A stretch of 37,069 bases of DNA from Monosiga brevicollis MX1 (lineage: Eukaryota). The notes under the pieces were generated by a model. That model had not been told where the DNA came from. It saw nothing but the letters and a program-made list of their open reading frames with translations, and ran no database searches. The translations under genes were made by a program, and so were the position numbers. Shown here piece by piece: positions 1-37,069 of the stretch. The number at the start of each line of letters is the position of its first letter. Position 1 is the first letter of the stretch. The stretch spans positions 1 to 37,069 of the forward strand of contig NW_001865083.1 in NCBI RefSeq assembly GCF_000002865.3, given 5' to 3'.

Positions 1-1516
1 TGCGATAAAAGTTGGGTGGTTTCCGTGAAGCACACGCAGCTGCAGATCGCGACGCATCGTCTCCAAACGGTACACCTTGCCCCCCACTTGCTGCCCCAGC
101 TTTCGAAACAGATGCTCCTGGTCCCCGATGCAAAGTGTGCCCGTCAACGCCACGCGTTTGATGTTGGCCCATCCGCCAGAACCCACACTGGCTGCGACTT
201 CGTCCATCACATCTCGGTAGCTGGCATCCGAGATGAGTGTGTGCGCCTCGTCCATCACCACGGTGCGGATGCGCTGAAAGCAGACCTTCCCGTGTAGCGA
301 TTCAGATCCCACGCGGACAAACATGTCGGTCGTAACGATGAGCACGTCCAGGCCATCTGCCACCTGTGTAGAGGGACCAAGCCATCGCTGGGCACTGTGA
401 CCTGCGCCTTGAAATCGCCGCAATAAATCGTTGGCCACGGCCACAAACGGCACAATCCACAGCACCGTACCGGCATGCGGGCGACAGCCCAGCTTGGGCA
501 GGGTACAAAATGTTTTACCCATGCCTGTCGGTGCAACAACAATCAGCCATCCATCCTCGGGCCGGTGCTGGTCAATGGCCGCAGCCAGGTCCAACTGTTC
601 TTGGCTGTTGAAACTGTGGCCCCAGGAGATGCTCGCCTGCTTGGCCAGCTGGGTCATGTAGGGTACGTCATGCTCGGCCCTCGTGTTCATGATGATACGC
701 CCGTTTGCTTCGGGCGAGAGGTCAGTCACCGGGTTCCAGCTGATGGGATAGCGAGCTTCCAATGCTTCTTGGTTCGCGGTCAACTCGGCCATGCTGCGCG
801 TGCGATCTAGTCCAAACAAAGCATGCCATTTTTTGCGAGGCCACTTGATGCATCAGTCGCGACGACATTTTGGTTTGCACATGGTCACTGGCTGTGCGCG
901 CATAGGCCCGCTGGGCCGTGTCCCCAGAGTGTTGAGGTTGAGTGTGGATCAGGCTGCCCAGGGCGCCGGTCGTCTCGGCCGACAGTCAGTTGATCACAAA
1001 CGTAGTCATCCAGAAGGTTGCGGCGTGTCGCCACGTGGCCACCCCCAGCTTTGGCCGATGCAGGTACGTGGTCATTTGTCGACGAAATGCCGCATAGATG
1101 GTGGCTGGGCTGACCATCGCCTGCAGGGGCGCAATATTGAAGAGGAGATGGCTGTTGTTGTAGTGGTTTCGAGCGTCCCGAACCTCGCGTCGCAATGTCA
1201 TCGTCTCGTCGTGGCTCATGTGGTCTTCATCCAGCTCGTCGTCGAGGAAATCTTCGTCGTCCTGCTCGGCATTGTGAAAGCCATTCTCGTCGTCGGGGGT
1301 TTTCAGCCCGCCCCGCTTTTGCAGCCAGCTGCTCAGCATGTGCTCCAGAGGCTTGCACAGCAGCAAATACATGAATATCAGCGTGCTGATTTCCTGGTCC
1401 ATGTATCGAAAGGTGTGCTGTTTGTTCAGAAGCAGCAGTTTTGGGTTTGCGAGGAAGCGGGTTGTGTCGAGAAGGCATTTTGAAAGAGGTTTGAGAGATA
1501 TGGTGGTGTCTCGAGG
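1..1516 (-). pseudogene. Telomere-linked RecQ-type (SF2 DEAH) helicase with upstream TLH-type domain; disrupted and running off the window edge
   Basis: Manual minus-strand translation of 828->1 (absent from the ORF track because it has no stop) gives Walker A VVAPTGMGKT (511-540), motif Ia LWIVPFVAVAND, motif II VVMDEAH (DEAH at 241-252), motif III ALTGT and ETMRRDLQLRV. The upstream frame (1516->829) reads RYMDQEISTLIFMYLLLCKP...LGVATWRHAATFW...QPQHSGDTAQRAYAR...VASQK/WHALFGL, resembling fungal TLH N-terminal regions as I recall them. There is an in-frame TGA at 986-988 and a 1-nt frameshift in the T6 run at 829-834. Confidence 0.85.
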
Positions 1517-1903
1517 TCAATTGAGCTAGCTGCGGTCGGCAAGCATTCACAGTGACCAGGCCAGATGCACTATTGGAAAGGCTCTACAGACGCACAGGGA
1601 AAGTGCAACCCGTGCCAGCCAGAGGTGTCACAACAAACAAACAAACAACAACGAAAAACCGTATACAAGCTTATCACACAAGGCTGTCTGCCAAGACATT
1701 GCAAAGTACACGAAGCACACGGGTCGACGCATGTGCCCCCTAGAGGGAAGGCACGCCTCAGTACGTCTAGGTGTGTATGTTAGTCAGGGGATGAAGTCAT
1801 GTCAGCTTCATAGGGGTTCCTGTGGTAAGACCCCTCGTCAATAACGCTGACCGTGTGCAAAAGCATCTGAACAAAGGATTTGCTGCTCACAACCAACTAG
1901 CAC

Positions 1904-4900
1904 CTAGTCCAGCACATCCTCATTGGCCGTGTAGTATACAACCAGCTCGGGATAAATTTGGGCATTGTCAAACACAATCACCTCATGGAATTCCCCAGAG
2001 GGTGTCGCGACGACCGAGTCATACCTGAAGAGAATTCAATGGCAAACGCAACAGTCGGATCAGAAGGTGGGCAAAGGCAACATGCAACAGATGGTCGATT
2101 TTGCCCAACGCACCGCTCGTTGTTGAGCGCATCGGGCAGGATCGGCGGGGCCAGGGCCCCCCTTCGTGGCGGCTCGTTCACAGAGGCCAGGCCAAGCAAA
2201 GCTCGCGTGATAATCAACATGCGCACCCCGTTGGATCCAGCTGTAGCGTACTGGTGACTCTAAAATCATGTGGCCGGCACAGTGTCAATACACTAGCGTT
2301 CAGAAGCTGAATTGACACAAAAACTCCACGTTACCACACCTTGCGGGGATCGTCGGCTAAATATACACCTCGGCCATACTTGTGGCCAGCATTGCTACCA
2401 GTAAAGCGAATATCTAGGCCCAGGCGCACGATCTTGTCGCGCAACCCTGGGAAGGGGCCGATGCCGTGGAGCAACAAACGCTCTTGACAGGATGTATTGC
2501 GAAGCAAAGCTGGAGAGCCCGAGAGCGCATCCCAGGCAGCCGTTTGGAGTTGATCATAGTGCTCCTGTCTTTTGATACGATGCAACATCTCGCGTCGCTT
2601 GGCACTGTAGCGCTCCCACAGCACGGGGTTTTGCACGCGCTCTACCCGTTGTACTGCGATATTGGCTGACCCCCACTCGTCAGTGCCCAGCTGCCTCAAA
2701 AGGTTAGCCACCTAGTCACACAATAAACGTATATTAGCAGGCTGTTGCAAAAGCGGTGCTTCATCGCCAACCAACGTACTTCTGGAATAAGCTCGGGCGC
2801 ATCACGCAAAACGTCAATGGCTGGCCCGACATGGGTGTCGACAAGTCGCTGAGCGTTTTGCACAATGCTGAGTAGGTGTGGACGTTGTTTTGGATCCGTT
2901 GCAAGCAAGGCGCGCGTTTCCTTGTACAATTTGCTCGTCGAATCGCACATCTGCAATGGAAAAAGGTACATGAGCTTAGAATGTGCTGGCCTTGCCTGAT
3001 CCAGCCGCACTGACCTCAGCAGCCAGATGCGGAAAGTTGCAGACAACATTTCCCGCTGGTAAAATCCAACTGCATTGATCCACAACCTCATCATCCCGTG
3101 GGTGAGCAGGTGGCACCGTTTGTGGGTACATGTAGGTGTTGTAGACAACACAGCCGAAGGAATAGGCATCTTGTGCTGGACGCGCCCCCACTCGGCCCCG
3201 GCCAAAAAGTACTTCGGGTGCCACATAGCCTGCCGTGCCCGACGATGCAGTGGCCGTGCATGGCAGCATGGTGGCTTCAGCAGCGGCTTTGGCAATGTCA
3301 AAGTCACCCAACCGCACGACGGGTTGATCCTCTGCGCCGTCCAGCATGACGTTGCTCAGCTTGACATCCCGATGCACCAGGCCCTTGCTATGCATAAACG
3401 CCAGGGCCGTGCGCAGCTGATTCATCATTTCCGAAATCACAGTTGAGGTGGCCATCTGGCGCGCCTTATCGAGCCACTGTCGCAGGTCTCCTTGCGAACA
3501 CCACGGCTGCACCAAATAGGCGCTGGGGTGGCCTTCCTTCATGTCCACAAGCGCGCCAAGGACCGGAACGATGTATGGGTGCTCAAGCTGGCGCATGGCG
3601 CGGAGCTCACGCAGAAATGTTCGGCACTGGTCCTGCTTATGTTGCCGAGCAAAAGCGTACTCCTTGACAGCCAAATCTTGTTCAGGACTCTCTGGAAGCG
3701 CGGCACGGGCCTTGTACACCTTGTGGTTTTGGTTGTCATGAAGGTCAAGCTGGCCCAGGCTGGAGAGCGTCAAACCTTGGTCTACTTCGGTCATGGCCTC
3801 CAAGATAAGGCTGGCTGGAAGGTCGGGACCAAGCACTGTGCGGAGCCGCGCTCCCAGCGTGCTTTGTTCAGGGTGCAGAAAGACCAGCAGGGCTGGGAAG
3901 TGCTGGTGCAACAGCTGGGCGAGCTCTGCGACGTGGTCCACTTGTGGCTGATTTGATACTTGTTGTCGTAAGGTATCCAGCCGTTCCTTCTTTTCTTGCA
4001 GCTTGTGTTCGAGGCTTGGACGCATATCCTCGGGCAAGAGCTGCAGTGCTGCGTTGACACCTTCAATCTCGGTCTGAAGTTTTGTCAGCTCTTCGTGGGC
4101 AGCCACCGATTCATCATCAACGTCTTGAGTCAAGCTGTTCACATGACTCATGCACGAGTCTAACACGGAGAGCGCCGTGGCCTGCCAGTCGATCATGTCT
4201 TGTAACTGCTGCAGCAGAGCTTGCGACTCGTGGTGTACAAACGCCAAGTACCAGTCCTGATGCTCGTAGTTTGGAGGTGGTTGCCACTGAGCAATTTGTT
4301 CGAGACCATTGTGCTCAAGCAGGCTCAGCTTCTCGTGAGCTTGGCACAGCTCCTCCCAGGCCTCGGGCAATGCCTCGGCTGGCGGCGGTGCACTTGCATC
4401 CACACATTGCGCGCATTGGCGAAGCGTCTCTACGCGATGAATTGTGTCGGTGGTTCCCGCTCTTGCCACAGCGCCCAGGGCATCGATCAAGGCCAACGCT
4501 AGGCACTTGAGGTTGCTGTTGGCGCTGGTGAGCAGCTCTTGACGCTTGGTTTCTACGTCGTGTAGCACGGCAATTTTGCCCAGGGCTGCCCCAAGGTTGG
4601 TGGGCGGCGTTTTGGGTGCGTTTGTCAGAGCGGTGGGTGGAGCGGGGCACGCTGCCAGCAGGGTCTGAAGCTCAAGAAGCACCGGCTTCAGCTTAAAACC
4701 AGCAGTGACATTGTGCATCTCTTGCAGCACTGATTTTAGACTGTCAGCGTTTGGGTCCAATTGCTTCAAGCGGCTGCTCAATGCTTCGGGTGCTTCCAGT
4801 GCTTGGTCGAGCGCGTTGAGGGCCTGGGTGGTTGTTGCCTGGAAGGCAACCCAGTCCATAGCAGGAAACTCTGATGGGGCTTCATCGATGGTCTTTTGGA

Positions 4901-7900
4901 TGTTAGCAACCGCCGCTGCAAGATTGGGATTTTCTTTGGCGGCACCGCTGATAAAGGCATCGAGGTGTGGTAGAGTATGGGTGGTGGTGCGCTCCGGCAG
5001 GAGTGGCCTGAGCCAGGTGTCCACCGCCACCACAACAGAGGCTGTGGTCTAAATAAGGATTGCGTGGTGCCATGCGTTGTGATGAGGTGGAATGAGGCTG
5101 TGTGGGTGATGGGGCAGTAAATGCATTTGGAATGCAAGAGGGGCAGGCCTACCTTGAGGGTCGGTGCAGGGCTGGGCAGGGGCGGCAGCCAGAGAAGACC
5201 CTTGTGAGCAGCAAAGACGAGCTTCAGCTTGTCGCCATACCCGTTGGCACATCCCAAATCGAGGGGTGATTCGCTTGCCTGAGAACATGGCCACAATCAA
5301 GCGATTGGAGCGTGTGAGATGGGCAGTGAAACGAGGGTTAAGTTGGGTGATGGGTGTTTGCTTTCTCATGTCAAAGGCAAGGCGACAATGCTTCAGAGTT
5401 CGCTGAAAACGCTAGACGCAAGAGCATTCGACGAACGGCTCAGACAGGTCGCAAGGGTTTGAAAGGAAGCGCGGTTGGAGAAAAAAAGTGGGGGCGCCGA
5501 GTGTGGCGGGGGTTAATTTGAAGAAATGGCCACCAAGAGCCGCTGGAGAGCGAGAGGCAGCGGCGTGGTGACAAGGAATGAAGAGGTACCCAGATTGAAG
5601 TCACAGCATCAGGAAAGGGAAGAGCGAGGCCAGCAGGCGGAAGAGACCAGCAGGGAACTGGGCGGAGTGCAAGGAGCACCGACAAAGCGTGGACGCAAAA
5701 CGGGGGAAGAAAAGGGATAGCGGGAAAGAAGACAAAGAGCCAGAGGTAGAACGGACGCGCACGGTGGGCAGGGTGTAGAGGAGCGAGGGTTTGGGCAAAG
5801 GCGACGAGCAGCGGGAGCAGGAGCAGCAACCAGAGGGGGTACAGGGAAGAGGGAAGTATTGTACTGACGTAGTTCTTGGTTTCAGTATCAACACCGTGCT
5901 CCAACAGCATCTCTACCACCTTGGCATGACCCTCAATGCAGGCCTTGTGCAGTGGTGTACAGCCATCCTGTAGGATGATGCATCAGCATGACGTACAGGT
6001 ACAACATCAACATCATTGTCATCTTCATCATGTGGTACAGGTGCATCAGGGGGAGGGGGAGGGGGAAAGTGGCAGGTACTGTTCTGACGTTGTCTTTGGC
6101 TTTGGCGTCAACACCGTGCTTCAACAGCATCTCCACCACCGTGACATGACCCTCAATGCAGGCCTTGTGCAGTGGTGTATAGCCACCCTGTGGGATGATC
6201 CATCAGCATTAGGTACATACAGGACATCATCATCATCATCATCGTCATCTTCATCATGTGGTACAGGTGCTTCAGGGGGAGGGGCGGTGGAAGTGGCAGG
6301 TACTGTTCTGACGTTGTCTTTGGCTTCGGCGTCAACATCGTGCTTCAACAGCATCTCTACCACCTTGACATGACCCTCAATGCAGGCCTTGTGCAGTGGT
6401 GTGTTGTCACCCTGTGGGATAATCCATCAGCATACAGGTACATCATCATAATCATCATCATCATCATCATTATCATCATGTGGTGCAGGTGTAGGAGGTA
6501 AGGGGGGGAAGAGGGAGGTTCTGTACTGACGTTGTTCTTGACTTTTGCATCAGCACCGTGCTTCAACAGCAGCTCCATCACCTTCACGTGGCCGCTAGCG
6601 AAGGCCGAGTGGAGTGGTGTACTGTCCTCCTGTGGGATAATGCATCAGCATTAGCAACGGCATCATCGTTATGAGGTATAGGTGCACCACCAAGGAGGAG
6701 CGAGGCGAAAAAAATAAGAATGGTCACTGAAAGCTGCTTGAGTGCGCGATGGCACGGGGTGGGGTGGTGCCCGGATTAAGTCACGACATCACCAAAAAAC
6801 AAGACGAGCAAGAAGCACCGACACAAAGTGTAAAAAAAAACAGGGGACGAGAAGGGGAAGTAGGAAAGGAGAAAAGAGCAGAATGCAAAGGCGGGAGGGG
6901 CAGGGCAAAGGCGACGAGCAGCGGGAGCAGGAGCAGCAGCCAAAGGGGGTGCAGGGAAGAGGGAGGTACTGTACGGACCTTGTTCTTGGTTTCAGCATCA
7001 ACACCGTGTTCCAACAGCATCTCCACCACCTCGACATGACCGCTAGCGCAGGCCAAGTGCATTGGTGTATCGCCACGCTGTGGGATGATGCATCAGCATG
7101 ACGTACAGGTACAGCATCATCACCATCATCATCACCATCATCATGGGGTACAGGTGCACCATCATAGGGGGGTAAAGGGAGGGACTGTACTGACGCTGTC
7201 CTTGGCTTCAGCATCAGCGTGCTTTAACAGCATCTCCACCTCCTCGACATGACCGCTAGCGCAGGCCTCCTGCAGTGGTGTACGGCCACCCTGTGGGGAG
7301 CATGCACCAGCATGACGTACAGGTACAACATCATTATCATCATCATCAATCATGTGGTACAGGTGCACCATCATAGGGGGGTAAAGAGGGGGAAAAGGGA
7401 GGTTCTGTACTGACGCTGTCCTTGGCTTCAGCATCAACACCGTGCTTCAACAGCACCTTCACCACCTTGACATGACCTTTTTTGCGGGCATAGTGCAGTG
7501 GTGTCCAGCCAGACTGTGGGATGATGCATCAACATGACGTAAAGGTACAGCATCATCATCAGCAGGTCTACCATCACAGATAGAGGAGGGGTAGTTAAAG
7601 GGGCAGGAGGTAGGTACTGTACTGACGTAGCCCTTAACTTCAGTATCAGCACCGTGCTTCAACAGCATCTCCACCACCTCGTCATGACCGTTAAAGCAGG
7701 CTCTGTGCAGTGGTGTACCGCCATACTGTGGGATGATGCAGACATGCAGTATAAGTCCCATGTTATACCATAACGTCACCCCATCCAGTGACATATTCAA
7801 AGTGTAACCAATATCACACGTCATTACATCAAACAGCATACATACCACATCACCTTTGTATTGGGCAGCATCTCGAATACGTTCATGGTCCCAGCTGGTC

Positions 7901-7971
7901 AACAGCTGCACCGCCAATAGGGGATCAGATGCGTTACACGCTTCGTGCAGCTGCCTTCCATCATCACTCAT
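1904..7971 (-). CDS. Ankyrin-repeat / coiled-coil / Ser-Thr protein kinase / PARP catalytic domain fusion protein (15 exons)
   Basis: Exons with GT-AG and compatible phases: 7846-7971 (alternative ATG at 8001), 7627-7725, 7415-7513, 7195-7290, 6979-7077, 6531-6629, 6313-6411, 6089-6187, 5869-5967, 5153-5278, 3015-5048, 2780-2950, 2340-2711, 2114-2259, 1904-2024. Ankyrin consensus G.TPLH.AC..GH..VVEMLLKHG.D...KD. Kinase motifs AVKE, RELRAMRQLEHPYIV, HRDVKLSNVML, DFD, GTAGYVAPE, DAYSFG, DPKQRP. PARP motifs VQNPVLWERY, LLHG, YGRGVYLADDPRKSHQY, RALLG, YDSV, HEVIVFDNAQIYPELVVYY. Confidence 0.88.
5869..7725 (-). repeat. Tandem array of eight exon+intron units, each exon encoding one 33-aa ankyrin repeat
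   Basis: Seven 99-bp exons and one 96-bp exon, all phase 0. The flanking introns are similar: donor GTCAG/GTCCG, (GAT)n tracts, acceptor CCCACAG/CCTACAG. Period is mostly ~210-225 bp. Confidence 0.93.
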
Positions 7972-8437
7972 GGTAACGGTATAACTCTCTCTATTCACCA
8001 TCCCGCTTGCTTGCTTCTCTATCCACCACCAATTTCATGAGCCCCCTCCAAGTACAACTCTCCGGACTGGGATCCAACAGGCGCGTGCCGTTTCCAAAAG
8101 GGCAGCCTGTCAGCGGGCGCTGCTCTCCTCTGCCTGATGCACCAAACGACCCACCTTGGACCAAATATCTTGTGTGACAGTTGCAAGGACAGGTGTACTT
8201 GGTTTCCAAAGGGCACGTTGTCGACTGCGAGGCGAGATCAGTGGTCTCACATTGATGAAAGCAAAGACAATAACCCTCTCAATCAAACGTTCGGGCGTCG
8301 CCGCAAGGCCCCGACCAGGAAAGTCCCGTACCAAGCACAAACGATCAGTCACCACACACACAAAGCAAGACACCTCAAGCAGCCCGCCGATGCCGATATC
8401 GAGACCGAAACCGCTGCCAAAAAAGGGCGACACGAAC

Positions 8438-8512
8438 AAGAAGAAGAAGAAGAAGAAGAAGAAGGCAAGAAGCCAAAGAGAGAGGGAAGCTTTAGTCAGA
8501 AGAAGAAAATGC

Positions 8513-8552
<40 letters not shown>
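8438..8552. repeat. (GAA)n and (CA)n microsatellites
   Basis: (GAA)n at 8438-8464 and (CA)n at 8514-8552, read directly. Confidence 0.95.
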
Positions 8553-8553
<1 letters not shown>

Positions 8554-9025
8554 GCATGCTTACACCTGCAAACAACAATCATAAAAGCAAATTTTCAAGC
8601 GGCGTCAAGCTTAAACGTTCAACGTATCCTGCCCCTTCCTTTGCCTGCCAATGACAGCTCGACCATTACAAGCAGCTTCCAAAAGCACCACAAGACTGGG
8701 GCGTGTACTGCCTTGTTGCCAGCCATGGCATTACGAGCCCGTTGGCTAACTGCCCCTCCGCATAACGCTCGCAGCCATTCCTGACGGCGAGCGAGCCAGC
8801 TTTAAGCTCTTGACAACAAGCGTCCAAATGGCTCTTTTCGACGCTTCATATGGCCACTGCGGCTAAAAGTCTTTGACCCCTTCTGTGCTGCCAGAAGACC
8901 CGAAGCAATGGGCAGCAACAGCAACCATCAGGCATCAATTAGGGGGTGCAAACAAAAACACAAAACGGGAATGTGCAGCTCTGCTGCCAAGCCGGCAATT
9001 GGGGGGTCATGCATCCACGCGCGGC

Positions 9026-10360
9026 TTAGAGGCTGTGATCGAGGGTAAAGCCCCAGAGGTCTTCGAGGTGGGTCCGGTCTTCCAAGAGGCTGGCCAGGGC
9101 GTAGTGGAGGCCCGGGGCGCCGTTGCAAGAGGCGTGGGTGAGGTGCAGGGCGGCGTCACGCATGCGGAGGCGTTGCTGGTGACGGGCGTGGGCGGGTTGA
9201 TTGGCGAGGTGGTCGAGGAAGCGTTGGAAGCGGGGGGTGTTGGTGTCGTGTAGAAAGGTTTCGACCCAGCCGTGGTAGTCGACGTGGCGAATGTAGGGAG
9301 CAGGGCGAAGGGCGTTGGTGACAATGGGGATGCAGCCGACGCGCAGGGCATCGAAGAAGCGGGTGTCGCAGTTGGTGTCACCTCGGGGGGTGGGGCAGTA
9401 TTCGCATTGGGCGTAGAGGAGGGCGGATTCATCGGTGCGCAGGGAGGTGGCTGCAAGGTTGGCACGATCGGAGCGGCAGTTGCCCTGGACAAACGAGTCG
9501 TTGCGTTGGAGGAGGGCGTCGGCGACCATGGTGCGTTCGGCGTTGAGGAGGGTGCCTTGGAAGCAGAAGCGGTAGGGGCGGGGCCAGGCGGGATCAAAGG
9601 GGGCGGTGAGAATGGGAAAGTCGACGGGAAACTGGGGCAGGACGACGTGGTTGGCCAGGATGGGCTGGAGGTGCGGATCCCGGAGTTCGTGGGACTGCAT
9701 GTTCTTAATGTCCGGGGAGAGAAACTTGATGTGGGGGTAGTCGGCGAGGAGCTGGCGCATGGGGGCGCGGAGGTTGGTGCGGGCGGGAAAGGGGCGACGG
9801 CTGACGGTGAAAAACTGAAGGTGGGGAAAGCGGGCCCGTAGGGGGTCAAGGGCAAGGCGGGCAGCACGAGCAAAGTCCAGGTCGGGATTTTTGGCGCAGC
9901 GAGCGTCCTGGCAGTCGGCAGGAAAGGGAAAAAGGACGACATCGGCGTGGGCCGGGTCGGTGACGAGGGTGCGGGTAACATTGGCGCGAATCTGGTCATA
10001 GACTGGAAATTCGGCGCACTCGGCGCACCGAGGGCCTAGGGCTGATTCTAGCTCGGCATCGGCCACGTAGACTCTTGGCACGCGGACGCGCGGGTGCACC
10101 CGAGTGCAGTTGGGCGGACCCAGGCGGGCGAGCCCCGCTTGTCCATCGGGGCCGGGCTCGGAGAGGGAGCGCACATGCGCGTGCCGGCGCCATGCCGGGG
10201 TGCAGGTGAGGCGGTCATAGACAAATCGGATCGTTTCCAGCGGCGAACTGCCCTGGACCCAGGGACCAAGCGCAAACGCGACGAAGAGGAGCAGAAGCAG
10301 GAGCAAGGACAAGGATTTCAAAGCCCAGGCCGGCGAAGGCCGCCACCACGCCCGCCGCAT
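9026..10360 (-). CDS. Exostosin-family (GT47) glycosyltransferase, type II membrane protein, intronless
   Basis: ATG at 10360 (MRRAWW) precedes a hydrophobic anchor LSLLLLLLLFVAFAL. GT47 motifs: VYVAD, TDPAHADVVLFP, RPYRFCFQG, YCPTPRGDTNCDTRFFDALRVGCIPIV. Stop at 9026-9028. Confidence 0.88.
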   Translation of the reverse strand: MRRAWWRPSPAWALKSLSLLLLLLLFVAFALGPWVQGSSPLETIRFVYDRLTCTPAWRRHAHVRSLSEPGPDGQAGLARLGPPNCTRVHPRVRVPRVYVADAELESALGPRCAECAEFPVYDQIRANVTRTLVTDPAHADVVLFPFPADCQDARCAKNPDLDFARAARLALDPLRARFPHLQFFTVSRRPFPARTNLRAPMRQLLADYPHIKFLSPDIKNMQSHELRDPHLQPILANHVVLPQFPVDFPILTAPFDPAWPRPYRFCFQGTLLNAERTMVADALLQRNDSFVQGNCRSDRANLAATSLRTDESALLYAQCEYCPTPRGDTNCDTRFFDALRVGCIPIVTNALRPAPYIRHVDYHGWVETFLHDTNTPRFQRFLDHLANQPAHARHQQRLRMRDAALHLTHASCNGAPGLHYALASLLEDRTHLEDLWGFTLDHSL

Positions 10361-10529
10361 CTCAAGCGTGATGTGATGCCGTGAAAGGGGCGGGGAAGGG
10401 CGGGAATATATCAGCACGCCGTCCAATACCAGGCGCTACTACCCCGTCCGCCGCGCAGCCTGGTCTCGAGTCTGCCATTCACAGCGTCCGACGCTCAAAT
10501 ATTAAAAAATTAAAAATTAAAAATTTGAA

Positions 10530-10708
10530 TCTCTCTCTCTCTCTCTTAACTCGCTCTCTCTCTCTTAACTCTTCACTCGCTCTCTCTCTCTCTCTGAATC
10601 TCTCTCCAAATTCGCTCTCTCTCTCTCTGAATCTCTCTCTGAATCTCTCTTTGAATCTCTCATCACTCTCTCTAAACTTCTCACTCTCTCTGAGTTTCTC
10701 TCTCTCTC
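10530..10708. repeat. Degenerate (CT)n / CTCTCTGAAT pyrimidine tract in a divergent intergenic region
   Basis: Direct reading. It lies between the exostosin (-) and vWA-Hint (+) starts. Confidence 0.9.
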
Positions 10709-11418
10709 AACTTTCAATGGTCTGTGTCCCTCTCGGTTTTCATTACTACATGTGGTAATTACGTCGTTTCTTGGTGCCTTTGTCAAACATGATTCTCGTC
10801 TTTCTCTGTTTGACTTCTTTTCTCACTACATGTAGTACTTACAGTTAACGTATCTCGTTGCCTCACACACACACTCACACACATCCAAGTTAAAAATAGC
10901 AAATCATGCCAATTTAAGCACACACGCCCAGTTGCGCCACATCTTGATGTTCATCACAGCTCTAAGATTTATGCTTTCAACCTCTAATTCTCTGAACCTT
11001 GATACACTCTCCTTCCTCTCTCTGCTTTCGCTTTTCTTTCCCCTTATACCAAAACCCCCTCTCAGACTCCCTCTCTATGATCATCCCCATTTGCTCCTAC
11101 CCTCTCAAAGTCACACGAGCAGCGCTCTTTTCTCTCACGCTGCCTCGCCGTGTGCGCGGCGGCCAGCTGACTCACATTTATCTCCGGCTTTTTCCTTCTG
11201 GATCTCGTCCTTTGCAAGCACCTTTCTCTTCTGCTTGGTCTGCGGTTGTTGTCAGGTCAGCTCCCTTGTTCCCTTGTTCCATGCATACCTTCCCTCTTAC
11301 CCCTTGCCTGCCCTTCTCACGTCCCAACCTGACCGTCCAATTCCAGCTAGCGCCTGGCTGCTCCCTGAAAACCTTCAACGCCTCCTCGCCTCAGCGCGCT
11401 CCAACACCAACAGACGAC

Positions 11419-13721
11419 ATGTGGGAACCGGTTTCAGATGGGCATTGGGTGCAAGAGCCAGAGTCCGACCCAGAATCCGAAACCAGCGATGCAGGGGAGG
11501 ACAGAGAAAAAGACCCAGCAAACACTCGCCCAACCGACCAGCACCCCCAGTCCACCGCGCCCGCCCTTAGCGCCCAACTGTATGCCACGTCGACTGCCGA
11601 CACGTTGATATGCGCGCTGGCTGCCAGCGCGGCCTCGGCTCGCGACACGCCTTTACACGTGTGCTTGGTGCTGGACCGCTCCGCCTCAATGTCCGTGCCC
11701 GTCACTGCACGAGATCGCGAGCATGCCATTGTCGAGTACGACATTACCGTCATGGACATGGTCAAGTATGCCGCCCGCGTGGCCCTCCACTGCCTTGCTC
11801 CGGGCGACCGCATCTCCGTCGTCTCCTTTGCTGATCAAGCTCGCATCGACGTACCCCCTACCACCCTCCCGAGCACCCCCACTACCACCACCACCACCAC
11901 CGGCCCCGCCGCCCAAGGCAACTCCGAACTGGCGGCGGTTGTCGCTGGGATCGACCAGATTGCCGCCGAGGGCCGCACCAACCTGTGGGCTGGCCTGCGC
12001 ACCGCCCTCACCCTCCTCCGCGAGCACCATGTGCCTGGAACCCACAACCTCTGCATTGCCCTCACGGATGGCGTGCCCAATTGCCACCCGGCCCTGGGCT
12101 ATGTCGAAGCCCAACGCGCCTTTCAAAACGACCCCGACTTTCGCTACGTTCTCAACACCATTCCATTTGGCTACGAAGACATGGACGCCAAGCTCCTTCA
12201 CCAGCTAGCCCTGCAAGGCGGTGGCATCATGGTCAACGTACCCGACTGCGGCATGGTCGGCACCGTGCTCACCAACATGCTGGCCAATGCCAAGACCACC
12301 ACCCATTGCGACCTGGCCCTGCATGACCCCCACCGCCTCCTCAACCGCCGACTCCCTTGCCGGGCCGATGTCGCATATGACCGCAAGCTTGGGCGCCTCG
12401 CTCTCGGTACCCTCCATGCCCAGCAGCCCCGCCACCTGGCCCTCGCCCTGGATCCTAGCCAGGCTGCCGCCCTTGCGCCTCTGACGACGAGGACGAGAGC
12501 GAGGACCTTGAGGATTTTGAGGACGTCGACCATCACACCGTTCTCAAGCTAGATCTGTCGCACCTTTTGACCCTGCGCGCCTTCAACGTACGCACGGGCC
12601 AGGTGGAAGAGGTGCCCGTGCCCCTTGCTGACCTTGAACTGCCCGAGTCCGAGGAAGCGCGGACGCTGCTGCGCGATGCTGTGTGTGCCGAGGTGCGCCA
12701 GCTCAACGTGCTGATGGCTGCGCGCCGCAATCACACGGCCAGTCAACAGCTTGCTGCTTTTCTGGAAGACCACGACGTACTGGACCTGGACCCCGAGCTG
12801 TTTATCGACCTGAACGAGCAGGTGCGCCAGGCCCTGGCCCCGAATGCTTACCGCCGCTGGGGTCATACCTACCTTCCCTCCCTTGTGATGGCCTACACCG
12901 CCCACCTTCGGCACAACTTTAAGGACCCTGGCGTGCAACATTTTGGCGGCTCCCGTTTTCGTCAGCTGGCTGCCCAGATGTCCGACATTTTCGACAGCCT
13001 CCCGGTGCCCCAACCTTCACTGCACACTGGACGCCGCCTCCCTTCCCTGGCCGTGCTCAACGATTGCCTGGGCGGCTGCTACACCGGCGACAGCCTTGTT
13101 ACCCTGGCCGACGGTACCGTCTGCCGTTGCGATGCCGTTCGGCCCGGCTTTTGTTTGGCCGGCGGGGCTCGCGTGGCGTACGTCATGGCCACGGCGTGCG
13201 TTTCCGGGCGCGAAGACCTCTGCCTTGTGGCCCCAGGGCTGAGCTTGACTCCCTGGCACCCCATTTGCCGCGAGAACGAGTGGTTTTTCCCCGCCGATCG
13301 CTATCCCATCCTGCGCAGTCAACGCTGCGCTTTCAAGTATAGCTTTATTCTCGATGCTCCACCGTCGCGCGGGGCCGTGGTTGTGGTCGGTGGCGTCTCC
13401 ACTGTGGCGCTCGGTGGTGCCGACCAAGCGCGAGCAGCCTTGCCCGCGGCTCGCGACCCCAACGCCGTGCTGGAACACGCCTTTTTTGGCACCACCGCCG
13501 TCCGCCGCCGCGTGGCCGAGCTTGCCCCGCTCTCCAGCAGCCGGGTTGCTGGCCGCTACCTCGTGCTTCAACCGCACGCCTTTATCCGCCCGACTCCCTC
13601 GGCTCCCATCTCGGACATTGACGCCCGCGCCGTTGTGCCCCTATGCATAACCCTCAACCCGGCTTGGCTTTTCAACTTTTCACCGCGGGCTGTCTCCCAG
13701 GCAGCTGTACCTTGCGCATAA
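11419..13721 (+). CDS. vWA-Vwaint-Hint (Vint-type) autoprocessing protein, interrupted by an apparent frameshift at ~12459-12480
   Basis: The first frame from ATG 11419 has vWA MIDAS CLVLDRSASM, ISVVSF, GRTNLWAGL and ALTDGVPN. The second frame (to 13721) has Vwaint YRRWGHTYLPSL...NFKDPGVQHFGG...FDSLPVPQPS, the Hint start GG|CYTGDSLVTLADG (Cys 13077-13079), block B LTPWHPI, YSFILD and the Vint tail HAFFGT. Confidence 0.87.
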
Positions 13722-14025
13722 CTAGTGGCTGTGTAGCGTCCTTTTTCTCTTTTCCTCAAGCCGTGCCGTGCCAGTTTTTCATCTTATCCGTGTATATGAC
13801 TGCTCATTACCACCTTTATACCAGCCTGCTCGTCTGCATTTTTTTTTCCATTGGGACCTGCCGTGCATGTCTCGTGCCAGTTGTAATTGCAAGACGAGTT
13901 CTCAGTCAGGCGCTTTGCAATTTAATCATTCCGCCCCTTTCTCAGACAACACCGCCATCATCCCACCCCCACCAGCCGAGGCTCGCACACCTGCGTCTTG
14001 CTCCGCCTCCCCTTTCTTAAAACCC

Positions 14026-14235
14026 TCTCCTCTCATAATCTCTCTCTCTCTAAATCTCTCCCCTCATGCTCTCTAAATCTCTCTCTCTGAATCCCTCTCT
14101 GAATCCCTCTCTGAATCTCTTTGCTCTCTCTTTGTCCCTTTCTCTCTCTCTTGGAATCTCTCTTTCTGTTGATCCCTCTTTCTGTTGATCCCTTTCTCTC
14201 TTTTTTTCATCACACGTACACTCGCTCTTCTCAAA

Positions 14236-14281
<46 letters not shown>

Positions 14282-14385
14282 AACTTTCTCTCTCTCTCTC
14301 CCTCTCTCCCTCTTCTCTCAACTTTCCTCTCTCTCTCTCACCTTTTCCTCTCTCTTCTCTCACGTTTTCCCTCTCTTCTCTCAAC

Positions 14386-14482
<97 letters not shown>

Positions 14483-14521
14483 TATTAAATTTTTCCTCTC
14501 TCTCTCTCTCTTCTCTCTCTC
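14026..14521. repeat. Long CT-rich microsatellite (pure (CT)n at ~14391-14480) immediately upstream of VPS8
   Basis: Direct reading. Confidence 0.95.
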
Positions 14522-14549
14522 AAAACGAAAACAGCTTCAGTGGAGGAGG

Positions 14550-17500
14550 ATGAGTGAGCGGCGCCGAGGCAACGGCAGCCGGGGCAGTGGATCAGAGGGG
14601 ATGGGAGGCAGTGGTGCTGGCATGGAGCGCGCTGGTTCAAATAGTGCCTCTACTCCTACTCGGGGGAGTGGTGGTGCAGATGATGATGAGGTAGATCCCC
14701 TTGTCTGCGCTGCCCCCTTGCGCTGCTCTCCAACCCCTTGCTACCTCTTTCGTCTCCTCCGCCTCCGCCGCCTCCTCCTCCGCCGCGCCTCTGCCTCCTC
14801 CGCGCTGTGCCCCCGCTGTTCTCACACCAAGATTGTGGCTTTTGGCGTACCCCGTGTAGTTTTTGCGAGAAGCCAAGCGGGCGGGCCATCGAACCAGCGC
14901 CACCCACGCCCCAGCTCTGGCCGCCATCCTGGCAGAGGAAGACGACGAGGTCGACCCTTTTCTCGCCGAACTGGCCGACAAGGGCGCTCAGCCCGCGGCC
15001 GCGCCTCACGTAACCAAAGCCGCACCCGAGCCTTCGGCCTCCACCGCCATGCTCGGGGCTGCGCCCCTTCAACAAAAGGCCCAGACAGCGCCCGTGGCAT
15101 CCCCGGCCAGCTCCACCCGCTCGAGCCGCGCCCCAACCAAGGGCGCCGCCTCTCCCGCCACACCCGCAAGCCGCAGCCGAAGCAACACTCAAACTTCCAC
15201 CGCCAGCTCTGCAGCTGGCAAGATCGTCAACAACGACAGCGTCAAGTCCTTGTGCGTGCCCCCGGCCTCCTTTTTTTTTTTTTTGCTCCGTCGTGTGCCC
15301 TCTCTCCTTTTCTTCCCACACACTTTGCCAGCCCCCACCTGACGTTTTTAAGACCCACCCCTTTTTCTCCCCAGGCGCCTCAAGCATGGACGCATTCTCC
15401 GCTCCCAGGCCCTCAGCCAGCTTTCTAGCAATCTGGCTGCCGGTCACATCAAGAGCGAATCTGGACGGCCGACAGCCCTGGTCAGCCACCGTCCCACCAT
15501 CACCTAGGCTTCCTTTGCCCCGCCCCAATCACGACGATTCATTCTCCCGCCCTCCCTCGCTACGGCAGGCCATTGGAGGCAAGAGTACTGTTGCCGTTGG
15601 CACTGCCTTTGGCCTGGTTCTTATCTATGAGCAACAGGTCTGCTCCCCGCGATCTCTGGCCGGCGCCCTGTCAGCCCTTTTCGACCCGCCACCTCACGTT
15701 TGTGGCGGCATACAGACCCTGCAACGCATGCTTGGCAACCTCGAGTCGACGATGCGCTCCGCTGTCACCGCCATCGATCTCGACGTGGAAGAATCTCGCG
15801 TCATCTGCGGTTACGAGAATGGTGTCATTGTTCGCTGGGACCTCGTCTCTGGCAAGCCACTCAACAACATTGAAAAGGTTTACAACAGCGGTACGTCATC
15901 CGTCCCGCTACCTTCTCTAGACCAGCTTGCCGTCCGTCAGCACACCATCTCCACGTGATCTTCGTCTCACCTCTTTGTATCCTTTCCCAACCCCAACCCC
16001 AACCCTGTCTTTCCATCATTGCGAAACAGCGGTCACGGCTCTGGCCTTGACACCAGATCGTCGCCTCGCCGTGTCGCTGAGCGCCGAGGGCTCGGCCTAT
16101 TCCCATGGGTTCAAAAAAGTCATGGGTGTCCGTGTTGTCGACAATCACTGCATTCTGTCTTCCGAGTACGTTCTGGCATTGCCCCACCTGCCAAGTGTAG
16201 CGCCCGCCCCCCTCATCCTACCGCGCATGTCCCCATATCCCGCAACAGTCAAGTCAAATGCTGCACACTTGCGGCTCTCAAGGTCCCTGAAGGCATGAGC
16301 TCGCCCGAAAACGTGATTGTTGCTCTCGGCTCGGCCAGCAAGGTAGGTTGTCGTCAGCCTCATCCGAGTGTAAGCCCGCCCTCCATCATTTTTTTACCCC
16401 TTTTCTTTGCGCAGGTCTTCGTTGTACGCCTCAAACCCTCCATGCATGTCCTGGCCACGCTGACCGCGAGCAACGATGATGGCATGGGCCTCGCCCTCTT
16501 GGACTGGTCTGTTCCGCGTCCCCCTATACGTGATGGGGGAAGCTTGCTTGCCCCAGCGTTCACGACACAGCTCCTCACCCGCCCATCTCCTTGCCCGACT
16601 ATCTGGCCATTCTCGCAGGACCTGGACCGAGGTGCGCTTTGACAACCGGACGCAAGTGCAGCCCATTCTCACCTACTCGTGGGGTCGCAAGGTCAATCTC
16701 CTCAATGTGGGCATGACGTCCACAACCCCGGGGGACAGTGATCTGGCCTGTGTCCCACTGGGTGCTGTTCATAACAACCGTGTCGGCCTGACCATGGTTC
16801 GATGGCTCAACAGCCGCATCATTCTAGCCATGGACCGCAATGTACGCCTTTTTGCTCGCACGCGCATTTTTGTGCACACAATGCCACTCTTCTCCCTTCT
16901 CTGGCACACCAAAAAGAAATATAATAAAGCGCAGGGTTTGATCATTCACTGGCTTGCCTTGCATGTATCCAGGAGCACGTGCTCGTCATTGACGCACGTG
17001 TAGCCCAAGTCGTTGACGTGCTGGACATGGCACCAGCCAAACTGGTCTTCAACCGACACTTTGCCAAGGTGCGTGGCCAGCCTCCACAACGGCACTTTGG
17101 CGATTCATCTGATCCAGCTTATGCTTCTGTATTGCTGCTGTCTCCTAAACTCTAGCGCCACATGCAAGAAGGCATGCGCGACTACACCTCGGCCCTGGCT
17201 GCTGGCTCTGAAGTGCTGATGGCTCTTGGCAGCGACGCCGTGCGCGTCATTCGTGTGGCTACGTACGAACCACACACGCACCCACTGCGCACTGCGCTGG
17301 TTCTTTGGGCTGGCAAAGAGAAGCAACTCACACGTGTCCGCATCTGTATGCCCGCGTTTATCCCGCGTAGCTGGACGGATCGTCTCTTGTACCTGGTCAA
17401 TAGCAAGGCGTTCCGCGCCGCCATTGAACTGGGTCTTGCCTTTTTCAACAACAAGGCCCTTGTGCCATATGGCCTGAGCTCTGACGATGAAGTCCGCAAA

Positions 17501-20500
17501 TCTCGCGTGCGCGATCAGATGCGCCACATCCTCGAAGCGTACACAGACGCTTGCCTCCAGGCTCAGTACGCCACGTGCTCGTGACTGCGGCCCCCCAGCA
17601 ATGAAACACAGCCAAACTCACACTAACCTCGCGCTATACTATAGGCCCGAGCCAGCTGCCCCGCCTGCCCAACCATCAGCCACGCCAGCAGAACCCAAGG
17701 CAGAGCCAAAGCAGCCCGACCAGGCCCTGCTTGTTCGTCGCAAGTTTTTTCGACAAATGTCACGTGTGCTCACGCAAGCCTCCTTCCAGCTGGGTCTCAC
17801 GTACGCTGCCACTCCATGCCACCCTGACCAAGGCATTCTTTTGTGCATCCCAATACCCACATCAAACTCACCGATCGTGGCTCTCACCCCCGCCGTCTCA
17901 GTGATTTTCTCATGAGCACTTTGTTCGACAAGTTGCTTGAGCACCCAACCGCATTGGCTTGTTTCCTGGAGGAGCTGCGCCCGTTGATTCTGAATGACAC
18001 CATCACAAGTTTGCCGCCCGTGGTCATGCAGGCCTTTGTTGCCCACTTTAAAGTTCGTCATTACCTCAACTCTCCTGCCTAGGCGTCTTAGTGGGGGTTC
18101 ATGTTTTGCACAGGCGACTGATGCCACACAAATGCCTTGTCATCAGAAACTCAACAAGCCAAAGATTGTGGAGGAGTGCATTTTGCACATGGACGTTTCA
18201 ACCATGGATATTAACGAGGTACAAACCCTCCCGTGCGTGCAGTCCTCTGGCCCTGCCTTGCAACTTTTCTCAACACGCGCTCTCACCGGTTCTCTCTCGG
18301 ACATTCAGCTCACCAAGCTGTGCTGGAGCTACCGCCTGTTCGATGCCATGATCTACATTTACAACAATGGGCTTGACGATTACATCTTCCCGCTGACTGA
18401 GTTTATGTCGGTATGTTCTTCATACGCGGAGCCCGACTGCCCAGCGCTACTGCGCGTAATGTCTTGTGCACAGGCTACCCGCCCCAGCTGACCTGGTGAA
18501 TATTCCCTTCCATGTTTAAATCAGCGGCTGCGTGCCAGCGTCAAGAGCCGCGCAAGCACCATGGGTAGTGGTGATGTGGCTGACCTCCTCAGCCCGCAGG
18601 ATCAGACTCTTGGCAACAAGCTCCTTGTATACTTGAGCTATTGTCTAGCTGGCCGTGCTTACCCGCGCGGTGAACTTCCTCCGTACGTCGTGTATCTTGA
18701 TGTTTGGGCCGCATACCGTCTGTCTGGCCCTTCCGTGTATGGCTTGATTTTCAAGCTCTCTCTTTCTCTTTCTCTCCTCTCTCTCCTCTCTTTCACTCTT
18801 ATTTTGTGGCGCCATCTCTGGCTCGTGTACGACAAATTTGGCCCCTTCAGACACAAGGTCAACAAGGTCCGCGTGAACATGTACCGCCGCTTTTTATTGC
18901 TTCAACACGATCCATCTGGTGCCATCAAGGAGACGTACCCCAACTTGCGCACCCTCCTGCGCTTCAATACGCGAGAAGTGCTCAACGTGCTCTCGCTAGC
19001 ATTTGACGATTTGCAAGTGATCTTGGAACAAGGCGATGAAGAGGCTGTCAACGGACTGCCTTCCCCGCAGCATGTCATCGATACGCTTGAGCACGTCATG
19101 AGTAAGGACCCGGCTTCTTTCAACGCCCAGCAGGTCTGTCATTATTGAGGCCCAGCTCTGCTTCATCCATCAGTGGGGCAAAGGAGGATATGACGACATT
19201 TTTCTGGCTCCTTGCTGGTATGCCAATTCCAAGCCAAAACCGTCCTCTCACCCGTTGCTATTTCTTGGCGCTCTGCTTCGCAATTTTTCAGCTTTGCAAT
19301 TTGTACACCTTTATTGCTCGCCAGTTTGCTCGCGGACGAGGCGTGTCACGGGTATGTTCCTGACTCTCGTTATCTTTTTTGGGATGGATGCCCCACCGCG
19401 AGGCCACTCATGTAACATCCAACCCTGACCCACGGCGCATGCAGCTTCAAGCCGATCGACTCTTGTCCGTCGTCGAGCGACTCACAGATACGCGCGACGA
19501 GACGCAGAAGGATGAACGTGAACAGGCACTTCTAGAGCTACTCTCGGCAACGGGGCTCGAGGCGTTTCGCAAAGACCAGCTTTTGGTCCAGGCCGAGCAG
19601 GCGCACTTTTGGGAAGTGTGCAAGGTTGTGCTTGAAAGCCAACGCCGTTTTGCCGATGTCATTCCCTGCCTGCTCAATGATCAGATTAAGAAGCAGCAAG
19701 CGTTTCGCTACGCGCATCAAAAGTTGCGCATCATCTCCGGCCAAGAGCGCCAGGACATGGTGGATGCTGTCATCCGCCTCTTTCCCAAGCTGGTGGCCAC
19801 CTCAGCCCGTGAGGCCGCTCGGCTTGTGATTGAGGACTTTGAGCCCATCTTACCCCAAGTAAGGGCCCGCCCGTCGACACAGAGGCTACCCTTGTGCCAC
19901 ATCCCGTCCGGGGCTAACGCGATTTGAGCTGTGTCCCTTAGCTGATGCGTCTTCTTCAAAAGACGCCAAAGTTGCACTACGCTTTTTTGCTTCACTACAG
20001 CAAAGCCAAGGTTAGACCATCCTTGAAATTTGCGTGTCCTTTGTCTGTTCCGAGCATTTCCTTTGACCGCATTTCCTTTACCATCCCTGGCTTGCTTGTC
20101 CATTCTCACTCAATGTTGTTTGTTTGCACGCTCTTGGTCTCTTCAGAGCGAAGAAGAGGAAGACAAAACCAGTCGCGAAGTTATAGAGCAGCTCATTGAG
20201 CTCATGTGTCAGGTGTGATAACTTGCTGCCAAGGCGATGCGCCTCAACAGCCCCTAAGCTAACACCTTTATGTTGGCGGTCTGCATCTAGCTGGAGCCTG
20301 CCCGTGTGTACAAGTTTCTGCAAACCACCAACAACTATCGCGTCGACGACGTACTTGCACTATGCAAGCAGTATCGCCTGCCCGATGCCACGTGCTGGTT
20401 GTACGAGGTTAAGGAACAGTACACAGAGGCGTTTCAACTCATCAAGGCTGTACGTGGCATTCTACGAACGCTCGCTCAACGTTTGACACAAGAATCTGGC

Positions 20501-22354
20501 AGTGTTTTGACGGCGCGTGTGGTTGAATAGGGTGTTTTGCAACGGCTGCAAGCCATGAACCAGGCTTTTGAAGCATATGATAAGGAACATGGTACGCATG
20601 GTCCGGCTGCCAGCCTTTGGAACAATGTACCTCGGCTTGTAGAACCGTGTGCTGATCCATAGCGCTGCATGTGTCACCCCATTTCACGGAAAATAAATAT
20701 CTTATATAATAACAGGAGCGAGTGGGTTGCCCGAGGGCACGGCGGACCCCCGCGTGGAAAGCATCAAGGCCATGCGGGCCATGATGCGAGTGGCTTTGGA
20801 TATGGTGTCTCGCAGCTCGGCCAAGTATGTGCATGTGAGTCCACGGGCTTGAGCGTTGCCATAGCAGTCTCATGTCGATGATGTGGCTTCAGATTGGAAA
20901 ACTCGGAAGAGCGACAGGCGCTGTGGTGCCCTCTCCTGGACATGTTGATTGAGGTCCACGGCAAAATGAAAGGCGTGCTGAAGCACACCATTCAGGATCA
21001 TCGCCAAGTGATTCAGGATACCATCAAGTCAGTCTTTGCCGTAGCTACGCTAGCTGGGCCACAGCGCGCACGAGACAGCATGCCTCATGTTGTGCCGACG
21101 ATGCCAATGCGCTTTACAGACAAGTGGTGGCGGTGATGATCAGCCATGTGGCACCCCCCATCATTTTGCACCGGATTATCCGAGATAACGACATGGCCGA
21201 GCGCTTCCGAGATATCAAGGTTTGTTCGCGACCGAGCCAAGGTTGGCTTGCGCCTTGCCTCTCACGCCGCCATCCACCTTTGTTCTTTTTTTCTTTTTTT
21301 TTTTTCTTGACTTATAATGCAGGATCTTGTCATGGGCATGCTGGACACGTACATTTATGAGAAAACTCTTTTGGGCGTGAGTATCGCGCATGTTGAGGCG
21401 CACTGGGCCGCAACGCTGTGCAGGTTGTTGCCTTGACCGCCTATGTCACCCTTCTAGACGACGGTCAAGATTATCGGCAATGATATTGACATCATGGCCC
21501 ATCACCGCTTTCACAGCATGCGCGACGCCTTTTCTTCGCAGTGGCGGTATGTCAGCTTCATGGCCGCCACTGGATTCGATTGAGCGCCGATCGTGCTTGC
21601 GCTGGCTCAAATGTGGTCTGATGGGGGAAATGTAGTTGCCCGTTTTGTTCGCAACCCTTGTACGGCGGACACCTTGGGGCAACGGAAATTGTCATGACCC
21701 GTACCGGCGCCTCCGCCCATCGATCGGTGCGAACATGTTCCAGACTGCCTTTCTTTGCCGCTTCTTTGTGTCTTGCGTGTTGCCGGCGTTTAGAGCATGC
21801 GTTCGTCTTCCGTAACGGTCTTGGGGCTGGGCTTCTTTTCACAGTGTCATGACGAGGCCTTGGGCCAATCCCGCCACCAGCGGGGCCGCCGTGCCGCGCG
21901 TGTGGTGGAGCCGCGGCTGTCGAGCGTGAGCTCAGGAGAGGCTACAGCAGAAGCGTCTTCGACAAAGACCCAGACGGTTGAAGAGCAGGTTGAAGATCGA
22001 GCTGCACGATACCTCGAGCACACACGGGTGAGCCCTGCGATGCACCCTGATACCTGATGATTCTTCAAGTTTGTTTCCCCTTCACTTTGACTTGATCACT
22101 TGATAACTCACACAAAACAAACTTTGCGGACAATGACGATGCAGGCACAAACAGACGGTTTGCTCGTCGATCTGCTGGATCGTTTGGAAGACAGCTTGTA
22201 CGAAGAGACACCTCGTCCCAAACTTGGTTTGCTGAGCGGCCCCGAGTACGAGCTTCAGCTCGCCGCGCCCCGCACCAAGCGGACAGCCCCTTCTAGCGGC
22301 GTGTGCATGCCCACGGTACCCCAAACGCGAGGCAAGGTTCGCATGGGCTTTTAG
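14550..22354 (+). CDS. VPS8: Vacuolar protein sorting 8 homolog (CORVET subunit), many short exons
   Basis: A low-complexity N-terminus is followed by WD40-like exons (VAVGTAFGLVLIY, AVTAIDLDVEESRVICGYENGVIVRWDL). Vps8 core exons: FLEELRPLILNDTITSLPPVVMQ, VEECILHMDVSTMDINE, LCWSYRLFDAMIYIYNNGLDDYIFPL, GNKLLVYLSYCLAGRAYPRGEL, YPNLRTLLRFNTREVLNVLSLAF. There is a clathrin-repeat-like solenoid and a CPFC RING-like piece near 21635. The start (14550) and stop (22352-22354) are best guesses, and not all exons were delimited. Confidence 0.9.
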
Positions 22355-23221
22355 AGAAATACTTTACACTTACCAACGTACACGTAATGGGTTTTTTGTG
22401 TGGTTGCATCGTCCAACACTGGGTCGAGCAGAATGGCAACAACACGTGAATTGAATGATTACATAAGGCGAAAGGAAACTAAACGTGCACCCAATGAAAA
22501 TGGAAATACGCCAAACCCAATGTAAATGTGAGGGCTGGATGGCAGCCAGAGCCTTGAACAGTCAATGTGCGTACGTTCTTGGTAGAGCGTGGATCTCTGA
22601 GCTATGTGGACACTCACGAACAAGGGTTGTTCTAAAATTTGAATTCATTTGCAAAAAGAGTTGTAAATCGATGGAAAAACCAGATGCGATAAGATGATAA
22701 AAAAAATGATATGTATAGGTAGGAAAAGCAGACGCAGCTACAGAAGAAAGGAAGGAAACGAACACACGAAAGCACACTGATTGACCACAGCAAGCGTGAC
22801 CGTTGCACGCCAAAGCATGAAAGTCTGAACCTTCATCCAGATGCATGGGCCAAAAAGTTTGTCAAAAAAAAGAAGAAAAAAAAAGGAAGAAAAAGAAAAA
22901 AAATTCTTCGAAAAAGCAATCTGATCAAGAAATTGCATGGCAACAAAAAACAAACCATCTTTAACATGATGTAAAAATAATCAGACAGAGTAAACGACTC
23001 TTGTCTCACACAATTGGGCTGTGGCTATGTAGAGCGCAACACACGCATCGGCCCAATCTCACACTCGCACGGTGCGCACAGCGATTGCCGCCTGCGCAAC
23101 CAGAAGACAGGCCCTCTTGATGCAGGCACGGAGAAGTACCAAAGGTTACCTCCGACCGCACGAGGGCTCAACAGTCTGTATCGGACATTCGAGCGGCCGA
23201 GACTGGGCGATGCCCGCACCA

Positions 23222-26200
23222 TCAATCCGAATCCTTGTTGCCCGGGGCCACAGCTGCCATTTCGGAGGGAGGCACGTCGTCCACGTTGACGTTGGTAAAC
23301 TGGTGAACAATGGTCTTGTTCGAGTCGGAGCGCATGCCCAGATCCCCAACCTTGGTGCTGCGGCGAGAAAGACGTGGAGAGGCGCCAGACTTGTGCTTCG
23401 AAAAGACAACATGGTAGACCAAGACGGCAAGCAGCACCACGGCTAGCAGCACGAGCACGAGCGTGACAATCTCCACCGCGTTAAAGGAGTCATCGCCCGC
23501 AGTGGCGGATCCTGATGAGGCTTCGGGGTCGGTCATGGCGCTCGTATCCGACACGGCAACGCTTTGGGACGGGGGCTCATCTCGATTCAGCGACTCAAGC
23601 ACGCCACCACTTTCCAAAGAAGGGCTGGCGTCCTCTGCGTACAGCAAGGTGAGCAGCAGGTTGGCGAGTTCTTCGGCTGACAGATCCTCGTTGCTGTCAT
23701 CACGCCGAGTCCACATGCTACGACGGCGACTGCTACCGCCCTGGACTTCGATGCGCAGAGCCACGAGAACCATGCCATCACTGGCCGACTCACGAAGCGA
23801 CTCGACTGAAATCCGGCTCGCCGACACCTGCAGCAGAGAAGCCAATTCGCCTTGCAGTTGTTCGGCAAACTCGGCAAATGCCGTGGACGAGCTGTCTGCC
23901 CAGGCAGCGTTCCATGTCACGGCAAACTTGAGGCCATCCAGTTCGACGGCACTCGGCGTGGCATCGGCAACCTCGCGGTATTGGTAGACCCAAGAGACTG
24001 GCTGTCGCACCTTATTTCCGGCCTTGTCGTAAACGTTGGCAATTTCAATCTCCACCGTCTTGCCACTCAGCAGGGAGGCCGAGAAGGTCTTGGCAATGGA
24101 GAGCTTGATAGCATGGCCCTGGCAGATGACATCCAACACACGCTCGCTGACGCTGATGCTGTCACCAATCGACGCCTTCACCGAAAAGGTGAAAGGTCGC
24201 GTGCATTGCAAAGGTTCGGTAAAGATAACCTCAACGTCGGCTCCCGTGTCAGCCAGCGTGGAGGCCCGCGGATACATGGCAAAGACCCGAGGCAGCGAGC
24301 GGTCCACGGTTCCAAGCAGCGAAACGGACTGGAAATCGTTGATGCCGTCGGGCGCAGCGAGACTTGCCACACTGCAGCGGCTAAACACTCGGAGCTCATA
24401 TTCGCCGTCGGCAATGCCATCGACCTTCCAATCCACCGAAGCGTAACCAAAGCTCGACTCGAGTTCCTTCAGCTCCGCTGGTTGACCGCTCGCGTTCTGC
24501 GCTGTCGTCCAGCTCGAGGCACCAAAGGGGCGGTACTGCAGCAGAACAGACTCGAGTCGGTCATTATCAGCCCAATAGCGTTTCGGGGCCTCCGGGTTGC
24601 TGACTACCACGCGGTACGTAGGCGAAGTCAATGCACTGTTGATCACAAAAGTGCTTGTGCGCAGCAGATCACCAGCCCAAGCCACCGTGGAGCACGGGGC
24701 CAAGAAGTCGACCGTCAACTCGCGCTCATCGTGCTGGAAGGAGCTGGCCGGCCAATTGCCGAGAACCAAAAACAGCTCACGTTCGCAGCGCGACCGGAAT
24801 CCCAGCTTGAAGGACACTGAAGTCCGTTCGTCTGCCTGACGTACATATAACGTTTCCGTGTACTCAGAGTAGGCCGGCATTTGCTCATACAGGCGGCCTT
24901 CCGCGAGCGTATCACCGTTGATAAAGACCTCGGCCCCCTCAACGTCACGAACATAGCTAGACAAAAACGTCGAGGAAAGGCACGCAAATAAGAATGAAGG
25001 CGCAGGGGTAACAGGGGTTGAGGAGAAGTTCAAGGCGTGACGTGTCGCCAGAACTTACAGCTCGTATTGGTTGGCTTCGTTGGCATCGTTGATCAGACGA
25101 AGTTTGAACACGGCAGCTTGCCCAGGATACACGGCTGACAGAGGTTCACTTTCAACAATAATGCGAGGCTAAGAAAAAGTCAACAGTGGCCGTGAGAACA
25201 AACAAAAGACTTGGTGCCACATGAAGCGATGATTCTCAATCACGCACCTGTTCACGGGCATATGTGTTGGTCTCGTGCGGACACTTGGAACTGCCGGCAA
25301 CAGTTGTGAAGACAAACGAGCCGAAGATGGGATCGCGTGCCACCTACGGATTGACCCAACAAAGAGGCAGAGGTCGACACATCCAGCAGCGGCAGCATGG
25401 TGAGGTTAAGTTAGTTCAGCCGATATAGAGGCAAATACCGTTCAGAAAACACACACTTCTTTCCAATCCTGAGAAATCACGAATCAAGTCGTACCTTGAC
25501 CACAAACTTATCGCCGCCATCGCCATCGGCCAGGACAAAACCACGCGTGGTCTCGACGTCGGTGTCGGTAGTCGTAATGTCGGCCGACTCTTCATGTCGG
25601 GTGTAACCAATCTCAAAGTCGAGCGAAGGTCCAACGCCCACTAATTGCACCTTGGCAGCCACGGCGCCCAAAATGTGAAAATCCTTCTGAGCCATGGTAC
25701 CGGAGTCTGAGCTGTTGTCAACACCACTCGTCTCCTCAAACGTATATGCTTGACCTCCACCTGTGAAAGAGATGGCACTGTAGAGTTCAAGTTCGGACTC
25801 GGCTGCCGCGTCTGGCTTCATGTCCAAATCTCGGGCGGCACTCATGAGCGTTTCGGGCATCAAAGCCGTCACAGCTTCCAAGCTTCCTTGTGTCGCGTTA
25901 ATCAGCACGGCATCGGTGTAATTGAGAACCGAGGTCCATCCCGAAATGGCTTCCTTGAGCTTGTCCACCTTCTTTTGAGCCTCCTGCTGCTCGTCCGAAG
26001 TGCCTTCAGCTTGTGCTGTGACAAGGTCTTGCTCGGCCAGGACGAGATTGTTCTTGAGGGTCGGAATCTGTGGTGCATCCAAAAAGTCCAACGTGAAAAT
26101 AAAGCCTTCTTCTTCTGTTTGTTTGTTTTTCCTTGCCCACCCCCTTCACCCCACCTGGTCAAAAAAAGGAGAGCTTACCTCAGCATCCTTGATATCACCA

Positions 26201-29200
26201 TACAATTTGATGGTAAAGGAGTTGGTGTTTTTGGACTTGTCGTCCAGAGACCACGTCACCTTGTCAATAATGCTCACATCGCAGGCGTCCATGTCAAAAA
26301 TCACCTCTTTGGTTTCTGTGTACTTGACCGTCAGGGCTGGAGTCACAAATACTGGGCTGGATGGGACACCCAGATCCTCTGACGTTTGGATGGAGATGGT
26401 GGTGGTAAACGTCACGCTATCATCGCGATTCTTCTTGCCTTCAATGTCTGCACTAACTTTCGAGACCTCAAGCTACACAATCAATCAGGGGGTTAAATGG
26501 CAATCAGATGATGAGTGGGCGAAGAATCTCAACCACCGCTGAATGCTGCCAGCAAACGCCTTTGGACAAAGCAAGTGCAGACTTACGTCAAAGCCAACCT
26601 CGCCTTCGCTCTTGGCCGTTTTACCACATGCCTCGACGCCCAAACCGGCGCAAAGGCTAGATTCAAAGTCCCAGGTATAAGCGCCATGCTCTGCCAAAAG
26701 TCCAATTGCCATGAGAGTACCGAGGACACACACACACACACACACAAAAAAAAAATAAAAAAATAAAAAAATCACCATTATCAAAACAGACGTGAAGGTA
26801 TGGGGGCGATTGGTCAAGAAGCGTTTGGATTCGTACCATGGGCGTAGGCACCACCAAAAGCTTGATATTCACGGTGTCGCACGGTCATCTGCGCTTTGGC
26901 ATTTTCCTGCCGTCGTATCAGTGTCATGAAGCGCATCGATTGTGAGCCCACAGCCGTGCCTTCACTTGTGTTCGAGAGGCCCTGTTCACTCAAGATCAAC
27001 CCAGCCACGTACATAGTAGGCAAAGGACTCGCCACCCGGAGGGTCATAGAGGATCATGAGAGGAAAGTACTCGGGAAAGTCCTATCATACAGACAAGAAA
27101 GCTTTAGTTTACCATCACACAAGCCAGACAGGTTGCCAAGTGGTCGAGTGCGCCCGCACAAGCAGACGTGCATACCATGGTAAAGAGATCTGAGATGATC
27201 TTGTCTCCGGTCACGATGACGGCTTGGCGAACTTCGACGGTGTAGAGGGAGCTGATGGAGGCCGACAGCAGCTTGGCATACTGAACGCCCTCGATGGTGG
27301 CCACCAACTCGGGTTCACCTGCCATGGCGTCGATTGAGGTGTAGGCGCGGGTTACGGTCTCCCCGTCTTTCGCCAGCTCGTGTTCCAGGGGGAGCAGACA
27401 ACCATCCGCGCAGCGACTGAGCAGTGCGGCATCTTCCTTGGACATGGCCTTGTTGGCGACAAGCGTGGCCGCGCGTTCAGTGGTCTCGCCCAGCATGTTC
27501 ACAATCGAAACGTTGCCGTCAATGTGTGGACACGCGGTAATGTCTGCCCAAAAGCTCTCCGTCACGTCCACGGTGATGGTTGTGGTCGTGTCGCGGGGAA
27601 GGATGAACAAGTTGCAGTCACCACCGACGTTGTTTGTCATGGAGAGGGTGACAACAGGTTCAGGATGGTATTCCCATCGCACGGCAGCCGGCCGTGATGA
27701 GAGCAAATCGGCACGTTGCTTTCGCGTTCCTTTGGCGGCAAAGTAATTTGGTACCGTATCCCCGAGCTCCACGGCGTTGTGCGTGAGGCTGATGAGTTCG
27801 ACATCAAAGTTCTGAGCTGGCACCTCCACCAGATGCTCGTATTCGCCAAAGGTAATCTCTTGGGACCAGGACGCGGCGCAAGTGGGGTAGGAGAGCTGCA
27901 GGGTGGTGTTACCCAGCGTACGATTGCACAGCCCACCAGCCACCTGGACCGTCATGGTCGTCGTGGTTGTGTCAATGTAGATGACGGGAGCCTGTCGGCT
28001 TCCATCACTTTCCAGCTTGTAAAAGTCGTAAGCAACGGGGGCACCGGCGAGATCCACCGAGTCGTAAAAGCCCGTGGGTGCACGGCCCTCGTTGAGACGC
28101 TCAAAGGTGTGGTTGTTATAGTCAAAAGAAGGATAGACGGTGAGACCAGCTGCCACGGGGACCACAAAGTAGCCCGCAGTCGAGGTGACTGAGCATCCCA
28201 AGCTGGTATGTTCAATGTGGTTGATGACGCACACACGCACACCCTGAAGGGGGCAGCCGTTGGCATACGAAGCGTGCTCGGTACCCTGGATAAAGAGGTA
28301 GCCCTCAAAGGGGACGGTGGTAGCATCGACAAAGACAACCTCGTTGTCAAACGTGAGGGCGCTCACCAGCAGCGTCTGCTCCGAGCAGGGCTGGCCTGAG
28401 CAGGTGTAGCGGTGGCTGATGTCACCGCTTTGCTTGGCGACCCGCACCACGATGGACTCCACGTCGTTGGACAGCTCGGACGTCTTGACATAGATGGTAA
28501 AGGTGCCATCGGGGCCGGTGGTCAAATTGCCCCCCAAGTGGGGACGGTCCTGGAAGAACCACTCGACGGAGGTATCGGCCACCGGCAATTTGCCGGCCGA
28601 ATCGGTCAACTGCACGCGGCCTTGGATGCGCGCCTCCCATTGAATCTGAAAGCTGGTGCACGTCTGGTGCGACTCGTACGACCCGCTCACTGACTCATCC
28701 TCGGCCCAAACAAAGGCGGTGCGACTGTAGGCAGAGACGCAGTATTGGTGGACGTTGCCAACGTTGAGGTCGTCCGAGTTTAGAATGTCATCGTAGACGG
28801 TCTTGGGGGAGTACACGCGTTCACAGGCTTGACTGGATACCACGTCGTAAGCGGACGTGAAGGAGTAGCCATCGCGGTAGAGTAGAAAGCCATCCTCGCA
28901 GAAGCTGTGGTCGATAAAGTTGAAGTAGATGCGGCCGAGGTATTGGTTGATGGTGAGGTTACCCGGGGTGCCGCTCGTGTCCGACTCCAGACAGCCGCAG
29001 GTGGTGCGCGCGAGTTGATACTCAAAGACGTCGGGGTAGTTGCCGGCTTCGTTTTTGCCTTCGACCTTGATATAGTAGAAGGTACCGGGCAGGAGGTGAC
29101 GCAAGGTGATGAGGGAGGTGTCGGCCTCACCGCCTTCGTCGGCATCAAATTCCTGGGGGTAGTTGGACGCGACGGTGTAGGCAAACTCTGTGGTTTTCCA

Positions 29201-31536
29201 GACGCCAAGGGTGACGCGGAACGCCGTTCGATGAAGGACCGAGTTGTCGACGGCCAATTCGAGGGACTTGGCTTGCATGGTGGGCACCACTTGTAGGCCT
29301 GGGCTCTCGACACATCCGGTGGCAATGTCGTTGGCAGCGTACTTGCCACTGGGGCAGGCCTTGCAGGCGGATTGAGCATACTGGTCTTGGTAGTTGCCGG
29401 GAAAGGGGGAGGCGGAGCATGGTTTGCATTCGGTGGCCACCTCTGAGTTGCTGTAGAAGCCGGGACTGCAAGCTTGGCGGTTGGAGCGGGCACGGCCCGA
29501 GGCGTAATAGCCTTGGCCAACGTTCTTACAGCCAGACTGGCCATAGCTGTCTTGGTACTTGCCGGCATCACAGCTGGTGCAGCCGCCTTGGCCAGCCGAA
29601 CTGTAGGAACCCGGGCCACAGTTGTAGCAATACTGTCCCCATGGGCTATATGTACCGGCCGAGCACTGCTCGCAATCACCATTGACTGAATTGGTGACGC
29701 GATAGCCGACCTTGCAGGTGATGCCCTCATCGCAGCCTGCCGTTGTTGCAGCGCGAGGGCGGAGACAAGACGAGTCACGATGGCACGACGAACAGTGAGT
29801 CAAGACGTGAGGTGCTCGCGGTTGAAGCAAGCCGGGTCGAACGCACCGCAGTTGGAGTCGCATTCGCTATCGCACGACCAGCCGCAGCTTGAATCGCAGT
29901 CATCTAATCGTGAGGAAGGTAAAGGGGGGGGGGGGGAGGGATAATGAGAGATGTGTGAGCTGCAGGCAAAAGGTCGGGCACAAAGCAGTGAAAGACACCA
30001 GGGGAGACAGAAGCAAGAGGGGCAGCACGGACCATCGCAGTCGCAGCCGTTTTGGGAGCCACAGGAGCCGTCGAGCTGGCAATTGGGGCGCCAGGCAGAG
30101 CTTCGGGACTGGCGGAGTTGGCTGGCAAGGCGCATGGAGGCAAAGTGAAGCTTATCCAGGTTGTCGCAGTCGATGATGGAGGGGAGGGCGGCTCGGATTT
30201 GCGTGGCCGAGCGAGTGTAGCGGTTCAGTTTGTGGGTAGCACTCTGGGCGAGCTGCAGGACCGAGGCGGGGTGGTCACCGAGGACGAGGTAGGAGAGTCG
30301 TTGGCAGATGGAGGCCATTGGCTGTTCTTCGAGCGGGGCAGTGGCCAGATCAAACCAGATGAGGGCTTCGGGGCGACTTGTGGCGGCATTTTCGATGAGC
30401 TCGTTGAGTTGCTCGCAGAGGGTGTGGTCGTGTTCCACGTTGCAGGTTCGGTGGAAGAGCATCATCCAGGAATGGGAGAGGCGCTCGATGGAGACGGTCA
30501 GGTGGGTCGAGCCTGTCACCGAGCCGGTGGTGGCATAGTGGATGACGCCCTTTGGGATGTAAAGCAAGTCGCCGGGCAAGAGGGTGATGTGTTGGCAATC
30601 CATTTTGGCCAGTTGCCACTCCTGGTAGTTGGTGCAGCCTTGAATGTTGTGCTTGGCAATTTCCTGCCATTGGGCCTTGTGGGCGTCGCTCAGGTTTTGG
30701 CCGCCCGGGGGCTGGGGCGTGCAAAGGGTCCATTCCTTCTGGCCGTAAACTTGGACGACAAACACGTCGTAGGGATCCGTGTGTGGCTACACGTGATGTG
30801 ACGTGCAAAGGGAAAGATGACAAGTCGGATGAGGGCAAGCAAGGGAGAGAAAGAGAGAGAGAGAGCCAAAAAAAGATTAGGGAAAGGAGGGAAGGGGAAA
30901 AAGGGAAAAAAAAAAAAAAAAACGTACGGCCAAAGCTTGGGCGTTGGGGGGCGAGATGTAGGCATGAACGTTGGTCATGGTGGTAAAGAGGGCTTGGAGC
31001 TGGCGCTGGAGGATGGAATAGGGGCGGTCGGTGGCTTCTGTTTTGACGACAAAGGAGTTGCCGTCGGCCAGGAGGTTTTGGATCGTGTCGCTGGTGATGG
31101 CTTCGCCCGAGTCGGAGGCAATCTGGTCGAGGGCTTGAGGGTCAGCACCGCCTTGGGCTCGAACGGTGGTACCGGCCGACCAGAGATCAAACCATTCGGC
31201 GTAGTCGTCGAGCGAGGCGATCGAGTCGGTCAGGGCCTCGAGTTGAGCGAGGCGAGTCAAAAAGGTCTCGGGATCCCCGCGCTGGGCGAGGTGATACACG
31301 CTCTGCTCAAAGTGATTGAAAAAGAAGGTCTTGACGTTGGCTCGACCATCAAACAGCAAGTCCAAGACGCCCAGGGGCGGCGGCAGGGACGTTGCATTCA
31401 CCATACTCGAACCCTTGGCATCCTCGCCCGTGGTCTCTGCCACGACCACCGCCGCCAACTGCTGCAGCAGCAACAACAGCACCAGACCCAGACCCAGGCC
31501 CAGGCCGAGACGGGCCCCAACCCGCACACGGGCCAT
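23222..31536 (-). CDS. ~2340-aa type I membrane protein: signal peptide, JmjC/cupin 2OG-Fe dioxygenase, Cys/Asp-rich segment, TNFR/GCC2-GCC3-like Cys repeats, FN3-like, large beta-rich/Ig-like region, SEA-like domain, TM helix (12 exons)
   Basis: Exons 30928-31536, 30033-30786, 29847-29903, 27176-29736, 27013-27081, 26837-26906, 26587-26690, 26179-26472, 25495-26067, 25248-25343, 25059-25168 and 23222-24956 are all GT-AG with matching phases and sum to 7032 nt. JmjC: HAYISPPNAQALA|PHTDPYDVFVVQVYGQKEW...LLPGDLLYIPKGVIHYA. Repeats C..C..G.Y. TM AVEIVTLVLVLLAVVLLAVLVYHVVF followed by a basic SKHK. Confidence 0.82.
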
Positions 31537-31577
31537 ATCCGCGTATGCGTGCGCACTCGAGCGTCAAAAAGAAAAAT

Positions 31578-32130
31578 GAGGAGAGAGGAGAGAGAGGAGA
31601 GAGAGGAGAGAGAGGAGAGAGAGAGGGTTGAAGCGCGATCGCACGCTCGCACGCACGCGTGTCGCGTTGAGAGATCTACATAGCCAGCGAAGCACAGAGA
31701 GAGTGTGTGAGTGAGAGAGAAGTGAGAAAGAGAGAGAAGTGAGAGCGTGAGGAGGAAGAGAGAGCGCTTAGAGAGAGAGAGCGCTTAGAGAGAGAGCGCC
31801 GAGAGAGAGAGCGCCGAGAGAGAGAGAGAGAGTGTGTGTGTGTGTGGAGGCAGAGGAGAGAGGAGAGCGGAAAGAGAGTGTGTATGTCAAGGGAGAGAGC
31901 TGAGGGAGAGAGGGGGAGAGAGAGTTGAAGAGGAAGGAGAGAGGAGAGAGATGGAGAGGAGAGGGTTAGAGCTGAGGGAGAGCGCCGAGAGAGAGAGAGA
32001 CGGAGAGAGAGAGACAGCACGCCAAGAAAGAGGGAGAGAGACGACAGGGTGCGAGACAGAGAGAGAGACAGGGAGAGAGACGGAGAGAGCGTCGAGAAAG
32101 AAACAGAGAGAGCGCGCGGGCGAGAGACAA
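31578..32130. repeat. GA-rich microsatellite tract upstream of the JmjC membrane-protein gene
   Basis: Direct reading. It is CT-rich on the gene's sense strand, as seen upstream of VPS8 and the vWA-Hint gene. Confidence 0.9.
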
Positions 32131-33338
32131 GAGACGCAGAGGGACGAACAAGGCGGGCGGCTGCCGTTTCTTCAAGACAGAGAGAGTGCCGGGCGGGTGA
32201 AAATTGACAACGATGAAATCAAGGGACAAGCAGAGAGATGAAGATCCAATGAAGCAAGATCGAGTGGATGGAGGGTACCTCTGAAAAAAAATAAAACGAA
32301 ACATCAAACGAAGCGAGAGGAGTGAAAGCGAGAGAGAGAGAAAGGAAAAAACGCGATTGATTTTTCAGAGATGCATCATATTGAAAGCTATCGTATCTGA
32401 CCGAAACAAAGCCAAAACAAGAGACAGAAAGGAGATACCGCGCAACTTCAGAGCGCCATAATGGGGTGACAAAGGTATGTTGAACTTTCAAAGTCAGGAG
32501 AGGCTGCTCAACTTGGCAGAGAGGGCGCTTGAACCGGATCACACCCACCCATGTTTTCGCACCAAGTTTCGCTTGCCTTCAGAGAAAAGGCAGCGGGCAC
32601 GAGCATGACCAAAGAGCGGACATGCGCACGAATCGTCCTTGGGGTGGTGATCGCGTCAACAAGGGAGCTAGAGAGGCAGCATAAGCCTCGATTCGTCCCA
32701 AGTGAAATTCCATGCTAAAAGAAGAGAAGCTTCAACAAGGTCGACGCCCAATCAGTGGCGACGGAGAGGGACATCTTCCACAGCGTCAGCACTTGTGCAT
32801 TTGATTCTGTACAATCCCATGATATTACCCCAGGTCCCATCATCTCACCCCATGCGCCTGGTCATATATGGACAAAAAGCAAATGGCTTGCCCCGCTTAA
32901 CCAAACACGCACCAAACGCGACTTGAATTTTCACAGCTTTCGACCTTTGGGTGTGTCTGTGTAAATCTCACTACTTTCGCAGACTGGAATCTTTCCATCT
33001 CACTGCGTTCGACAATGCCTGGAGTGAACAAGCACGGCTTACGAGTTGGTCCCCCTCTGCACGAGGGGCAGGATCAACTAGATCAACAGGCCTTCCCGCG
33101 ATGGCTTTATGAACAAGTCGCACTCCTTGGAGATGGCAACTCATGGGAGATCACAATTCAATTTTAAAGGGAGAGGGAACAAGACTATCAAAAAAAACAC
33201 AAGTACAACAGTACCCACAGACGCGGGTCACTCCAGACACATGCCGACGCTCACGGCGCAAAGGCCCGACAGAACCGCTTCACCATGGACATGGGTACAA
33301 GAACAATACCGACCGAGGCCGAGATCACATGTCCACTC

Positions 33339-33930
33339 CTAACCGAGACCATCCTTGACGCCACGGATGCGACGCGCCAGCTGCAATCAAGAAATGAACC
33401 CCCCACAGATGAGACGACGACGCATCAAAAGAAAAGGCATGGATTTGCCCAATCTGGACACCACTCGAGCAAAAAAAAAAAAAACCGCACCTGAATGTCC
33501 CTGACCATGAGCGTCACACGCTTGGCATGGATGGCGCAAAGATTGCCGTCCTCCAAGAGGCGAACAATGTAGGCTTCGGCAGCCTCTTGCAGTGCCTCAA
33601 TGGCCTTGGCTTGCCACCGGAGCGGGGCAGTGTGATAAAAGTCTTGGGCCACCTCGCGCACAACGCGCGCAAAGGGCAGTTTGCGGATCAATAGGTTTGT
33701 TGACTTTTGGTATCGCCGAATCTCACGCAGGGCCACAGTCCCTGGCCGAAACCGGTGACGGGTTTGGCGGGTCCCACCACCCGCGGTGCGCGCCGTGGAG
33801 GCATTGCGTTGTGCTGCAATGGCAAATCCAACCGAGGGCATGAGTTCCATCAAAGAGGCACACAGGGCGAGGGTCAGCGCGTAAAGCAAAACGCACATGA
33901 AGAAGATGCTGTTGCTTTTGTACGCGCCAT
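33339..33930 (-). CDS. CENPA: Centromeric histone H3 variant (CENP-A/CenH3), 132 aa, 3 exons
   Basis: Exons 33897-33930, 33491-33813 and 33339-33380 give [132 protein letters not shown]. CenH3 hallmarks are present: Q68->A, F84->W, T107->G, a longer loop 1, and divergent N- and C-tails. Confidence 0.88.
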
Positions 33931-34958
33931 AGTGTTGACACAGATCAGAGCCTGGACGGCTACCCTGGACAGCTCACAACTGGGGCAGCTCAAACTGGCT
34001 CAAAATTGGGGCAGCTAAAATTCCGGGGCACCGAAAAACCGGAGATATCCAGCACGTTCCACGCAAAAGGGTTCAGCACCCCAGCTGCTGACAGTGTGAA
34101 CCGGAGATGGCCGCAAGCATCGTGAGTCACACGGGCCAAGTGCGCATGAGGTTGCGAGCTGAGATGAAAAAGCGCGACATACCGATCGAGTTGAGACGAA
34201 CAAAGGGTTCAGACACGCTCAATGTCGAACGAAATCGATCAGGCTGGCATAAAAGGCGCGGGCTGGTGTATGGCAGAGAACCAGACTGAGCTTGAATAGA
34301 AGTAGTATACGTATAGAACCAGCTCGTCTGGTCACGGCAATTGTCGCCGCAAAAGCCTCCAACGCCTGCGAATTGGCTCGGTCCGCTGGCACTTTGGGAG
34401 ACGCAGCTGCTGTTGGCACAACTCGCTGTTGCCACACTCAAGTGAAGAGAGAGCACCAACGATGATAGCGGCGGCAACCAAGCCAGAGCCACCTTGCTTA
34501 ACCGTCCAAGAACGAGTCCAGATGACCCGCTACAAGACAGATAACGAGCGCACGCCGCAGCCCTCTGGGGGTCGTGAGGAGTGAGAGAGAGAGAGAGGGC
34601 GGCTCTGTGTGTGTGTGTGTCTTGAGCAGCGCCAGCGCCGTTATGATAAAAAGGCGCCCGTTACTCGTTGCTTGCAAGCGACAAATGACGCTCTGTTACC
34701 ACATGTCATACATTCTTGGGGTAAGAGTGTGAGAACCCTTACACTTGTGATTTTGCTTGAAAGCAGATGCATCAGCGCAGTGCGGCAGTTGGAAAAACAA
34801 TATCTTGTTACAACATGAAAAAAAAAATGCGAACTCTCTCCGAGTCTGACCTCACGCTCCCTGGACCCATTTGGATCTCGCCCCGTGCCTTCTTGTCTGA
34901 TGACCCTCATACTGTGATCCACACCTGCCTCTCGCTTGTATCAATGATAATTCTCTAT

Positions 34959-35005
34959 CACACACACACACACATACACACACACACACATGCATACACA
35001 TACAC
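34959..35005. repeat. (CA)n microsatellite just 3' of the nitronate monooxygenase stop
   Basis: Direct reading. Confidence 0.9.
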
Positions 35006-35010
35006 ATTAA

Positions 35011-36078
35011 TTAAGCCGTAGGAGAAGATGCGGCGCGCCATTCGGCGGTGAGGAGGGCAACGAGGTCGTGGGCGGGGAGTGCACGGGCGTGATGGCTGGC
35101 GGTGCCGGCCCAATGGGCACCGTAGCCGAGTTCACGGTGGGCTTGGGCGATGGTGTCGAGGGCTTTGCCGAGGTCATAGGCGCAGGGGTAAGCGGGTATG
35201 TCAGAGGGGGTTATGGCTTGGTTAGCTTCCCATGCGGTGAAGCGGTTGTACAGGGCACGGGCAGGGCGGCCCGAGATGGCGCGGGTCATGACGGTGTGGG
35301 CGTCGGGTCCGAGGCGAGCCTTGTGGGCAGGACTGGCGTCGCTTTCGGGACAGGGGACAAAGGCAGTCCCCAGCTGAGCGGCGCCGGCACCCCAGGCGCG
35401 AGCGCGGTGGAGATCGGCGCCGGTCATGAGTCCACCCGCGGCAATGAGCGGCGTGCCTGGATGGGCTTGGGCCAGTTGGAGGGTAAGGTCTTTGGTTGAG
35501 AGTTGATCATCTGGCGCATCGGGATCAAAGACGCCGCGGTGGCCACCGGCCTCCCAGCCTTGGGCGACGATGGCGTCGAGCCCAAGATCGACAATTGCGT
35601 GCGCCTCTTTCAAGCAAGTTGCGGTGGCGACAAGCAAACAACCCGCACGACGCAGGGCCTGTGCTTGGTCGGGCCGCGGGAGGCCAAAGTGAAAGCTCAC
35701 GACGCGGGGTCGGGTGTGCAACAAAACCTCGAGGCAAGCATCCTCGTCATGAGTAAAGGAGGGGTAGATTTCTCGAAGCCGAGCAGGTGGTTGAGCTCCA
35801 AATTCAGCAAAGAGGGGTTTGGTCCGCTGGAGCCAGTGGCCTTCACGGTCTGTGTTTCTCCGGGCCGGGGTGTGGCAAAACACGTTGACGTTGAAGGGTT
35901 TGTCTGTGAGGGATTGCGTCAACTCGATGGCGTGGCGTGCTTTTGCTGGCGTGGCGGCCCCAAGGCCCAAAGCCCCGAGCGCCCCAGCATTCGACACGGC
36001 GGCCGCCATCACCGGCGTCGACACGCCAGCCATTGGCGCCTGCCACAGCGGCACGGCCAAGTTTAATGCCCTGAGCAT
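35011..36078 (-). CDS. Nitronate monooxygenase (2-nitropropane dioxygenase family, FMN TIM barrel), intronless
   Basis: Motifs PLWQAPMAG, AAAVSNAGALGALG, PFNVNVF, VVSFHFGLP, QGWEAGGHRG (catalytic His), PLIAAGG, AQLGTAF and TRAISGRPAR. ATG at 36078 gives 355 aa. Confidence 0.92.
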   Translation of the reverse strand: MLRALNLAVPLWQAPMAGVSTPVMAAAVSNAGALGALGLGAATPAKARHAIELTQSLTDKPFNVNVFCHTPARRNTDREGHWLQRTKPLFAEFGAQPPARLREIYPSFTHDEDACLEVLLHTRPRVVSFHFGLPRPDQAQALRRAGCLLVATATCLKEAHAIVDLGLDAIVAQGWEAGGHRGVFDPDAPDDQLSTKDLTLQLAQAHPGTPLIAAGGLMTGADLHRARAWGAGAAQLGTAFVPCPESDASPAHKARLGPDAHTVMTRAISGRPARALYNRFTAWEANQAITPSDIPAYPCAYDLGKALDTIAQAHRELGYGAHWAGTASHHARALPAHDLVALLTAEWRAASSPTA

Positions 36079-36302
36079 GTTGAACTGAAGCTCGTTGACC
36101 AAGCGTCTTTTTTTTTTTCGAGAGCGAGTCGTCAACCGTCCGTCCGGGCGGGCGGTCCGAGCCGCCCGTGCCACCTAAACGCGCCTGTTGATCTCCTCAA
36201 ACGCGCTTCTCCAAGACACCAACACCAACACCAACTACAACAGAAAGCAGAATAGCAGCACCACCACCACCACCACTACCACCACTCGACCAACAGAGTC
36301 AA

Positions 36303-36344
36303 GGGTCAGGGTCAGGGTCAGGGGGTCAGGGTCAGGGTCAGGGG
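36303..36344 (+). repeat. (GGGTCA/TCAGGG) hexamer array, six copies
   Basis: GGGTCAx3-GG-GGGTCAx3-GGGG, read directly. Confidence 0.9.
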
Positions 36345-36643
36345 AGCTGGAGCCCAGAACCGCTAAGCAGCGCCAAGGCGTAAAAGACTTATTACGTAAC
36401 AGCCCAACGGATTACAACACAGTGGTGGTTTTTTTCTTACATCTGGATGTACCGCAAAAATCGTTTTTGATGTCTCTGCATGTGATAATACATCCGTATG
36501 TTGTCTTAATTTGTTAATCTACTACATGTAGTGTACATAAGGAGATGGAGGATTTTATTTTGTTTTACACGTTAAAACTTTTTTCTGAATTTTTTTTTAT
36601 TTTTAATTTTTTTTAATTTTTTTTTTATTTTTGGTCGATTCGC

Positions 36644-36647
<4 letters not shown>

Positions 36648-36684
<37 letters not shown>
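36648..36684. repeat. (GT)n microsatellite following a poly-T/AT-rich tract
   Basis: Direct reading. Confidence 0.95.
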
Positions 36685-36690
<6 letters not shown>

Positions 36691-36946
36691 ACCGCCGTGT
36701 CGGTGTCGGTGCGCCCGTGCAGATACACCCCTCCCACCTCTCCACCACCTTCCCTTGCGCCTTTTAGCCGGCTACACGACCCTCACCAGCCGTGGATCAG
36801 TGCCATGGATCACGCATGGCTGGAAAAGGCGGCCCTGCTCAAGGACTTTGAAGCCCTCGTCACAAAGGCCAGGTATGGAGCCTTGCGTGCCACCGATGCC
36901 ATGGCGGCATGGAGCTAGAACGCCGTGGTTATCGATCCTCCCCCGC

Positions 36947-37020
36947 CTTTGCCCCTCTGCTGTTCCTCTGTTGTCGCCCCTCCCCTGTCTTTGCCGCTCT
37001 GCTGTCCCTCTGTTGTCGCC
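36947..37020. repeat. Two copies of a 32-bp direct repeat (period 42 bp)
   Basis: CTTTGCCCCTCTGCTGTTCCTCTGTTGTCGCC (36947-36978) versus CTTTGCCGCTCTGCTGTCCCTCTGTTGTCGCC (36989-37020), 30/32 identical. Confidence 0.85.
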
Positions 37021-37069
37021 TCGCTGGGAAGCTGCAAGTGTTTATACCCTAATGCGTTCAAGTGCTTCA

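What the first reader, a model, noticed from the sequence alone, without database searches (positions are those of the whole stretch)
829..1550. Tyrosine-recombinase-like catalytic spacing in the domain upstream of the telomere-linked helicase
Seen: LGVATWRHAATFW (WRH at 1025-1033), then after ~20 aa QHSGDTAQRAY (His 929-931, Tyr 902-904). A possible first Arg lies in ACRPQLAQL at ~1520-1545, in a shifted frame and weak. Established: tyrosine recombinases end in HxLRH...LGH-x(8-9)-Y, with Tyr as the nucleophile. Inference: the helicase's partner domain may be a divergent YR, making TLH a recombinase-helicase fusion from a mobile or subtelomere-recombining element rather than a plain RecQ gene.
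Basis: partly seen in the sequence, partly recalled or inferred. Interest (0 to 1): 0.8.

Follow-up and report, generated by a model that had tools for sequence, protein, structure and literature searches.

The report
Recombinase-like domain in choanoflagellate telomere helicase
This is a dead, front-truncated copy of a Monosiga brevicollis telomere-linked helicase gene. Its unexplained 'TLH domain' is predicted to fold like a DNA-cutting tyrosine recombinase, so intact copies likely cut and rejoin DNA as well as unwind it.

Summary
The motifs are real. WRH lies at 1033-1025, His at 931-929 and Tyr at 904-902 on the minus strand. They sit in a pseudogene copy of the Monosiga brevicollis telomere-linked helicase (TLH) family. 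This copy loses homology at 1429/1430, has a TGA at 986-988 where other copies read CGA, and has one extra A at 829-834.

The true first Arg and the hairpin Lys are found only in intact paralogs.

One Monosiga subfamily has lost Arg, His and Tyr.

Eight library searches linked TLH to no recombinase. The two founding TLH papers are not held. This scan reached the same reading before on fungal DNA. Catalysis and mobility are untested.

The parts
1..828 (-). Start of the RecQ-like SF2 helicase part of the TLH gene (linker plus DEAD/DEAH domain). It reads in a different frame from the TLH domain and runs off the window at base 1.
   Evidence: Pfam DEAD E 3.5e-13 and ResIII E 5.5e-7 on the 1..852 frame. 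70-97% identity to 24 paralog proteins over 834..1.
829..834 (-). A-run carrying one extra A. This frameshift separates the TLH-domain frame from the helicase frame.
   Evidence: Paralogs read ...SQKWHALFGLD across it. The contigs that cover this place in all 4 laid runs (one per run) lack one base at 829 (table 4).
835..1429 (-). Rear two-thirds of the TLH domain, which is a predicted tyrosine-recombinase-like catalytic domain. It corresponds to residues 119-320 of the 328-residue domain of paralog P0005.
   Evidence: 97% identity to the P0002 domain. Residue mapping. Fold and profile evidence.
1025..1033 (-). WRH. The Arg (1030-1028) aligns with Arg II of tyrosine recombinases.
   Evidence: R254 is invariant in A2 and is Arg in 206 of 210 homolog rows. 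hhalign places it on the R of XerD's HVLRH motif.
986..988 (-). In-frame TGA stop specific to this copy. Other copies read CGA (Arg).
   Evidence: Paralogs have R at this column. The contigs that cover this place in all 4 laid runs (one per run) read G instead of A at 988 (table 3).
929..931 (-). His aligned with His III (the LGH motif) of tyrosine recombinases.
   Evidence: H287 is His in 174 of 180 rows. hhalign register.
902..904 (-). Tyr aligned with the catalytic tyrosine nucleophile, eight residues after the His.
   Evidence: Y296 is Tyr in 173 of 177 rows. hhalign register.
1150..1310 (-). Acidic insertion (approximate bounds) found only in the Monosiga copies. It lies within the low-confidence part of the model.
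   Evidence: Every non-Monosiga row visible in the alignment printout has a gap here; the alignment holds 55 sequences, but the middle of the output was cut. pLDDT is below 50 at model residues 169-184 and 57-70 for the 10-residue blocks from 161 to 230.
1430..1904 (.). Sequence upstream of the break that is not homologous to TLH. It is not part of the domain.
   Evidence: No paralog match beyond 1435. Loose ends at 1429 and 1420 in contigs of other copies (table 7).

Best explanation
The stretch is the rear two-thirds of the 'TLH domain' of a dead, 5'-truncated copy of the Monosiga brevicollis telomere-linked helicase gene. This domain has the predicted fold and the conserved Arg-Lys-Arg-His-Tyr set of a tyrosine recombinase, so intact copies likely cut and rejoin DNA through the tyrosine while the fused RecQ-like helicase unwinds it.

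Shown:
- The copy is a family member.
- It carries three defects: a break at 1429/1430, a TGA at 986-988, and an extra A at 829-834.
- The predicted fold matches tyrosine recombinases.
- The five residues are conserved and align in register with the catalytic residues.

Inferred:
- The domain forms a covalent 3'-phosphotyrosyl intermediate.
- It works together with the helicase, for example the helicase could drive strand separation or branch migration of the junctions that the recombinase makes.
- This serves recombination that spreads or reshuffles TLH units among chromosome ends.

The window copy itself would be inert. It lacks Arg I and the Lys, and it cannot be translated through.
For: Family membership:
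- 24 proteins match with E 0.001 or better at up to 97% identity. 21 carry M. brevicollis names and 3 are unnamed.
- The 2024 preprint names M. brevicollis TLH genes, citing Robertson 2009, and describes a 'TLH domain' of about 250 residues before the helicase (passages read).

Defects of this copy.

Fold:
- AlphaFold2 with a 36-sequence alignment and no templates gave pLDDT 76.2 and pTM 0.73.
- Foldseek: the first 26 listed rows are all of that group, with best probability 0.93.

Sequence:
- hhalign of the 55-sequence TLH profile against a 15-sequence profile (13 E. coli K-12 integrases/recombinases, lambda Int and Cre) gave score 41.4, P 2.5e-5 and probability 75% over 196 columns.
- It aligns R81 to Arg I, K115 to the hairpin Lys, R254 to Arg II, H287 to His III and Y296 to Tyr.
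- Controls: the reversed template scored 13.3 (P 0.38). The best of 20 column shuffles scored 16.3 (P 0.13).
- One homolog (P0061) gives Pfam Phage_integrase at E 3.4e-4 on exactly this domain.

Conservation in non-Monosiga homologs:
- R81 252 of 255; K115 257 of 259; R254 206 of 210; H287 174 of 180; Y296 173 of 177.
- All five are present in 152 of 165 rows that cover them.

Loss pattern: Monosiga subfamily B changed R to Q, H to P and Y to F together, while keeping the rest of the domain.

Lead only: the nearest named ESM Atlas clusters are Phage_integrase, NDC10_II, DUF3435 and ResT-TelK, with scores 0.84-0.87.
Against: - No member reaches Pfam's Phage_integrase cut-off: 0 of the 36 domain pieces and 0 of 110 whole homologs. 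The single sub-threshold hit is marginal once 110 proteins are counted.
- A profile search of all PDB sequences found nothing at E 10 or better.
- hhalign against Cre alone found nothing.
- No Foldseek row reaches E 0.001; the best is 0.056.
- The classical HxxR histidine is missing. That column is mostly S, A, Q or L.
- The model is weakest just after the tyrosine (pLDDT below 50 at residues 295-305).
- I could not see coordinates, so the clustering of the five residues in space is unchecked.
- Fold relatives such as Ndc10 bind DNA without cutting it.
- Catalysis, target sites and telomere adjacency of this copy were not testable. No TTAGGG repeats occur in the window and no genome is held.
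Confidence: 0.55

Rival explanations
1. The domain is an active DNA breaking-rejoining enzyme, but it works like a type IB topoisomerase. It would act as a swivel that removes the torsional stress or hemicatenanes made by its own helicase, comparable to the RecQ-Top3 partnership or reverse gyrase. It would not act as a site-specific recombinase.
For: - The conserved set is R-K-R-H plus Y, with no His at the HxxR position. By recall, that is the pentad of vaccinia and human topoisomerase I.
- The domain is permanently fused to a RecQ-like helicase: DEAD and Helicase_C lie downstream in the longer homologs.
Against: - The XerA match runs to the last helix of the model (62..328). That helix carries a near-invariant Trp (141 of 147), which by recall resembles the C-terminal helix that recombinases exchange between subunits.
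- The hhalign match is to integrases. No topoisomerase profile was available for comparison.
Confidence: 0.2
2. The domain keeps the recombinase fold only as a DNA-binding or scaffolding module, as in Ndc10 or domesticated Crypton proteins. TLH proteins would then act purely as helicases at chromosome ends.
For: - Monosiga subfamily B persists in several copies without Arg I, His and Tyr.
- The HxxR His is absent in the whole family.
Against: Five residues with no obvious structural role are kept in 152 of 165 divergent homologs. They align with the catalytic residues. Such retention is not expected of a purely binding module. The joint loss of three of them in one subfamily looks like a secondary inactivation.
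Confidence: 0.15
3. The resemblance is chance. RH...H-x8-Y is a short, loose pattern and the domain is unrelated to recombinases.
For: - Pfam and PDB sequence searches give no significant match.
Against: - Profile-profile P is 2.5e-5, against P 0.13 or worse in 21 controls.
- All five catalytic positions align in register.
Confidence: 0.03

Closest known systems
[quoted passage not shown]
   Same: The window copy belongs to this family. Full-length paralogs and homologs share the order N-terminal C2H2/OrsD, long middle region, TLH domain, then DEAD and Helicase_C.
   Different: In the passages I read, the literature treats the TLH domain as a conserved motif with no assigned function. Here it is read as a recombinase-type catalytic domain. 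This particular copy is truncated and broken.
Simple Xer/Cre/integrase-type tyrosine recombinases (archaeal XerA 4a8e and 5hxy, XerH 5jjv, Cre 1kbu, Brujita Int 5vfz; Pfam PF00589)
   Different: - No His three residues before Arg II.
- Extra invariant residues: R98, N92, R128, W321.
- 32 residues from Arg II to His III in Monosiga, against 22 in XerD as read from the alignment.
- Below Pfam's cut-off.
- Fused in one polypeptide to zinc fingers and an SF2 helicase.
Type IB topoisomerases (bacterial 3m4a, Leishmania 2b9s, variola 2h7f)
   Different: Lower structural scores than the recombinases. By recall, topoisomerases are not fused to helicases in this way.
Eukaryotic tyrosine-recombinase transposons (Crypton, DIRS/Ngaro, Starship captains with DUF3435)
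   Same: Eukaryotic, multi-copy elements that encode tyrosine recombinases. A DUF3435 cluster appears among the ESM Atlas look-alikes at 0.85 (a lead only).
   Different: - No Pfam DUF3435 or Phage_integrase match on the 36 domain pieces.
- The Crypton paper PMC3212892 has 0 occurrences of 'helicase' and 'Monosiga' (term search).
- None of those elements is described with a fused RecQ-like helicase in the papers listed.
Helitron Rep-Hel proteins (recalled, not tested)
   Same: They work alike in outline: a tyrosine-using DNA-cleaving domain fused to a helicase in one large protein of a multi-copy element.
   Different: By recall, a different nuclease fold (HUH) and a different helicase family (Pif1). 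No homology is implied.

Membership tests
Tyrosine recombinase superfamily (Xer/Cre/lambda Int type) | Catalytic-domain fold | tested here: met
Tyrosine recombinase superfamily (Xer/Cre/lambda Int type) | Arg I in box I | tested here: met
   R81 is Arg in 252 of 255 homolog rows and aligns to the R of XerD's GLRVSEL motif. It is intact in Monosiga subfamilies A and C, is Q in subfamily B, and is absent from the window copy because of the truncation.
Tyrosine recombinase superfamily (Xer/Cre/lambda Int type) | Lys in the beta2-beta3 hairpin | tested here: met
   K115 is Lys in 257 of 259 rows. In the model it lies between strands 106-113 and 124-129. It aligns to the hairpin Lys column. It is absent from the window copy.
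Tyrosine recombinase superfamily (Xer/Cre/lambda Int type) | His II - x - x - Arg II | tested here: not met
   Arg II is present (206 of 210). The column three residues before it is S 57, A 50, Q 31, L 16, R 14, G 12 of 213 rows; His is not among the six commonest. By recall, type IB topoisomerases and telomere resolvases also lack this His.
Tyrosine recombinase superfamily (Xer/Cre/lambda Int type) | His/Trp III followed by the Tyr nucleophile | tested here: met
   H287 is His in 174 of 180 rows and Y296 is Tyr in 173 of 177 rows. The spacing is x8, both here and in the XerD row of the alignment. Both are present in the window at 931-929 and 904-902.
Tyrosine recombinase superfamily (Xer/Cre/lambda Int type) | Sequence-model membership (Pfam PF00589 gathering score) | tested here: not met
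   0 of 36 domain pieces and 0 of 110 whole homologs reach 27.1 bits. One reaches 20.9 bits (E 3.4e-4). Profile-profile P of 2.5e-5 supports distant homology.
Tyrosine recombinase superfamily (Xer/Cre/lambda Int type) | N-terminal core-binding domain forming a clamp | not tested
   The step that would have aligned and folded the region upstream of the domain was stopped. Model residues 1-56 are barely covered by the matches.
Tyrosine recombinase superfamily (Xer/Cre/lambda Int type) | Covalent 3'-phosphotyrosyl intermediate and strand exchange at defined sites | not testable with these tools
   This needs biochemistry and complete chromosome ends. No genome is held for the window.
Telomere-linked helicase (TLH) family | TLH domain directly upstream of a RecQ-like DEAD/Helicase_C core | tested here: met
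   Window positions 1429..835 and 828..1 match 24 paralogs. DEAD E 3.5e-13. The Helicase_C part lies beyond the window.
Telomere-linked helicase (TLH) family | N-terminal C2H2 zinc fingers | tested here: not met
   Present in full-length paralogs (OrsD/PF12013 in P0012) and in 15 of 40 homologs scanned. Absent from this copy, which begins at domain residue 119.
Telomere-linked helicase (TLH) family | Position next to a telomere | not testable with these tools
   The gene runs off the window at base 1. There are 0 TTAGGG-repeat matches in the window and no genome is held.
Type IB topoisomerase | Fold and R-K-R-H plus Y set | tested here: inconclusive
Crypton / DUF3435 eukaryotic recombinases | Match to PF11917 or to Crypton recombinases | tested here: inconclusive
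   No PF11917 hit at E 1 or better on the 36 domain pieces. The only sign is an ESM Atlas look-alike at 0.85. No library of Crypton sequences or of AlphaFold DB structures was on hand.

The most novel reading that the evidence does not exclude
TLH genes are the protein machines of an ancient opisthokont class of self-propagating chromosome-end elements. In this reading a tyrosine recombinase is welded to a RecQ-like helicase and zinc fingers, and it cuts, unwinds and rejoins DNA to copy or move the unit between telomere-adjacent sites. The class would be conserved from fungi to choanoflagellates. Monosiga subfamily B would be a recombinase-dead derivative that relies on active copies or has been domesticated.
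Probability: 0.3. Interest if true: 0.85.

Novelty: new variant of a known kind. Interest (0 to 1): 0.7.

Why it matters
TLH genes have been known at chromosome ends of fungi and of M. brevicollis since 1998-2009. In the passages I read from a 2024 preprint, their conserved 'TLH domain' still has no assigned function.

Reading it as a recombinase-type catalytic domain gives a concrete, mutable active site: Arg, Lys, Arg, His and Tyr. It also gives direct assays, namely covalent complex formation, plasmid relaxation, junction resolution and Tyr-to-Phe alleles.

This could explain how these genes spread among chromosome ends and why they are induced in telomerase-minus survivors.

The Monosiga data add three things to the fungal cases. 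The domain and its residues are kept outside fungi. Three subfamilies coexist in one genome. One of those subfamilies has lost three catalytic residues together.

A recombinase fused to a RecQ-like helicase would be a new protein architecture among DNA breaking-rejoining enzymes.

Tried and rejected
- **Own-genome search:** not possible, as no genome is held.
- **Pfam on the window ORFs and paralogs:** only helicase, ankyrin and OrsD families, no recombinase family.
- **PDB sequence search with the A2 profile:** 0 hits at E 10 or better.
- **hhalign of A2 against Cre alone:** nothing.
- **Search with E. coli XerD to build a diverse profile:** the 120 listed proteins were all 88% or more identical and useless for that purpose. 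I used the 13 PF00589 matches of E. coli K-12 instead.
- **The search for related loci with A2 in metagenome contigs:** the alignment had no stretch conserved enough.
rejected.
- **Reading the TGA as part of a short intron:** the only GT...AG around it is 44 bases by my count, which is not a multiple of three. Other copies simply read CGA there.
- **Telomere repeats in the window:** none.
- **Rfam and ARAGORN on 1431-1620:** nothing. There is no second copy of that stretch in the window.
- **Papers:** Robertson 2009 and Rehmeyer 2009 are not held. I cannot exclude that they mention a recombinase likeness.
- **Databases:** InterPro, SUPERFAMILY and Gene3D annotations of TLH proteins could not be consulted.
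- **Region upstream of the domain:** folding it to look for a core-binding domain was stopped and remains open.
- **First read-laying attempt:** The stretch 1-1600 was laid instead.
- **Two machine failures:**. Both were repeated successfully.

Full report
**What is in the window**

On the minus strand, bases 1..1435 match a multi-copy protein family. 24 proteins match with E 0.001 or better among 296 candidates. 21 are named M. brevicollis gene models and 3 are unnamed. Identity reaches 97%. No listed protein is identical to the window copy (best 98% over 38% of the query), so this copy looks unannotated.

Full-length members have this order: an N-terminal C2H2/OrsD region, a long middle region, the domain in question, DEAD plus Helicase_C, and a Cys-rich tail.

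[quoted passage not shown] It also states that TLH proteins share C2H2 fingers, RecQ motifs and a 'TLH domain' of about 250 residues before the helicase. I read passages only. The finding lies in that TLH domain.

**Checking the observation**

The letters and coordinates are right for three motifs:
- WRH at 1033-1025.
- His at 931-929.
- Tyr at 904-902.

31 residues lie between the RH and the His, not about 20.

The copy is broken in three ways:
1. Homology to all paralogs starts at 1435. Contigs of other copies, laid from four public runs, leave the window at 1429 and at 1420. Their reverse complements read TRVSKTYWLS (subfamily A) and GKTHGLSLDE (subfamily B), which are the intact continuations. 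The copy is therefore 5'-truncated at 1429/1430.
2. The TGA at 986-988 is CGA (Arg) in paralogs and in the contigs of all four runs.
3. The A-run at 829-834 has one extra A relative to the contigs and to the paralog proteins.

A permissive tblastn with E up to 50 finds only noise there, so that match is chance. The window copy keeps Arg II, the His and the Tyr, but lacks Arg I and the Lys.

**The family**

A HMMER search of 1.84 billion representative proteins with a three-sequence profile gave 220 proteins at E 0.001 or better. Pfam scans of 110 of the 150 listed proteins show the same order:
- OrsD, then this domain, then DEAD and Helicase_C.
- In one search, 15 of 40 proteins have OrsD and 18 of 40 have DEAD.
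- One search shows the same families.

A word-based profile search gave 282 shorter proteins. The named ones among the 120 listed are from fungi, including Aspergillus, Penicillium, Pyrenophora, Fusarium and Neofusicoccum. One named relative is from the fungus Sorochytrium. No hit carries a precomputed recombinase family.

**Is it a tyrosine recombinase fold?**

Negative sequence results:
- Pfam on 36 domain pieces found no recombinase family.
- Among the 110 whole homologs, only P0061 gives Phage_integrase, at E 3.4e-4. The hit lies at 690-862, on the domain, and is below the cut-off.
- A PDB sequence search with the profile found nothing.
- hhalign against Cre alone found nothing.

Structure:
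- AlphaFold2 was run on the domain of intact paralog P0005 (residues 420-747) with a 36-sequence alignment and no templates. It gave pLDDT 76.2 and pTM 0.73.
- The order of elements is: a long helix, a short helix, three strands, then helices.
- Foldseek against the PDB found no row at E 0.001 or better. Its first 26 listed rows are XerH, XerA, Cre/Tre, IntI, TelA, topoisomerase IB and Flp, with best E 0.056 and probability 0.93.
- VIA-align against 48,161 representative chains, without Foldseek pre-filtering, gave:
  - XerA 5hxy at 10.2, Brujita integrase at 10.2, Cre at 9.4 and XerH at 9.4.
- Rows 1-32 are recombinases, type IB topoisomerases, protelomerases or Ndc10. By my recall they also include recombinase-fold proteins such as MrpR, SroF and the QRICH1 chain of 9hjt.

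Profile against profile:
- I took the 13 PF00589 matches of E. coli K-12, lambda Int and Cre. I aligned their last 215 residues and ran hhalign against the 55-sequence TLH alignment.
- The result was score 41.4, P 2.5e-5 and probability 75% over 196 columns.
- The reversed template scored 13.3 (P 0.38). Twenty column shuffles scored at most 16.3 (P 0.13 or worse).
- The alignment puts R81 on Arg I, K115 on the hairpin Lys, R254 on Arg II, H287 on His III and Y296 on the tyrosine.
- The ESM Atlas look-alikes are Phage_integrase, NDC10_II, DUF3435 and ResT-TelK, at 0.84-0.87. They agree but are only a lead.

**Conservation**

In 268 domain rows of 260 non-Monosiga proteins:

| Position | Count |
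|---|---|
| R81 | 252 of 255 |
| K115 | 257 of 259 |
| R254 | 206 of 210 |
| H287 | 174 of 180 |
| Y296 | 173 of 177 |
| All five | 152 of 165 rows that cover them |

The column where classical recombinases have the HxxR histidine is S, A, Q or L. So the set is R-K-R-H plus Y, which by recall is the type IB topoisomerase constellation.

The family has its own extra near-invariant residues: H73, G77, P79, E84, N92, R98, R128, Q284, S318 and W321.

In Monosiga:
- Subfamily A (the window's) keeps all five residues.
- Subfamily C also keeps all five.
- Subfamily B has Q, P and F at Arg I, His III and Tyr.

**How it likely works**

Shown: the predicted fold, the register of the residues, their conservation, and the fusion to a helicase.

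Inferred:
- The tyrosine attacks DNA to form a covalent intermediate.
- The helicase cooperates with the domain.
- The pair recombines or spreads TLH units among chromosome ends.

I put about 0.9 on distant homology to the recombinase/topoisomerase IB fold group. I put about 0.55 on the recombinase-type mechanism as stated.

Rivals:
- A topoisomerase-like swivel for the helicase: 0.2.
- A non-catalytic DNA-binding module: 0.15.
- Chance: 0.03.

**What remains open**

- The region upstream of the domain was not folded, so a possible core-binding domain is untested.
- I could not inspect model coordinates.
- Telomere adjacency, unit ends and target sites could not be examined, because no genome is held.

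**Novelty**

Eight library searches (and the term search) found no paper that joins TLH with a tyrosine recombinase. The 2024 Fusarium TLH preprint and the Botrytis preprint each have 0 occurrences of 'recombinase'.

The two founding papers are not held, and domain databases could not be consulted.

This scan has reached the same reading before on other DNA: 44 notes in at least 17 genomes. The eight notes shown all concern fungal TLH relics. I reached my reading, before seeing them, and I tested it independently here. The choanoflagellate case, its three subfamilies and the recombinase-dead subfamily B are the additions.

Noticed in passing
window 1501-1570: A stretch of about 65 bases just upstream of the TLH break is about 92% like a sequence of very high depth in all four laid runs. 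The summed contig depth in bin 1513-1566 reaches 117,510 in X2, against 68-300 over most of the TLH part. Loose ends lie on both sides. There is no Rfam family, no tRNA and no second copy in the window. It is unexplained.
   Followed up: partly
window about 1905-8000, minus strand: The gene upstream of the TLH relic encodes ankyrin repeats and a protein kinase. A C-terminal PARP domain is inferred from its paralog. It is 69% identical to M. brevicollis model MONBRDRAFT_30380 (P0023; Pkinase, PARP and Ank by precomputed Pfam). That paralog's model also ends in a short TLH-derived piece (P0023 residues 1234-1272 match window 1393-1277). This suggests that the block of this gene plus a TLH relic has been duplicated between loci.
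   Followed up: partly
paralog proteins P0002 and P0003 (M. brevicollis gene models): These models hold two TLH domains in a row: a divergent subfamily-C piece (about 30% identity to the window) upstream of a subfamily-A copy. P0003 and P0006 also begin with ankyrin repeats. These are probably merged gene models over tandem or nested TLH copies next to ankyrin genes.
   Followed up: partly
paralog proteins P0011-P0015 and P0022 (subfamily B): One Monosiga TLH subfamily has Gln, Pro and Phe in place of Arg I, His III and the Tyr. It keeps the Lys, Arg II and the rest of the domain. The DEAD match of its member P0012 is also weak (E 1e-4, below the cut-off).
   Followed up: partly
homologs P0042, P0048, P0050, P0055, P0061, P0065, P0077: Full-length relatives of 1461-1742 residues sit on contigs of only 5.5-7.8 kb, so the contig is little more than the gene. 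That is what repeats of a fixed unit length give in short-read assemblies. The flanks could not be fetched here.
   Followed up: no
laid runs X8, X9, X13, X14 and X8: Runs labelled as marine metagenomes hold contigs 90-99% like this TLH copy, with the same CGA and the same shorter A-run as the culture-labelled runs.
   Followed up: no

What the first reader, a model, noticed from the sequence alone, without database searches (positions are those of the whole stretch)
1..8001. Candidate subtelomeric cassette: YR-like/helicase gene plus co-oriented ANK-kinase-PARP gene
Seen: the two genes are adjacent on the same strand, with only ~350-390 bp between the PARP stop (1904) and the helicase remnant. 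Gene content switches to unrelated genes after the microsatellites at ~8.4-8.6 kb. Inference: a repeated unit in which a recombinase/helicase spreads or shuffles a variable sensor-effector cargo among chromosome ends.
Basis: inference. Interest (0 to 1): 0.7.

Follow-up and report, generated by a model that had tools for sequence, protein, structure and literature searches.

The report
Broken recombinase-helicase beside ankyrin-kinase-PARP gene
In a choanoflagellate, an unbroken multicopy ankyrin-kinase-PARP gene sits next to a broken piece of a 'telomere-linked helicase' gene whose unexplained middle domain is predicted to be a DNA cut-and-rejoin enzyme; the two are likely repeated neighbours at chromosome ends rather than one mobile package.

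Summary
The two genes are real, adjacent and co-oriented. All close relatives are Monosiga brevicollis genes. 7971-1904 (minus) is an open 15-exon, 1294-aa ankyrin/helical/kinase/PARP model with 25 paralog clusters. 1429-1 is a telomere-linked RecQ helicase (TLH) fragment: front half missing, one stop, one frameshift. The 'YR-like' call holds. An intact paralog's TLH domain folds like Xer/Cre recombinases (best Z 10.7), and R-K-R-H-Y are near-invariant in 83 homologs. This copy lacks the first R and K. The pairing recurs (4 other fused gene models), but the cassette reading does not fit. Junctions differ, TLH copies are about 96% identical whatever their neighbour while linked kinase-PARP copies are 77-85%, linked copies form no clade, and many copies lie in tandem or far from a TLH model. 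Best reading: a chromosome-end mosaic. No telomere is visible and no genome was held. TLH at Monosiga telomeres is published (Robertson 2009, not readable here). My searches found no paper calling the TLH domain a recombinase, but this scan noted that earlier on other DNA, and noted this kinase-PARP family in the same genome.

The parts
1..834 (-). RecQ-type helicase part of the TLH fragment (Walker A and DEAH present); runs off the window end
   Evidence: Pfam DEAD E 3.5e-13; 95-97% identical over about 278 aa to P0002, P0090, P0091, P0102, P0104, P0247, P0262
829..834 (-). One-base frameshift in a homopolymer run between the recombinase-like part and the helicase
   Evidence: Frame change; the majority contig in runs X1, X3 and X8 lacks the extra base
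835..1429 (-). C-terminal half of the TLH domain (tyrosine-recombinase fold in an intact paralog). Keeps the second Arg (1028-1030), His (929-931) and Tyr (902-904); has a premature TGA at 986-988; lacks box-I Arg and Lys
   Evidence: 95-97% identical to group-1 TLH models; fold and conservation; stop absent from majority contigs of 4 of 4 runs
1429..1430 (.). 5' truncation point of the TLH fragment
   Evidence: Protein homology to full-length TLH ends here; contigs of X1 and X3 leave the window here and continue into the missing TLH sequence
1430..1903 (.). 474-bp spacer, including a short high-copy repeat at about 1504-1570
   Evidence: Contig depth in the thousands or more in three runs at 1486-1595, with many different flanks; no Rfam match
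1904..2711 (-). PARP catalytic domain, exons 2711-2340, 2259-2114, 2024-1904, with the H-Y-E triad
   Evidence: closest solved sequences PARP14/15/10, then tankyrase-2
2780..3790 (-). Ser/Thr-type protein kinase (LAVK, HRD, DFD in place of DFG), in exon 11 and exon 2950-2780
   Evidence: Pfam Pkinase E 3.7e-35; motifs
3791..5048 (-). About 420-aa helical/coiled region specific to the family
   Evidence: All 19 hits are M. brevicollis models; no usable ESM Atlas hit
5153..7971 (-). Start exon, eight one-repeat ankyrin exons (seven of 99 bp, one of 96 bp) duplicated with their introns, and a capping exon
   Evidence: Pfam Ank
7972..8359 (-). Upstream non-coding stretch weakly shared with two other loci; likely inner edge of the duplicated block
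   Evidence: tblastn of mis-predicted N-termini of P0002 (to 8359, E 1.4e-4) and P0106 (to 8248, E 4.4e-5); weak
8434..8552 (.). (GAA)n and (AC)n microsatellites; unrelated genes lie beyond

Best explanation
This is a likely chromosome-end mosaic of two separately evolving repeated genes: an unbroken ankyrin-kinase-PARP gene, and downstream of it a truncated, twice-broken fragment of a telomere-linked helicase whose middle domain is predicted to be a tyrosine recombinase. Inferred mechanism: intact TLH copies elsewhere (zinc fingers, recombinase, RecQ helicase) likely cut and rejoin DNA near chromosome ends and so keep their own copies nearly identical, whatever lies upstream. The kinase-PARP family is older. 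It expands by tandem duplication and ankyrin-exon duplication, and is sometimes copied along with a chromosome end by ordinary homology-driven exchange. This copy cannot recombine DNA itself. Shown: gene structures, breaks, multicopy state, recurring adjacency, unequal divergence, fold match, conserved residues. Inferred: telomeric position, recombinase activity, self-propagation, any immune role.
For: Open 1294-aa model with 14 of 14 GT..AG introns, and exon ends matched by paralog models. 26 kinase-PARP-family models on 17 scaffolds and 27 TLH-type models on 25 scaffolds, 7 scaffolds shared. Against P0002 the window's helicase is 96.8% identical but the kinase-PARP helical part only 79.1%; against P0262, 96.0% and 77.0%. 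TLH copies with other neighbours are just as close. TLH upstream neighbours vary: PARP end (P0002, P0003, P0004), a cut-off helical region before a full-length TLH (P0262), ankyrin only (P0089, P0092), an unrelated protein (P0100), another TLH (P0088, P0089). 5 linked copies need 5 label changes on the helical-region tree (0 of 200 bootstrap trees give 1), and 4 need 4 on the kinase tree. 12 of 17 differences from the majority TLH contig are synonymous against 24% expected, P 6e-5. R532 83/83, K566 83/83, R705 83/83, H738 80/83, Y747 82/83. All 7 VIA rows at Z 8 or more are tyrosine recombinases.
Against: No genome was held, so linkage rests on fused gene models and accession order, and unannotated TLH remnants beside other copies would be missed. 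All 5 TLH-linked copies fall in one supported 11-row clade of 21 (95/91), so linkage may be old and shared. Three loci (window, P0002, P0004) resume TLH within about 15 codons of one another, which may be a shared junction. Foldseek gave no hit at E 0.001 or better (XerA at rank 18, E 1.1), and Pfam gave no recombinase family. The His of the H-x-x-R motif is not conserved, and the box-I Glu (82/83 in homologs) is Val in Monosiga group 1. The formal one-clade test did not finish. No activity was measured.
Confidence: 0.6

Rival explanations
1. Passive spread: TLH is a host telomere-rescue helicase whose recombinase-fold domain only binds DNA (as in Ndc10). Both genes are spread among ends by break-induced replication and ectopic recombination, which homogenise the outermost gene most.
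For: Identity rising towards the presumed end (about 79% helical region, 85% kinase, 96% TLH) fits. TLH genes are induced in telomere crisis in S. pombe (PMC1635262, passages; bioRxiv 2024.02.27.582403, Discussion). H-x-x-R His missing. Ndc10 is among the fold matches (Z 5.4).
Against: The nucleophile Tyr and both Arg are near-invariant in 83 homologs, most of them about 20% identical to the query. A Monosiga subfamily (P0093-P0095) has lost recombinase residues and Walker A together, as non-autonomous elements do.
Confidence: 0.25
2. One reading: the recombinase-helicase mobilises itself with an ANK-kinase-PARP cargo as one unit, Starship-like, and this copy is a non-autonomous derivative.
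For: Same order and strand in 4 other models; similar TLH re-entry point at three loci; linked copies confined to one 11-row clade; weak shared upstream sequence to about 8359.
Against: Different junctions (P0262 has a full TLH after a cut-off cargo; P0004 keeps TLH residues upstream of the window's break). 17-19 points more divergence in cargo than in TLH at the same pairs of loci. No clade. Tandem copies, and copies 23-107 accession steps from a TLH model. The recombinase lies behind the cargo, whereas Starship captains are always first (PMC10104507, passages). No terminal inverted or direct repeat pair of note in 1-9000.
Confidence: 0.1
3. Assembly artefact: the junction, stop and frameshift come from collapsing or mis-joining repeated sequence.
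For: The frameshift is in a homopolymer. The majority contigs lack both breaks. None of the listed contig pieces bridges 1429/1430 (142 pieces not shown).
Against: The same gene order occurs in other models. The window differs from the majority at 17 sites in a synonymous-biased pattern that error would not give. Contigs drop rare variants.
Confidence: 0.05

Closest known systems
Telomere-linked RecQ helicases (TLH) of M. brevicollis (Robertson 2009, Chromosome Res 17:873; not held) and of fungi (Magnaporthe TLH1, S. pombe tlh1, Fusarium)
   Same: Multicopy family with zinc fingers/OrsD, TLH domain and RecQ helicase in full-length paralogs; many copies broken, as in M. oryzae (4 of 11 full-length). 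That Robertson's abstract also lists ankyrin and Ser/Thr kinase genes at most telomeres is recalled, not seen.
   Different: This copy lacks the N-terminal half. The passages I read leave the TLH domain without a function, and 'recombinase' occurs 0 times in both texts; here it matches the tyrosine-recombinase fold.
Tyrosine recombinases XerA/XerD/XerH, Cre, IntI, lambda Int; eukaryotic Crypton, Ndc10 and DUF3435 relatives
   Same: Core-binding plus catalytic domain in the predicted model; R..K..R..H-x8-Y conserved; ESM leads to DUF3435, DUF3504 and NDC10_II at 0.82-0.84, leads only.
   Different: Fused to a RecQ helicase; acidic insert; no His in H-x-x-R; no target site or activity known.
Starships (PMC10104507)
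   Same: A eukaryotic tyrosine recombinase next to variable genes.
   Different: Recombinase is downstream of the other gene and fused to a helicase; no DUF3435 Pfam hit; no defined termini found.
Tankyrase (ANK-SAM-PARP) and PARP10/14/15-type catalytic domains
   Same: Ankyrin repeats plus a PARP domain with H-Y-E. ANK+PARP in M. brevicollis is noted in PMC4245714 (passages).
   Different: No SAM hit; a 420-aa helical region and a kinase lie between; 25 paralog clusters, found only in this species.

Membership tests
Telomere-linked helicase (TLH) | RecQ-type helicase domain | tested here: met
   Pfam DEAD; a profile of the family alignment ranks RecQ5, RecQ, BLM, RecQ1 and WRN first
Telomere-linked helicase (TLH) | TLH domain upstream of the helicase | tested here: met
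   C-terminal half present, 95-97% identical to M. brevicollis paralogs; N-terminal half missing in this copy
Telomere-linked helicase (TLH) | N-terminal C2H2 zinc fingers | tested here: not met
   Absent from this truncated copy; present weakly in full-length paralogs (zf-C2H2/OrsD). The copy is a TLH fragment, not a whole member
Telomere-linked helicase (TLH) | Position next to a telomere | not testable with these tools
   No genome held; no telomere array in the window
Tyrosine recombinase (intact paralog P0092) | Catalytic-domain fold with core-binding domain | tested here: met
   AF2 pLDDT 81, pTM 0.79; VIA XerA Z 10.7, rmsd 3.4, 165 aligned; Cre Z 8.3, rmsd 5.1, 253 aligned; Foldseek inconclusive
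Tyrosine recombinase (intact paralog P0092) | Catalytic Arg, Lys, Arg, His/Trp and Tyr | tested here: met
   83/83, 83/83, 83/83, 80/83, 82/83; all five in 4 of 23 Monosiga models scanned
Tyrosine recombinase (intact paralog P0092) | His of the H-x-x-R motif | tested here: not met
   Ala in Monosiga, no conserved His in homologs
Tyrosine recombinase (intact paralog P0092) | DNA cleavage and strand exchange | not testable with these tools
   Needs biochemistry
Tyrosine recombinase (this copy) | Complete active site in an open frame | tested here: not met
   Box-I Arg and Lys lost by truncation; stop before His and Tyr
Starship-type cargo element | Recombinase as first gene of the element | tested here: not met
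   Recombinase lies downstream of the kinase-PARP gene; rule from PMC10104507
Starship-type cargo element | DUF3435 captain | tested here: inconclusive
   No Pfam hit; ESM lead at 0.84 only
Starship-type cargo element | Shared termini with direct repeats and empty sites | tested here: inconclusive
   Junctions differ among protein models; no paralog DNA, and the outer end lies outside the window
PARP (ARTD) | H-Y-E triad | tested here: met
   Present in the window model and in 14 of 25 paralog models
Tankyrase | ANK-SAM-PARP layout | tested here: not met
   A helical region and a kinase, no SAM hit

The most novel reading that the evidence does not exclude
TLH genes are a telomere-targeted class of tyrosine-recombinase/RecQ mobile elements shared by fungi and choanoflagellates, and in Monosiga their recombination at chromosome ends also drives the copying and reshuffling of flanking ankyrin-kinase-PARP candidate immune receptors.
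Probability: 0.15. Interest if true: 0.85.

Novelty: new variant of a known kind. Interest (0 to 1): 0.5.

Why it matters
The locus itself is an ordinary decayed piece of a published kind of chromosome end. What matters is the TLH domain, described as function-unknown in the papers I could read. A recombinase fold with a conserved nucleophile makes 'why do these helicase genes sit at so many chromosome ends' testable with one point mutant. If the cargo reading held, it would be a telomeric counterpart of Starships in the closest relatives of animals, diversifying a candidate immune gene family. My data make that the less likely reading.

Tried and rejected
Whole-genome self-BLAST: no genome held. 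Robertson 2009: not held. JGI metagenome scan: 2 of 37 stretches passed, both weak matches (33-34%) to the acidic insert, rejected as chance. Viral contigs: none. Pfam gave no recombinase family, and Foldseek gave no significant row on the 647-aa model. phmmer of the window helicase piece against the PDB gave 0 hits at E 0.001; only the profile found RecQ. ESM Atlas: leads under 0.9 for the TLH part, nothing for the helical region. Repeat at 1504-1570: no Rfam match, no tRNA, no second copy in the window. Contig depth (414 against 10.6 in X1) is only a hint of tens of TLH copies; the tool says it is no copy number. Reads were laid only on 1-1623, so expression and splicing of the kinase-PARP gene are untested. 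The one-clade likelihood test did not finish. Literature searches for a recombinase reading of TLH: 0; 0; 13 listed, none on TLH by title or abstract start; 2; 1, passages unrelated; 4, listing only. Subscription papers and bioRxiv supplements were not visible, so absence from print is not shown.

Full report
Source. No genome was held for the window. Every close relative of both genes that carries a name is a Monosiga brevicollis MX1 gene model, so I treat the window as M. brevicollis or a very close relative (inference). The window holds no telomere array (2 TTAGGG, 2 CCCTAA, all isolated).

The upstream gene. On the minus strand, 15 exons from 7971 to 1904 join to a 1294-aa frame with no internal stop, and 14 of 14 introns are GT..AG. 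Exon ends agree with paralog models. It holds eight one-repeat ankyrin exons duplicated together with their introns, a 420-aa helical region, a kinase (LAVK, HRD, DFD) and a PARP domain with H-Y-E. The PARP exon's closest solved sequences are PARP14/15/10, then tankyrase-2. The top 6 of 68 hits and all 19 hits are M. brevicollis paralogs; the other 62 match the kinase only. Identities to the window are mostly 52-82% (helical), 78-86% (kinase) and 56-78% (PARP), with one distant member, P0006, at 35-40%. 14 of 25 models keep H-Y-E. Several are tandem, for example five on one 227-kb scaffold and the adjacent pair P0069/P0070.

The downstream gene. Homology to TLH models starts sharply near 1430. 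Contigs of runs X1 and X3 leave the window at 1429 and continue into the missing TLH sequence. Full-length paralogs have several hundred residues more upstream: zinc fingers/OrsD, a helical region and the first half of the TLH domain. The fragment has a TGA at 986-988 and an extra base at 829-834. The majority contigs lack the stop in 4 of 4 runs and the extra base in the 3 runs that cover it. Of 17 differences from X1's majority contig over 944 bases, 12 are synonymous against 24% expected (P 6e-5, no transition correction). The family is therefore under purifying selection, and this copy likely died recently. The true gap from the PARP stop is 474 bp.

Is it YR-like? I folded residues 135-781 of intact paralog P0092 with 78 homologs (pLDDT 81). 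VIA-align against 48,161 chains gave 7 rows at Z 8 or more, all tyrosine recombinases (XerA Z 10.7, rmsd 3.4, 165 aligned; XerD 8.9; XerH 8.7; Cre 8.3). The first 28 rows are recombinases, type IB topoisomerases or relatives such as Ndc10 (that Ndc10, SroF and MrpR share the fold is recalled). The best clearly unrelated row is Z 4.8. Foldseek was inconclusive and Pfam silent. The representative search gave 177 hits, 150 listed. Of 157 proteins with a profile match I kept the 83 that are not Monosiga and span the whole domain, dropping Monosiga and partial rows. In these R532, R549, K566 and R705 are 83/83, H738 80/83, Y747 82/83 and E535 82/83. The rows were found by likeness to the query, which inflates conservation, but most are only about 20% identical. 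The 7 rows I looked up carry no names, so their fungal origin is not shown by my calls. The His of H-x-x-R is missing, and Monosiga group 1 has Val for E535. All five residues occur in 4 of 23 Monosiga models scanned; others are partial models. A second subfamily (P0093-P0095, about 72% identical) has lost recombinase residues and Walker A together. The window copy lacks R532 and K566 and stops before His and Tyr, so it cannot be an active recombinase.

Is it one cassette? For: automatic gene models that wrongly fuse neighbours run from the kinase-PARP family into TLH at four other loci (P0002, P0003, P0004, P0262), and from ankyrins into TLH at two (P0089, P0092). Three loci resume TLH within about 15 codons of one another. 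All five linked copies lie in one supported clade of 11 of 21 rows. Weakly shared upstream sequence reaches about 8359, near the microsatellites. Against: P0262 has a full-length TLH after a cut-off helical region, P0004 keeps TLH residues upstream of the window's break, and P0100, P0088 and P0089 have other neighbours. At the same pairs of loci the helicase is 96-97% identical and the helical region 77-79%; P0002 against P0262 gives 98.6% and 84.4%. Linked copies need 5 of 5 changes on the helical tree and 4 of 4 on the kinase tree, no fewer than shuffled labels; the likelihood test did not finish, and 'unlinked' only means no fused model was seen. 7 of 17 kinase-PARP scaffolds carry a TLH model I found. 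On four of them, six kinase-PARP models lie 23-107 UniProt accession steps from it (that accession order follows position is an inference, calibrated on model numbers).

Mechanism. Most likely the TLH unit spreads and is homogenised on its own near chromosome ends, probably using its recombinase and helicase (inferred). The older kinase-PARP family grows by tandem and exon duplication and is sometimes carried by ordinary end-to-end exchange (inferred). Passive spread of both (0.25) and a true cargo element (0.1) remain open. The ANK-kinase-PARP layout suggests binding coupled to phosphorylation and ADP-ribosylation, but no function was tested.

Literature. bioRxiv 2024.02.27.582403 (passages and Discussion) lists TLH in fungi and M. 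brevicollis, cites Robertson 2009, and leaves TLH function undetermined. PMC1635262 (passages): TLH at 11 Magnaporthe ends, 4 full-length. PMC4245714 (passages): ANK+PARP in M. brevicollis. PMC10104507 (passages): Starship captains are always first. PMC4054682, PMC9940879 and PMC13451438 (passages) added nothing on this point. Robertson 2009 was not held; its content on ankyrin and kinase genes at telomeres is recalled. Searches found no paper calling the TLH domain a recombinase, within an open-access library. Earlier unchecked notes of this scan say the same of fungal and diatom TLHs and describe this kinase-PARP family elsewhere in this genome. I had written my reading before seeing them and tested the fold and residues here.

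Verdict. Observation partly confirmed, interpretation partly supported. The arrangement is a published kind. The recombinase fold of the TLH domain is the real, testable addition, and the cargo-cassette idea is unlikely. Interest 0.5.

Noticed in passing
window 1504-1570: Short repeat with very high contig depth (up to about 5,900 in X1 and 88,700 in X8) and many different flanks; not in Rfam, not a tRNA. Could be a SINE-like element, an LTR piece or an abundant small RNA.
   Followed up: partly
P0093-P0095 (other M. brevicollis loci): A second TLH subfamily that lost recombinase residues and Walker A together yet persists on at least three scaffolds; a third, about 33% identical subfamily (P0105, P0107, P0266, front of P0088/P0089) keeps the His and Tyr and sits head-to-tail before group-1 TLH.
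   Followed up: partly
window 3295-3305 and paralogs: The kinase has DFD in place of DFG in the window and in all 20 of 25 paralog models where the motif was matched.
   Followed up: no
window 5869-7725: One ankyrin repeat per exon, duplicated with its intron; seven of eight donors read GTCAG.
   Followed up: partly
window 10996-13721 (+): VWA plus Vwaint/Vint (Hint-domain) gene.
   Followed up: no
window 9026-10435 (-), 14115-19927 (+), 23222-31563 (-), 33425-33973 (-), 35011-36174 (-): GT47 glycosyltransferase, VPS8, open frames with Ig-like, ephrin-receptor-like and JmjC hits, a core histone and a nitronate monooxygenase.
   Followed up: no

What the first reader, a model, noticed from the sequence alone, without database searches (positions are those of the whole stretch)
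1904..7971. Ankyrin-coiled-coil-kinase-PARP fusion: a tankyrase-like layout with an inserted kinase
Seen: splicing links ~9-10 ankyrin repeats, a ~430-aa helical/coiled-coil region, a kinase and a C-terminal PARP domain in one frame. Established: tankyrases are ANK-SAM-PARP telomere regulators, and animal PARPs are not fused to kinases. Inference: either a sensor (ANK) - oligomeriser - dual-effector immunity or cell-death protein, or a telomere-acting ADP-ribosyltransferase encoded at the subtelomere.
Basis: partly seen in the sequence, partly recalled or inferred. Interest (0 to 1): 0.8.

Follow-up and report, generated by a model that had tools for sequence, protein, structure and literature searches.

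The report
Ankyrin-kinase-PARP family gene in Monosiga
This choanoflagellate gene is transcribed and is predicted to join eight ankyrin-repeat exons, a helical region, a protein kinase and a PARP enzyme domain in one protein; it is one more copy of a large Monosiga family that already sits uncharacterised in the databases, it likely acts as a sensor with two enzyme outputs, and it is not a tankyrase.

Summary
On the minus strand, 7971-1904, lies a 15-exon GT-AG gene predicted to encode 1,294 residues. Its parts are an N-terminal cap, eight 33-residue ankyrin repeats (one exon each), a cap-like exon, a ~430-residue helical region with no known family, a Ser/Thr-type kinase and a PARP domain split over three exons. 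One public RNA contig matches this copy perfectly and skips intron 2339-2260. The other 13 junctions rest on GT-AG, frame and collinearity with paralog models.

The organism is Monosiga brevicollis. At least 26 annotated gene models, all uncharacterised, are 60-86% identical paralogs; nine carry all three domains. This scan met the family before on other DNA (e1-8068251, e1-8068253).

The PARP domain is closest to PARP12/PARP15, not tankyrase. It keeps His-Tyr-Glu, and no SAM domain or telomere repeat is present, so the tankyrase/telomere reading fails. The sensor-plus-two-effectors reading fits but is untested. Variation among the repeats concentrates at ligand-contact positions, and the array shows a block-duplication scar.

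Kinase-PARP proteins also occur in Emiliania huxleyi and in unnamed environmental sequences. A 97%-conserved helicase gene follows this copy. Interest is moderate.

The parts
7846..7971 (-). Exon 1: start ATG at 7971, 42 codons, N-terminal cap-like helix pair (MSDDGRQLHEAC...)
   Evidence: Donor GTATGT. The start and the exon end are collinear with paralogs P0003 and P0120. No Pfam Ank hit, so 'cap repeat' is inferred.
7627..7725 (-). ANK exon 1 (33 codons, phase 0)
   Evidence: PF00023 40.1 bits.
7415..7513 (-). ANK exon 2
   Evidence: PF00023 42.6 bits.
7195..7290 (-). ANK exon 3 (96 nt, one codon shorter)
   Evidence: PF00023 31.1 bits.
6979..7077 (-). ANK exon 4
   Evidence: PF00023 40.6 bits.
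6630..6978 (-). Long intron (349 nt) carrying the scar of a block duplication
   Evidence: Its first ~270 nt are homologous to the head of the terminal intron after ANK8 (207 invariant of 434 columns). Its tail is the usual inter-repeat intron tail. Tandem Repeats Finder sees two separate arrays, 6954-7740 and 5844-6654.
6531..6629 (-). ANK exon 5
   Evidence: PF00023 32.3 bits.
6313..6411 (-). ANK exon 6
   Evidence: PF00023 37.0 bits.
6089..6187 (-). ANK exon 7
   Evidence: PF00023 38.9 bits.
5869..5967 (-). ANK exon 8
   Evidence: PF00023 39.3 bits.
5153..5278 (-). Predicted extra exon (42 codons, phase 0): C-terminal cap-like half repeat plus a Pro-rich linker. It may be optional.
   Evidence: AG/GT borders, frame kept. 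Homologous stretches occur in paralog models P0003 and P0055. Two RNA contigs of run X3 leave a loose end at 5050 that I read by eye as ...LPPLPTTSTLE, the end of a P0003-like paralog's cap exon joined to the next exon. No Pfam hit. Without this exon the frame still holds, giving 1,252 aa.
3015..5048 (-). Large exon (678 codons): helical region (about 5048-3759) and most of the kinase (Pfam Pkinase match 3692-3129). Lys809 at 3665-3663 and HRD Asp908 at 3368-3366.
   Evidence: Perfect-match X3 contigs lie at 3991-4134 and 4631-4964.
2780..2950 (-). Exon with the C-terminal end of the kinase domain (57 codons)
   Evidence: Collinear with 4 of 4 paralogs. In paralogs the Pkinase match runs through this part, to profile positions 253-261 of 263.
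2340..2711 (-). PARP exon a (124 codons): catalytic His1164 (2468-2466) and Tyr1199 (2363-2361)
   Evidence: PF00644 24.4 bits. Phmmer against 1.84 billion representatives gave 69 hits. An RNA contig covers 2599-2340 and splices to 2259.
2114..2259 (-). PARP exon b (48 codons plus 2 bases)
   Evidence: The RNA contig covers 2259-2112.
1904..2024 (-). PARP exon c: Glu1269 (1984-1982), stop TAG 1906-1904
   Evidence: An X3 contig covers 1933-1780 and runs on past the lower end of the laid stretch.

Best explanation
The stretch is a 15-exon gene of Monosiga brevicollis that is transcribed and is spliced at the one junction public RNA contigs cover. It is predicted to encode a 1,294-residue protein with eight ankyrin-repeat exons, a ~430-residue helical region, a Ser/Thr-type kinase and a PARP12/15-like domain with a His-Tyr-Glu triad. 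It likely works as a ligand sensor (the ankyrin array) coupled to two enzyme outputs in some biotic-conflict or non-self-recognition role.

Shown:
- the exon structure, the domains and the catalytic residues;
- transcription of this very copy;
- membership of a family of at least 26 annotated M. brevicollis models;
- amino-acid change among the eight repeats concentrated at the canonical ligand-contact positions;
- growth of the array by duplication of a four-repeat block.

Inferred:
- the ankyrin array binds a variable protein ligand;
- binding, possibly through the helical region, switches on the kinase and the NAD+-dependent ADP-ribosyltransferase;
- these modify targets or the protein itself, or consume NAD+;
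- the family's expansion reflects an arms race.

My confidence is about 0.9 for the gene and its architecture and about 0.3-0.4 for the conflict role.
For: Structure. There are 15 exons and 14 GT-AG introns, the frame stays open throughout, and the product is 1,294 aa.

RNA. X3 record 18 (408 nt, 0 differences) joins 2340 to 2259. Perfect-match X3 contigs also lie at 1780-1933, 3991-4134 and 4631-4964, at depths 51-98.

Domains.
- Pkinase scores 122 bits.
- 8 of 8 ANK exons score above the gathering score.
- The spliced PARP aligns contiguously with stand-alone PARPs.
- PARP12 and PARP15 are the best solved relatives, and Glu aligns with PARP12's third triad residue.

Motifs. AVKEY, FLRELR, HRDVKLSN, GDFDIAK and the PARP Glu (F/T-H/R-E-V) are kept in the window model and in 4 of 4 paralogs compared. 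Y-V/I-A/P-PE, LL(L/F)HG and GxGVY are kept with small variations.

Family. 26 named M. brevicollis models were found. The helical region is 58-76% identical to paralogs, the kinase 74-83% and the PARP 67-76%. In a quick tree the window copy groups with P0002 and P0159, SH-aLRT 99.

Repeat variation. At the six positions that map to the randomised positions of designed ankyrin proteins (the mapping is recalled), dN is 0.758 against dS 0.493. At the other 27 positions dN/dS is 0.81. Only 5 of 10,000 random six-position sets reach that dN.

Block-duplication scar.

A kinase followed by a PARP recurs elsewhere. 28 of 38 relatives of P0064 carry both Pfam domains, among them an Emiliania huxleyi protein and one ANK-kinase-PARP protein.
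Against: - Only 1 of 14 junctions is shown by RNA for this copy. No contig bridges the kinase exons to the PARP exons.
- The kinase lacks a recognisable Gly-rich loop: the Pfam match starts at profile position 21. It has DFD in place of DFG, so activity is not assured.
- The window's PARP exon alone is under the Pfam gathering score, 24.4 against 26.7.
- The dN/dS signal is modest (1.54). It rests on 6 codons and 28 non-independent repeat pairs within one gene.
- Over all 33 codons dN/dS is 1.05. Exons are no more alike (0.79) than the short introns (0.80).
- No NTPase, death, TIR or other domain typical of known immune receptors was found.
- The main text of the M. brevicollis pathogen-response paper (PMC8592570) does not mention PARP or ankyrin, 0 occurrences each. 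Its expression tables were not among the files held.
- Both structure predictions were poor.
Confidence: 0.45

Rival explanations
1. Same gene and protein, but an ordinary intracellular signalling or stress enzyme with no role in conflict. Examples would be NAD+/ADP-ribose signalling coupled to phosphorylation, or scaffolding through the ANK array. The many copies would simply reflect a duplication-prone region.
For: Kinase and PARP motifs are conserved across paralogs. Over the whole repeats dN/dS is about 1, and exon identity equals intron identity. That pattern could be relaxed constraint and recent duplication instead of selection. No immune-type domain was found.
Against: The family is restricted to one species in the libraries searched. 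Of 69 hits to PARP exon a, only 5 exceed 60% identity; four trace to M. brevicollis models, the fifth directly only to an unnamed record clustered with one. Housekeeping enzymes are rarely kept in 26 diverged copies. Change is concentrated at ligand-contact positions.
Confidence: 0.25
2. The gene travels as part of a repeated block together with the helicase gene that follows it. The block could be a large mobile element or a subtelomere-type repeat. Copy number would then reflect the spread of the block, and the protein would serve the element.
For: A DEAD/ResIII helicase ORF lies downstream on the same strand at 1-852. It is 97% identical (269 of 278) to the helicase part of the fused model P0002, while the ANK-kinase part is only 82% identical. 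Pieces of the helicase gene's 5' ORF (986-1516) also follow the PARP domain in P0003 and P0004. P0002 is in the window copy's nearest clade. Depth over conserved parts is far above that of unique contigs in the DNA-like runs, though the tool warns that this is not a copy number.
Against: Only 3 of the 26 paralog models (searched among 181 stored proteins) show helicase sequence, in 2 of them only a fragment of the 5' ORF. No terminal repeats, transposase or telomere repeats were seen in the window. The helicase and the ANK-kinase-PARP gene differ greatly in divergence, so they need not share a history.
Confidence: 0.12
3. Gene-model artefact: the kinase protein ends at the stop at 2976 or 2696, and the PARP exons form a separate gene or are untranslated.
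For: No RNA contig bridges 3015/2950 or 2780/2711. A contig of run X2 (kind uncertain) runs unspliced across 2613-2927.
Against: The gaps are only 64 and 68 nt, with GT-AG borders and the frame kept. The joined sequence is collinear with 4 of 4 paralog proteins. The kinase domain would lack its last subdomain without exon 2950-2780. The PARP exons are transcribed and spliced in this copy at a depth like that of the helical region. The unspliced contig is what DNA would give.
Confidence: 0.05
4. A tankyrase relative that ADP-ribosylates telomere proteins and is encoded at a subtelomere.
For: ANK repeats lie N-terminal to a PARP domain with His-Tyr-Glu. A helicase neighbour recalls telomere-linked helicases of fungi (recalled, not tested).
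Against: No SAM domain. Tankyrase-2 is a far weaker match than PARP12 or PARP15. No telomere repeats. Ordinary genes lie next door. No tankyrase was detected in M. brevicollis by Sowa et al. 2022 (PMC9688111, passage).
Confidence: 0.03

Closest known systems
Annotated M. brevicollis MX1 paralogs, e.g. MONBRDRAFT_12993 (A9VDZ1), _39188 (A9VCS5), _12449 (A9VCB1), _36063, _30156
   Same: Same order ANK - helical - kinase - PARP. Identity is 58-83% by region, with the same catalytic motifs and the same splice-junction positions.
   Different: No stored model is identical; the best is 86%, so this copy is not in the protein collection searched. By a crude motif count it has 8 repeats against 0-3 in the models, but small exons are easily missed by gene prediction. 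All are uncharacterised. The names are automatic ('Poly [ADP-ribose] polymerase', 'Protein kinase domain-containing protein').
Tankyrase 1/2 (ANK-SAM-PARP)
   Same: An N-terminal ankyrin array used for partner binding, a C-terminal PARP domain, and a His-Tyr-Glu triad.
   Different: No SAM domain. A 430-residue helical region and a kinase lie in between. The catalytic domain is much closer to PARP12 and PARP15. No telomere link.
PARP12 / PARP15 (and PARP10 / PARP14) catalytic domains
   Same: These are the best solved relatives, at E 9.5e-12 and 1.5e-11. They share the N-terminal motif (V/I)ERVxNxxLWxxY.
   Different: Those enzymes have Ile or Leu at the third triad position and are mono-transferases (recalled). 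This family keeps Glu. The accessory domains (zinc fingers, WWE, macro) are absent here.
Kinase-PARP proteins of other protists: Emiliania huxleyi EMIHUDRAFT_96355 and unnamed environmental proteins (P0064, P0125, P0133, P0136 and others)
   Same: Kinase N-terminal and PARP C-terminal in one protein in 7 of 8 scanned; the eighth (P0140) is the ART-type exception noted under 'different'. P0136 also starts with ANK. P0064 aligns with P0120 in both domains, E 5e-18 and 1e-18, including a pre-kinase helix with the motif HFPxLL.
   Different: The similarity is no greater than to unrelated kinases (75 against 69 bits) or to stand-alone PARPs. Common descent of the fusion is therefore not established and it may be convergent. 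Some of these proteins carry an ART-type domain in place of PARP (P0140, P0141).
Repeat-per-exon candidate receptors (Ectocarpus ROCO-LRR / NB-ARC-TPR) and fungal NLR-like proteins with hypervariable ANK/TPR/WD repeats
   Same: One repeat per phase-0 exon, a variable repeat number, and change focused on binding positions.
   Different: No NTPase domain. The effectors are a kinase and a PARP. I did not read Zambounis et al. 2012.

Membership tests
Tankyrase (PARP clade 4) | N-terminal ankyrin repeat array | tested here: met
   8 of 8 ANK exons pass PF00023.
Tankyrase (PARP clade 4) | SAM domain between the ANK array and PARP | tested here: not met
   No SAM hit in the window ORFs or exons or in 13 paralog models scanned.
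Tankyrase (PARP clade 4) | Catalytic domain nearest to tankyrase catalytic domains | tested here: not met
   Tested with the C-terminal 224 aa of paralog P0120. PARP12 scores 9.5e-12, PARP15 1.5e-11, PARP10 and PARP14 about 1e-6, tankyrase-2 1.3e-4.
PARP catalytic domain (PF00644) | Profile match at or above the gathering score | tested here: inconclusive
   The window's exon a alone scores 24.4 bits against 26.7. Exons b and c alone give no hit. The joined exons could not be sent to Pfam. Paralog models score 27.3-47.0 bits. The joined domain scores 90.6 bits against P0065, itself a 58.5-bit PF00644 protein.
PARP catalytic domain (PF00644) | His-Tyr-Glu NAD+-binding and catalytic triad | tested here: met
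   His1164, Tyr1199 and Glu1269 are present. His and Tyr align with those of PARP12, and Glu aligns with its third triad residue.
PARP catalytic domain (PF00644) | ADP-ribosyl-transferase activity (mono or poly) | not testable with these tools
   Needs an enzyme assay.
Eukaryotic protein kinase (PF00069) | Profile match above the gathering score | tested here: met
   122 bits against 31.7.
Eukaryotic protein kinase (PF00069) | Catalytic Lys, alpha-C Glu, HRD Asp, Asn, metal-binding Asp, APE | tested here: met
   AVKEY, FLRELR, HRDVKLSN, GDFDIAK and YVAPE are present. The DFG motif reads DFD.
Eukaryotic protein kinase (PF00069) | Glycine-rich ATP loop GxGxxG | tested here: not met
   The Pfam match starts at profile position 21. 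No such motif is visible upstream of Lys809 in the ORF.
M. brevicollis ANK-kinase-PARP family | Collinear similarity through the helical region, kinase and PARP, with one ANK repeat per exon | tested here: met
STAND / NLR-type immune receptors | Central NB-ARC or NACHT NTPase | tested here: not met
   No such Pfam hit in the window or the paralogs. The helical region has no match outside Monosiga: 0 among the 181 stored proteins, and no usable Atlas hit.
STAND / NLR-type immune receptors | Repeats under diversifying selection at binding positions | tested here: inconclusive
   dN/dS is 1.54 at six mapped positions against 0.81 elsewhere. dN is concentrated there (5 of 10,000 random sets reach it), but the sites are few and the pairs are not independent.
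Protist kinase-PARP proteins (P0064 / EMIHUDRAFT_96355 group) | Specific relationship beyond generic kinase and PARP similarity | tested here: inconclusive
   Both domains align at E about 1e-18, but they score no better than unrelated kinases or stand-alone PARPs.

The most novel reading that the evidence does not exclude
[quoted passage not shown] Exon-cassette ankyrin arrays would recognise non-self. A helical switch would then fire a kinase together with a Glu-bearing PARP that ADP-ribosylates targets or burns NAD+. Marine algae would have arrived at the same kinase-plus-ADP-ribosyltransferase effector pair independently.
Probability: 0.25. Interest if true: 0.8.

Novelty: new variant of a known kind. 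Interest (0 to 1): 0.5.

Why it matters
PARP-family enzymes are recurrent players in host-pathogen conflict in animals. NAD+-consuming effectors are common in bacterial and plant immunity. A large, species-restricted family in a choanoflagellate that wires a variable ankyrin array to both a kinase and a Glu-bearing PARP would be a distinct way to build a sensor-effector protein in the sister group of animals. It would also be a natural case for asking how phosphorylation and ADP-ribosylation are coupled within one polypeptide.

The practical value of this window is threefold:
- it holds an intact, transcribed copy with the longest array seen here;
- it carries a readable scar of how the array grew;
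- it shows a conserved helicase neighbour that may explain how the family spreads.

The novelty is limited. Family members have been in public databases since the 2008 genome. The ANK-plus-PARP combination in M. brevicollis was noted in print (Perina et al. 2014, PMC4245714, passage read). This scan has already reported the family from other DNA.

Tried and rejected
- Whole genome: none is held for this window.
- Sequencing runs: no RNA holder is listed. X3 is called RNA here only because one of its contigs lacks an intron.
- Read depth: near-zero X3 depth over introns 2113-2025 and 2779-2712 was seen, but absence of cover is not used as evidence. Depth ratios are not used as copy numbers.
- The 30-base loose end at 5050: 0 matches in the window. 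It is read as a paralog's exon.
- Telomere repeats: 0 matches. The window ends are not telomeric.
- ESM Atlas on the helical region: no usable hit.
- AlphaFold2 of the helical region: mean pLDDT 57.9. Foldseek against PDB gave 0 matches at E <= 0.001. The best VIA-align Z was 10.2 (nesprin spectrin repeats) among generic helical bundles, below the level the tool calls meaningful for helical proteins. No fold was assigned.
- AlphaFold2 of the full paralog P0120: mean pLDDT 50.4, with only the ANK part confident. Not used.
- Complex prediction for a dimer of the helical region: not available, queue full or too early. Oligomerisation is untested.
- PDB sequence search with the helicase ORF: 0 hits.
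- Link to the P0064 group: not distinguishable from generic similarity.
- Family tree: the careful search did not finish. A quick tree is cited.
- Literature: five searches found no paper describing an ANK-kinase-PARP or kinase-PARP family. I read passages only of PMC4245714, PMC2964712, PMC9688111 and PMC8592570.
- The M. brevicollis kinome paper (Manning et al. 2008, recalled) is not held, so it may already mention these kinases.
- The expression tables of PMC8592570 are not among the files held.
- Earlier-notes look-ups by sequence and by place near the finding: nothing.
- One script call gave no answer and one Pfam call had a frame slip. Both were repeated correctly.


Full report
**What is there**

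The window is eukaryotic DNA of about 55% G+C. On the minus strand between 7971 and 1904, open frames carry ankyrin, kinase and PARP signals.

Reading the sequence and a script gave a model of 15 exons and 14 GT-AG introns. It stays in frame from ATG 7971 to TAG 1906-1904 and encodes 1,294 residues. Without the exon at 5278-5153 it encodes 1,252. The exons are:

| Exon(s) | Coordinates | Content |
|---|---|---|
| 1 | 7971-7846 | start, cap-like N-terminus |
| 2-9 | 7725-5869 | eight ankyrin exons, 99 nt each (one of 96 nt), all phase 0 |
| 10 | 5278-5153 | predicted cap-like exon, possibly optional |
| 11 | 5048-3015 | helical region and most of the kinase |
| 12 | 2950-2780 | end of the kinase |
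| 13-15 | 2711-2340, 2259-2114, 2024-1904 | PARP |

The eight ankyrin exons have near-identical borders (CCCACAG | exon | GTCAGTAC).

**Domains**

- Ankyrin. All eight ankyrin exons pass the Pfam Ank gathering score, at 31.1-42.6 bits. Exon 1 and exon 5278-5153 do not, so calling them capping repeats is inference from their position and their TPL/helix-like sequence.
- Kinase. The 690-aa ORF gives Pkinase at 122 bits. The catalytic Lys, alpha-C Glu, HRDVKLSN, DFD and APE are present. HRDxKxxN is the Ser/Thr-type signature (recalled). No Gly-rich loop is recognisable and the profile match starts at position 21. The nearest solved kinases (ULK1, FAK, PknB, E about 1e-16) assign no group.
- PARP. 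Exon a alone scores 24.4 bits, under the gathering score of 26.7. Exons b and c alone score nothing. Joined in a script, the three exons align as one uninterrupted domain (residues 17-205 of 212) with stand-alone PARPs, up to 114.7 bits.
- PARP class. I used the C-terminal 224 residues of the clean paralog P0120, which is 76% identical to the window's PARP part. The best solved relatives are PARP12 (9.5e-12) and PARP15 (1.5e-11), then PARP10 and PARP14 (about 1e-6). Tankyrase-2 follows at 1.3e-4. His and Tyr align with those of PARP12, and the family's Glu aligns with PARP12's third triad residue. The triad is therefore His1164-Tyr1199-Glu1269.
- Helical region. The ~430 residues between the repeats and the kinase have no Pfam family, no usable Atlas neighbour and no relative outside Monosiga among the stored proteins. 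AlphaFold2 predicts them all-helical at low confidence, and no informative structural match followed.

**Is it expressed as drawn?**

No run is on record as RNA. One contig of run X3 settles part of the question. It is 408 nt long at depth 80.9 and matches this copy without a single difference. It joins 2340 directly to 2259, skipping 80 nt whose ends are GT..AG on the gene's strand. That molecule can only come from spliced RNA of this copy, or of an identical one.

Other perfect-match X3 contigs lie in the helical region (3991-4134, 4631-4964) and over the stop codon and 3' UTR (1933-1780 and beyond), at depths 51-98. DNA-like runs X1 and X8 carry the unspliced form, 2096-2599.

No contig bridges the kinase exons to the PARP exons, because contigs break at words shared with paralogs. 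So 1 of 14 junctions is shown. The others rest on GT-AG, frame and collinearity with paralog proteins.

Two X3 contigs leave a loose end at 5050 whose letters are not in the window. They read ...LPPLPTTSTLE, matching the end of the cap exon of the P0003-type paralog. I take this as RNA support, in a paralog, for a cap exon spliced to the large exon.

**Organism and family**

The 690-aa ORF finds five long Monosiga brevicollis MX1 proteins at 70-86% identity and 19 more of similar length at 61-85%. Two further ones came through the PARP search. That makes 26 named gene models.

- Nine models carry ANK, Pkinase and PARP together. My own scans cover eight and precomputed Pfam covers the ninth.
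- Seven more carry kinase plus PARP.
- None is identical to the window's protein, so this copy is not in the collection.
- In a quick maximum-likelihood tree of 18 rows the window copy groups with MONBRDRAFT_36063 and _30156, SH-aLRT 99. The careful search did not finish.
- PARP exon a, searched against 1.84 billion representatives, has 69 hits. Only five are above 60% identity. Four trace to M. brevicollis models, one of them through its cluster; the fifth is named directly only as an unnamed record that clusters with one.

The source names are automatic and the proteins are uncharacterised. Perina et al. 2014 mention that ANK plus PARP occurs in M. brevicollis (PMC4245714, passage). Five full-text searches found no description of the kinase-PARP fusion. 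The 2008 kinome paper could not be read.

The scan's own notes show that the family was met twice before on other pieces of this genome (e1-8068251, e1-8068253).

**The ankyrin array**

The eight repeats differ mostly at exon positions 1, 3, 8, 11, 12, 16, 30, 32 and 33. I mapped the randomised positions of designed ankyrin proteins (recalled) onto the exon register, giving positions 1, 3, 11, 12, 31 and 33.

| Positions | dN | dS | dN/dS |
|---|---|---|---|
| Six mapped positions | 0.758 | 0.493 | 1.54 |
| Other 27 positions | 0.167 | 0.207 | 0.81 |

Only 5 of 10,000 random six-position sets reach that dN. My first, slightly wrong mapping gave a higher ratio of 3.8 and should be disregarded.

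The signal is real as a concentration of replacement changes, but it is weak as proof of positive selection. Over all codons dN/dS is 1.05, and exons (0.79) are no more alike than the short introns (0.80).

The array is two tandem blocks. The 349-nt intron between ANK4 and ANK5 starts like the terminal intron after ANK8 and ends like an ordinary inter-repeat intron. This is the footprint of an unequal exchange that doubled a four-repeat block.

**Surroundings**

Downstream on the same strand, running off the window's start, lies a DEAD/ResIII helicase ORF.

- It is 97% identical to the helicase part of the fused model MONBRDRAFT_36063, although the ANK-kinase parts of the two loci are only 82% identical.
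- Pieces of the helicase gene's first ORF also follow the PARP domain in two other models.
- Upstream lie ordinary genes: GT47 exostosin, a VWA-Vint protein, Vps8, JmjC and nitronate monooxygenase.
- There are no telomere repeats.

**Beyond Monosiga**

One distant PARP hit, P0064 (an unnamed environmental protein), has a kinase followed by a PARP. It aligns with P0120 in both domains.

Among its 38 relatives at E <= 1e-10:
- 28 carry both Pfam domains, by precomputed Pfam;
- three carry an ART-type domain in place of PARP;
- one is an Emiliania huxleyi protein;
- P0136 is ANK - kinase - PARP.

These proteins score no better against the Monosiga kinase or PARP than unrelated kinases or stand-alone PARPs do. 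A common origin of the fusion is therefore open. The recurrence of kinase plus ADP-ribosyltransferase in one chain is itself the point.

**Reading**

The gene and its architecture are solid. It is not a tankyrase and nothing ties it to telomeres.

The most likely mechanism is inferred from anatomy and family behaviour. The variable ankyrin surface would bind a ligand and control a kinase and a Glu-bearing PARP, in a conflict-type role. The rivals are ordinary signalling, a passenger of a repeated block with the helicase, or (unlikely) a split gene.

**Verdict**

This is a further, intact member of an uncharacterised family already present in the databases. Interest is moderate.

Noticed in passing
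window 1-1516, minus strand: A helicase gene (DEAD/ResIII) lies directly downstream of the PARP gene and runs off the window. ORF 1-852 is 97% identical (269 of 278) to the helicase part of MONBRDRAFT_36063, far more than the neighbouring ANK-kinase-PARP genes are alike (82%). Pieces of its 5' ORF (986-1516) also follow the PARP domain in two other models. It may be a young repeated or mobile unit. The PDB sequence search gave no hit.
   Followed up: partly
window 6630-6978 and 5500-5868, minus strand: The long intron in the middle of the ankyrin array is a chimera of the terminal intron's head and an inter-repeat intron's tail. This is a scar of the duplication of a four-repeat block.
   Followed up: yes
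P0140, P0141, P0156 (unnamed environmental proteins): Relatives of the protist kinase-PARP proteins carry an ART/exoenzyme-type ADP-ribosyltransferase domain (PF01129, PF03496) in place of PARP. In P0140 it lies N-terminal to the kinase. The kinase appears to pair with different ADP-ribosyltransferase folds.
   Followed up: partly
P0058 (MONBRDRAFT_36900): A divergent paralog, 35% identical over 671 residues. Its PARP part has lost the catalytic His and breaks off early, and the model continues into a Fringe-like glycosyltransferase domain. This is either a decayed copy or a fused gene model.
   Followed up: partly
window 10996-13721, plus strand: Two adjacent ORFs carry VWA, then Vwaint and Vint (Hint-type, hedgehog-related) domains. 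This is probably one VWA-Hint protein of the kind known from choanoflagellates.
   Followed up: no
window 14242-14521 and 31696-32112: Long CT and AG dinucleotide tracts (about 140 and 200 copies), with other CT-rich tandem repeats at 10524-10673 and 14046-14117.
   Followed up: no
window 36303-36344: A short (GGGTCA)n tract of about seven units in an intergenic stretch. It is not a terminal array and not the TTAGGG repeat.
   Followed up: partly
window 1780-5080, runs X1, X2, X8: Summed contig depth over the conserved kinase and helical parts reaches 100-880, against about 9 for contigs unique to this copy. Most laid contigs are 95-99% alike. The genome may therefore hold many more copies than the 26 annotated models. 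The tool warns that this figure is not a copy number.
   Followed up: no

What the first reader, a model, noticed from the sequence alone, without database searches (positions are those of the whole stretch)
5869..7725. One-repeat-per-exon ankyrin cassette array with variation focused on binding-surface positions
Seen: eight phase-0 exons with a near-constant scaffold but variable first triplets (YGG, SGW, GGR, RGD, EDS, GDN, GGY, DGC) and post-TPLH residues (RACFN, YARKK, EACAS, LACAS, SAFAS, KACIE x3). Established: these are the hairpin and helix-1 target-contact positions randomised in DARPins. Inference: symmetrical exons allow in-frame skipping, unequal crossover and conversion, giving a diversifying receptor repertoire comparable to fungal NLR repeat arrays.
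Basis: partly seen in the sequence, partly recalled or inferred. Interest (0 to 1): 0.75.

Follow-up and report, generated by a model that had tools for sequence, protein, structure and literature searches.

The report
Ankyrin exon cassettes, Monosiga kinase-PARP gene
A gene of the choanoflagellate Monosiga brevicollis encodes its ankyrin domain as eight similar exons of one repeat each, and the residues predicted to touch a target differ about three times more than silent sites, so the array is likely a fast-diversifying recognition module of a kinase-PARP protein.

Summary
On the minus strand, 7725-5869 contains eight phase-0 exons, seven of 99 bp and one of 96 bp. Each is one ankyrin repeat in exact register with Pfam Ank, and all have GT-AG borders. 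Spliced contigs confirm two junctions.

The exons belong to a gene of the Monosiga brevicollis ankyrin-kinase-PARP family that shows no frame break. The scan already described this family, and its one-exon-per-repeat layout, on another piece of this genome (e1-8068251, e1-8068253).

My own tests on this window:
- The introns are homologous too, so the array grew by duplication of exon-plus-intron units. One block junction and one mosaic exon can be traced.
- Variation sits at exon codons 1, 3, 8, 11, 12 and 33, the positions randomised in designed ankyrin libraries.
- At those codons dN is 0.76-1.13. Synonymous divergence is 0.24 and intron divergence 0.25-0.30.
- A tree-free test against intron sites gives p = 0.0003-0.03.
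- Paralogue models carry 0-7 such repeats.

Not shown: exon skipping, strain polymorphism, the exon 8-9 junction, or any receptor function. There is no NOD domain, and repeat identity is below the fungal threshold.

The parts
7846..7971 (-). Exon 0: ATG plus 42 codons, an N-terminal cap-like half repeat (QLHEACNASDPLLAVQLL..). Phase 0 at its end.
   Evidence: The ORF and ATG are seen. The junction 7846|7725 (intron 7845-7726, GT..AG) is carried by a 99%-identity contig of run X10. There is no Pfam Ank hit, so the cap role is inferred from the pattern and from paralogue N-termini.
7627..7725 (-). ANK exon 1 (YGG..RACFN), 99 bp
   Evidence: Pfam Ank 40.1 bits.
7415..7513 (-). ANK exon 2 (SGW..YARKK), 99 bp
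   Evidence: Pfam Ank 42.6 bits.
7195..7290 (-). ANK exon 3 (GGR, TPLQ, EACAS), 96 bp, one codon shorter
   Evidence: Pfam Ank 31.1 bits.
6979..7077 (-). ANK exon 4 (RGD, TPMH, LACAS), 99 bp
   Evidence: Pfam Ank 40.6 bits.
6630..6978 (-). Long intron 4 (349 nt), chimeric. Its 5' part is homologous to the 5' part of intron 8, and its 3' end is the standard short-intron 3' end. This marks a block-duplication junction.
   Evidence: Local alignment of E4+I4 with E8+I8 gives 197 nt at 85% (7075-6878 against 5965-5768). The sequences were read. Unspliced contigs cover 6547-6930.
6531..6629 (-). ANK exon 5 (EDS..SAFAS), 99 bp
   Evidence: Pfam Ank 32.3 bits.
6313..6411 (-). ANK exon 6 (GDN..KACIE), 99 bp
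   Evidence: Pfam Ank 37.0 bits. The junction to exon 7 is seen in 3 runs.
6089..6187 (-). ANK exon 7 (GGY..KACIE), 99 bp
   Evidence: Pfam Ank 38.9 bits. Intron 6312-6188 is spliced out in X7, X9 and X10.
5869..5967 (-). ANK exon 8 (DGC..KACIE), 99 bp, a mosaic. Nt 10-66 are 98% identical to exon 6; nt 67-99 are 73% identical to exon 6 but 88% to exon 4.
   Evidence: Fisher p = 0.0004 for the switch against exon 6. Pfam Ank 39.3 bits.
5279..5868 (-). Intron 8 (590 nt, inferred). A contig of run X7 treats 5437-5777 as exon and splices it from a donor at 5436 to exon 9.
   Evidence: Joints 5277>5436 and 5048>5153 appear in X7 only. The E8-E9 junction itself was not seen. It is inferred from phase and from paralogue models.
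5153..5278 (-). Exon 9: 42 codons, a C-terminal cap-like half repeat (SPLDLGCANGYGDKLKLVFAAH) plus a Pro-rich linker. Phase 0 at both ends.
   Evidence: Both of its borders are supported by X7 joints. It is homologous to the ..TPL[DE]..GHGDKLEPVFAAH segment of paralogues. There is no Pfam hit.
3015..5048 (-). Exon 10: about 440 residues with no Pfam match and a helical look, then a protein kinase domain
   Evidence: Pkinase 3.7e-35. 76-82% identity to paralogues over 684-686 residues. Exon end.
1904..2950 (-). Exons 11-14 (approximate borders 2950-2780, 2711-2340, 2259-2113, 2023-1904): linker and PARP catalytic domain, ending at a stop codon.
   Evidence: PARP PF00644 at E = 2.4e-05, 24.4 bits, below the 26.7-bit cut-off, on one exon alone. 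Colinear tblastn with paralogues. Open frames and the stop codon. Intron 2339-2260 is spliced in X7.

Best explanation
This is the N-terminal ankyrin domain of a transcribed Monosiga brevicollis ankyrin-kinase-PARP gene with no frame break, encoded as eight phase-0 exons of one repeat each that arose by tandem duplication of exon-plus-intron units, and its predicted target-contact codons have likely been driven apart by diversifying selection. Shown: the exon structure, the Ank register, the homology of the introns, a chimeric intron and a mosaic exon that record recombination between units, two spliced junctions, and a 2.5- to 5-fold excess of nonsynonymous divergence at the canonical binding-surface codons over both synonymous and intron divergence. 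Inferred: N-cap, eight repeats and C-cap would stack into one solenoid. Each exon would contribute one row of about six variable residues (exon codons 33, 1, 3 on the hairpin; 8, 11, 12 on helix 1) to its concave face. Gain, loss or exchange of whole units by unequal crossing-over or conversion would keep the reading frame because every unit is symmetric. The array would recruit a variable partner to the kinase and PARP domains downstream. What the partner is, and whether the family serves non-self recognition, is untested.
For: Structure: 8 of 8 exons have GT-AG borders and phase 0, and 8 of 8 pass Pfam Ank in register. Transcription: the E0-E1 junction appears in 1 of 4 runs and the E6-E7 junction in 3 of 4 runs, in contigs of at least 99% identity. 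Gene context: the downstream exons are colinear with paralogues through kinase and PARP to a stop codon, with no frame break. 24 M. brevicollis paralogue models have E <= 1e-134, and the next hits have E >= 1e-16. Unit duplication: six short introns align with 53 invariant columns of 135 and mean column identity 78%. Intron 4 shares its 5' part with intron 8. Exon 8 is a mosaic. Selection, pooled over 28 pairs by Nei-Gojobori: whole exon dS 0.24 and dN/dS 1.05. DARPin set dN 0.76, N5C set dN 1.13, remaining codons dN 0.14-0.17. Intron K is 0.25, or 0.30 for the interior. Tree-free minimum changes at codon positions 1+2: N5C set 17 over 10 sites against intron 66 over 114 (p = 0.0003), or interior 58 over 85 (p = 0.0018). 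DARPin set 15 over 12 (p = 0.009 and 0.032). Youngest contrast: exons 6 and 8 differ at 1 of 57 nt in codons 4-22 but at 5 of 9 nt in codons 1-3. Family-wide: 28 unique paralogue repeats are most variable at positions 8, 11, 12, 1, 3 and 33 (Spearman 0.67 with this array, p = 1.7e-5). Repeat number per model is 0-7, against 8 here.
Against: The sample is small (8 repeats, 5-6 codons per set). Pooled pairs are not independent. The DARPin position list is recalled from memory; only the N5C list was read in a paper. With its own few synonymous sites the DARPin set gives only dN/dS 1.54. Intron divergence may be underestimated, because MAFFT places gaps to maximise identity. Conversion between units gives different parts of a unit different ages, so dN above dS here could partly reflect selection against homogenisation and not new adaptive substitutions. 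These positions are the most variable in ankyrin repeats generally (PMC4308713), so the pattern alone is generic. The E8-E9 junction was not seen, and one X7 contig starts inside intron 8, so the physical link of the array to kinase-PARP in the mRNA rests on homology. No spare or inverted exons were found. No evidence on function was found.
Confidence: 0.6

Rival explanations
1. This is an ordinary ankyrin scaffold without adaptive diversification. The surface positions are simply unconstrained, while gene conversion and purifying selection keep the framework, its silent sites and the intron ends alike. The apparent dN above dS would then be an artefact of mosaic ages and a small sample.
For: The same positions have the highest entropy in natural ankyrin repeats in general (PMC4308713). 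Conversion or recombination between units is evident (exon 8 mosaic). Exact 33-44-nt framework words are shared with far more abundant contigs. Whole-exon dN/dS is 1.05.
Against: Neutral sites cannot exceed the neutral rate. Surface dN of 0.76-1.13 is 2.5-5 times both dS (0.24) and intron K (0.25-0.30). Neutral conversion tracts would not spare the same 3-9-nt islands in every pair and in 28 paralogue repeats. Exons 6 and 8 differ at 5 of 9 nt against 1 of 57 nt.
Confidence: 0.2
2. The array belongs to a decaying or selfish multi-copy segment, in which ankyrin-kinase-PARP and a helicase are copied together, possibly in subtelomeric or mobile DNA. Copy turnover and relaxed selection, not function, would explain the variety in number and sequence.
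For: The downstream helicase ORF is 96.8% identical over 278 residues to the C-terminal part of paralogue model P0069, and P0070 carries the same tail. Many paralogue models lack ankyrin, kinase or PARP parts.
Against: This copy is open through 15 exons to a stop codon and is spliced in RNA-like contigs. Framework codons have dN below dS (0.59-0.81), so the framework is under constraint.
Confidence: 0.1
3. The ankyrin exons and the kinase-PARP exons are, at least in part, separate transcripts. A promoter or cryptic exon inside intron 8 would give an ankyrin-less kinase-PARP mRNA, and the array might end by read-through after exon 8.
For: An X7 contig of 509 nt runs 5777-5437 | 5278-5153 | 5048-5007 at depth 19. 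An X11 contig covers 5476-5666. No contig with the E8-E9 junction was listed. The frame of exon 8 stays open to a TGA at 5442-5440.
Against: Paralogue models join the last repeat directly to the cap-like segment homologous to exon 9. Exons 8 and 9 are both phase 0. Contigs break at repeated words, so a missing junction is expected. The intron-8 contig may be partly processed pre-mRNA, and unspliced contigs also cover intron 4.
Confidence: 0.1

Closest known systems
Ectocarpus ROCO-LRR and NB-ARC-TPR candidate pathogen receptors (Zambounis et al. 2012, PMC3341825; abstract and section 15 read)
   Same: Each repeat is encoded by its own symmetric exon. Repeat number differs between recent paralogues. 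There are signs of diversifying selection on the repeat domain. The family is lineage-restricted with birth and death of copies.
   Different: The repeats here are ankyrin (99 bp), not LRR (72 bp) or TPR. The effector part is kinase plus PARP, not ROCO GTPase or NB-ARC. No spare, inactivated or inverted exons lie in the introns of this locus. The organism is a choanoflagellate, not a brown alga.
Fungal NLR repeat domains with high internal conservation, including ANK arrays of Podospora (Dyrka et al. 2014, PMC4986451; abstract and passages read)
   Same: Ankyrin arrays with a near-constant framework. Variable and positively selected positions lie in the inner helix and the hairpin of the concave face. 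Recombination between repeats occurs, and repeat number is variable.
   Different: No NACHT or NB-ARC domain is present. Repeat identity here is 52-85% at the amino-acid level, so only the E6-E7 pair reaches the 85% criterion. The fungal repeats lie within one exon, whereas here each has its own exon with a co-duplicated intron. Polymorphism between isolates is untested here.
Repeat-protein genes formed by duplication of intron/exon modules (Street, Rose and Barrick 2006, seen only as summarised in PMC4585158). The human ankyrin genes with 99-bp repeat exons are recalled, not checked.
   Same: Exon length equals the repeat unit, introns are in the same phase, and the units are local duplicates.
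   Different: Here the duplicated introns are still 78% alike, so the duplications are recent, and the surface codons have diverged faster than silent sites.
Tankyrase (ANK-SAM-PARP; PMC2964712, passages read). ANK plus PARP in M. brevicollis is noted in one sentence of PMC4245714.
   Same: N-terminal ankyrin repeats combined with a C-terminal PARP catalytic domain.
   Different: There is no SAM domain. A helical region of about 440 residues and a protein kinase lie in between. There are 8 repeats plus caps, against 15-18 in tankyrase. PMC2964712 confines true tankyrases to animals.
Designed ankyrin libraries (ANK-N5C, PMC4308713; DARPins, position list recalled)
   Same: The naturally variable codons here (exon 33, 1, 3, 8, 11, 12 = repeat positions 2, 3, 5, 10, 13, 14) are the positions those libraries randomise to create binders.
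   Different: Repeat position 33 (exon codon 31), randomised in DARPins, is an invariant Lys here. This is a natural gene family, not a design.

Membership tests
Ankyrin repeat (Pfam PF00023) | Match to the Ank profile above the gathering score | tested here: met
   8 of 8 exons, 31.1-42.6 bits against the 21.1 cut-off. Exon residues 1-33 align to profile positions 1-33. Exons 0 and 9 (the caps): 0 of 2 hits.
Ankyrin repeat (Pfam PF00023) | 33-residue unit with a TPLH motif and a GH..V..LL..GA framework | tested here: met
   7 units of 33 residues and 1 of 32. TPLH in 6, TPMH in 1, TPLQ in 1.
Repeat genes built by intron/exon module duplication (Street et al. 2006, class 2, via PMC4585158) | Exons equal to one repeat unit or a multiple of it, all in the same phase | tested here: met
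   99 bp seven times and 96 bp once, all phase 0.
Repeat genes built by intron/exon module duplication (Street et al. 2006, class 2, via PMC4585158) | The introns between units are themselves homologous | tested here: met
   Six short introns: 53 of 135 columns invariant, mean identity 78%. TRF periods 212 and 224.
Fungal NLR-type highly conserved repeat arrays (PMC4986451) | A NOD (NACHT or NB-ARC) domain in the same protein | tested here: not met
   Pfam on the 690-residue downstream ORF finds only kinase families. Paralogues' precomputed Pfam lists hold no NACHT or NB-ARC.
Fungal NLR-type highly conserved repeat arrays (PMC4986451) | Internal repeat identity of 85% or more over at least 100 residues | tested here: not met
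   Pairwise amino-acid identity is 52-85%. Only exons 6 and 7 reach 85%, over 33 residues.
Fungal NLR-type highly conserved repeat arrays (PMC4986451) | Repeat-number polymorphism between isolates | not testable with these tools
   No whole genome is held. Joints between repeat units in DNA-like contigs have sides of only 20-30 nt and cannot be told from paralogues.
Fungal NLR-type highly conserved repeat arrays (PMC4986451) | Positive selection at concave-face positions | tested here: met
   dN 0.76-1.13 against dS 0.24 and intron K 0.25-0.30. Tree-free p = 0.0003-0.03. The sample is small.
Ectocarpus-type exon-shuffled receptor repeats (PMC3341825) | One repeat per exon | tested here: met
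Ectocarpus-type exon-shuffled receptor repeats (PMC3341825) | Noncoding, inactivated or inverted repeat exons inside the introns | tested here: not met
   nhmmer finds only the 8 coding copies; the next hit has E = 0.083. A six-frame TP[LM]H scan finds none on the plus strand of the locus.
Ectocarpus-type exon-shuffled receptor repeats (PMC3341825) | Different repeat numbers in close paralogues | tested here: met
   0-7 repeats in 24 public paralogue models, against 8 here. Several of those models are partial or read introns as coding, so the counts are approximate.
Tankyrase (PARP clade 4, PMC2964712) | 15-18 ankyrin repeats, a SAM domain and a PARP domain | tested here: not met
   8 repeats plus 2 cap-like exons. 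No SAM hit, and a kinase domain is present instead.

The most novel reading that the evidence does not exclude
Monosiga brevicollis, a close unicellular relative of animals, keeps a germline repertoire of ankyrin-kinase-PARP sensors. Their binding faces would be diversified by exon-cassette duplication, exchange between paralogues and positive selection, and possibly by in-frame cassette skipping. That would be an NLR-like non-self (prey, bacterial or viral) recognition system that signals by phosphorylation and ADP-ribosylation and evolved independently of NOD-based receptors.
Probability: 0.2. Interest if true: 0.85.

Novelty: new variant of a known kind. Interest (0 to 1): 0.6.

Why it matters
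Repeat arrays with a fixed framework and fast-changing contact residues mark recognition proteins in fungi, brown algae, plants and jawless fish. Finding the same signature in a choanoflagellate, tied to a kinase and a PARP instead of a NOD module, would give a testable candidate for how the closest relatives of animals sense varied partners or enemies. It also gives a clean natural example of symmetric exon-plus-intron units acting as the unit of repeat gain, loss and exchange. This locus has the longest array among the family models I examined, shows no frame break and is transcribed, so it is a good copy for experiments. My searches of the held library found no description of this cassette structure. 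One review sentence notes ankyrin plus PARP in M. brevicollis (PMC4245714).

Tried and rejected
- Genome-wide harvest of 99-bp exons: impossible, because no genome is held for this window. dN/dS therefore rests on the 8 exons here, with protein-level support from paralogues.
- RNA evidence: no RNA holder is listed. Four coded runs labelled 'RNA?' carry GT-AG skip joints, and I treated them as RNA.
- Exon skipping: no junction specific to this locus was seen. Joints such as 6187>7417 and 7511>7201 have sides of about 30 nt and depths of 80-490, against 20-33 for this locus's own spliced contigs. I judged them to be exon junctions of paralogues. Contigs cannot show rare isoforms.
- Repeat-number variants: joints between repeat units in DNA-like contigs (5618>6895, 5789>6957, 6039>6497 and others) have sides of 20-30 nt. 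I did not take them as polymorphism.
- Summed contig depth over the ankyrin exons is 100-200 times that of single-copy contigs. This is only a hint of many copies, not a copy number.
- Two-gene reading (a second gene starting at exon 5): rejected. No in-frame ATG precedes exon 5 (sequence), and its acceptor is the standard one.
- Membrane-anchor reading of the open frame after exons 4 and 8 (LWLLLLLPLLVAFA): rejected as intron sequence, since paralogues splice straight on. The E8-E9 junction itself is not shown.
- Spare or inverted exons: none found.
- Immune induction: the M. brevicollis STING paper (PMC8592570) has no mention of ankyrin or PARP in its main text. Only 2 small supplementary files are held, without these gene ids, so its expression tables, which I could not see, may still bear on this.
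- The search of earlier findings near this place and by sequence gave nothing.
- Rows dropped: of 41 full-length paralogue repeats (30 unique), 2 unique ones were dropped before the entropy count. One was an intron read-through starting MMMM, and one was a partial match starting GIGTSF. That left 28. Exon 3, which has 32 residues, was left out of this window's own entropy column but was kept, with a gap codon, in all codon counts.
Full report
**What is there**

The finding lies on the minus strand. Between 7725 and 5869 there are eight exon-like units, each preceded by ..cccacag (..cctacag before E8) and followed by gtcag/gtccg:
- E1 7725-7627
- E2 7513-7415
- E3 7290-7195
- E4 7077-6979
- E5 6629-6531
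- E6 6411-6313
- E7 6187-6089
- E8 5967-5869

Seven are 99 bp. E3 is 96 bp, one codon shorter, and reads TPLQ. Each exon alone passes Pfam Ank (31.1-42.6 bits against a cut-off of 21.1), and the exon start coincides with the profile start. One exon is therefore one repeat in the Pfam register. A nucleotide profile of the exons finds only these eight copies in the window (E <= 1.5e-26; next hit E = 0.083).

**Gene model**

An ATG at 7971 opens a 126-bp exon 0, an N-cap-like half repeat. Downstream of E8 lies a 126-bp exon 9 (5278-5153). It encodes a C-cap-like half repeat homologous to the ..TPL[DE]..GHGDKLEPVFAAH segment of paralogues. Every exon length from the ATG to exon 9 is a multiple of three, so all these introns are in phase 0.

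Exon 10 (5048-3015) encodes about 440 residues with no Pfam match and then a protein kinase. Exons 11-14 carry a PARP catalytic domain and end at a stop near 1904, with no frame break.

Contigs of coded runs laid at 99% identity or more show GT..AG joints at E0-E1 (1 of 4 runs) and at E6-E7 (3 of 4 runs). In run X7 they also show joints at 5436|5278 and 5153|5048. Run X7 also splices intron 2339-2260.

The E8-E9 junction was not seen. The X7 contig that reaches exon 9 starts inside intron 8 (5777-5437). The link between array and kinase-PARP therefore rests on phase and on paralogue models.

**Organism and family**

The 690-residue ORF has 24 relatives named Monosiga brevicollis MX1: 19 at E <= 2.6e-134 in the near-length search and 5 at E <= 2.2e-292 in the longer search. 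All other hits are at E >= 1.5e-16 and match the kinase only. None of the 24 exceeds 86% identity, so this copy has no near-identical public model among the hits. Fifteen of the 24 carry precomputed Ank families and 16 carry PARP.

The scan had already noted this family (e1-8068251) and its one-exon-per-repeat layout with fast-changing surface residues (e1-8068253), both on another piece of the genome. Those notes gave me the Ectocarpus comparison. I repeated the tests on this window's own DNA.

**How the array grew**

The introns are homologous as well.
- Six short introns (113-125 nt) align with 53 invariant columns of 135 and 78% mean identity.
- Each carries a (GAT)n microsatellite.
- Tandem Repeats Finder reports periods of 224 and 212, which equal exon plus intron.
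- The 349-nt intron 4 is chimeric. Its 5' part matches the 5' part of intron 8: 197 nt at 85%, counting the adjoining exon. Its 3' end is the standard short-intron end. That marks the junction of a block duplication.
- Exon 8 is a mosaic. Nt 10-66 are 56/57 identical to exon 6, while nt 67-99 are 24/33 identical to exon 6 but 29/33 to exon 4. Its downstream intron is 90% like intron 4 (Fisher p = 0.0004).

The array was therefore built and reshaped by unequal exchange or conversion between exon-plus-intron units.

**Where the variation sits**

Amino-acid variety is concentrated at exon codons 1, 3, 8, 11, 12 and 33. In the usual repeat numbering these are positions 3, 5, 10, 13, 14 and 2.
- The ANK-N5C library paper randomised positions 2, 3, 5, 10 and 13 as the beta-turn and helix-1 binding surface (PMC4308713, passages read).
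- The DARPin list (2, 3, 5, 13, 14, 33) is from memory.
- Random codon sets matched the observed concentration in 1 of 100000 trials (N5C set) and in 208 of 100000 trials (DARPin set).
- The same positions top the entropy ranking of 28 unique repeats from paralogue models (Spearman 0.67, p = 1.7e-5).

The same paper notes that these are the high-entropy positions of natural ankyrin repeats in general. The pattern by itself is therefore generic.

**Is it faster than neutral?**

Pooled Nei-Gojobori estimates over the 28 pairs:

| Site class | Estimate |
|---|---|
| Whole exon dS | 0.24 |
| Whole exon dN/dS | 1.05 |
| dN, DARPin set | 0.76 |
| dN, N5C set | 1.13 |
| dN, remaining codons | 0.14-0.17 |
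| Intron K, all columns | 0.25 |
| Intron K, interior | 0.30 |

Intron divergence agrees with dS. The surface codons have thus diverged 2.5 to 5 times more than either neutral proxy, while the framework has diverged 0.6-0.8 times as much.

Pairs are not independent and recombination forbids a single tree. I therefore counted the tree-free minimum number of changes per site (states minus one) in six units and compared it with intron sites:

| Set (codon positions 1+2) | Changes / sites | All intron (66/114) | Interior intron (58/85) |
|---|---|---|---|
| N5C | 17/10 | p = 0.0003 | p = 0.0018 |
| DARPin | 15/12 | p = 0.009 | p = 0.032 |

The youngest contrast points the same way. Exons 6 and 8 differ at 1 of 57 nt in codons 4-22 but at 5 of 9 nt in codons 1-3.

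Nucleotide identity between exons (72-93%) exceeds amino-acid identity (52-85%) throughout.

Caveats:
- The sample is small.
- With its own few synonymous sites the DARPin set gives only 1.54.
- MAFFT may understate intron divergence.
- Conversion gives parts of a unit different ages, so part of the signal may be selection against homogenisation and not for new changes. Either way, selection for variety at the contact face is needed to keep 3-9-nt islands of difference between conserved flanks in every pair.

**Repeat number and dispersal**

Public paralogue models carry 0-7 repeats that match a profile of this array. The 7 come from an evidently chimeric model, and the largest contiguous run is 5. 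Eight is the most among the 24 models examined. Several models read introns as coding sequence (VSTVPPSS..DDDDD), so these counts are approximate.

The same cassette also occurs in M. brevicollis models with other architectures (P0145, P0152, P0171).

**What is not shown**
- Exon skipping is possible by arithmetic but was not seen. The cross-unit joints at 95% likeness have short sides and much higher depth than this locus's own contigs, and I read them as paralogue junctions.
- Strain polymorphism could not be tested, because no genome is held.
- There is no NOD domain.
- Only one repeat pair (E6-E7, 85%) reaches the 85% criterion of fungal highly conserved arrays (PMC4986451).
- No spare or inverted exons of the Ectocarpus kind are present (PMC3341825).
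- Function is unknown. The M. brevicollis STING paper does not mention these genes in its main text, and its expression tables were not available to me.

**Verdict**

'Receptor repertoire' and isoform diversity remain inference.

It is a new variant of a known kind. The closest cases are the Ectocarpus exon-per-repeat LRR/TPR receptors and the fungal NLR ankyrin arrays. The scan had already found the phenomenon on other DNA of this genome. My literature searches found no printed description of the cassette structure.

Noticed in passing
window 1-1396, minus strand: A DEAD/ResIII helicase-like gene lies directly downstream of the PARP exons. It is 96.8% identical over 278 residues to the C-terminal part of paralogue model P0069, and P0070 carries a similar tail. 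The kinase part is only about 82% identical to P0069. The ankyrin-kinase-PARP gene and the helicase seem to be copied together, perhaps as a segmental, subtelomeric or mobile unit.
   Followed up: partly
window 5437-5777, minus strand (inside intron 8): A 509-nt contig of run X7 (depth 19) treats this stretch as exon and splices it from a GT donor at 5436 to exon 9 and then to exon 10. An X11 contig covers 5476-5666. It may be an alternative first exon giving an ankyrin-less kinase-PARP transcript, or partly processed pre-mRNA.
   Followed up: partly
window 6225-6257, 6441-6479, 7115-7144, 7329-7353: Each short intron of the array carries a (GAT)n/(CAT)n microsatellite of variable length. In several public paralogue models these introns are read as coding sequence (VSTVPPSS..PHDDDDD), so those models appear to be mis-spliced.
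   Followed up: partly
window 7417-7453, 7638-7677, 6108-6140: Exact 33-44-nt words of the ankyrin framework occur in contigs at depths of 260-3900, while this locus's own spliced contigs have depths of 20-33. This is a hint that many paralogues sharing these words are expressed.
   Followed up: no
proteins P0145, P0152, P0171 (not in the window): The same ankyrin cassette (..GHVKVVEMLLKHGVDAKAKD..) occurs in M. brevicollis models with other architectures: one with a signal- or receptor-like N-terminus, one with a tyrosine-kinase-like domain, and one with ankyrin repeats only. This suggests spread of the cassette between genes.
   Followed up: partly
window 10996-13721, plus strand: Two adjoining open frames encode VWA, Vwaint and Vint (Hint-type) domains, that is, a VWA-Hint protein of the hedgehog-related Hint superfamily.
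   Followed up: no
window 9026-10435 (-), 29800-30786 (-), 35011-36174 (-), 33425-33973 (-), 27104-29866 (-): Neighbouring genes: a GT47 exostosin-like glycosyltransferase, a JmjC/cupin protein, a nitronate monooxygenase, a histone-fold (H3-like) protein, and a large Cys-rich protein with an ephrin-receptor-like repeat.
   Followed up: no
window 8514-8552 and 14115-14700: An (AC)19.5 microsatellite, and long CT-rich tracts that read as (SL)n in one frame.
   Followed up: no

What the first reader, a model, noticed from the sequence alone, without database searches (positions are those of the whole stretch)
30033..31536. JmjC (NO66/MINA53/ycfD-like) dioxygenase placed extracellularly at the tip of a giant surface protein
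Seen: a hydrophobic signal peptide (LGLGLVLLLLLQQLAAVVVA), then a JmjC with intact Fe ligands H-T-D (30775-30783) and His (30538-30540) and the 2OG Lys in GQKEW. It is spliced in frame to ~1900 further residues ending in a TM helix. Established: this JmjC class is normally cytosolic or nuclear (ribosomal protein hydroxylases). Inference: a secretory-pathway or cell-surface protein hydroxylase fused to a receptor/adhesin, an architecture I do not recognise from characterised proteins.
Basis: partly seen in the sequence, partly recalled or inferred. Interest (0 to 1): 0.85.

Follow-up and report, generated by a model that had tools for sequence, protein, structure and literature searches.

The report
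Surface protein tipped with JmjC oxygenase
A Monosiga brevicollis gene makes one spliced messenger RNA for a 2343-residue membrane protein that starts with a secretion signal followed by an intact JmjC oxygenase domain, a type known from inside cells, so this domain is predicted to face the secretory pathway or the cell's outside and would likely hydroxylate surface proteins there.

Summary
Observation confirmed; interpretation supported and widened. The window is Monosiga brevicollis and the gene is MONBRDRAFT_12796. The result is one 12-exon, 2343-aa reading frame.

The order of parts is:
- a signal-peptide-like start;
- a NO66/MINA53-type JmjC module with H205, D207, H286 and K220 intact (Pfam JmjC_2; predicted fold Z 23.4 to NO66);
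- a (CDxx)n repeat;
- Ephrin_rec_like repeats;
- about 1600 aa of body;
- a transmembrane helix and a basic tail.

The gene is not unique. It belongs to a family of 693 representatives in which 46 of 65 N-complete members start signal-peptide-like. In that family the JmjC precedes Sushi, HYR, cadherin and fn3 modules, and in three proteins it precedes a membrane helix followed by a tyrosine kinase or SH2 domains. That places the JmjC on the non-cytoplasmic side.

Catalysis, localisation and substrate are untested. My best reading is a protein hydroxylase acting in the secretory pathway or at the surface. I found no paper describing this architecture; JMJD8, in the ER lumen, is the only precedent I found. 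I rate it a new variant of a known kind, interest 0.74.

The parts
23222..31536 (-). Whole coding region of MONBRDRAFT_12796: 12 exons, 2343 aa, ATG at 31536, stop at 23224-23222
   Evidence: Exon joins from contigs of X3, X4 and X6; all 11 introns GT..AG; open frame; 100% match to P0002, the NCBI model, over exon 4
31438..31536 (-). Signal-peptide-like start, aa 1-33: basic MARVRVGAR, then a 24-residue uncharged hydrophobic run, then V-V-A before ETTGE
   Evidence: Sequence; modelled as a low-confidence helix at 14-33 outside the fold; the heuristic is positive in 46 of 65 N-complete family members. Cleavage is not shown.
30928..31437 (-). Rest of exon 1: a low-confidence linker (aa 34-47), then the N-terminal alpha/beta part of the JmjC module up to aa 203, including sequon N47
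   Evidence: AF2 model pLDDT above 80 from about aa 50; aligns to NO66 from residue 193
30787..30927 (-). Intron 1 (141 nt, GTACGT..AG), splitting the JmjC domain
   Evidence: X4 record 7 joins 30933(-5 masked)|30786; GT..AG
30033..30786 (-). Exon 2: JmjC core (aa 204-309), helical domain (aa 310-432) and the start of the Cys-rich part
   Evidence: Pfam JmjC_2 E 1.2e-15; PDB sequence matches to MINA53 at 1.1e-7 and NO66 at 3.2e-5; fold Z 23.4
30775..30783 (-). H205-T206-D207, the first two Fe(II) ligands
   Evidence: Aligned to PHYD of MINA53 and NO66; H and D present in 43 of 44 family sequences, the other row gapped
30736..30738 (-). K220 in GQKEW, the predicted 2-oxoglutarate-binding Lys
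   Evidence: Aligned to the K of GEKHW (MINA53) and GRKLW (NO66); 44 of 44. Its role in 2OG binding is recalled from the ROX literature.
30538..30540 (-). H286, the third Fe(II) ligand
   Evidence: Aligned to the H of PRGTIH (MINA53) and PRGFIH (NO66); 44 of 44
30595..30723 (-). Family-specific cysteines C225 (30723-30721), C254 (30636-30634) and C267 (30597-30595), within an insert absent from NO66
   Evidence: Cys in 43, 41 and 42 of 44 family sequences; NO66 and MINA53 have no Cys at these aligned places. Disulfides are inferred, not shown.
30103..30117 (-). Basic motif RQSRS (aa 427-431) at the end of the last helix; a possible convertase site
   Evidence: Same aligned place holds RARR, RSRR, RPRR, RQRR or KRQKR in relatives; strict Rx[KR]R in 22 of 53 members against 56 of 564 background windows. 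This protein has only RxxR.
29847..29903 (-). Micro-exon 3 (57 nt), the core of the (C-D-x-x)n repeat at aa 451-475; missing from the NCBI model
   Evidence: Joined on both sides in X3 record 1 and X6 record 7; 13 loose letters of X4 record 6 equal its end
27176..29736 (-). Exon 4: Ephrin_rec_like (GCC2_GCC3) Cys-rich repeats to about aa 615, then the body of unknown fold
   Evidence: Pfam Ephrin_rec_like E 1.1e-7; body shared with P0003, P0004, P0067, P0069 and S. rosetta PTSG_07192
25059..27081 (-). Exons 5-11: 27081-27013, 26906-26837, 26690-26587, 26472-26179, 26067-25495, 25343-25248, 25168-25059. Exons 6 and 7 are missing from the NCBI model.
   Evidence: X4 record 5 joints; frame; comparison with P0002
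23222..24956 (-). Exon 12: Big_5 Ig-like domain, transmembrane helix aa 2262-2284 (23470-23402), 59-aa basic cytoplasmic tail (23401-23225), stop
   Evidence: Pfam Big_5 at 24.0 bits in P0002; hydrophobic helix and tail SKHKSGASPRLSRRSTK

Best explanation
This is one Monosiga brevicollis gene whose spliced mRNA encodes a 2343-aa single-pass membrane protein with a signal-peptide-like start directly followed by a NO66/MINA53-type JmjC module that keeps all Fe(II) and 2-oxoglutarate residues; the module is predicted to face the lumen of the secretory pathway and then the cell's outside, where it likely works as a protein hydroxylase.

Shown:
- the exon structure and the single reading frame;
- the domain order: signal-like start, JmjC plus helical domain, (CDxx)n repeat, Ephrin_rec_like repeats, large body, membrane helix, basic tail;
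- the conservation of the catalytic residues;
- the recurrence of the same module at the N-terminus of other ectodomain architectures.

Inferred:
- The signal peptide directs the chain into the ER.
- The module binds Fe(II), 2OG and O2 there, where these co-substrates are available to the known luminal hydroxylases.
- It hydroxylates side chains of Cys-rich modules, either of its own stalk or of neighbouring surface proteins, during transit.
- It is then displayed on the surface, or possibly released at the basic motif.
For: Gene and transcript:
- Contigs of X3 (7629 nt), X6 and X4 lack all 11 introns, while X1 and X2 keep them.
- The frame is open for 2343 aa.

JmjC identity and integrity:
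- Pfam JmjC_2 E 1.7e-19.
- H205, D207, H286 and K220 align to the MINA53 and NO66 residues. They are kept in 43, 43, 44 and 44 of 44 family sequences, together with H298 and T300. I chose these 44 of the 152 sequences on hand.
- The AF2 model has pLDDT 84.8 and pTM 0.82.
- Foldseek's top match is NO66 at E 1.6e-14.
- VIA-align gives Z 23.4, rmsd 4.5, 289 aligned residues, model 46-436 on NO66 193-584. MINA53 scores Z 23.0; JMJD5 and FIH score about 12-13.
- The JmjC core is the best-conserved part of the protein: 66, 66, 51 and 45% identity to P0003, P0004, P0067 and P0069. The body parts score 35-57%.

Topology:
- The start has a basic n-region, a 24-residue hydrophobic run and V-x-A.
- The transmembrane helix at 2262-2284 is followed by a basic tail.
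- 57 Cys and 12 of the 13 N-x-S/T sequons lie in the ectodomain; the tail holds no Cys and one sequon.
- Three Cys in the JmjC core are near-invariant in the family and absent from NO66 and MINA53.
- 46 of 65 N-complete relatives start signal-peptide-like, against 3.6% of 1353 internal Met windows.
- All 26 long relatives that I scanned (every listed hit of 907 aa or more) hold JmjC_2. In 18 it lies within the first about 350 residues; in 8 it lies further in (P0097, P0108, P0111, P0117, P0132, P0154, P0156, P0160). Some combine it with Sushi, HYR, Ephrin_rec_like, Ig-like, fn3 or cadherin.
- P0150 (MONBRDRAFT_38147) has a helix near 1400 and a Tyr kinase at 1461-1721. P0161 has a helix near 912 and a kinase at 1016-1290. 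P0119 has a helix near 1675 and SH2 domains near 2200.

Link to Cys-rich modules: 46 of 53 members with enough sequence have 6 or more Cys in a 60-aa window right after the module.
Against: - No activity, localisation or substrate datum exists. Everything beyond the architecture is inference.
- None of 47 signal-bearing members ends in a KDEL-like motif, so the family is not ER-resident. An enzyme needed only during transit would not obviously need to be carried to the surface.
- Fe(II) and 2OG are scarce in oxic sea water (general knowledge), which argues against turnover outside the cell.
- The h-region of this protein is long, at 24 residues. It could be an uncleaved anchor; the orientation of the JmjC would stay the same.
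- The WH domain of the ribosomal oxygenases is missing, so substrate recognition must differ.
- 19 of 65 N-complete relatives failed my signal test. Some are borderline or have the hydrophobic run beyond residue 40.
- 8 of the 26 long relatives carry the JmjC hundreds of residues from the N-terminus, one behind a methyltransferase domain.
- The runs are labelled 'RNA?' as a guess. Their RNA nature rests on the intron-free contigs themselves.
Confidence: 0.5

Rival explanations
1. Sensor ectodomain. The JmjC module would be a ligand-sensing head (O2, Fe(II) or another metal, or 2-oxoglutarate-like dicarboxylates from prey bacteria). Its occupancy or slow turnover would change the conformation or oligomeric state of the receptor it sits on. 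In the kinase- and SH2-bearing paralogues this would signal into the cell; in this gene it would modulate adhesion.
For: The same module heads a receptor tyrosine kinase (P0150, MONBRDRAFT_38147), a kinase receptor of Sexangularia (P0161) and a receptor with SH2 domains in its tail (P0119). No KDEL-like signal was found (0 of 47), and 20 of 47 members have a later membrane helix, so the module is likely displayed at the surface. Strict conservation of the metal- and 2OG-binding residues fits ligand binding as well as catalysis. A review states that choanoflagellate O2 sensing 'remains elusive' and that HIF is absent (PMC10770216, passages read).
Against: This gene has only a 59-aa tail with no signalling domain. 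Most family members are short or have no kinase. 2OG oxygenases that sense O2 in known systems do so by modifying a substrate, not as receptor heads (general knowledge). I could not establish whether S. rosetta, the species with shown aerotaxis, has such a gene.
Confidence: 0.2
2. Non-catalytic head. The JmjC fold would be used only as a structural, dimerising or binding domain at the tip of adhesins and receptors, that is, as a pseudo-enzyme.
For: The predicted fold includes the helical domain that mediates dimerisation in NO66 and MINA53 (model 310-432 lies within the aligned range; the domain's role is recalled from the literature). Receptor heads that dimerise are common. The co-substrates are scarce outside the cell.
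Against: H205 and D207 are kept in 43 of 44 sequences, and K220, H286, H298 and T300 in 44 of 44, at 20-48% overall identity. The JmjC core is the most conserved region of the protein. Pseudo-enzymes usually lose such residues.
Confidence: 0.12
3. Released enzyme. The JmjC plus helical module would be cut from the stalk at the basic motif by a kexin/furin-type convertase in the late secretory pathway. It would then act as a soluble secreted oxygenase, or as a cleaved pro-domain that has modified the stalk, rather than as a permanent tip.
For: A basic motif sits at the same aligned place between the last helix and the Cys-rich repeat in many relatives: RARR, RSRR, RPRR, RQRR, RFRR, KRQKR. Strict Rx[KR]R occurs there in 22 of 53 members against 10% of background windows.
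Against: This protein has only RQSR, with no basic residue at P2, and 31 of 53 members lack the strict motif. No protein-level data exist. The motif could be a conserved helix cap or a binding site.
Confidence: 0.1
4. Artefact or cytosolic protein. Two neighbouring genes would be wrongly joined, or the hydrophobic start would not be a secretion signal, leaving an ordinary ribosomal oxygenase.
For: The NCBI model differs from mine: it lacks exon 3 and exons 6-7. No dedicated signal-peptide predictor was run.
Against: One 7629-nt contig (X3) and one from X6 cross both disputed junctions in frame, with zero depth in the introns. Three independent proteins share the whole architecture: P0003, P0004 (a transcriptome ORF marked complete) and P0067. 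Ectodomain-type modules and a kinase behind a membrane helix in paralogues fix the side.
Confidence: 0.03

Closest known systems
Ribosomal oxygenases NO66 (RIOX1), MINA53 (RIOX2) and bacterial YcfD/RoxA (Pfam JmjC_2, PF08007)
   Same: Best sequence and fold matches: Pfam E 1.7e-19, PDB sequence matches at 1.1e-7 and 3.2e-5, Z 23.4 and 23.0. Shared features are the HxD...H triad, the Lys 15 residues after the first His, the S-x-H-x-T strand, and a JmjC followed by a helical domain.
   Different: It has a signal-peptide-like start. Three near-invariant Cys and a roughly 16-residue insert lie in the core. There is no winged-helix domain; a (CDxx)n and Ephrin_rec_like stalk follows instead. It is fused to a 1900-aa ectodomain with a membrane helix. 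Ribosomal proteins cannot be its substrate if the topology is as predicted.
JMJD8
   Same: A JmjC protein with a signal peptide, shown to lie in the ER lumen and to form dimers or oligomers (PMC5684140, abstract and outline read). It is the only precedent I found for a JmjC domain inside the secretory pathway.
   Different: JMJD8 is a small JmjC-only protein. That it belongs to the Cupin_8/FIH-like branch is recalled, not tested here. The present family is ROX-type (Z 23 to NO66 against about 12 to FIH and JMJD7). It has no KDEL-like end and is built into large surface proteins and receptors.
Aspartyl/asparaginyl beta-hydroxylase (ASPH), collagen prolyl 4-hydroxylases and lysyl hydroxylases (PLOD)
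   Same: These are luminal 2OG/Fe(II) oxygenases that hydroxylate Cys-rich EGF modules or collagen during transit (recalled knowledge). They are the functional model for what this module would do to neighbouring Cys-rich repeats.
   Different: They come from other branches of the double-stranded beta-helix superfamily, and none of their Pfam families was hit. They are ER-resident enzymes separate from their substrates, not heads of the surface proteins themselves.
Choanoflagellate receptor tyrosine kinases with Cys-rich and HYR ectodomains (for example the RTKC family)
   Same: Paralogue P0150 (MONBRDRAFT_38147) has Ephrin_rec_like, HYR, Ig-like modules, a membrane helix and a Tyr kinase, as described for M. 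brevicollis RTKs (PMC10263333, introduction passages read).
   Different: That paper mentions no JmjC, cupin or oxygenase (0 occurrences). Here a JmjC module heads the ectodomain. The gene in this window has no kinase.
Salpingoeca rosetta PTSG_07192 (P0005)
   Same: It shares the giant body, the membrane helix and the overall length: 2337 aa, 33% identity over 59% of exon 4.
   Different: Its head is dermatopontin (DERM, E 9.4e-48) plus EGF_CA instead of JmjC plus Ephrin_rec_like. The head of this body type is therefore exchangeable.

Membership tests
JmjC_2 / ribosomal-oxygenase (ROX) type 2OG oxygenases | Double-stranded beta-helix JmjC fold recognised by the family profile | tested here: met
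   PF08007 at 70.1 bits against a cut-off of 22; Foldseek NO66 E 1.6e-14; Z 23.4 with 289 aligned residues (on a predicted model)
JmjC_2 / ribosomal-oxygenase (ROX) type 2OG oxygenases | Fe(II) triad HxD...H | tested here: met
   H205, D207 and H286 align to the MINA53 and NO66 residues; kept in 43, 43 and 44 of 44 family sequences
JmjC_2 / ribosomal-oxygenase (ROX) type 2OG oxygenases | 2OG C5-carboxylate-binding Lys on the strand after HxD | tested here: met
   K220 aligns to the K of G-x-K-x-W in MINA53 and NO66; 44 of 44. The residue's role is recalled from the ROX structure literature.
JmjC_2 / ribosomal-oxygenase (ROX) type 2OG oxygenases | Helical dimerisation domain after the JmjC, and homodimer formation | tested here: inconclusive
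   Helices at 310-432 lie inside the range aligned to NO66 193-584.
JmjC_2 / ribosomal-oxygenase (ROX) type 2OG oxygenases | C-terminal winged-helix domain | tested here: not met
   No WHD_ROXA or other WH match. The sequence after aa 436 is a low-confidence linker followed by (CDxx)n and Ephrin_rec_like repeats. The NO66 alignment stops at residue 584.
JmjC_2 / ribosomal-oxygenase (ROX) type 2OG oxygenases | Cytosolic or nucleolar location and a ribosomal-protein His or Arg substrate | not testable with these tools
   The signal-like start, the ectodomain context and the paralogue architectures argue against it, but no localisation or assay was possible.
Type I single-pass surface glycoprotein | N-terminal cleavable signal peptide | tested here: inconclusive
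   A basic n-region, a 24-residue uncharged hydrophobic run and V-V-A before E34; home-made test positive. SignalP was not available; it may be an uncleaved anchor.
Type I single-pass surface glycoprotein | One C-terminal membrane helix with a basic cytoplasmic side; Cys-rich, sequon-bearing ectodomain | tested here: met
   Helix at 2262-2284, then SKHKSGASPRLSRRSTK. The ectodomain holds 57 Cys and 12 sequons; the tail holds 0 Cys and 1 sequon.
JMJD8-like ER-luminal JmjC proteins | Signal peptide plus a JmjC-only protein resident in the ER lumen | tested here: not met
   It is not JmjC-only, having 1900 further residues. No KDEL-like end was seen in 0 of 47 family members. The fold is closer to NO66 (Z 23) than to FIH or JMJD7 (Z about 12). 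No direct sequence comparison with JMJD8 was made.
ASPH / P4H / PLOD luminal hydroxylases | Match to their catalytic-domain families | tested here: not met
   No such Pfam family appeared among the matches of any exon or of P0002. The resemblance is functional only.

The most novel reading that the evidence does not exclude
The ecto-JmjC module is the head of a cell-surface sensing system. It would be an oxygen-, iron- or 2-oxoglutarate-dependent oxygenase domain mounted on adhesins, on receptor tyrosine kinases (MONBRDRAFT_38147) and on SH2-tailed receptors (MONBRDRAFT_12804). This would give choanoflagellates and other marine protists a fast, HIF-independent way to read O2 or metabolites at the membrane, and so a candidate for the still unknown oxygen sensor behind choanoflagellate aerotaxis.
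Probability: 0.1. Interest if true: 0.95.

Novelty: new variant of a known kind. Interest (0 to 1): 0.74.

Why it matters
JmjC 2OG oxygenases are studied as nuclear or cytosolic enzymes acting on chromatin, ribosomes and hypoxia signalling. [quoted passage not shown] At least 11 M. brevicollis genes carry it, including a receptor tyrosine kinase.

If it is active, three things follow:
- It adds a new class of luminal or extracellular protein hydroxylation beside ASPH, P4H and PLOD.
- It points to unknown hydroxylated residues in Cys-rich surface modules.
- It offers a directly testable candidate for oxygen or metabolite sensing at the cell surface, in organisms that lack HIF and whose O2 sensor is unknown (PMC10770216).

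It also corrects the public gene model by adding three missing exons.

Tried and rejected
- Sequencing runs: no RNA holder listed. The runs are labelled 'RNA?' as a guess; I rely on the intron-free contigs themselves. X3 gave nothing in the first lay but did in the second.
- Complex prediction for a homodimer of aa 48-436: the queue was full and the job never ran. There is no result either way.
- The genome search 'own': no genome is held, so I could not count paralogues genome-wide. The 11 genes come from named database hits only.
- The search for homologous proteins with exon 2, 'longer': 1 hit. With P0075, 'near': 2 hits. The word index is too insensitive here; the HMMER scan was what revealed the family.
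- ESM Atlas: only bacterial JmjC_2 clusters at 0.85-0.90, giving no information on range.
- ER-retention idea: 0 of 47 members have a KDEL-like end, so I dropped the 'resident ER enzyme' reading.
- Disulfide geometry of C225, C254, C267 and C364: model coordinates cannot be read, so this was not tested.
- FastTree of 107 JmjC cores (107 of the 153 sequences considered had the motif with enough flank; rooted arbitrarily on P0001; supports not inspected). I used it only to see that this gene groups with P0003 and P0004, then with P0067 and P0069.
- The search of earlier findings: nothing.
- Literature: searches found no paper on a secreted or extracellular JmjC apart from JMJD8. The RIOX phylogeny paper has 0 mentions of Monosiga, choanoflagellates, transmembrane, secretion or extracellular. 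The DANSy preprint mentions JmjC only with Tudor/PHD. Manning et al. 2008 (PMC2453073) and King et al. 2008 (PMC2562698) are not held and may describe the RTK ectodomains. Supplements were not consulted.
- Coordinate slips were corrected.
Full report
**What is there**

The window is from Monosiga brevicollis MX1. Exon 4 of the gene is 100% identical to NCBI protein MONBRDRAFT_12796 (P0002, 2266 aa).

The gene lies on the minus strand. Its ATG is at 31536-31534, and an in-frame stop lies 27 nt upstream.

**Is the fusion real?**

I laid public contigs on the gene.
- Runs X1 and X2 carry the introns and behave like DNA.
- Runs X3, X4 and X6 carry contigs that skip them, with CT..AC ends on the plus strand, that is GT..AG for this gene.
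- X3 record 1 is 7629 nt long and X6 record 7 is shorter. Both join 30033 to 29903 and 29847 to 29736.
- None of the four runs X3-X6 has any depth in the intron bins 29756-29823 and 29926-30027.
- X4 record 7 removes intron 1 and reaches 31551. X4 record 5 removes the eight introns between 27175 and 24957. X4 record 6 ends with 13 loose letters that are the end of exon 3.

All 11 introns are GT..AG. The joined frame runs 2343 codons to a stop at 23224-23222.

The public model lacks the 57-nt exon 3 and exons 6 and 7, 77 residues in all. The runs are labelled RNA only as a guess, and none is on record as RNA. Their RNA nature rests on the intron-free contigs.

**The JmjC module**

Sequence evidence:
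- Pfam gives JmjC_2 (PF08007) at E 1.7e-19 and 70.1 bits over aa 177-304, with Cupin_8 second.
- Exon 2 alone scores 1.2e-15; exon 1 alone scores nothing.
- Among solved structures, the best sequence matches are MINA53 (1.1e-7) and NO66 (3.2e-5). The aligned residues are PHTD to PHYD, GQKEW to GEKHW and GRKLW, and PKGVIH to PRGTIH and PRGFIH.

Structure evidence:
- I built an alignment of 44 family sequences. These were three typed N-terminal parts plus 41 of the 150 listed hits, chosen for being short or N-complete.
- The AlphaFold2 model of aa 1-454 has mean pLDDT 84.8 and pTM 0.82. The low-confidence parts are only the signal region, aa 34-47 and aa 430-454.
- Foldseek ranks NO66 first at E 1.6e-14.
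- VIA-align gives Z 23.4, rmsd 4.5 Å and 289 residues, with model 46-436 on NO66 193-584. MINA53 scores Z 23.0, B. subtilis YxbC 18.5, YcfD about 15, and JMJD5, FIH and JMJD7 about 12-13.

The module is therefore a ROX-type JmjC plus its helical domain. No winged-helix domain follows.

**Family and topology**

A full HMMER scan with exon 2 found 693 representatives at E up to 1e-3 and 119 at up to 1e-10.

In the 44-sequence alignment:
- H205 and D207 are present in 43 sequences; the one other row is gapped.
- K220, H286, H298 and T300 are present in all 44.
- Cys225, Cys254 and Cys267 are present in 43, 41 and 42. They lie in an insert that NO66 and MINA53 lack, and those proteins have no Cys at the aligned places.

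For the signal test I used 152 sequences. Of these, 65 look N-terminally complete: they start with Met and have the HxD motif at 140-300.
- 46 of the 65 have an uncharged hydrophobic 10-mer in the first 40 residues.
- Only 3.6% of 1353 internal Met-started windows pass the same test.
- This is a home-made test, not SignalP.

I scanned all 26 listed hits of 907 aa or more against Pfam. All hold JmjC_2. In 18 it lies within the first about 350 residues. In 8 it lies further in (P0097, P0108, P0111, P0117, P0132, P0154, P0156, P0160), in P0160 behind a methyltransferase domain. Partner modules seen are Sushi, HYR or HYR_4C, Ephrin_rec_like, Ig-like, fn3, cadherin and TNFR_c6.

Three proteins fix the side of the membrane:
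- P0150 (MONBRDRAFT_38147) has a hydrophobic helix near 1400 and a tyrosine kinase at 1461-1721.
- P0161 (Sexangularia sp.) has a helix near 912 and a kinase at 1016-1290.
- P0119 (MONBRDRAFT_12804) has a helix near 1675 and SH2 domains near 2200.

In the gene studied here:
- The helix at aa 2262-2284 is followed by SKHKSGASPRLSRRSTK.
- The ectodomain holds 57 Cys and 12 of the 13 N-x-S/T sequons, including N47 and N234 in the JmjC module.
- The tail holds no Cys.

Named relatives give 11 M. brevicollis genes: 12796, 11172, 33191, 32951, 26810, 12804, 38147, 5112, 28039, 24455 and 28190. Further members come from Salpingoeca infusionum, Hartaetosiga balthica, Choanoeca flexa, Sexangularia and Aureococcus anophagefferens. 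Most other hits are unnamed metagenome proteins.

**What follows the module**

After the last helix comes a basic motif, RQSRS at aa 427-431.
- At the same aligned place, relatives carry RARR, RSRR, RPRR, RQRR, RFRR or KRQKR.
- The strict Rx[KR]R form occurs there in 22 of 53 members, against 56 of 564 background windows.
- This gene has only RxxR.

Then comes a (C-D-x-x)n repeat at aa 451-475, partly encoded by micro-exon 3. It recurs across the family and has no Pfam match.

Next are the Ephrin_rec_like repeats. Of 53 members with enough sequence, 46 have 6 or more Cys in a 60-aa window in this position.

The body, about aa 616-2250, is shared with P0003 (54%), P0004 (46%), P0067, P0069 and S. 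rosetta PTSG_07192. The head of PTSG_07192 is dermatopontin plus EGF_CA instead of JmjC. The head is therefore an exchangeable cassette.

Within the orthogroup the JmjC core is the best-conserved region. It is 66, 66, 51 and 45% identical to P0003, P0004, P0067 and P0069. The body parts score 35-57%, and the helical domain 23-37%.

**How it most likely works**

Shown: the transcript, the frame, the domain order, the intact catalytic set and its conservation, and the ectodomain context in relatives.

Inferred:
- The start acts as a secretion signal, so the JmjC module enters the ER lumen.
- There it binds Fe(II), 2OG and O2, as the luminal hydroxylases ASPH, P4H and PLOD do (recalled knowledge).
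- It hydroxylates residues of Cys-rich modules, of its own stalk or of neighbouring proteins.
- It is then carried to the surface, or possibly cut off at the basic motif.

Points against or left open:
- No family member of 47 has a KDEL-like end, so the module is exported rather than retained.
- Fe(II) and 2OG are scarce outside the cell.
- The rivals are a sensing head (0.2), a non-catalytic head (0.12), a released enzyme (0.1) and an artefact (0.03). I give the hydroxylase reading 0.5.

**Comparison with what is known, and novelty**

By sequence and predicted fold the module belongs to the JmjC_2/ROX kind. It fails two traits of the characterised ribosomal oxygenases: it has no winged-helix domain, and it has a secretory context.

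JMJD8 is described as the first JmjC protein found in the ER lumen (PMC5684140, abstract). It is a small JmjC-only protein and, by recall, of another branch.

Six literature searches found no description of a JmjC domain in an ectodomain or in a secreted protist protein. Targeted look-ups in an RTK structure paper and a RIOX phylogeny paper found none either. The two M. brevicollis papers most likely to show RTK ectodomain maps, Manning 2008 and King 2008, were not held. The claim 'not in print' is limited accordingly.

The proteins themselves are in public databases under automatic names such as 'Ribosomal oxygenase 2'.

I rate it a new variant of a known kind. A review states that choanoflagellate oxygen sensing 'remains elusive' and that HIF is absent (PMC10770216, passages). 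That makes the kinase-linked paralogues worth testing as sensors.

**Not done**

A homodimer prediction was not possible because the tool's queue was full. Dedicated signal-peptide and topology predictors, a genome-wide paralogue count and disulfide geometry were also out of reach.

Noticed in passing
window 29732-30045 (aa 451-475), including micro-exon 29847-29903: A (C-D-x-x)n repeat, GCDCDDDCDSSCGWSCDSECDSNCGCD, lies directly after the JmjC/helical module. The same kind of repeat recurs in most family members, and many short members end in it. It has no Pfam match. It could be a metal-binding element or a disulfide ladder; it remains unexplained.
   Followed up: partly
window 30103-30117 (aa 427-431): A basic motif sits between the last helix and the Cys-rich stalk. 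The strict Rx[KR]R form occurs at this place in 22 of 53 relatives, against 10% of background windows. It is a possible kexin/furin-type cleavage site; this gene has only RQSR.
   Followed up: partly
window 29847-29903, 26837-26906, 26587-26690: The public model MONBRDRAFT_12796 (2266 aa) lacks exon 3 and exons 6-7, 77 residues in all. The intron-free contigs include them.
   Followed up: yes
P0150 (MONBRDRAFT_38147), P0161 (Sexangularia sp.), P0119 (MONBRDRAFT_12804, on a contig of the same length, 248093, as this gene's): These are receptor-type paralogues headed by the same JmjC module. Two have a tyrosine kinase behind a membrane helix, and one has SH2 domains in the tail. P0119 matches the window only through the shared domains, so it is not encoded in this window.
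   Followed up: partly
P0005 (Salpingoeca rosetta PTSG_07192): It has the same giant body and membrane helix, but its head is dermatopontin (DERM) plus EGF_CA instead of JmjC plus Ephrin_rec_like. This points to head swapping on a conserved stalk.
   Followed up: partly
window 10996-13718 (+): Two adjacent open frames carry VWA, then Vwaint and Vint (Hint) domains. They are probably exons of one hedgehog-type Hint-domain protein.
   Followed up: no
window 2979-5048 (-), 9029-10435 (-), 15014-15955 (+), 35014-36174 (-): Neighbouring open frames match a protein kinase, Exostosin GT47, a Vps8 beta-propeller and nitronate monooxygenase. There is no evident link to the JmjC gene.
   Followed up: no
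window 31560-31900 and 30834-30932: Long CT-rich simple repeats (ctctct, and ggcgctctctctct units) lie upstream of the ATG, and a T/CT-rich tract lies in intron 1. The read-laying tool masked these stretches.
   Followed up: no
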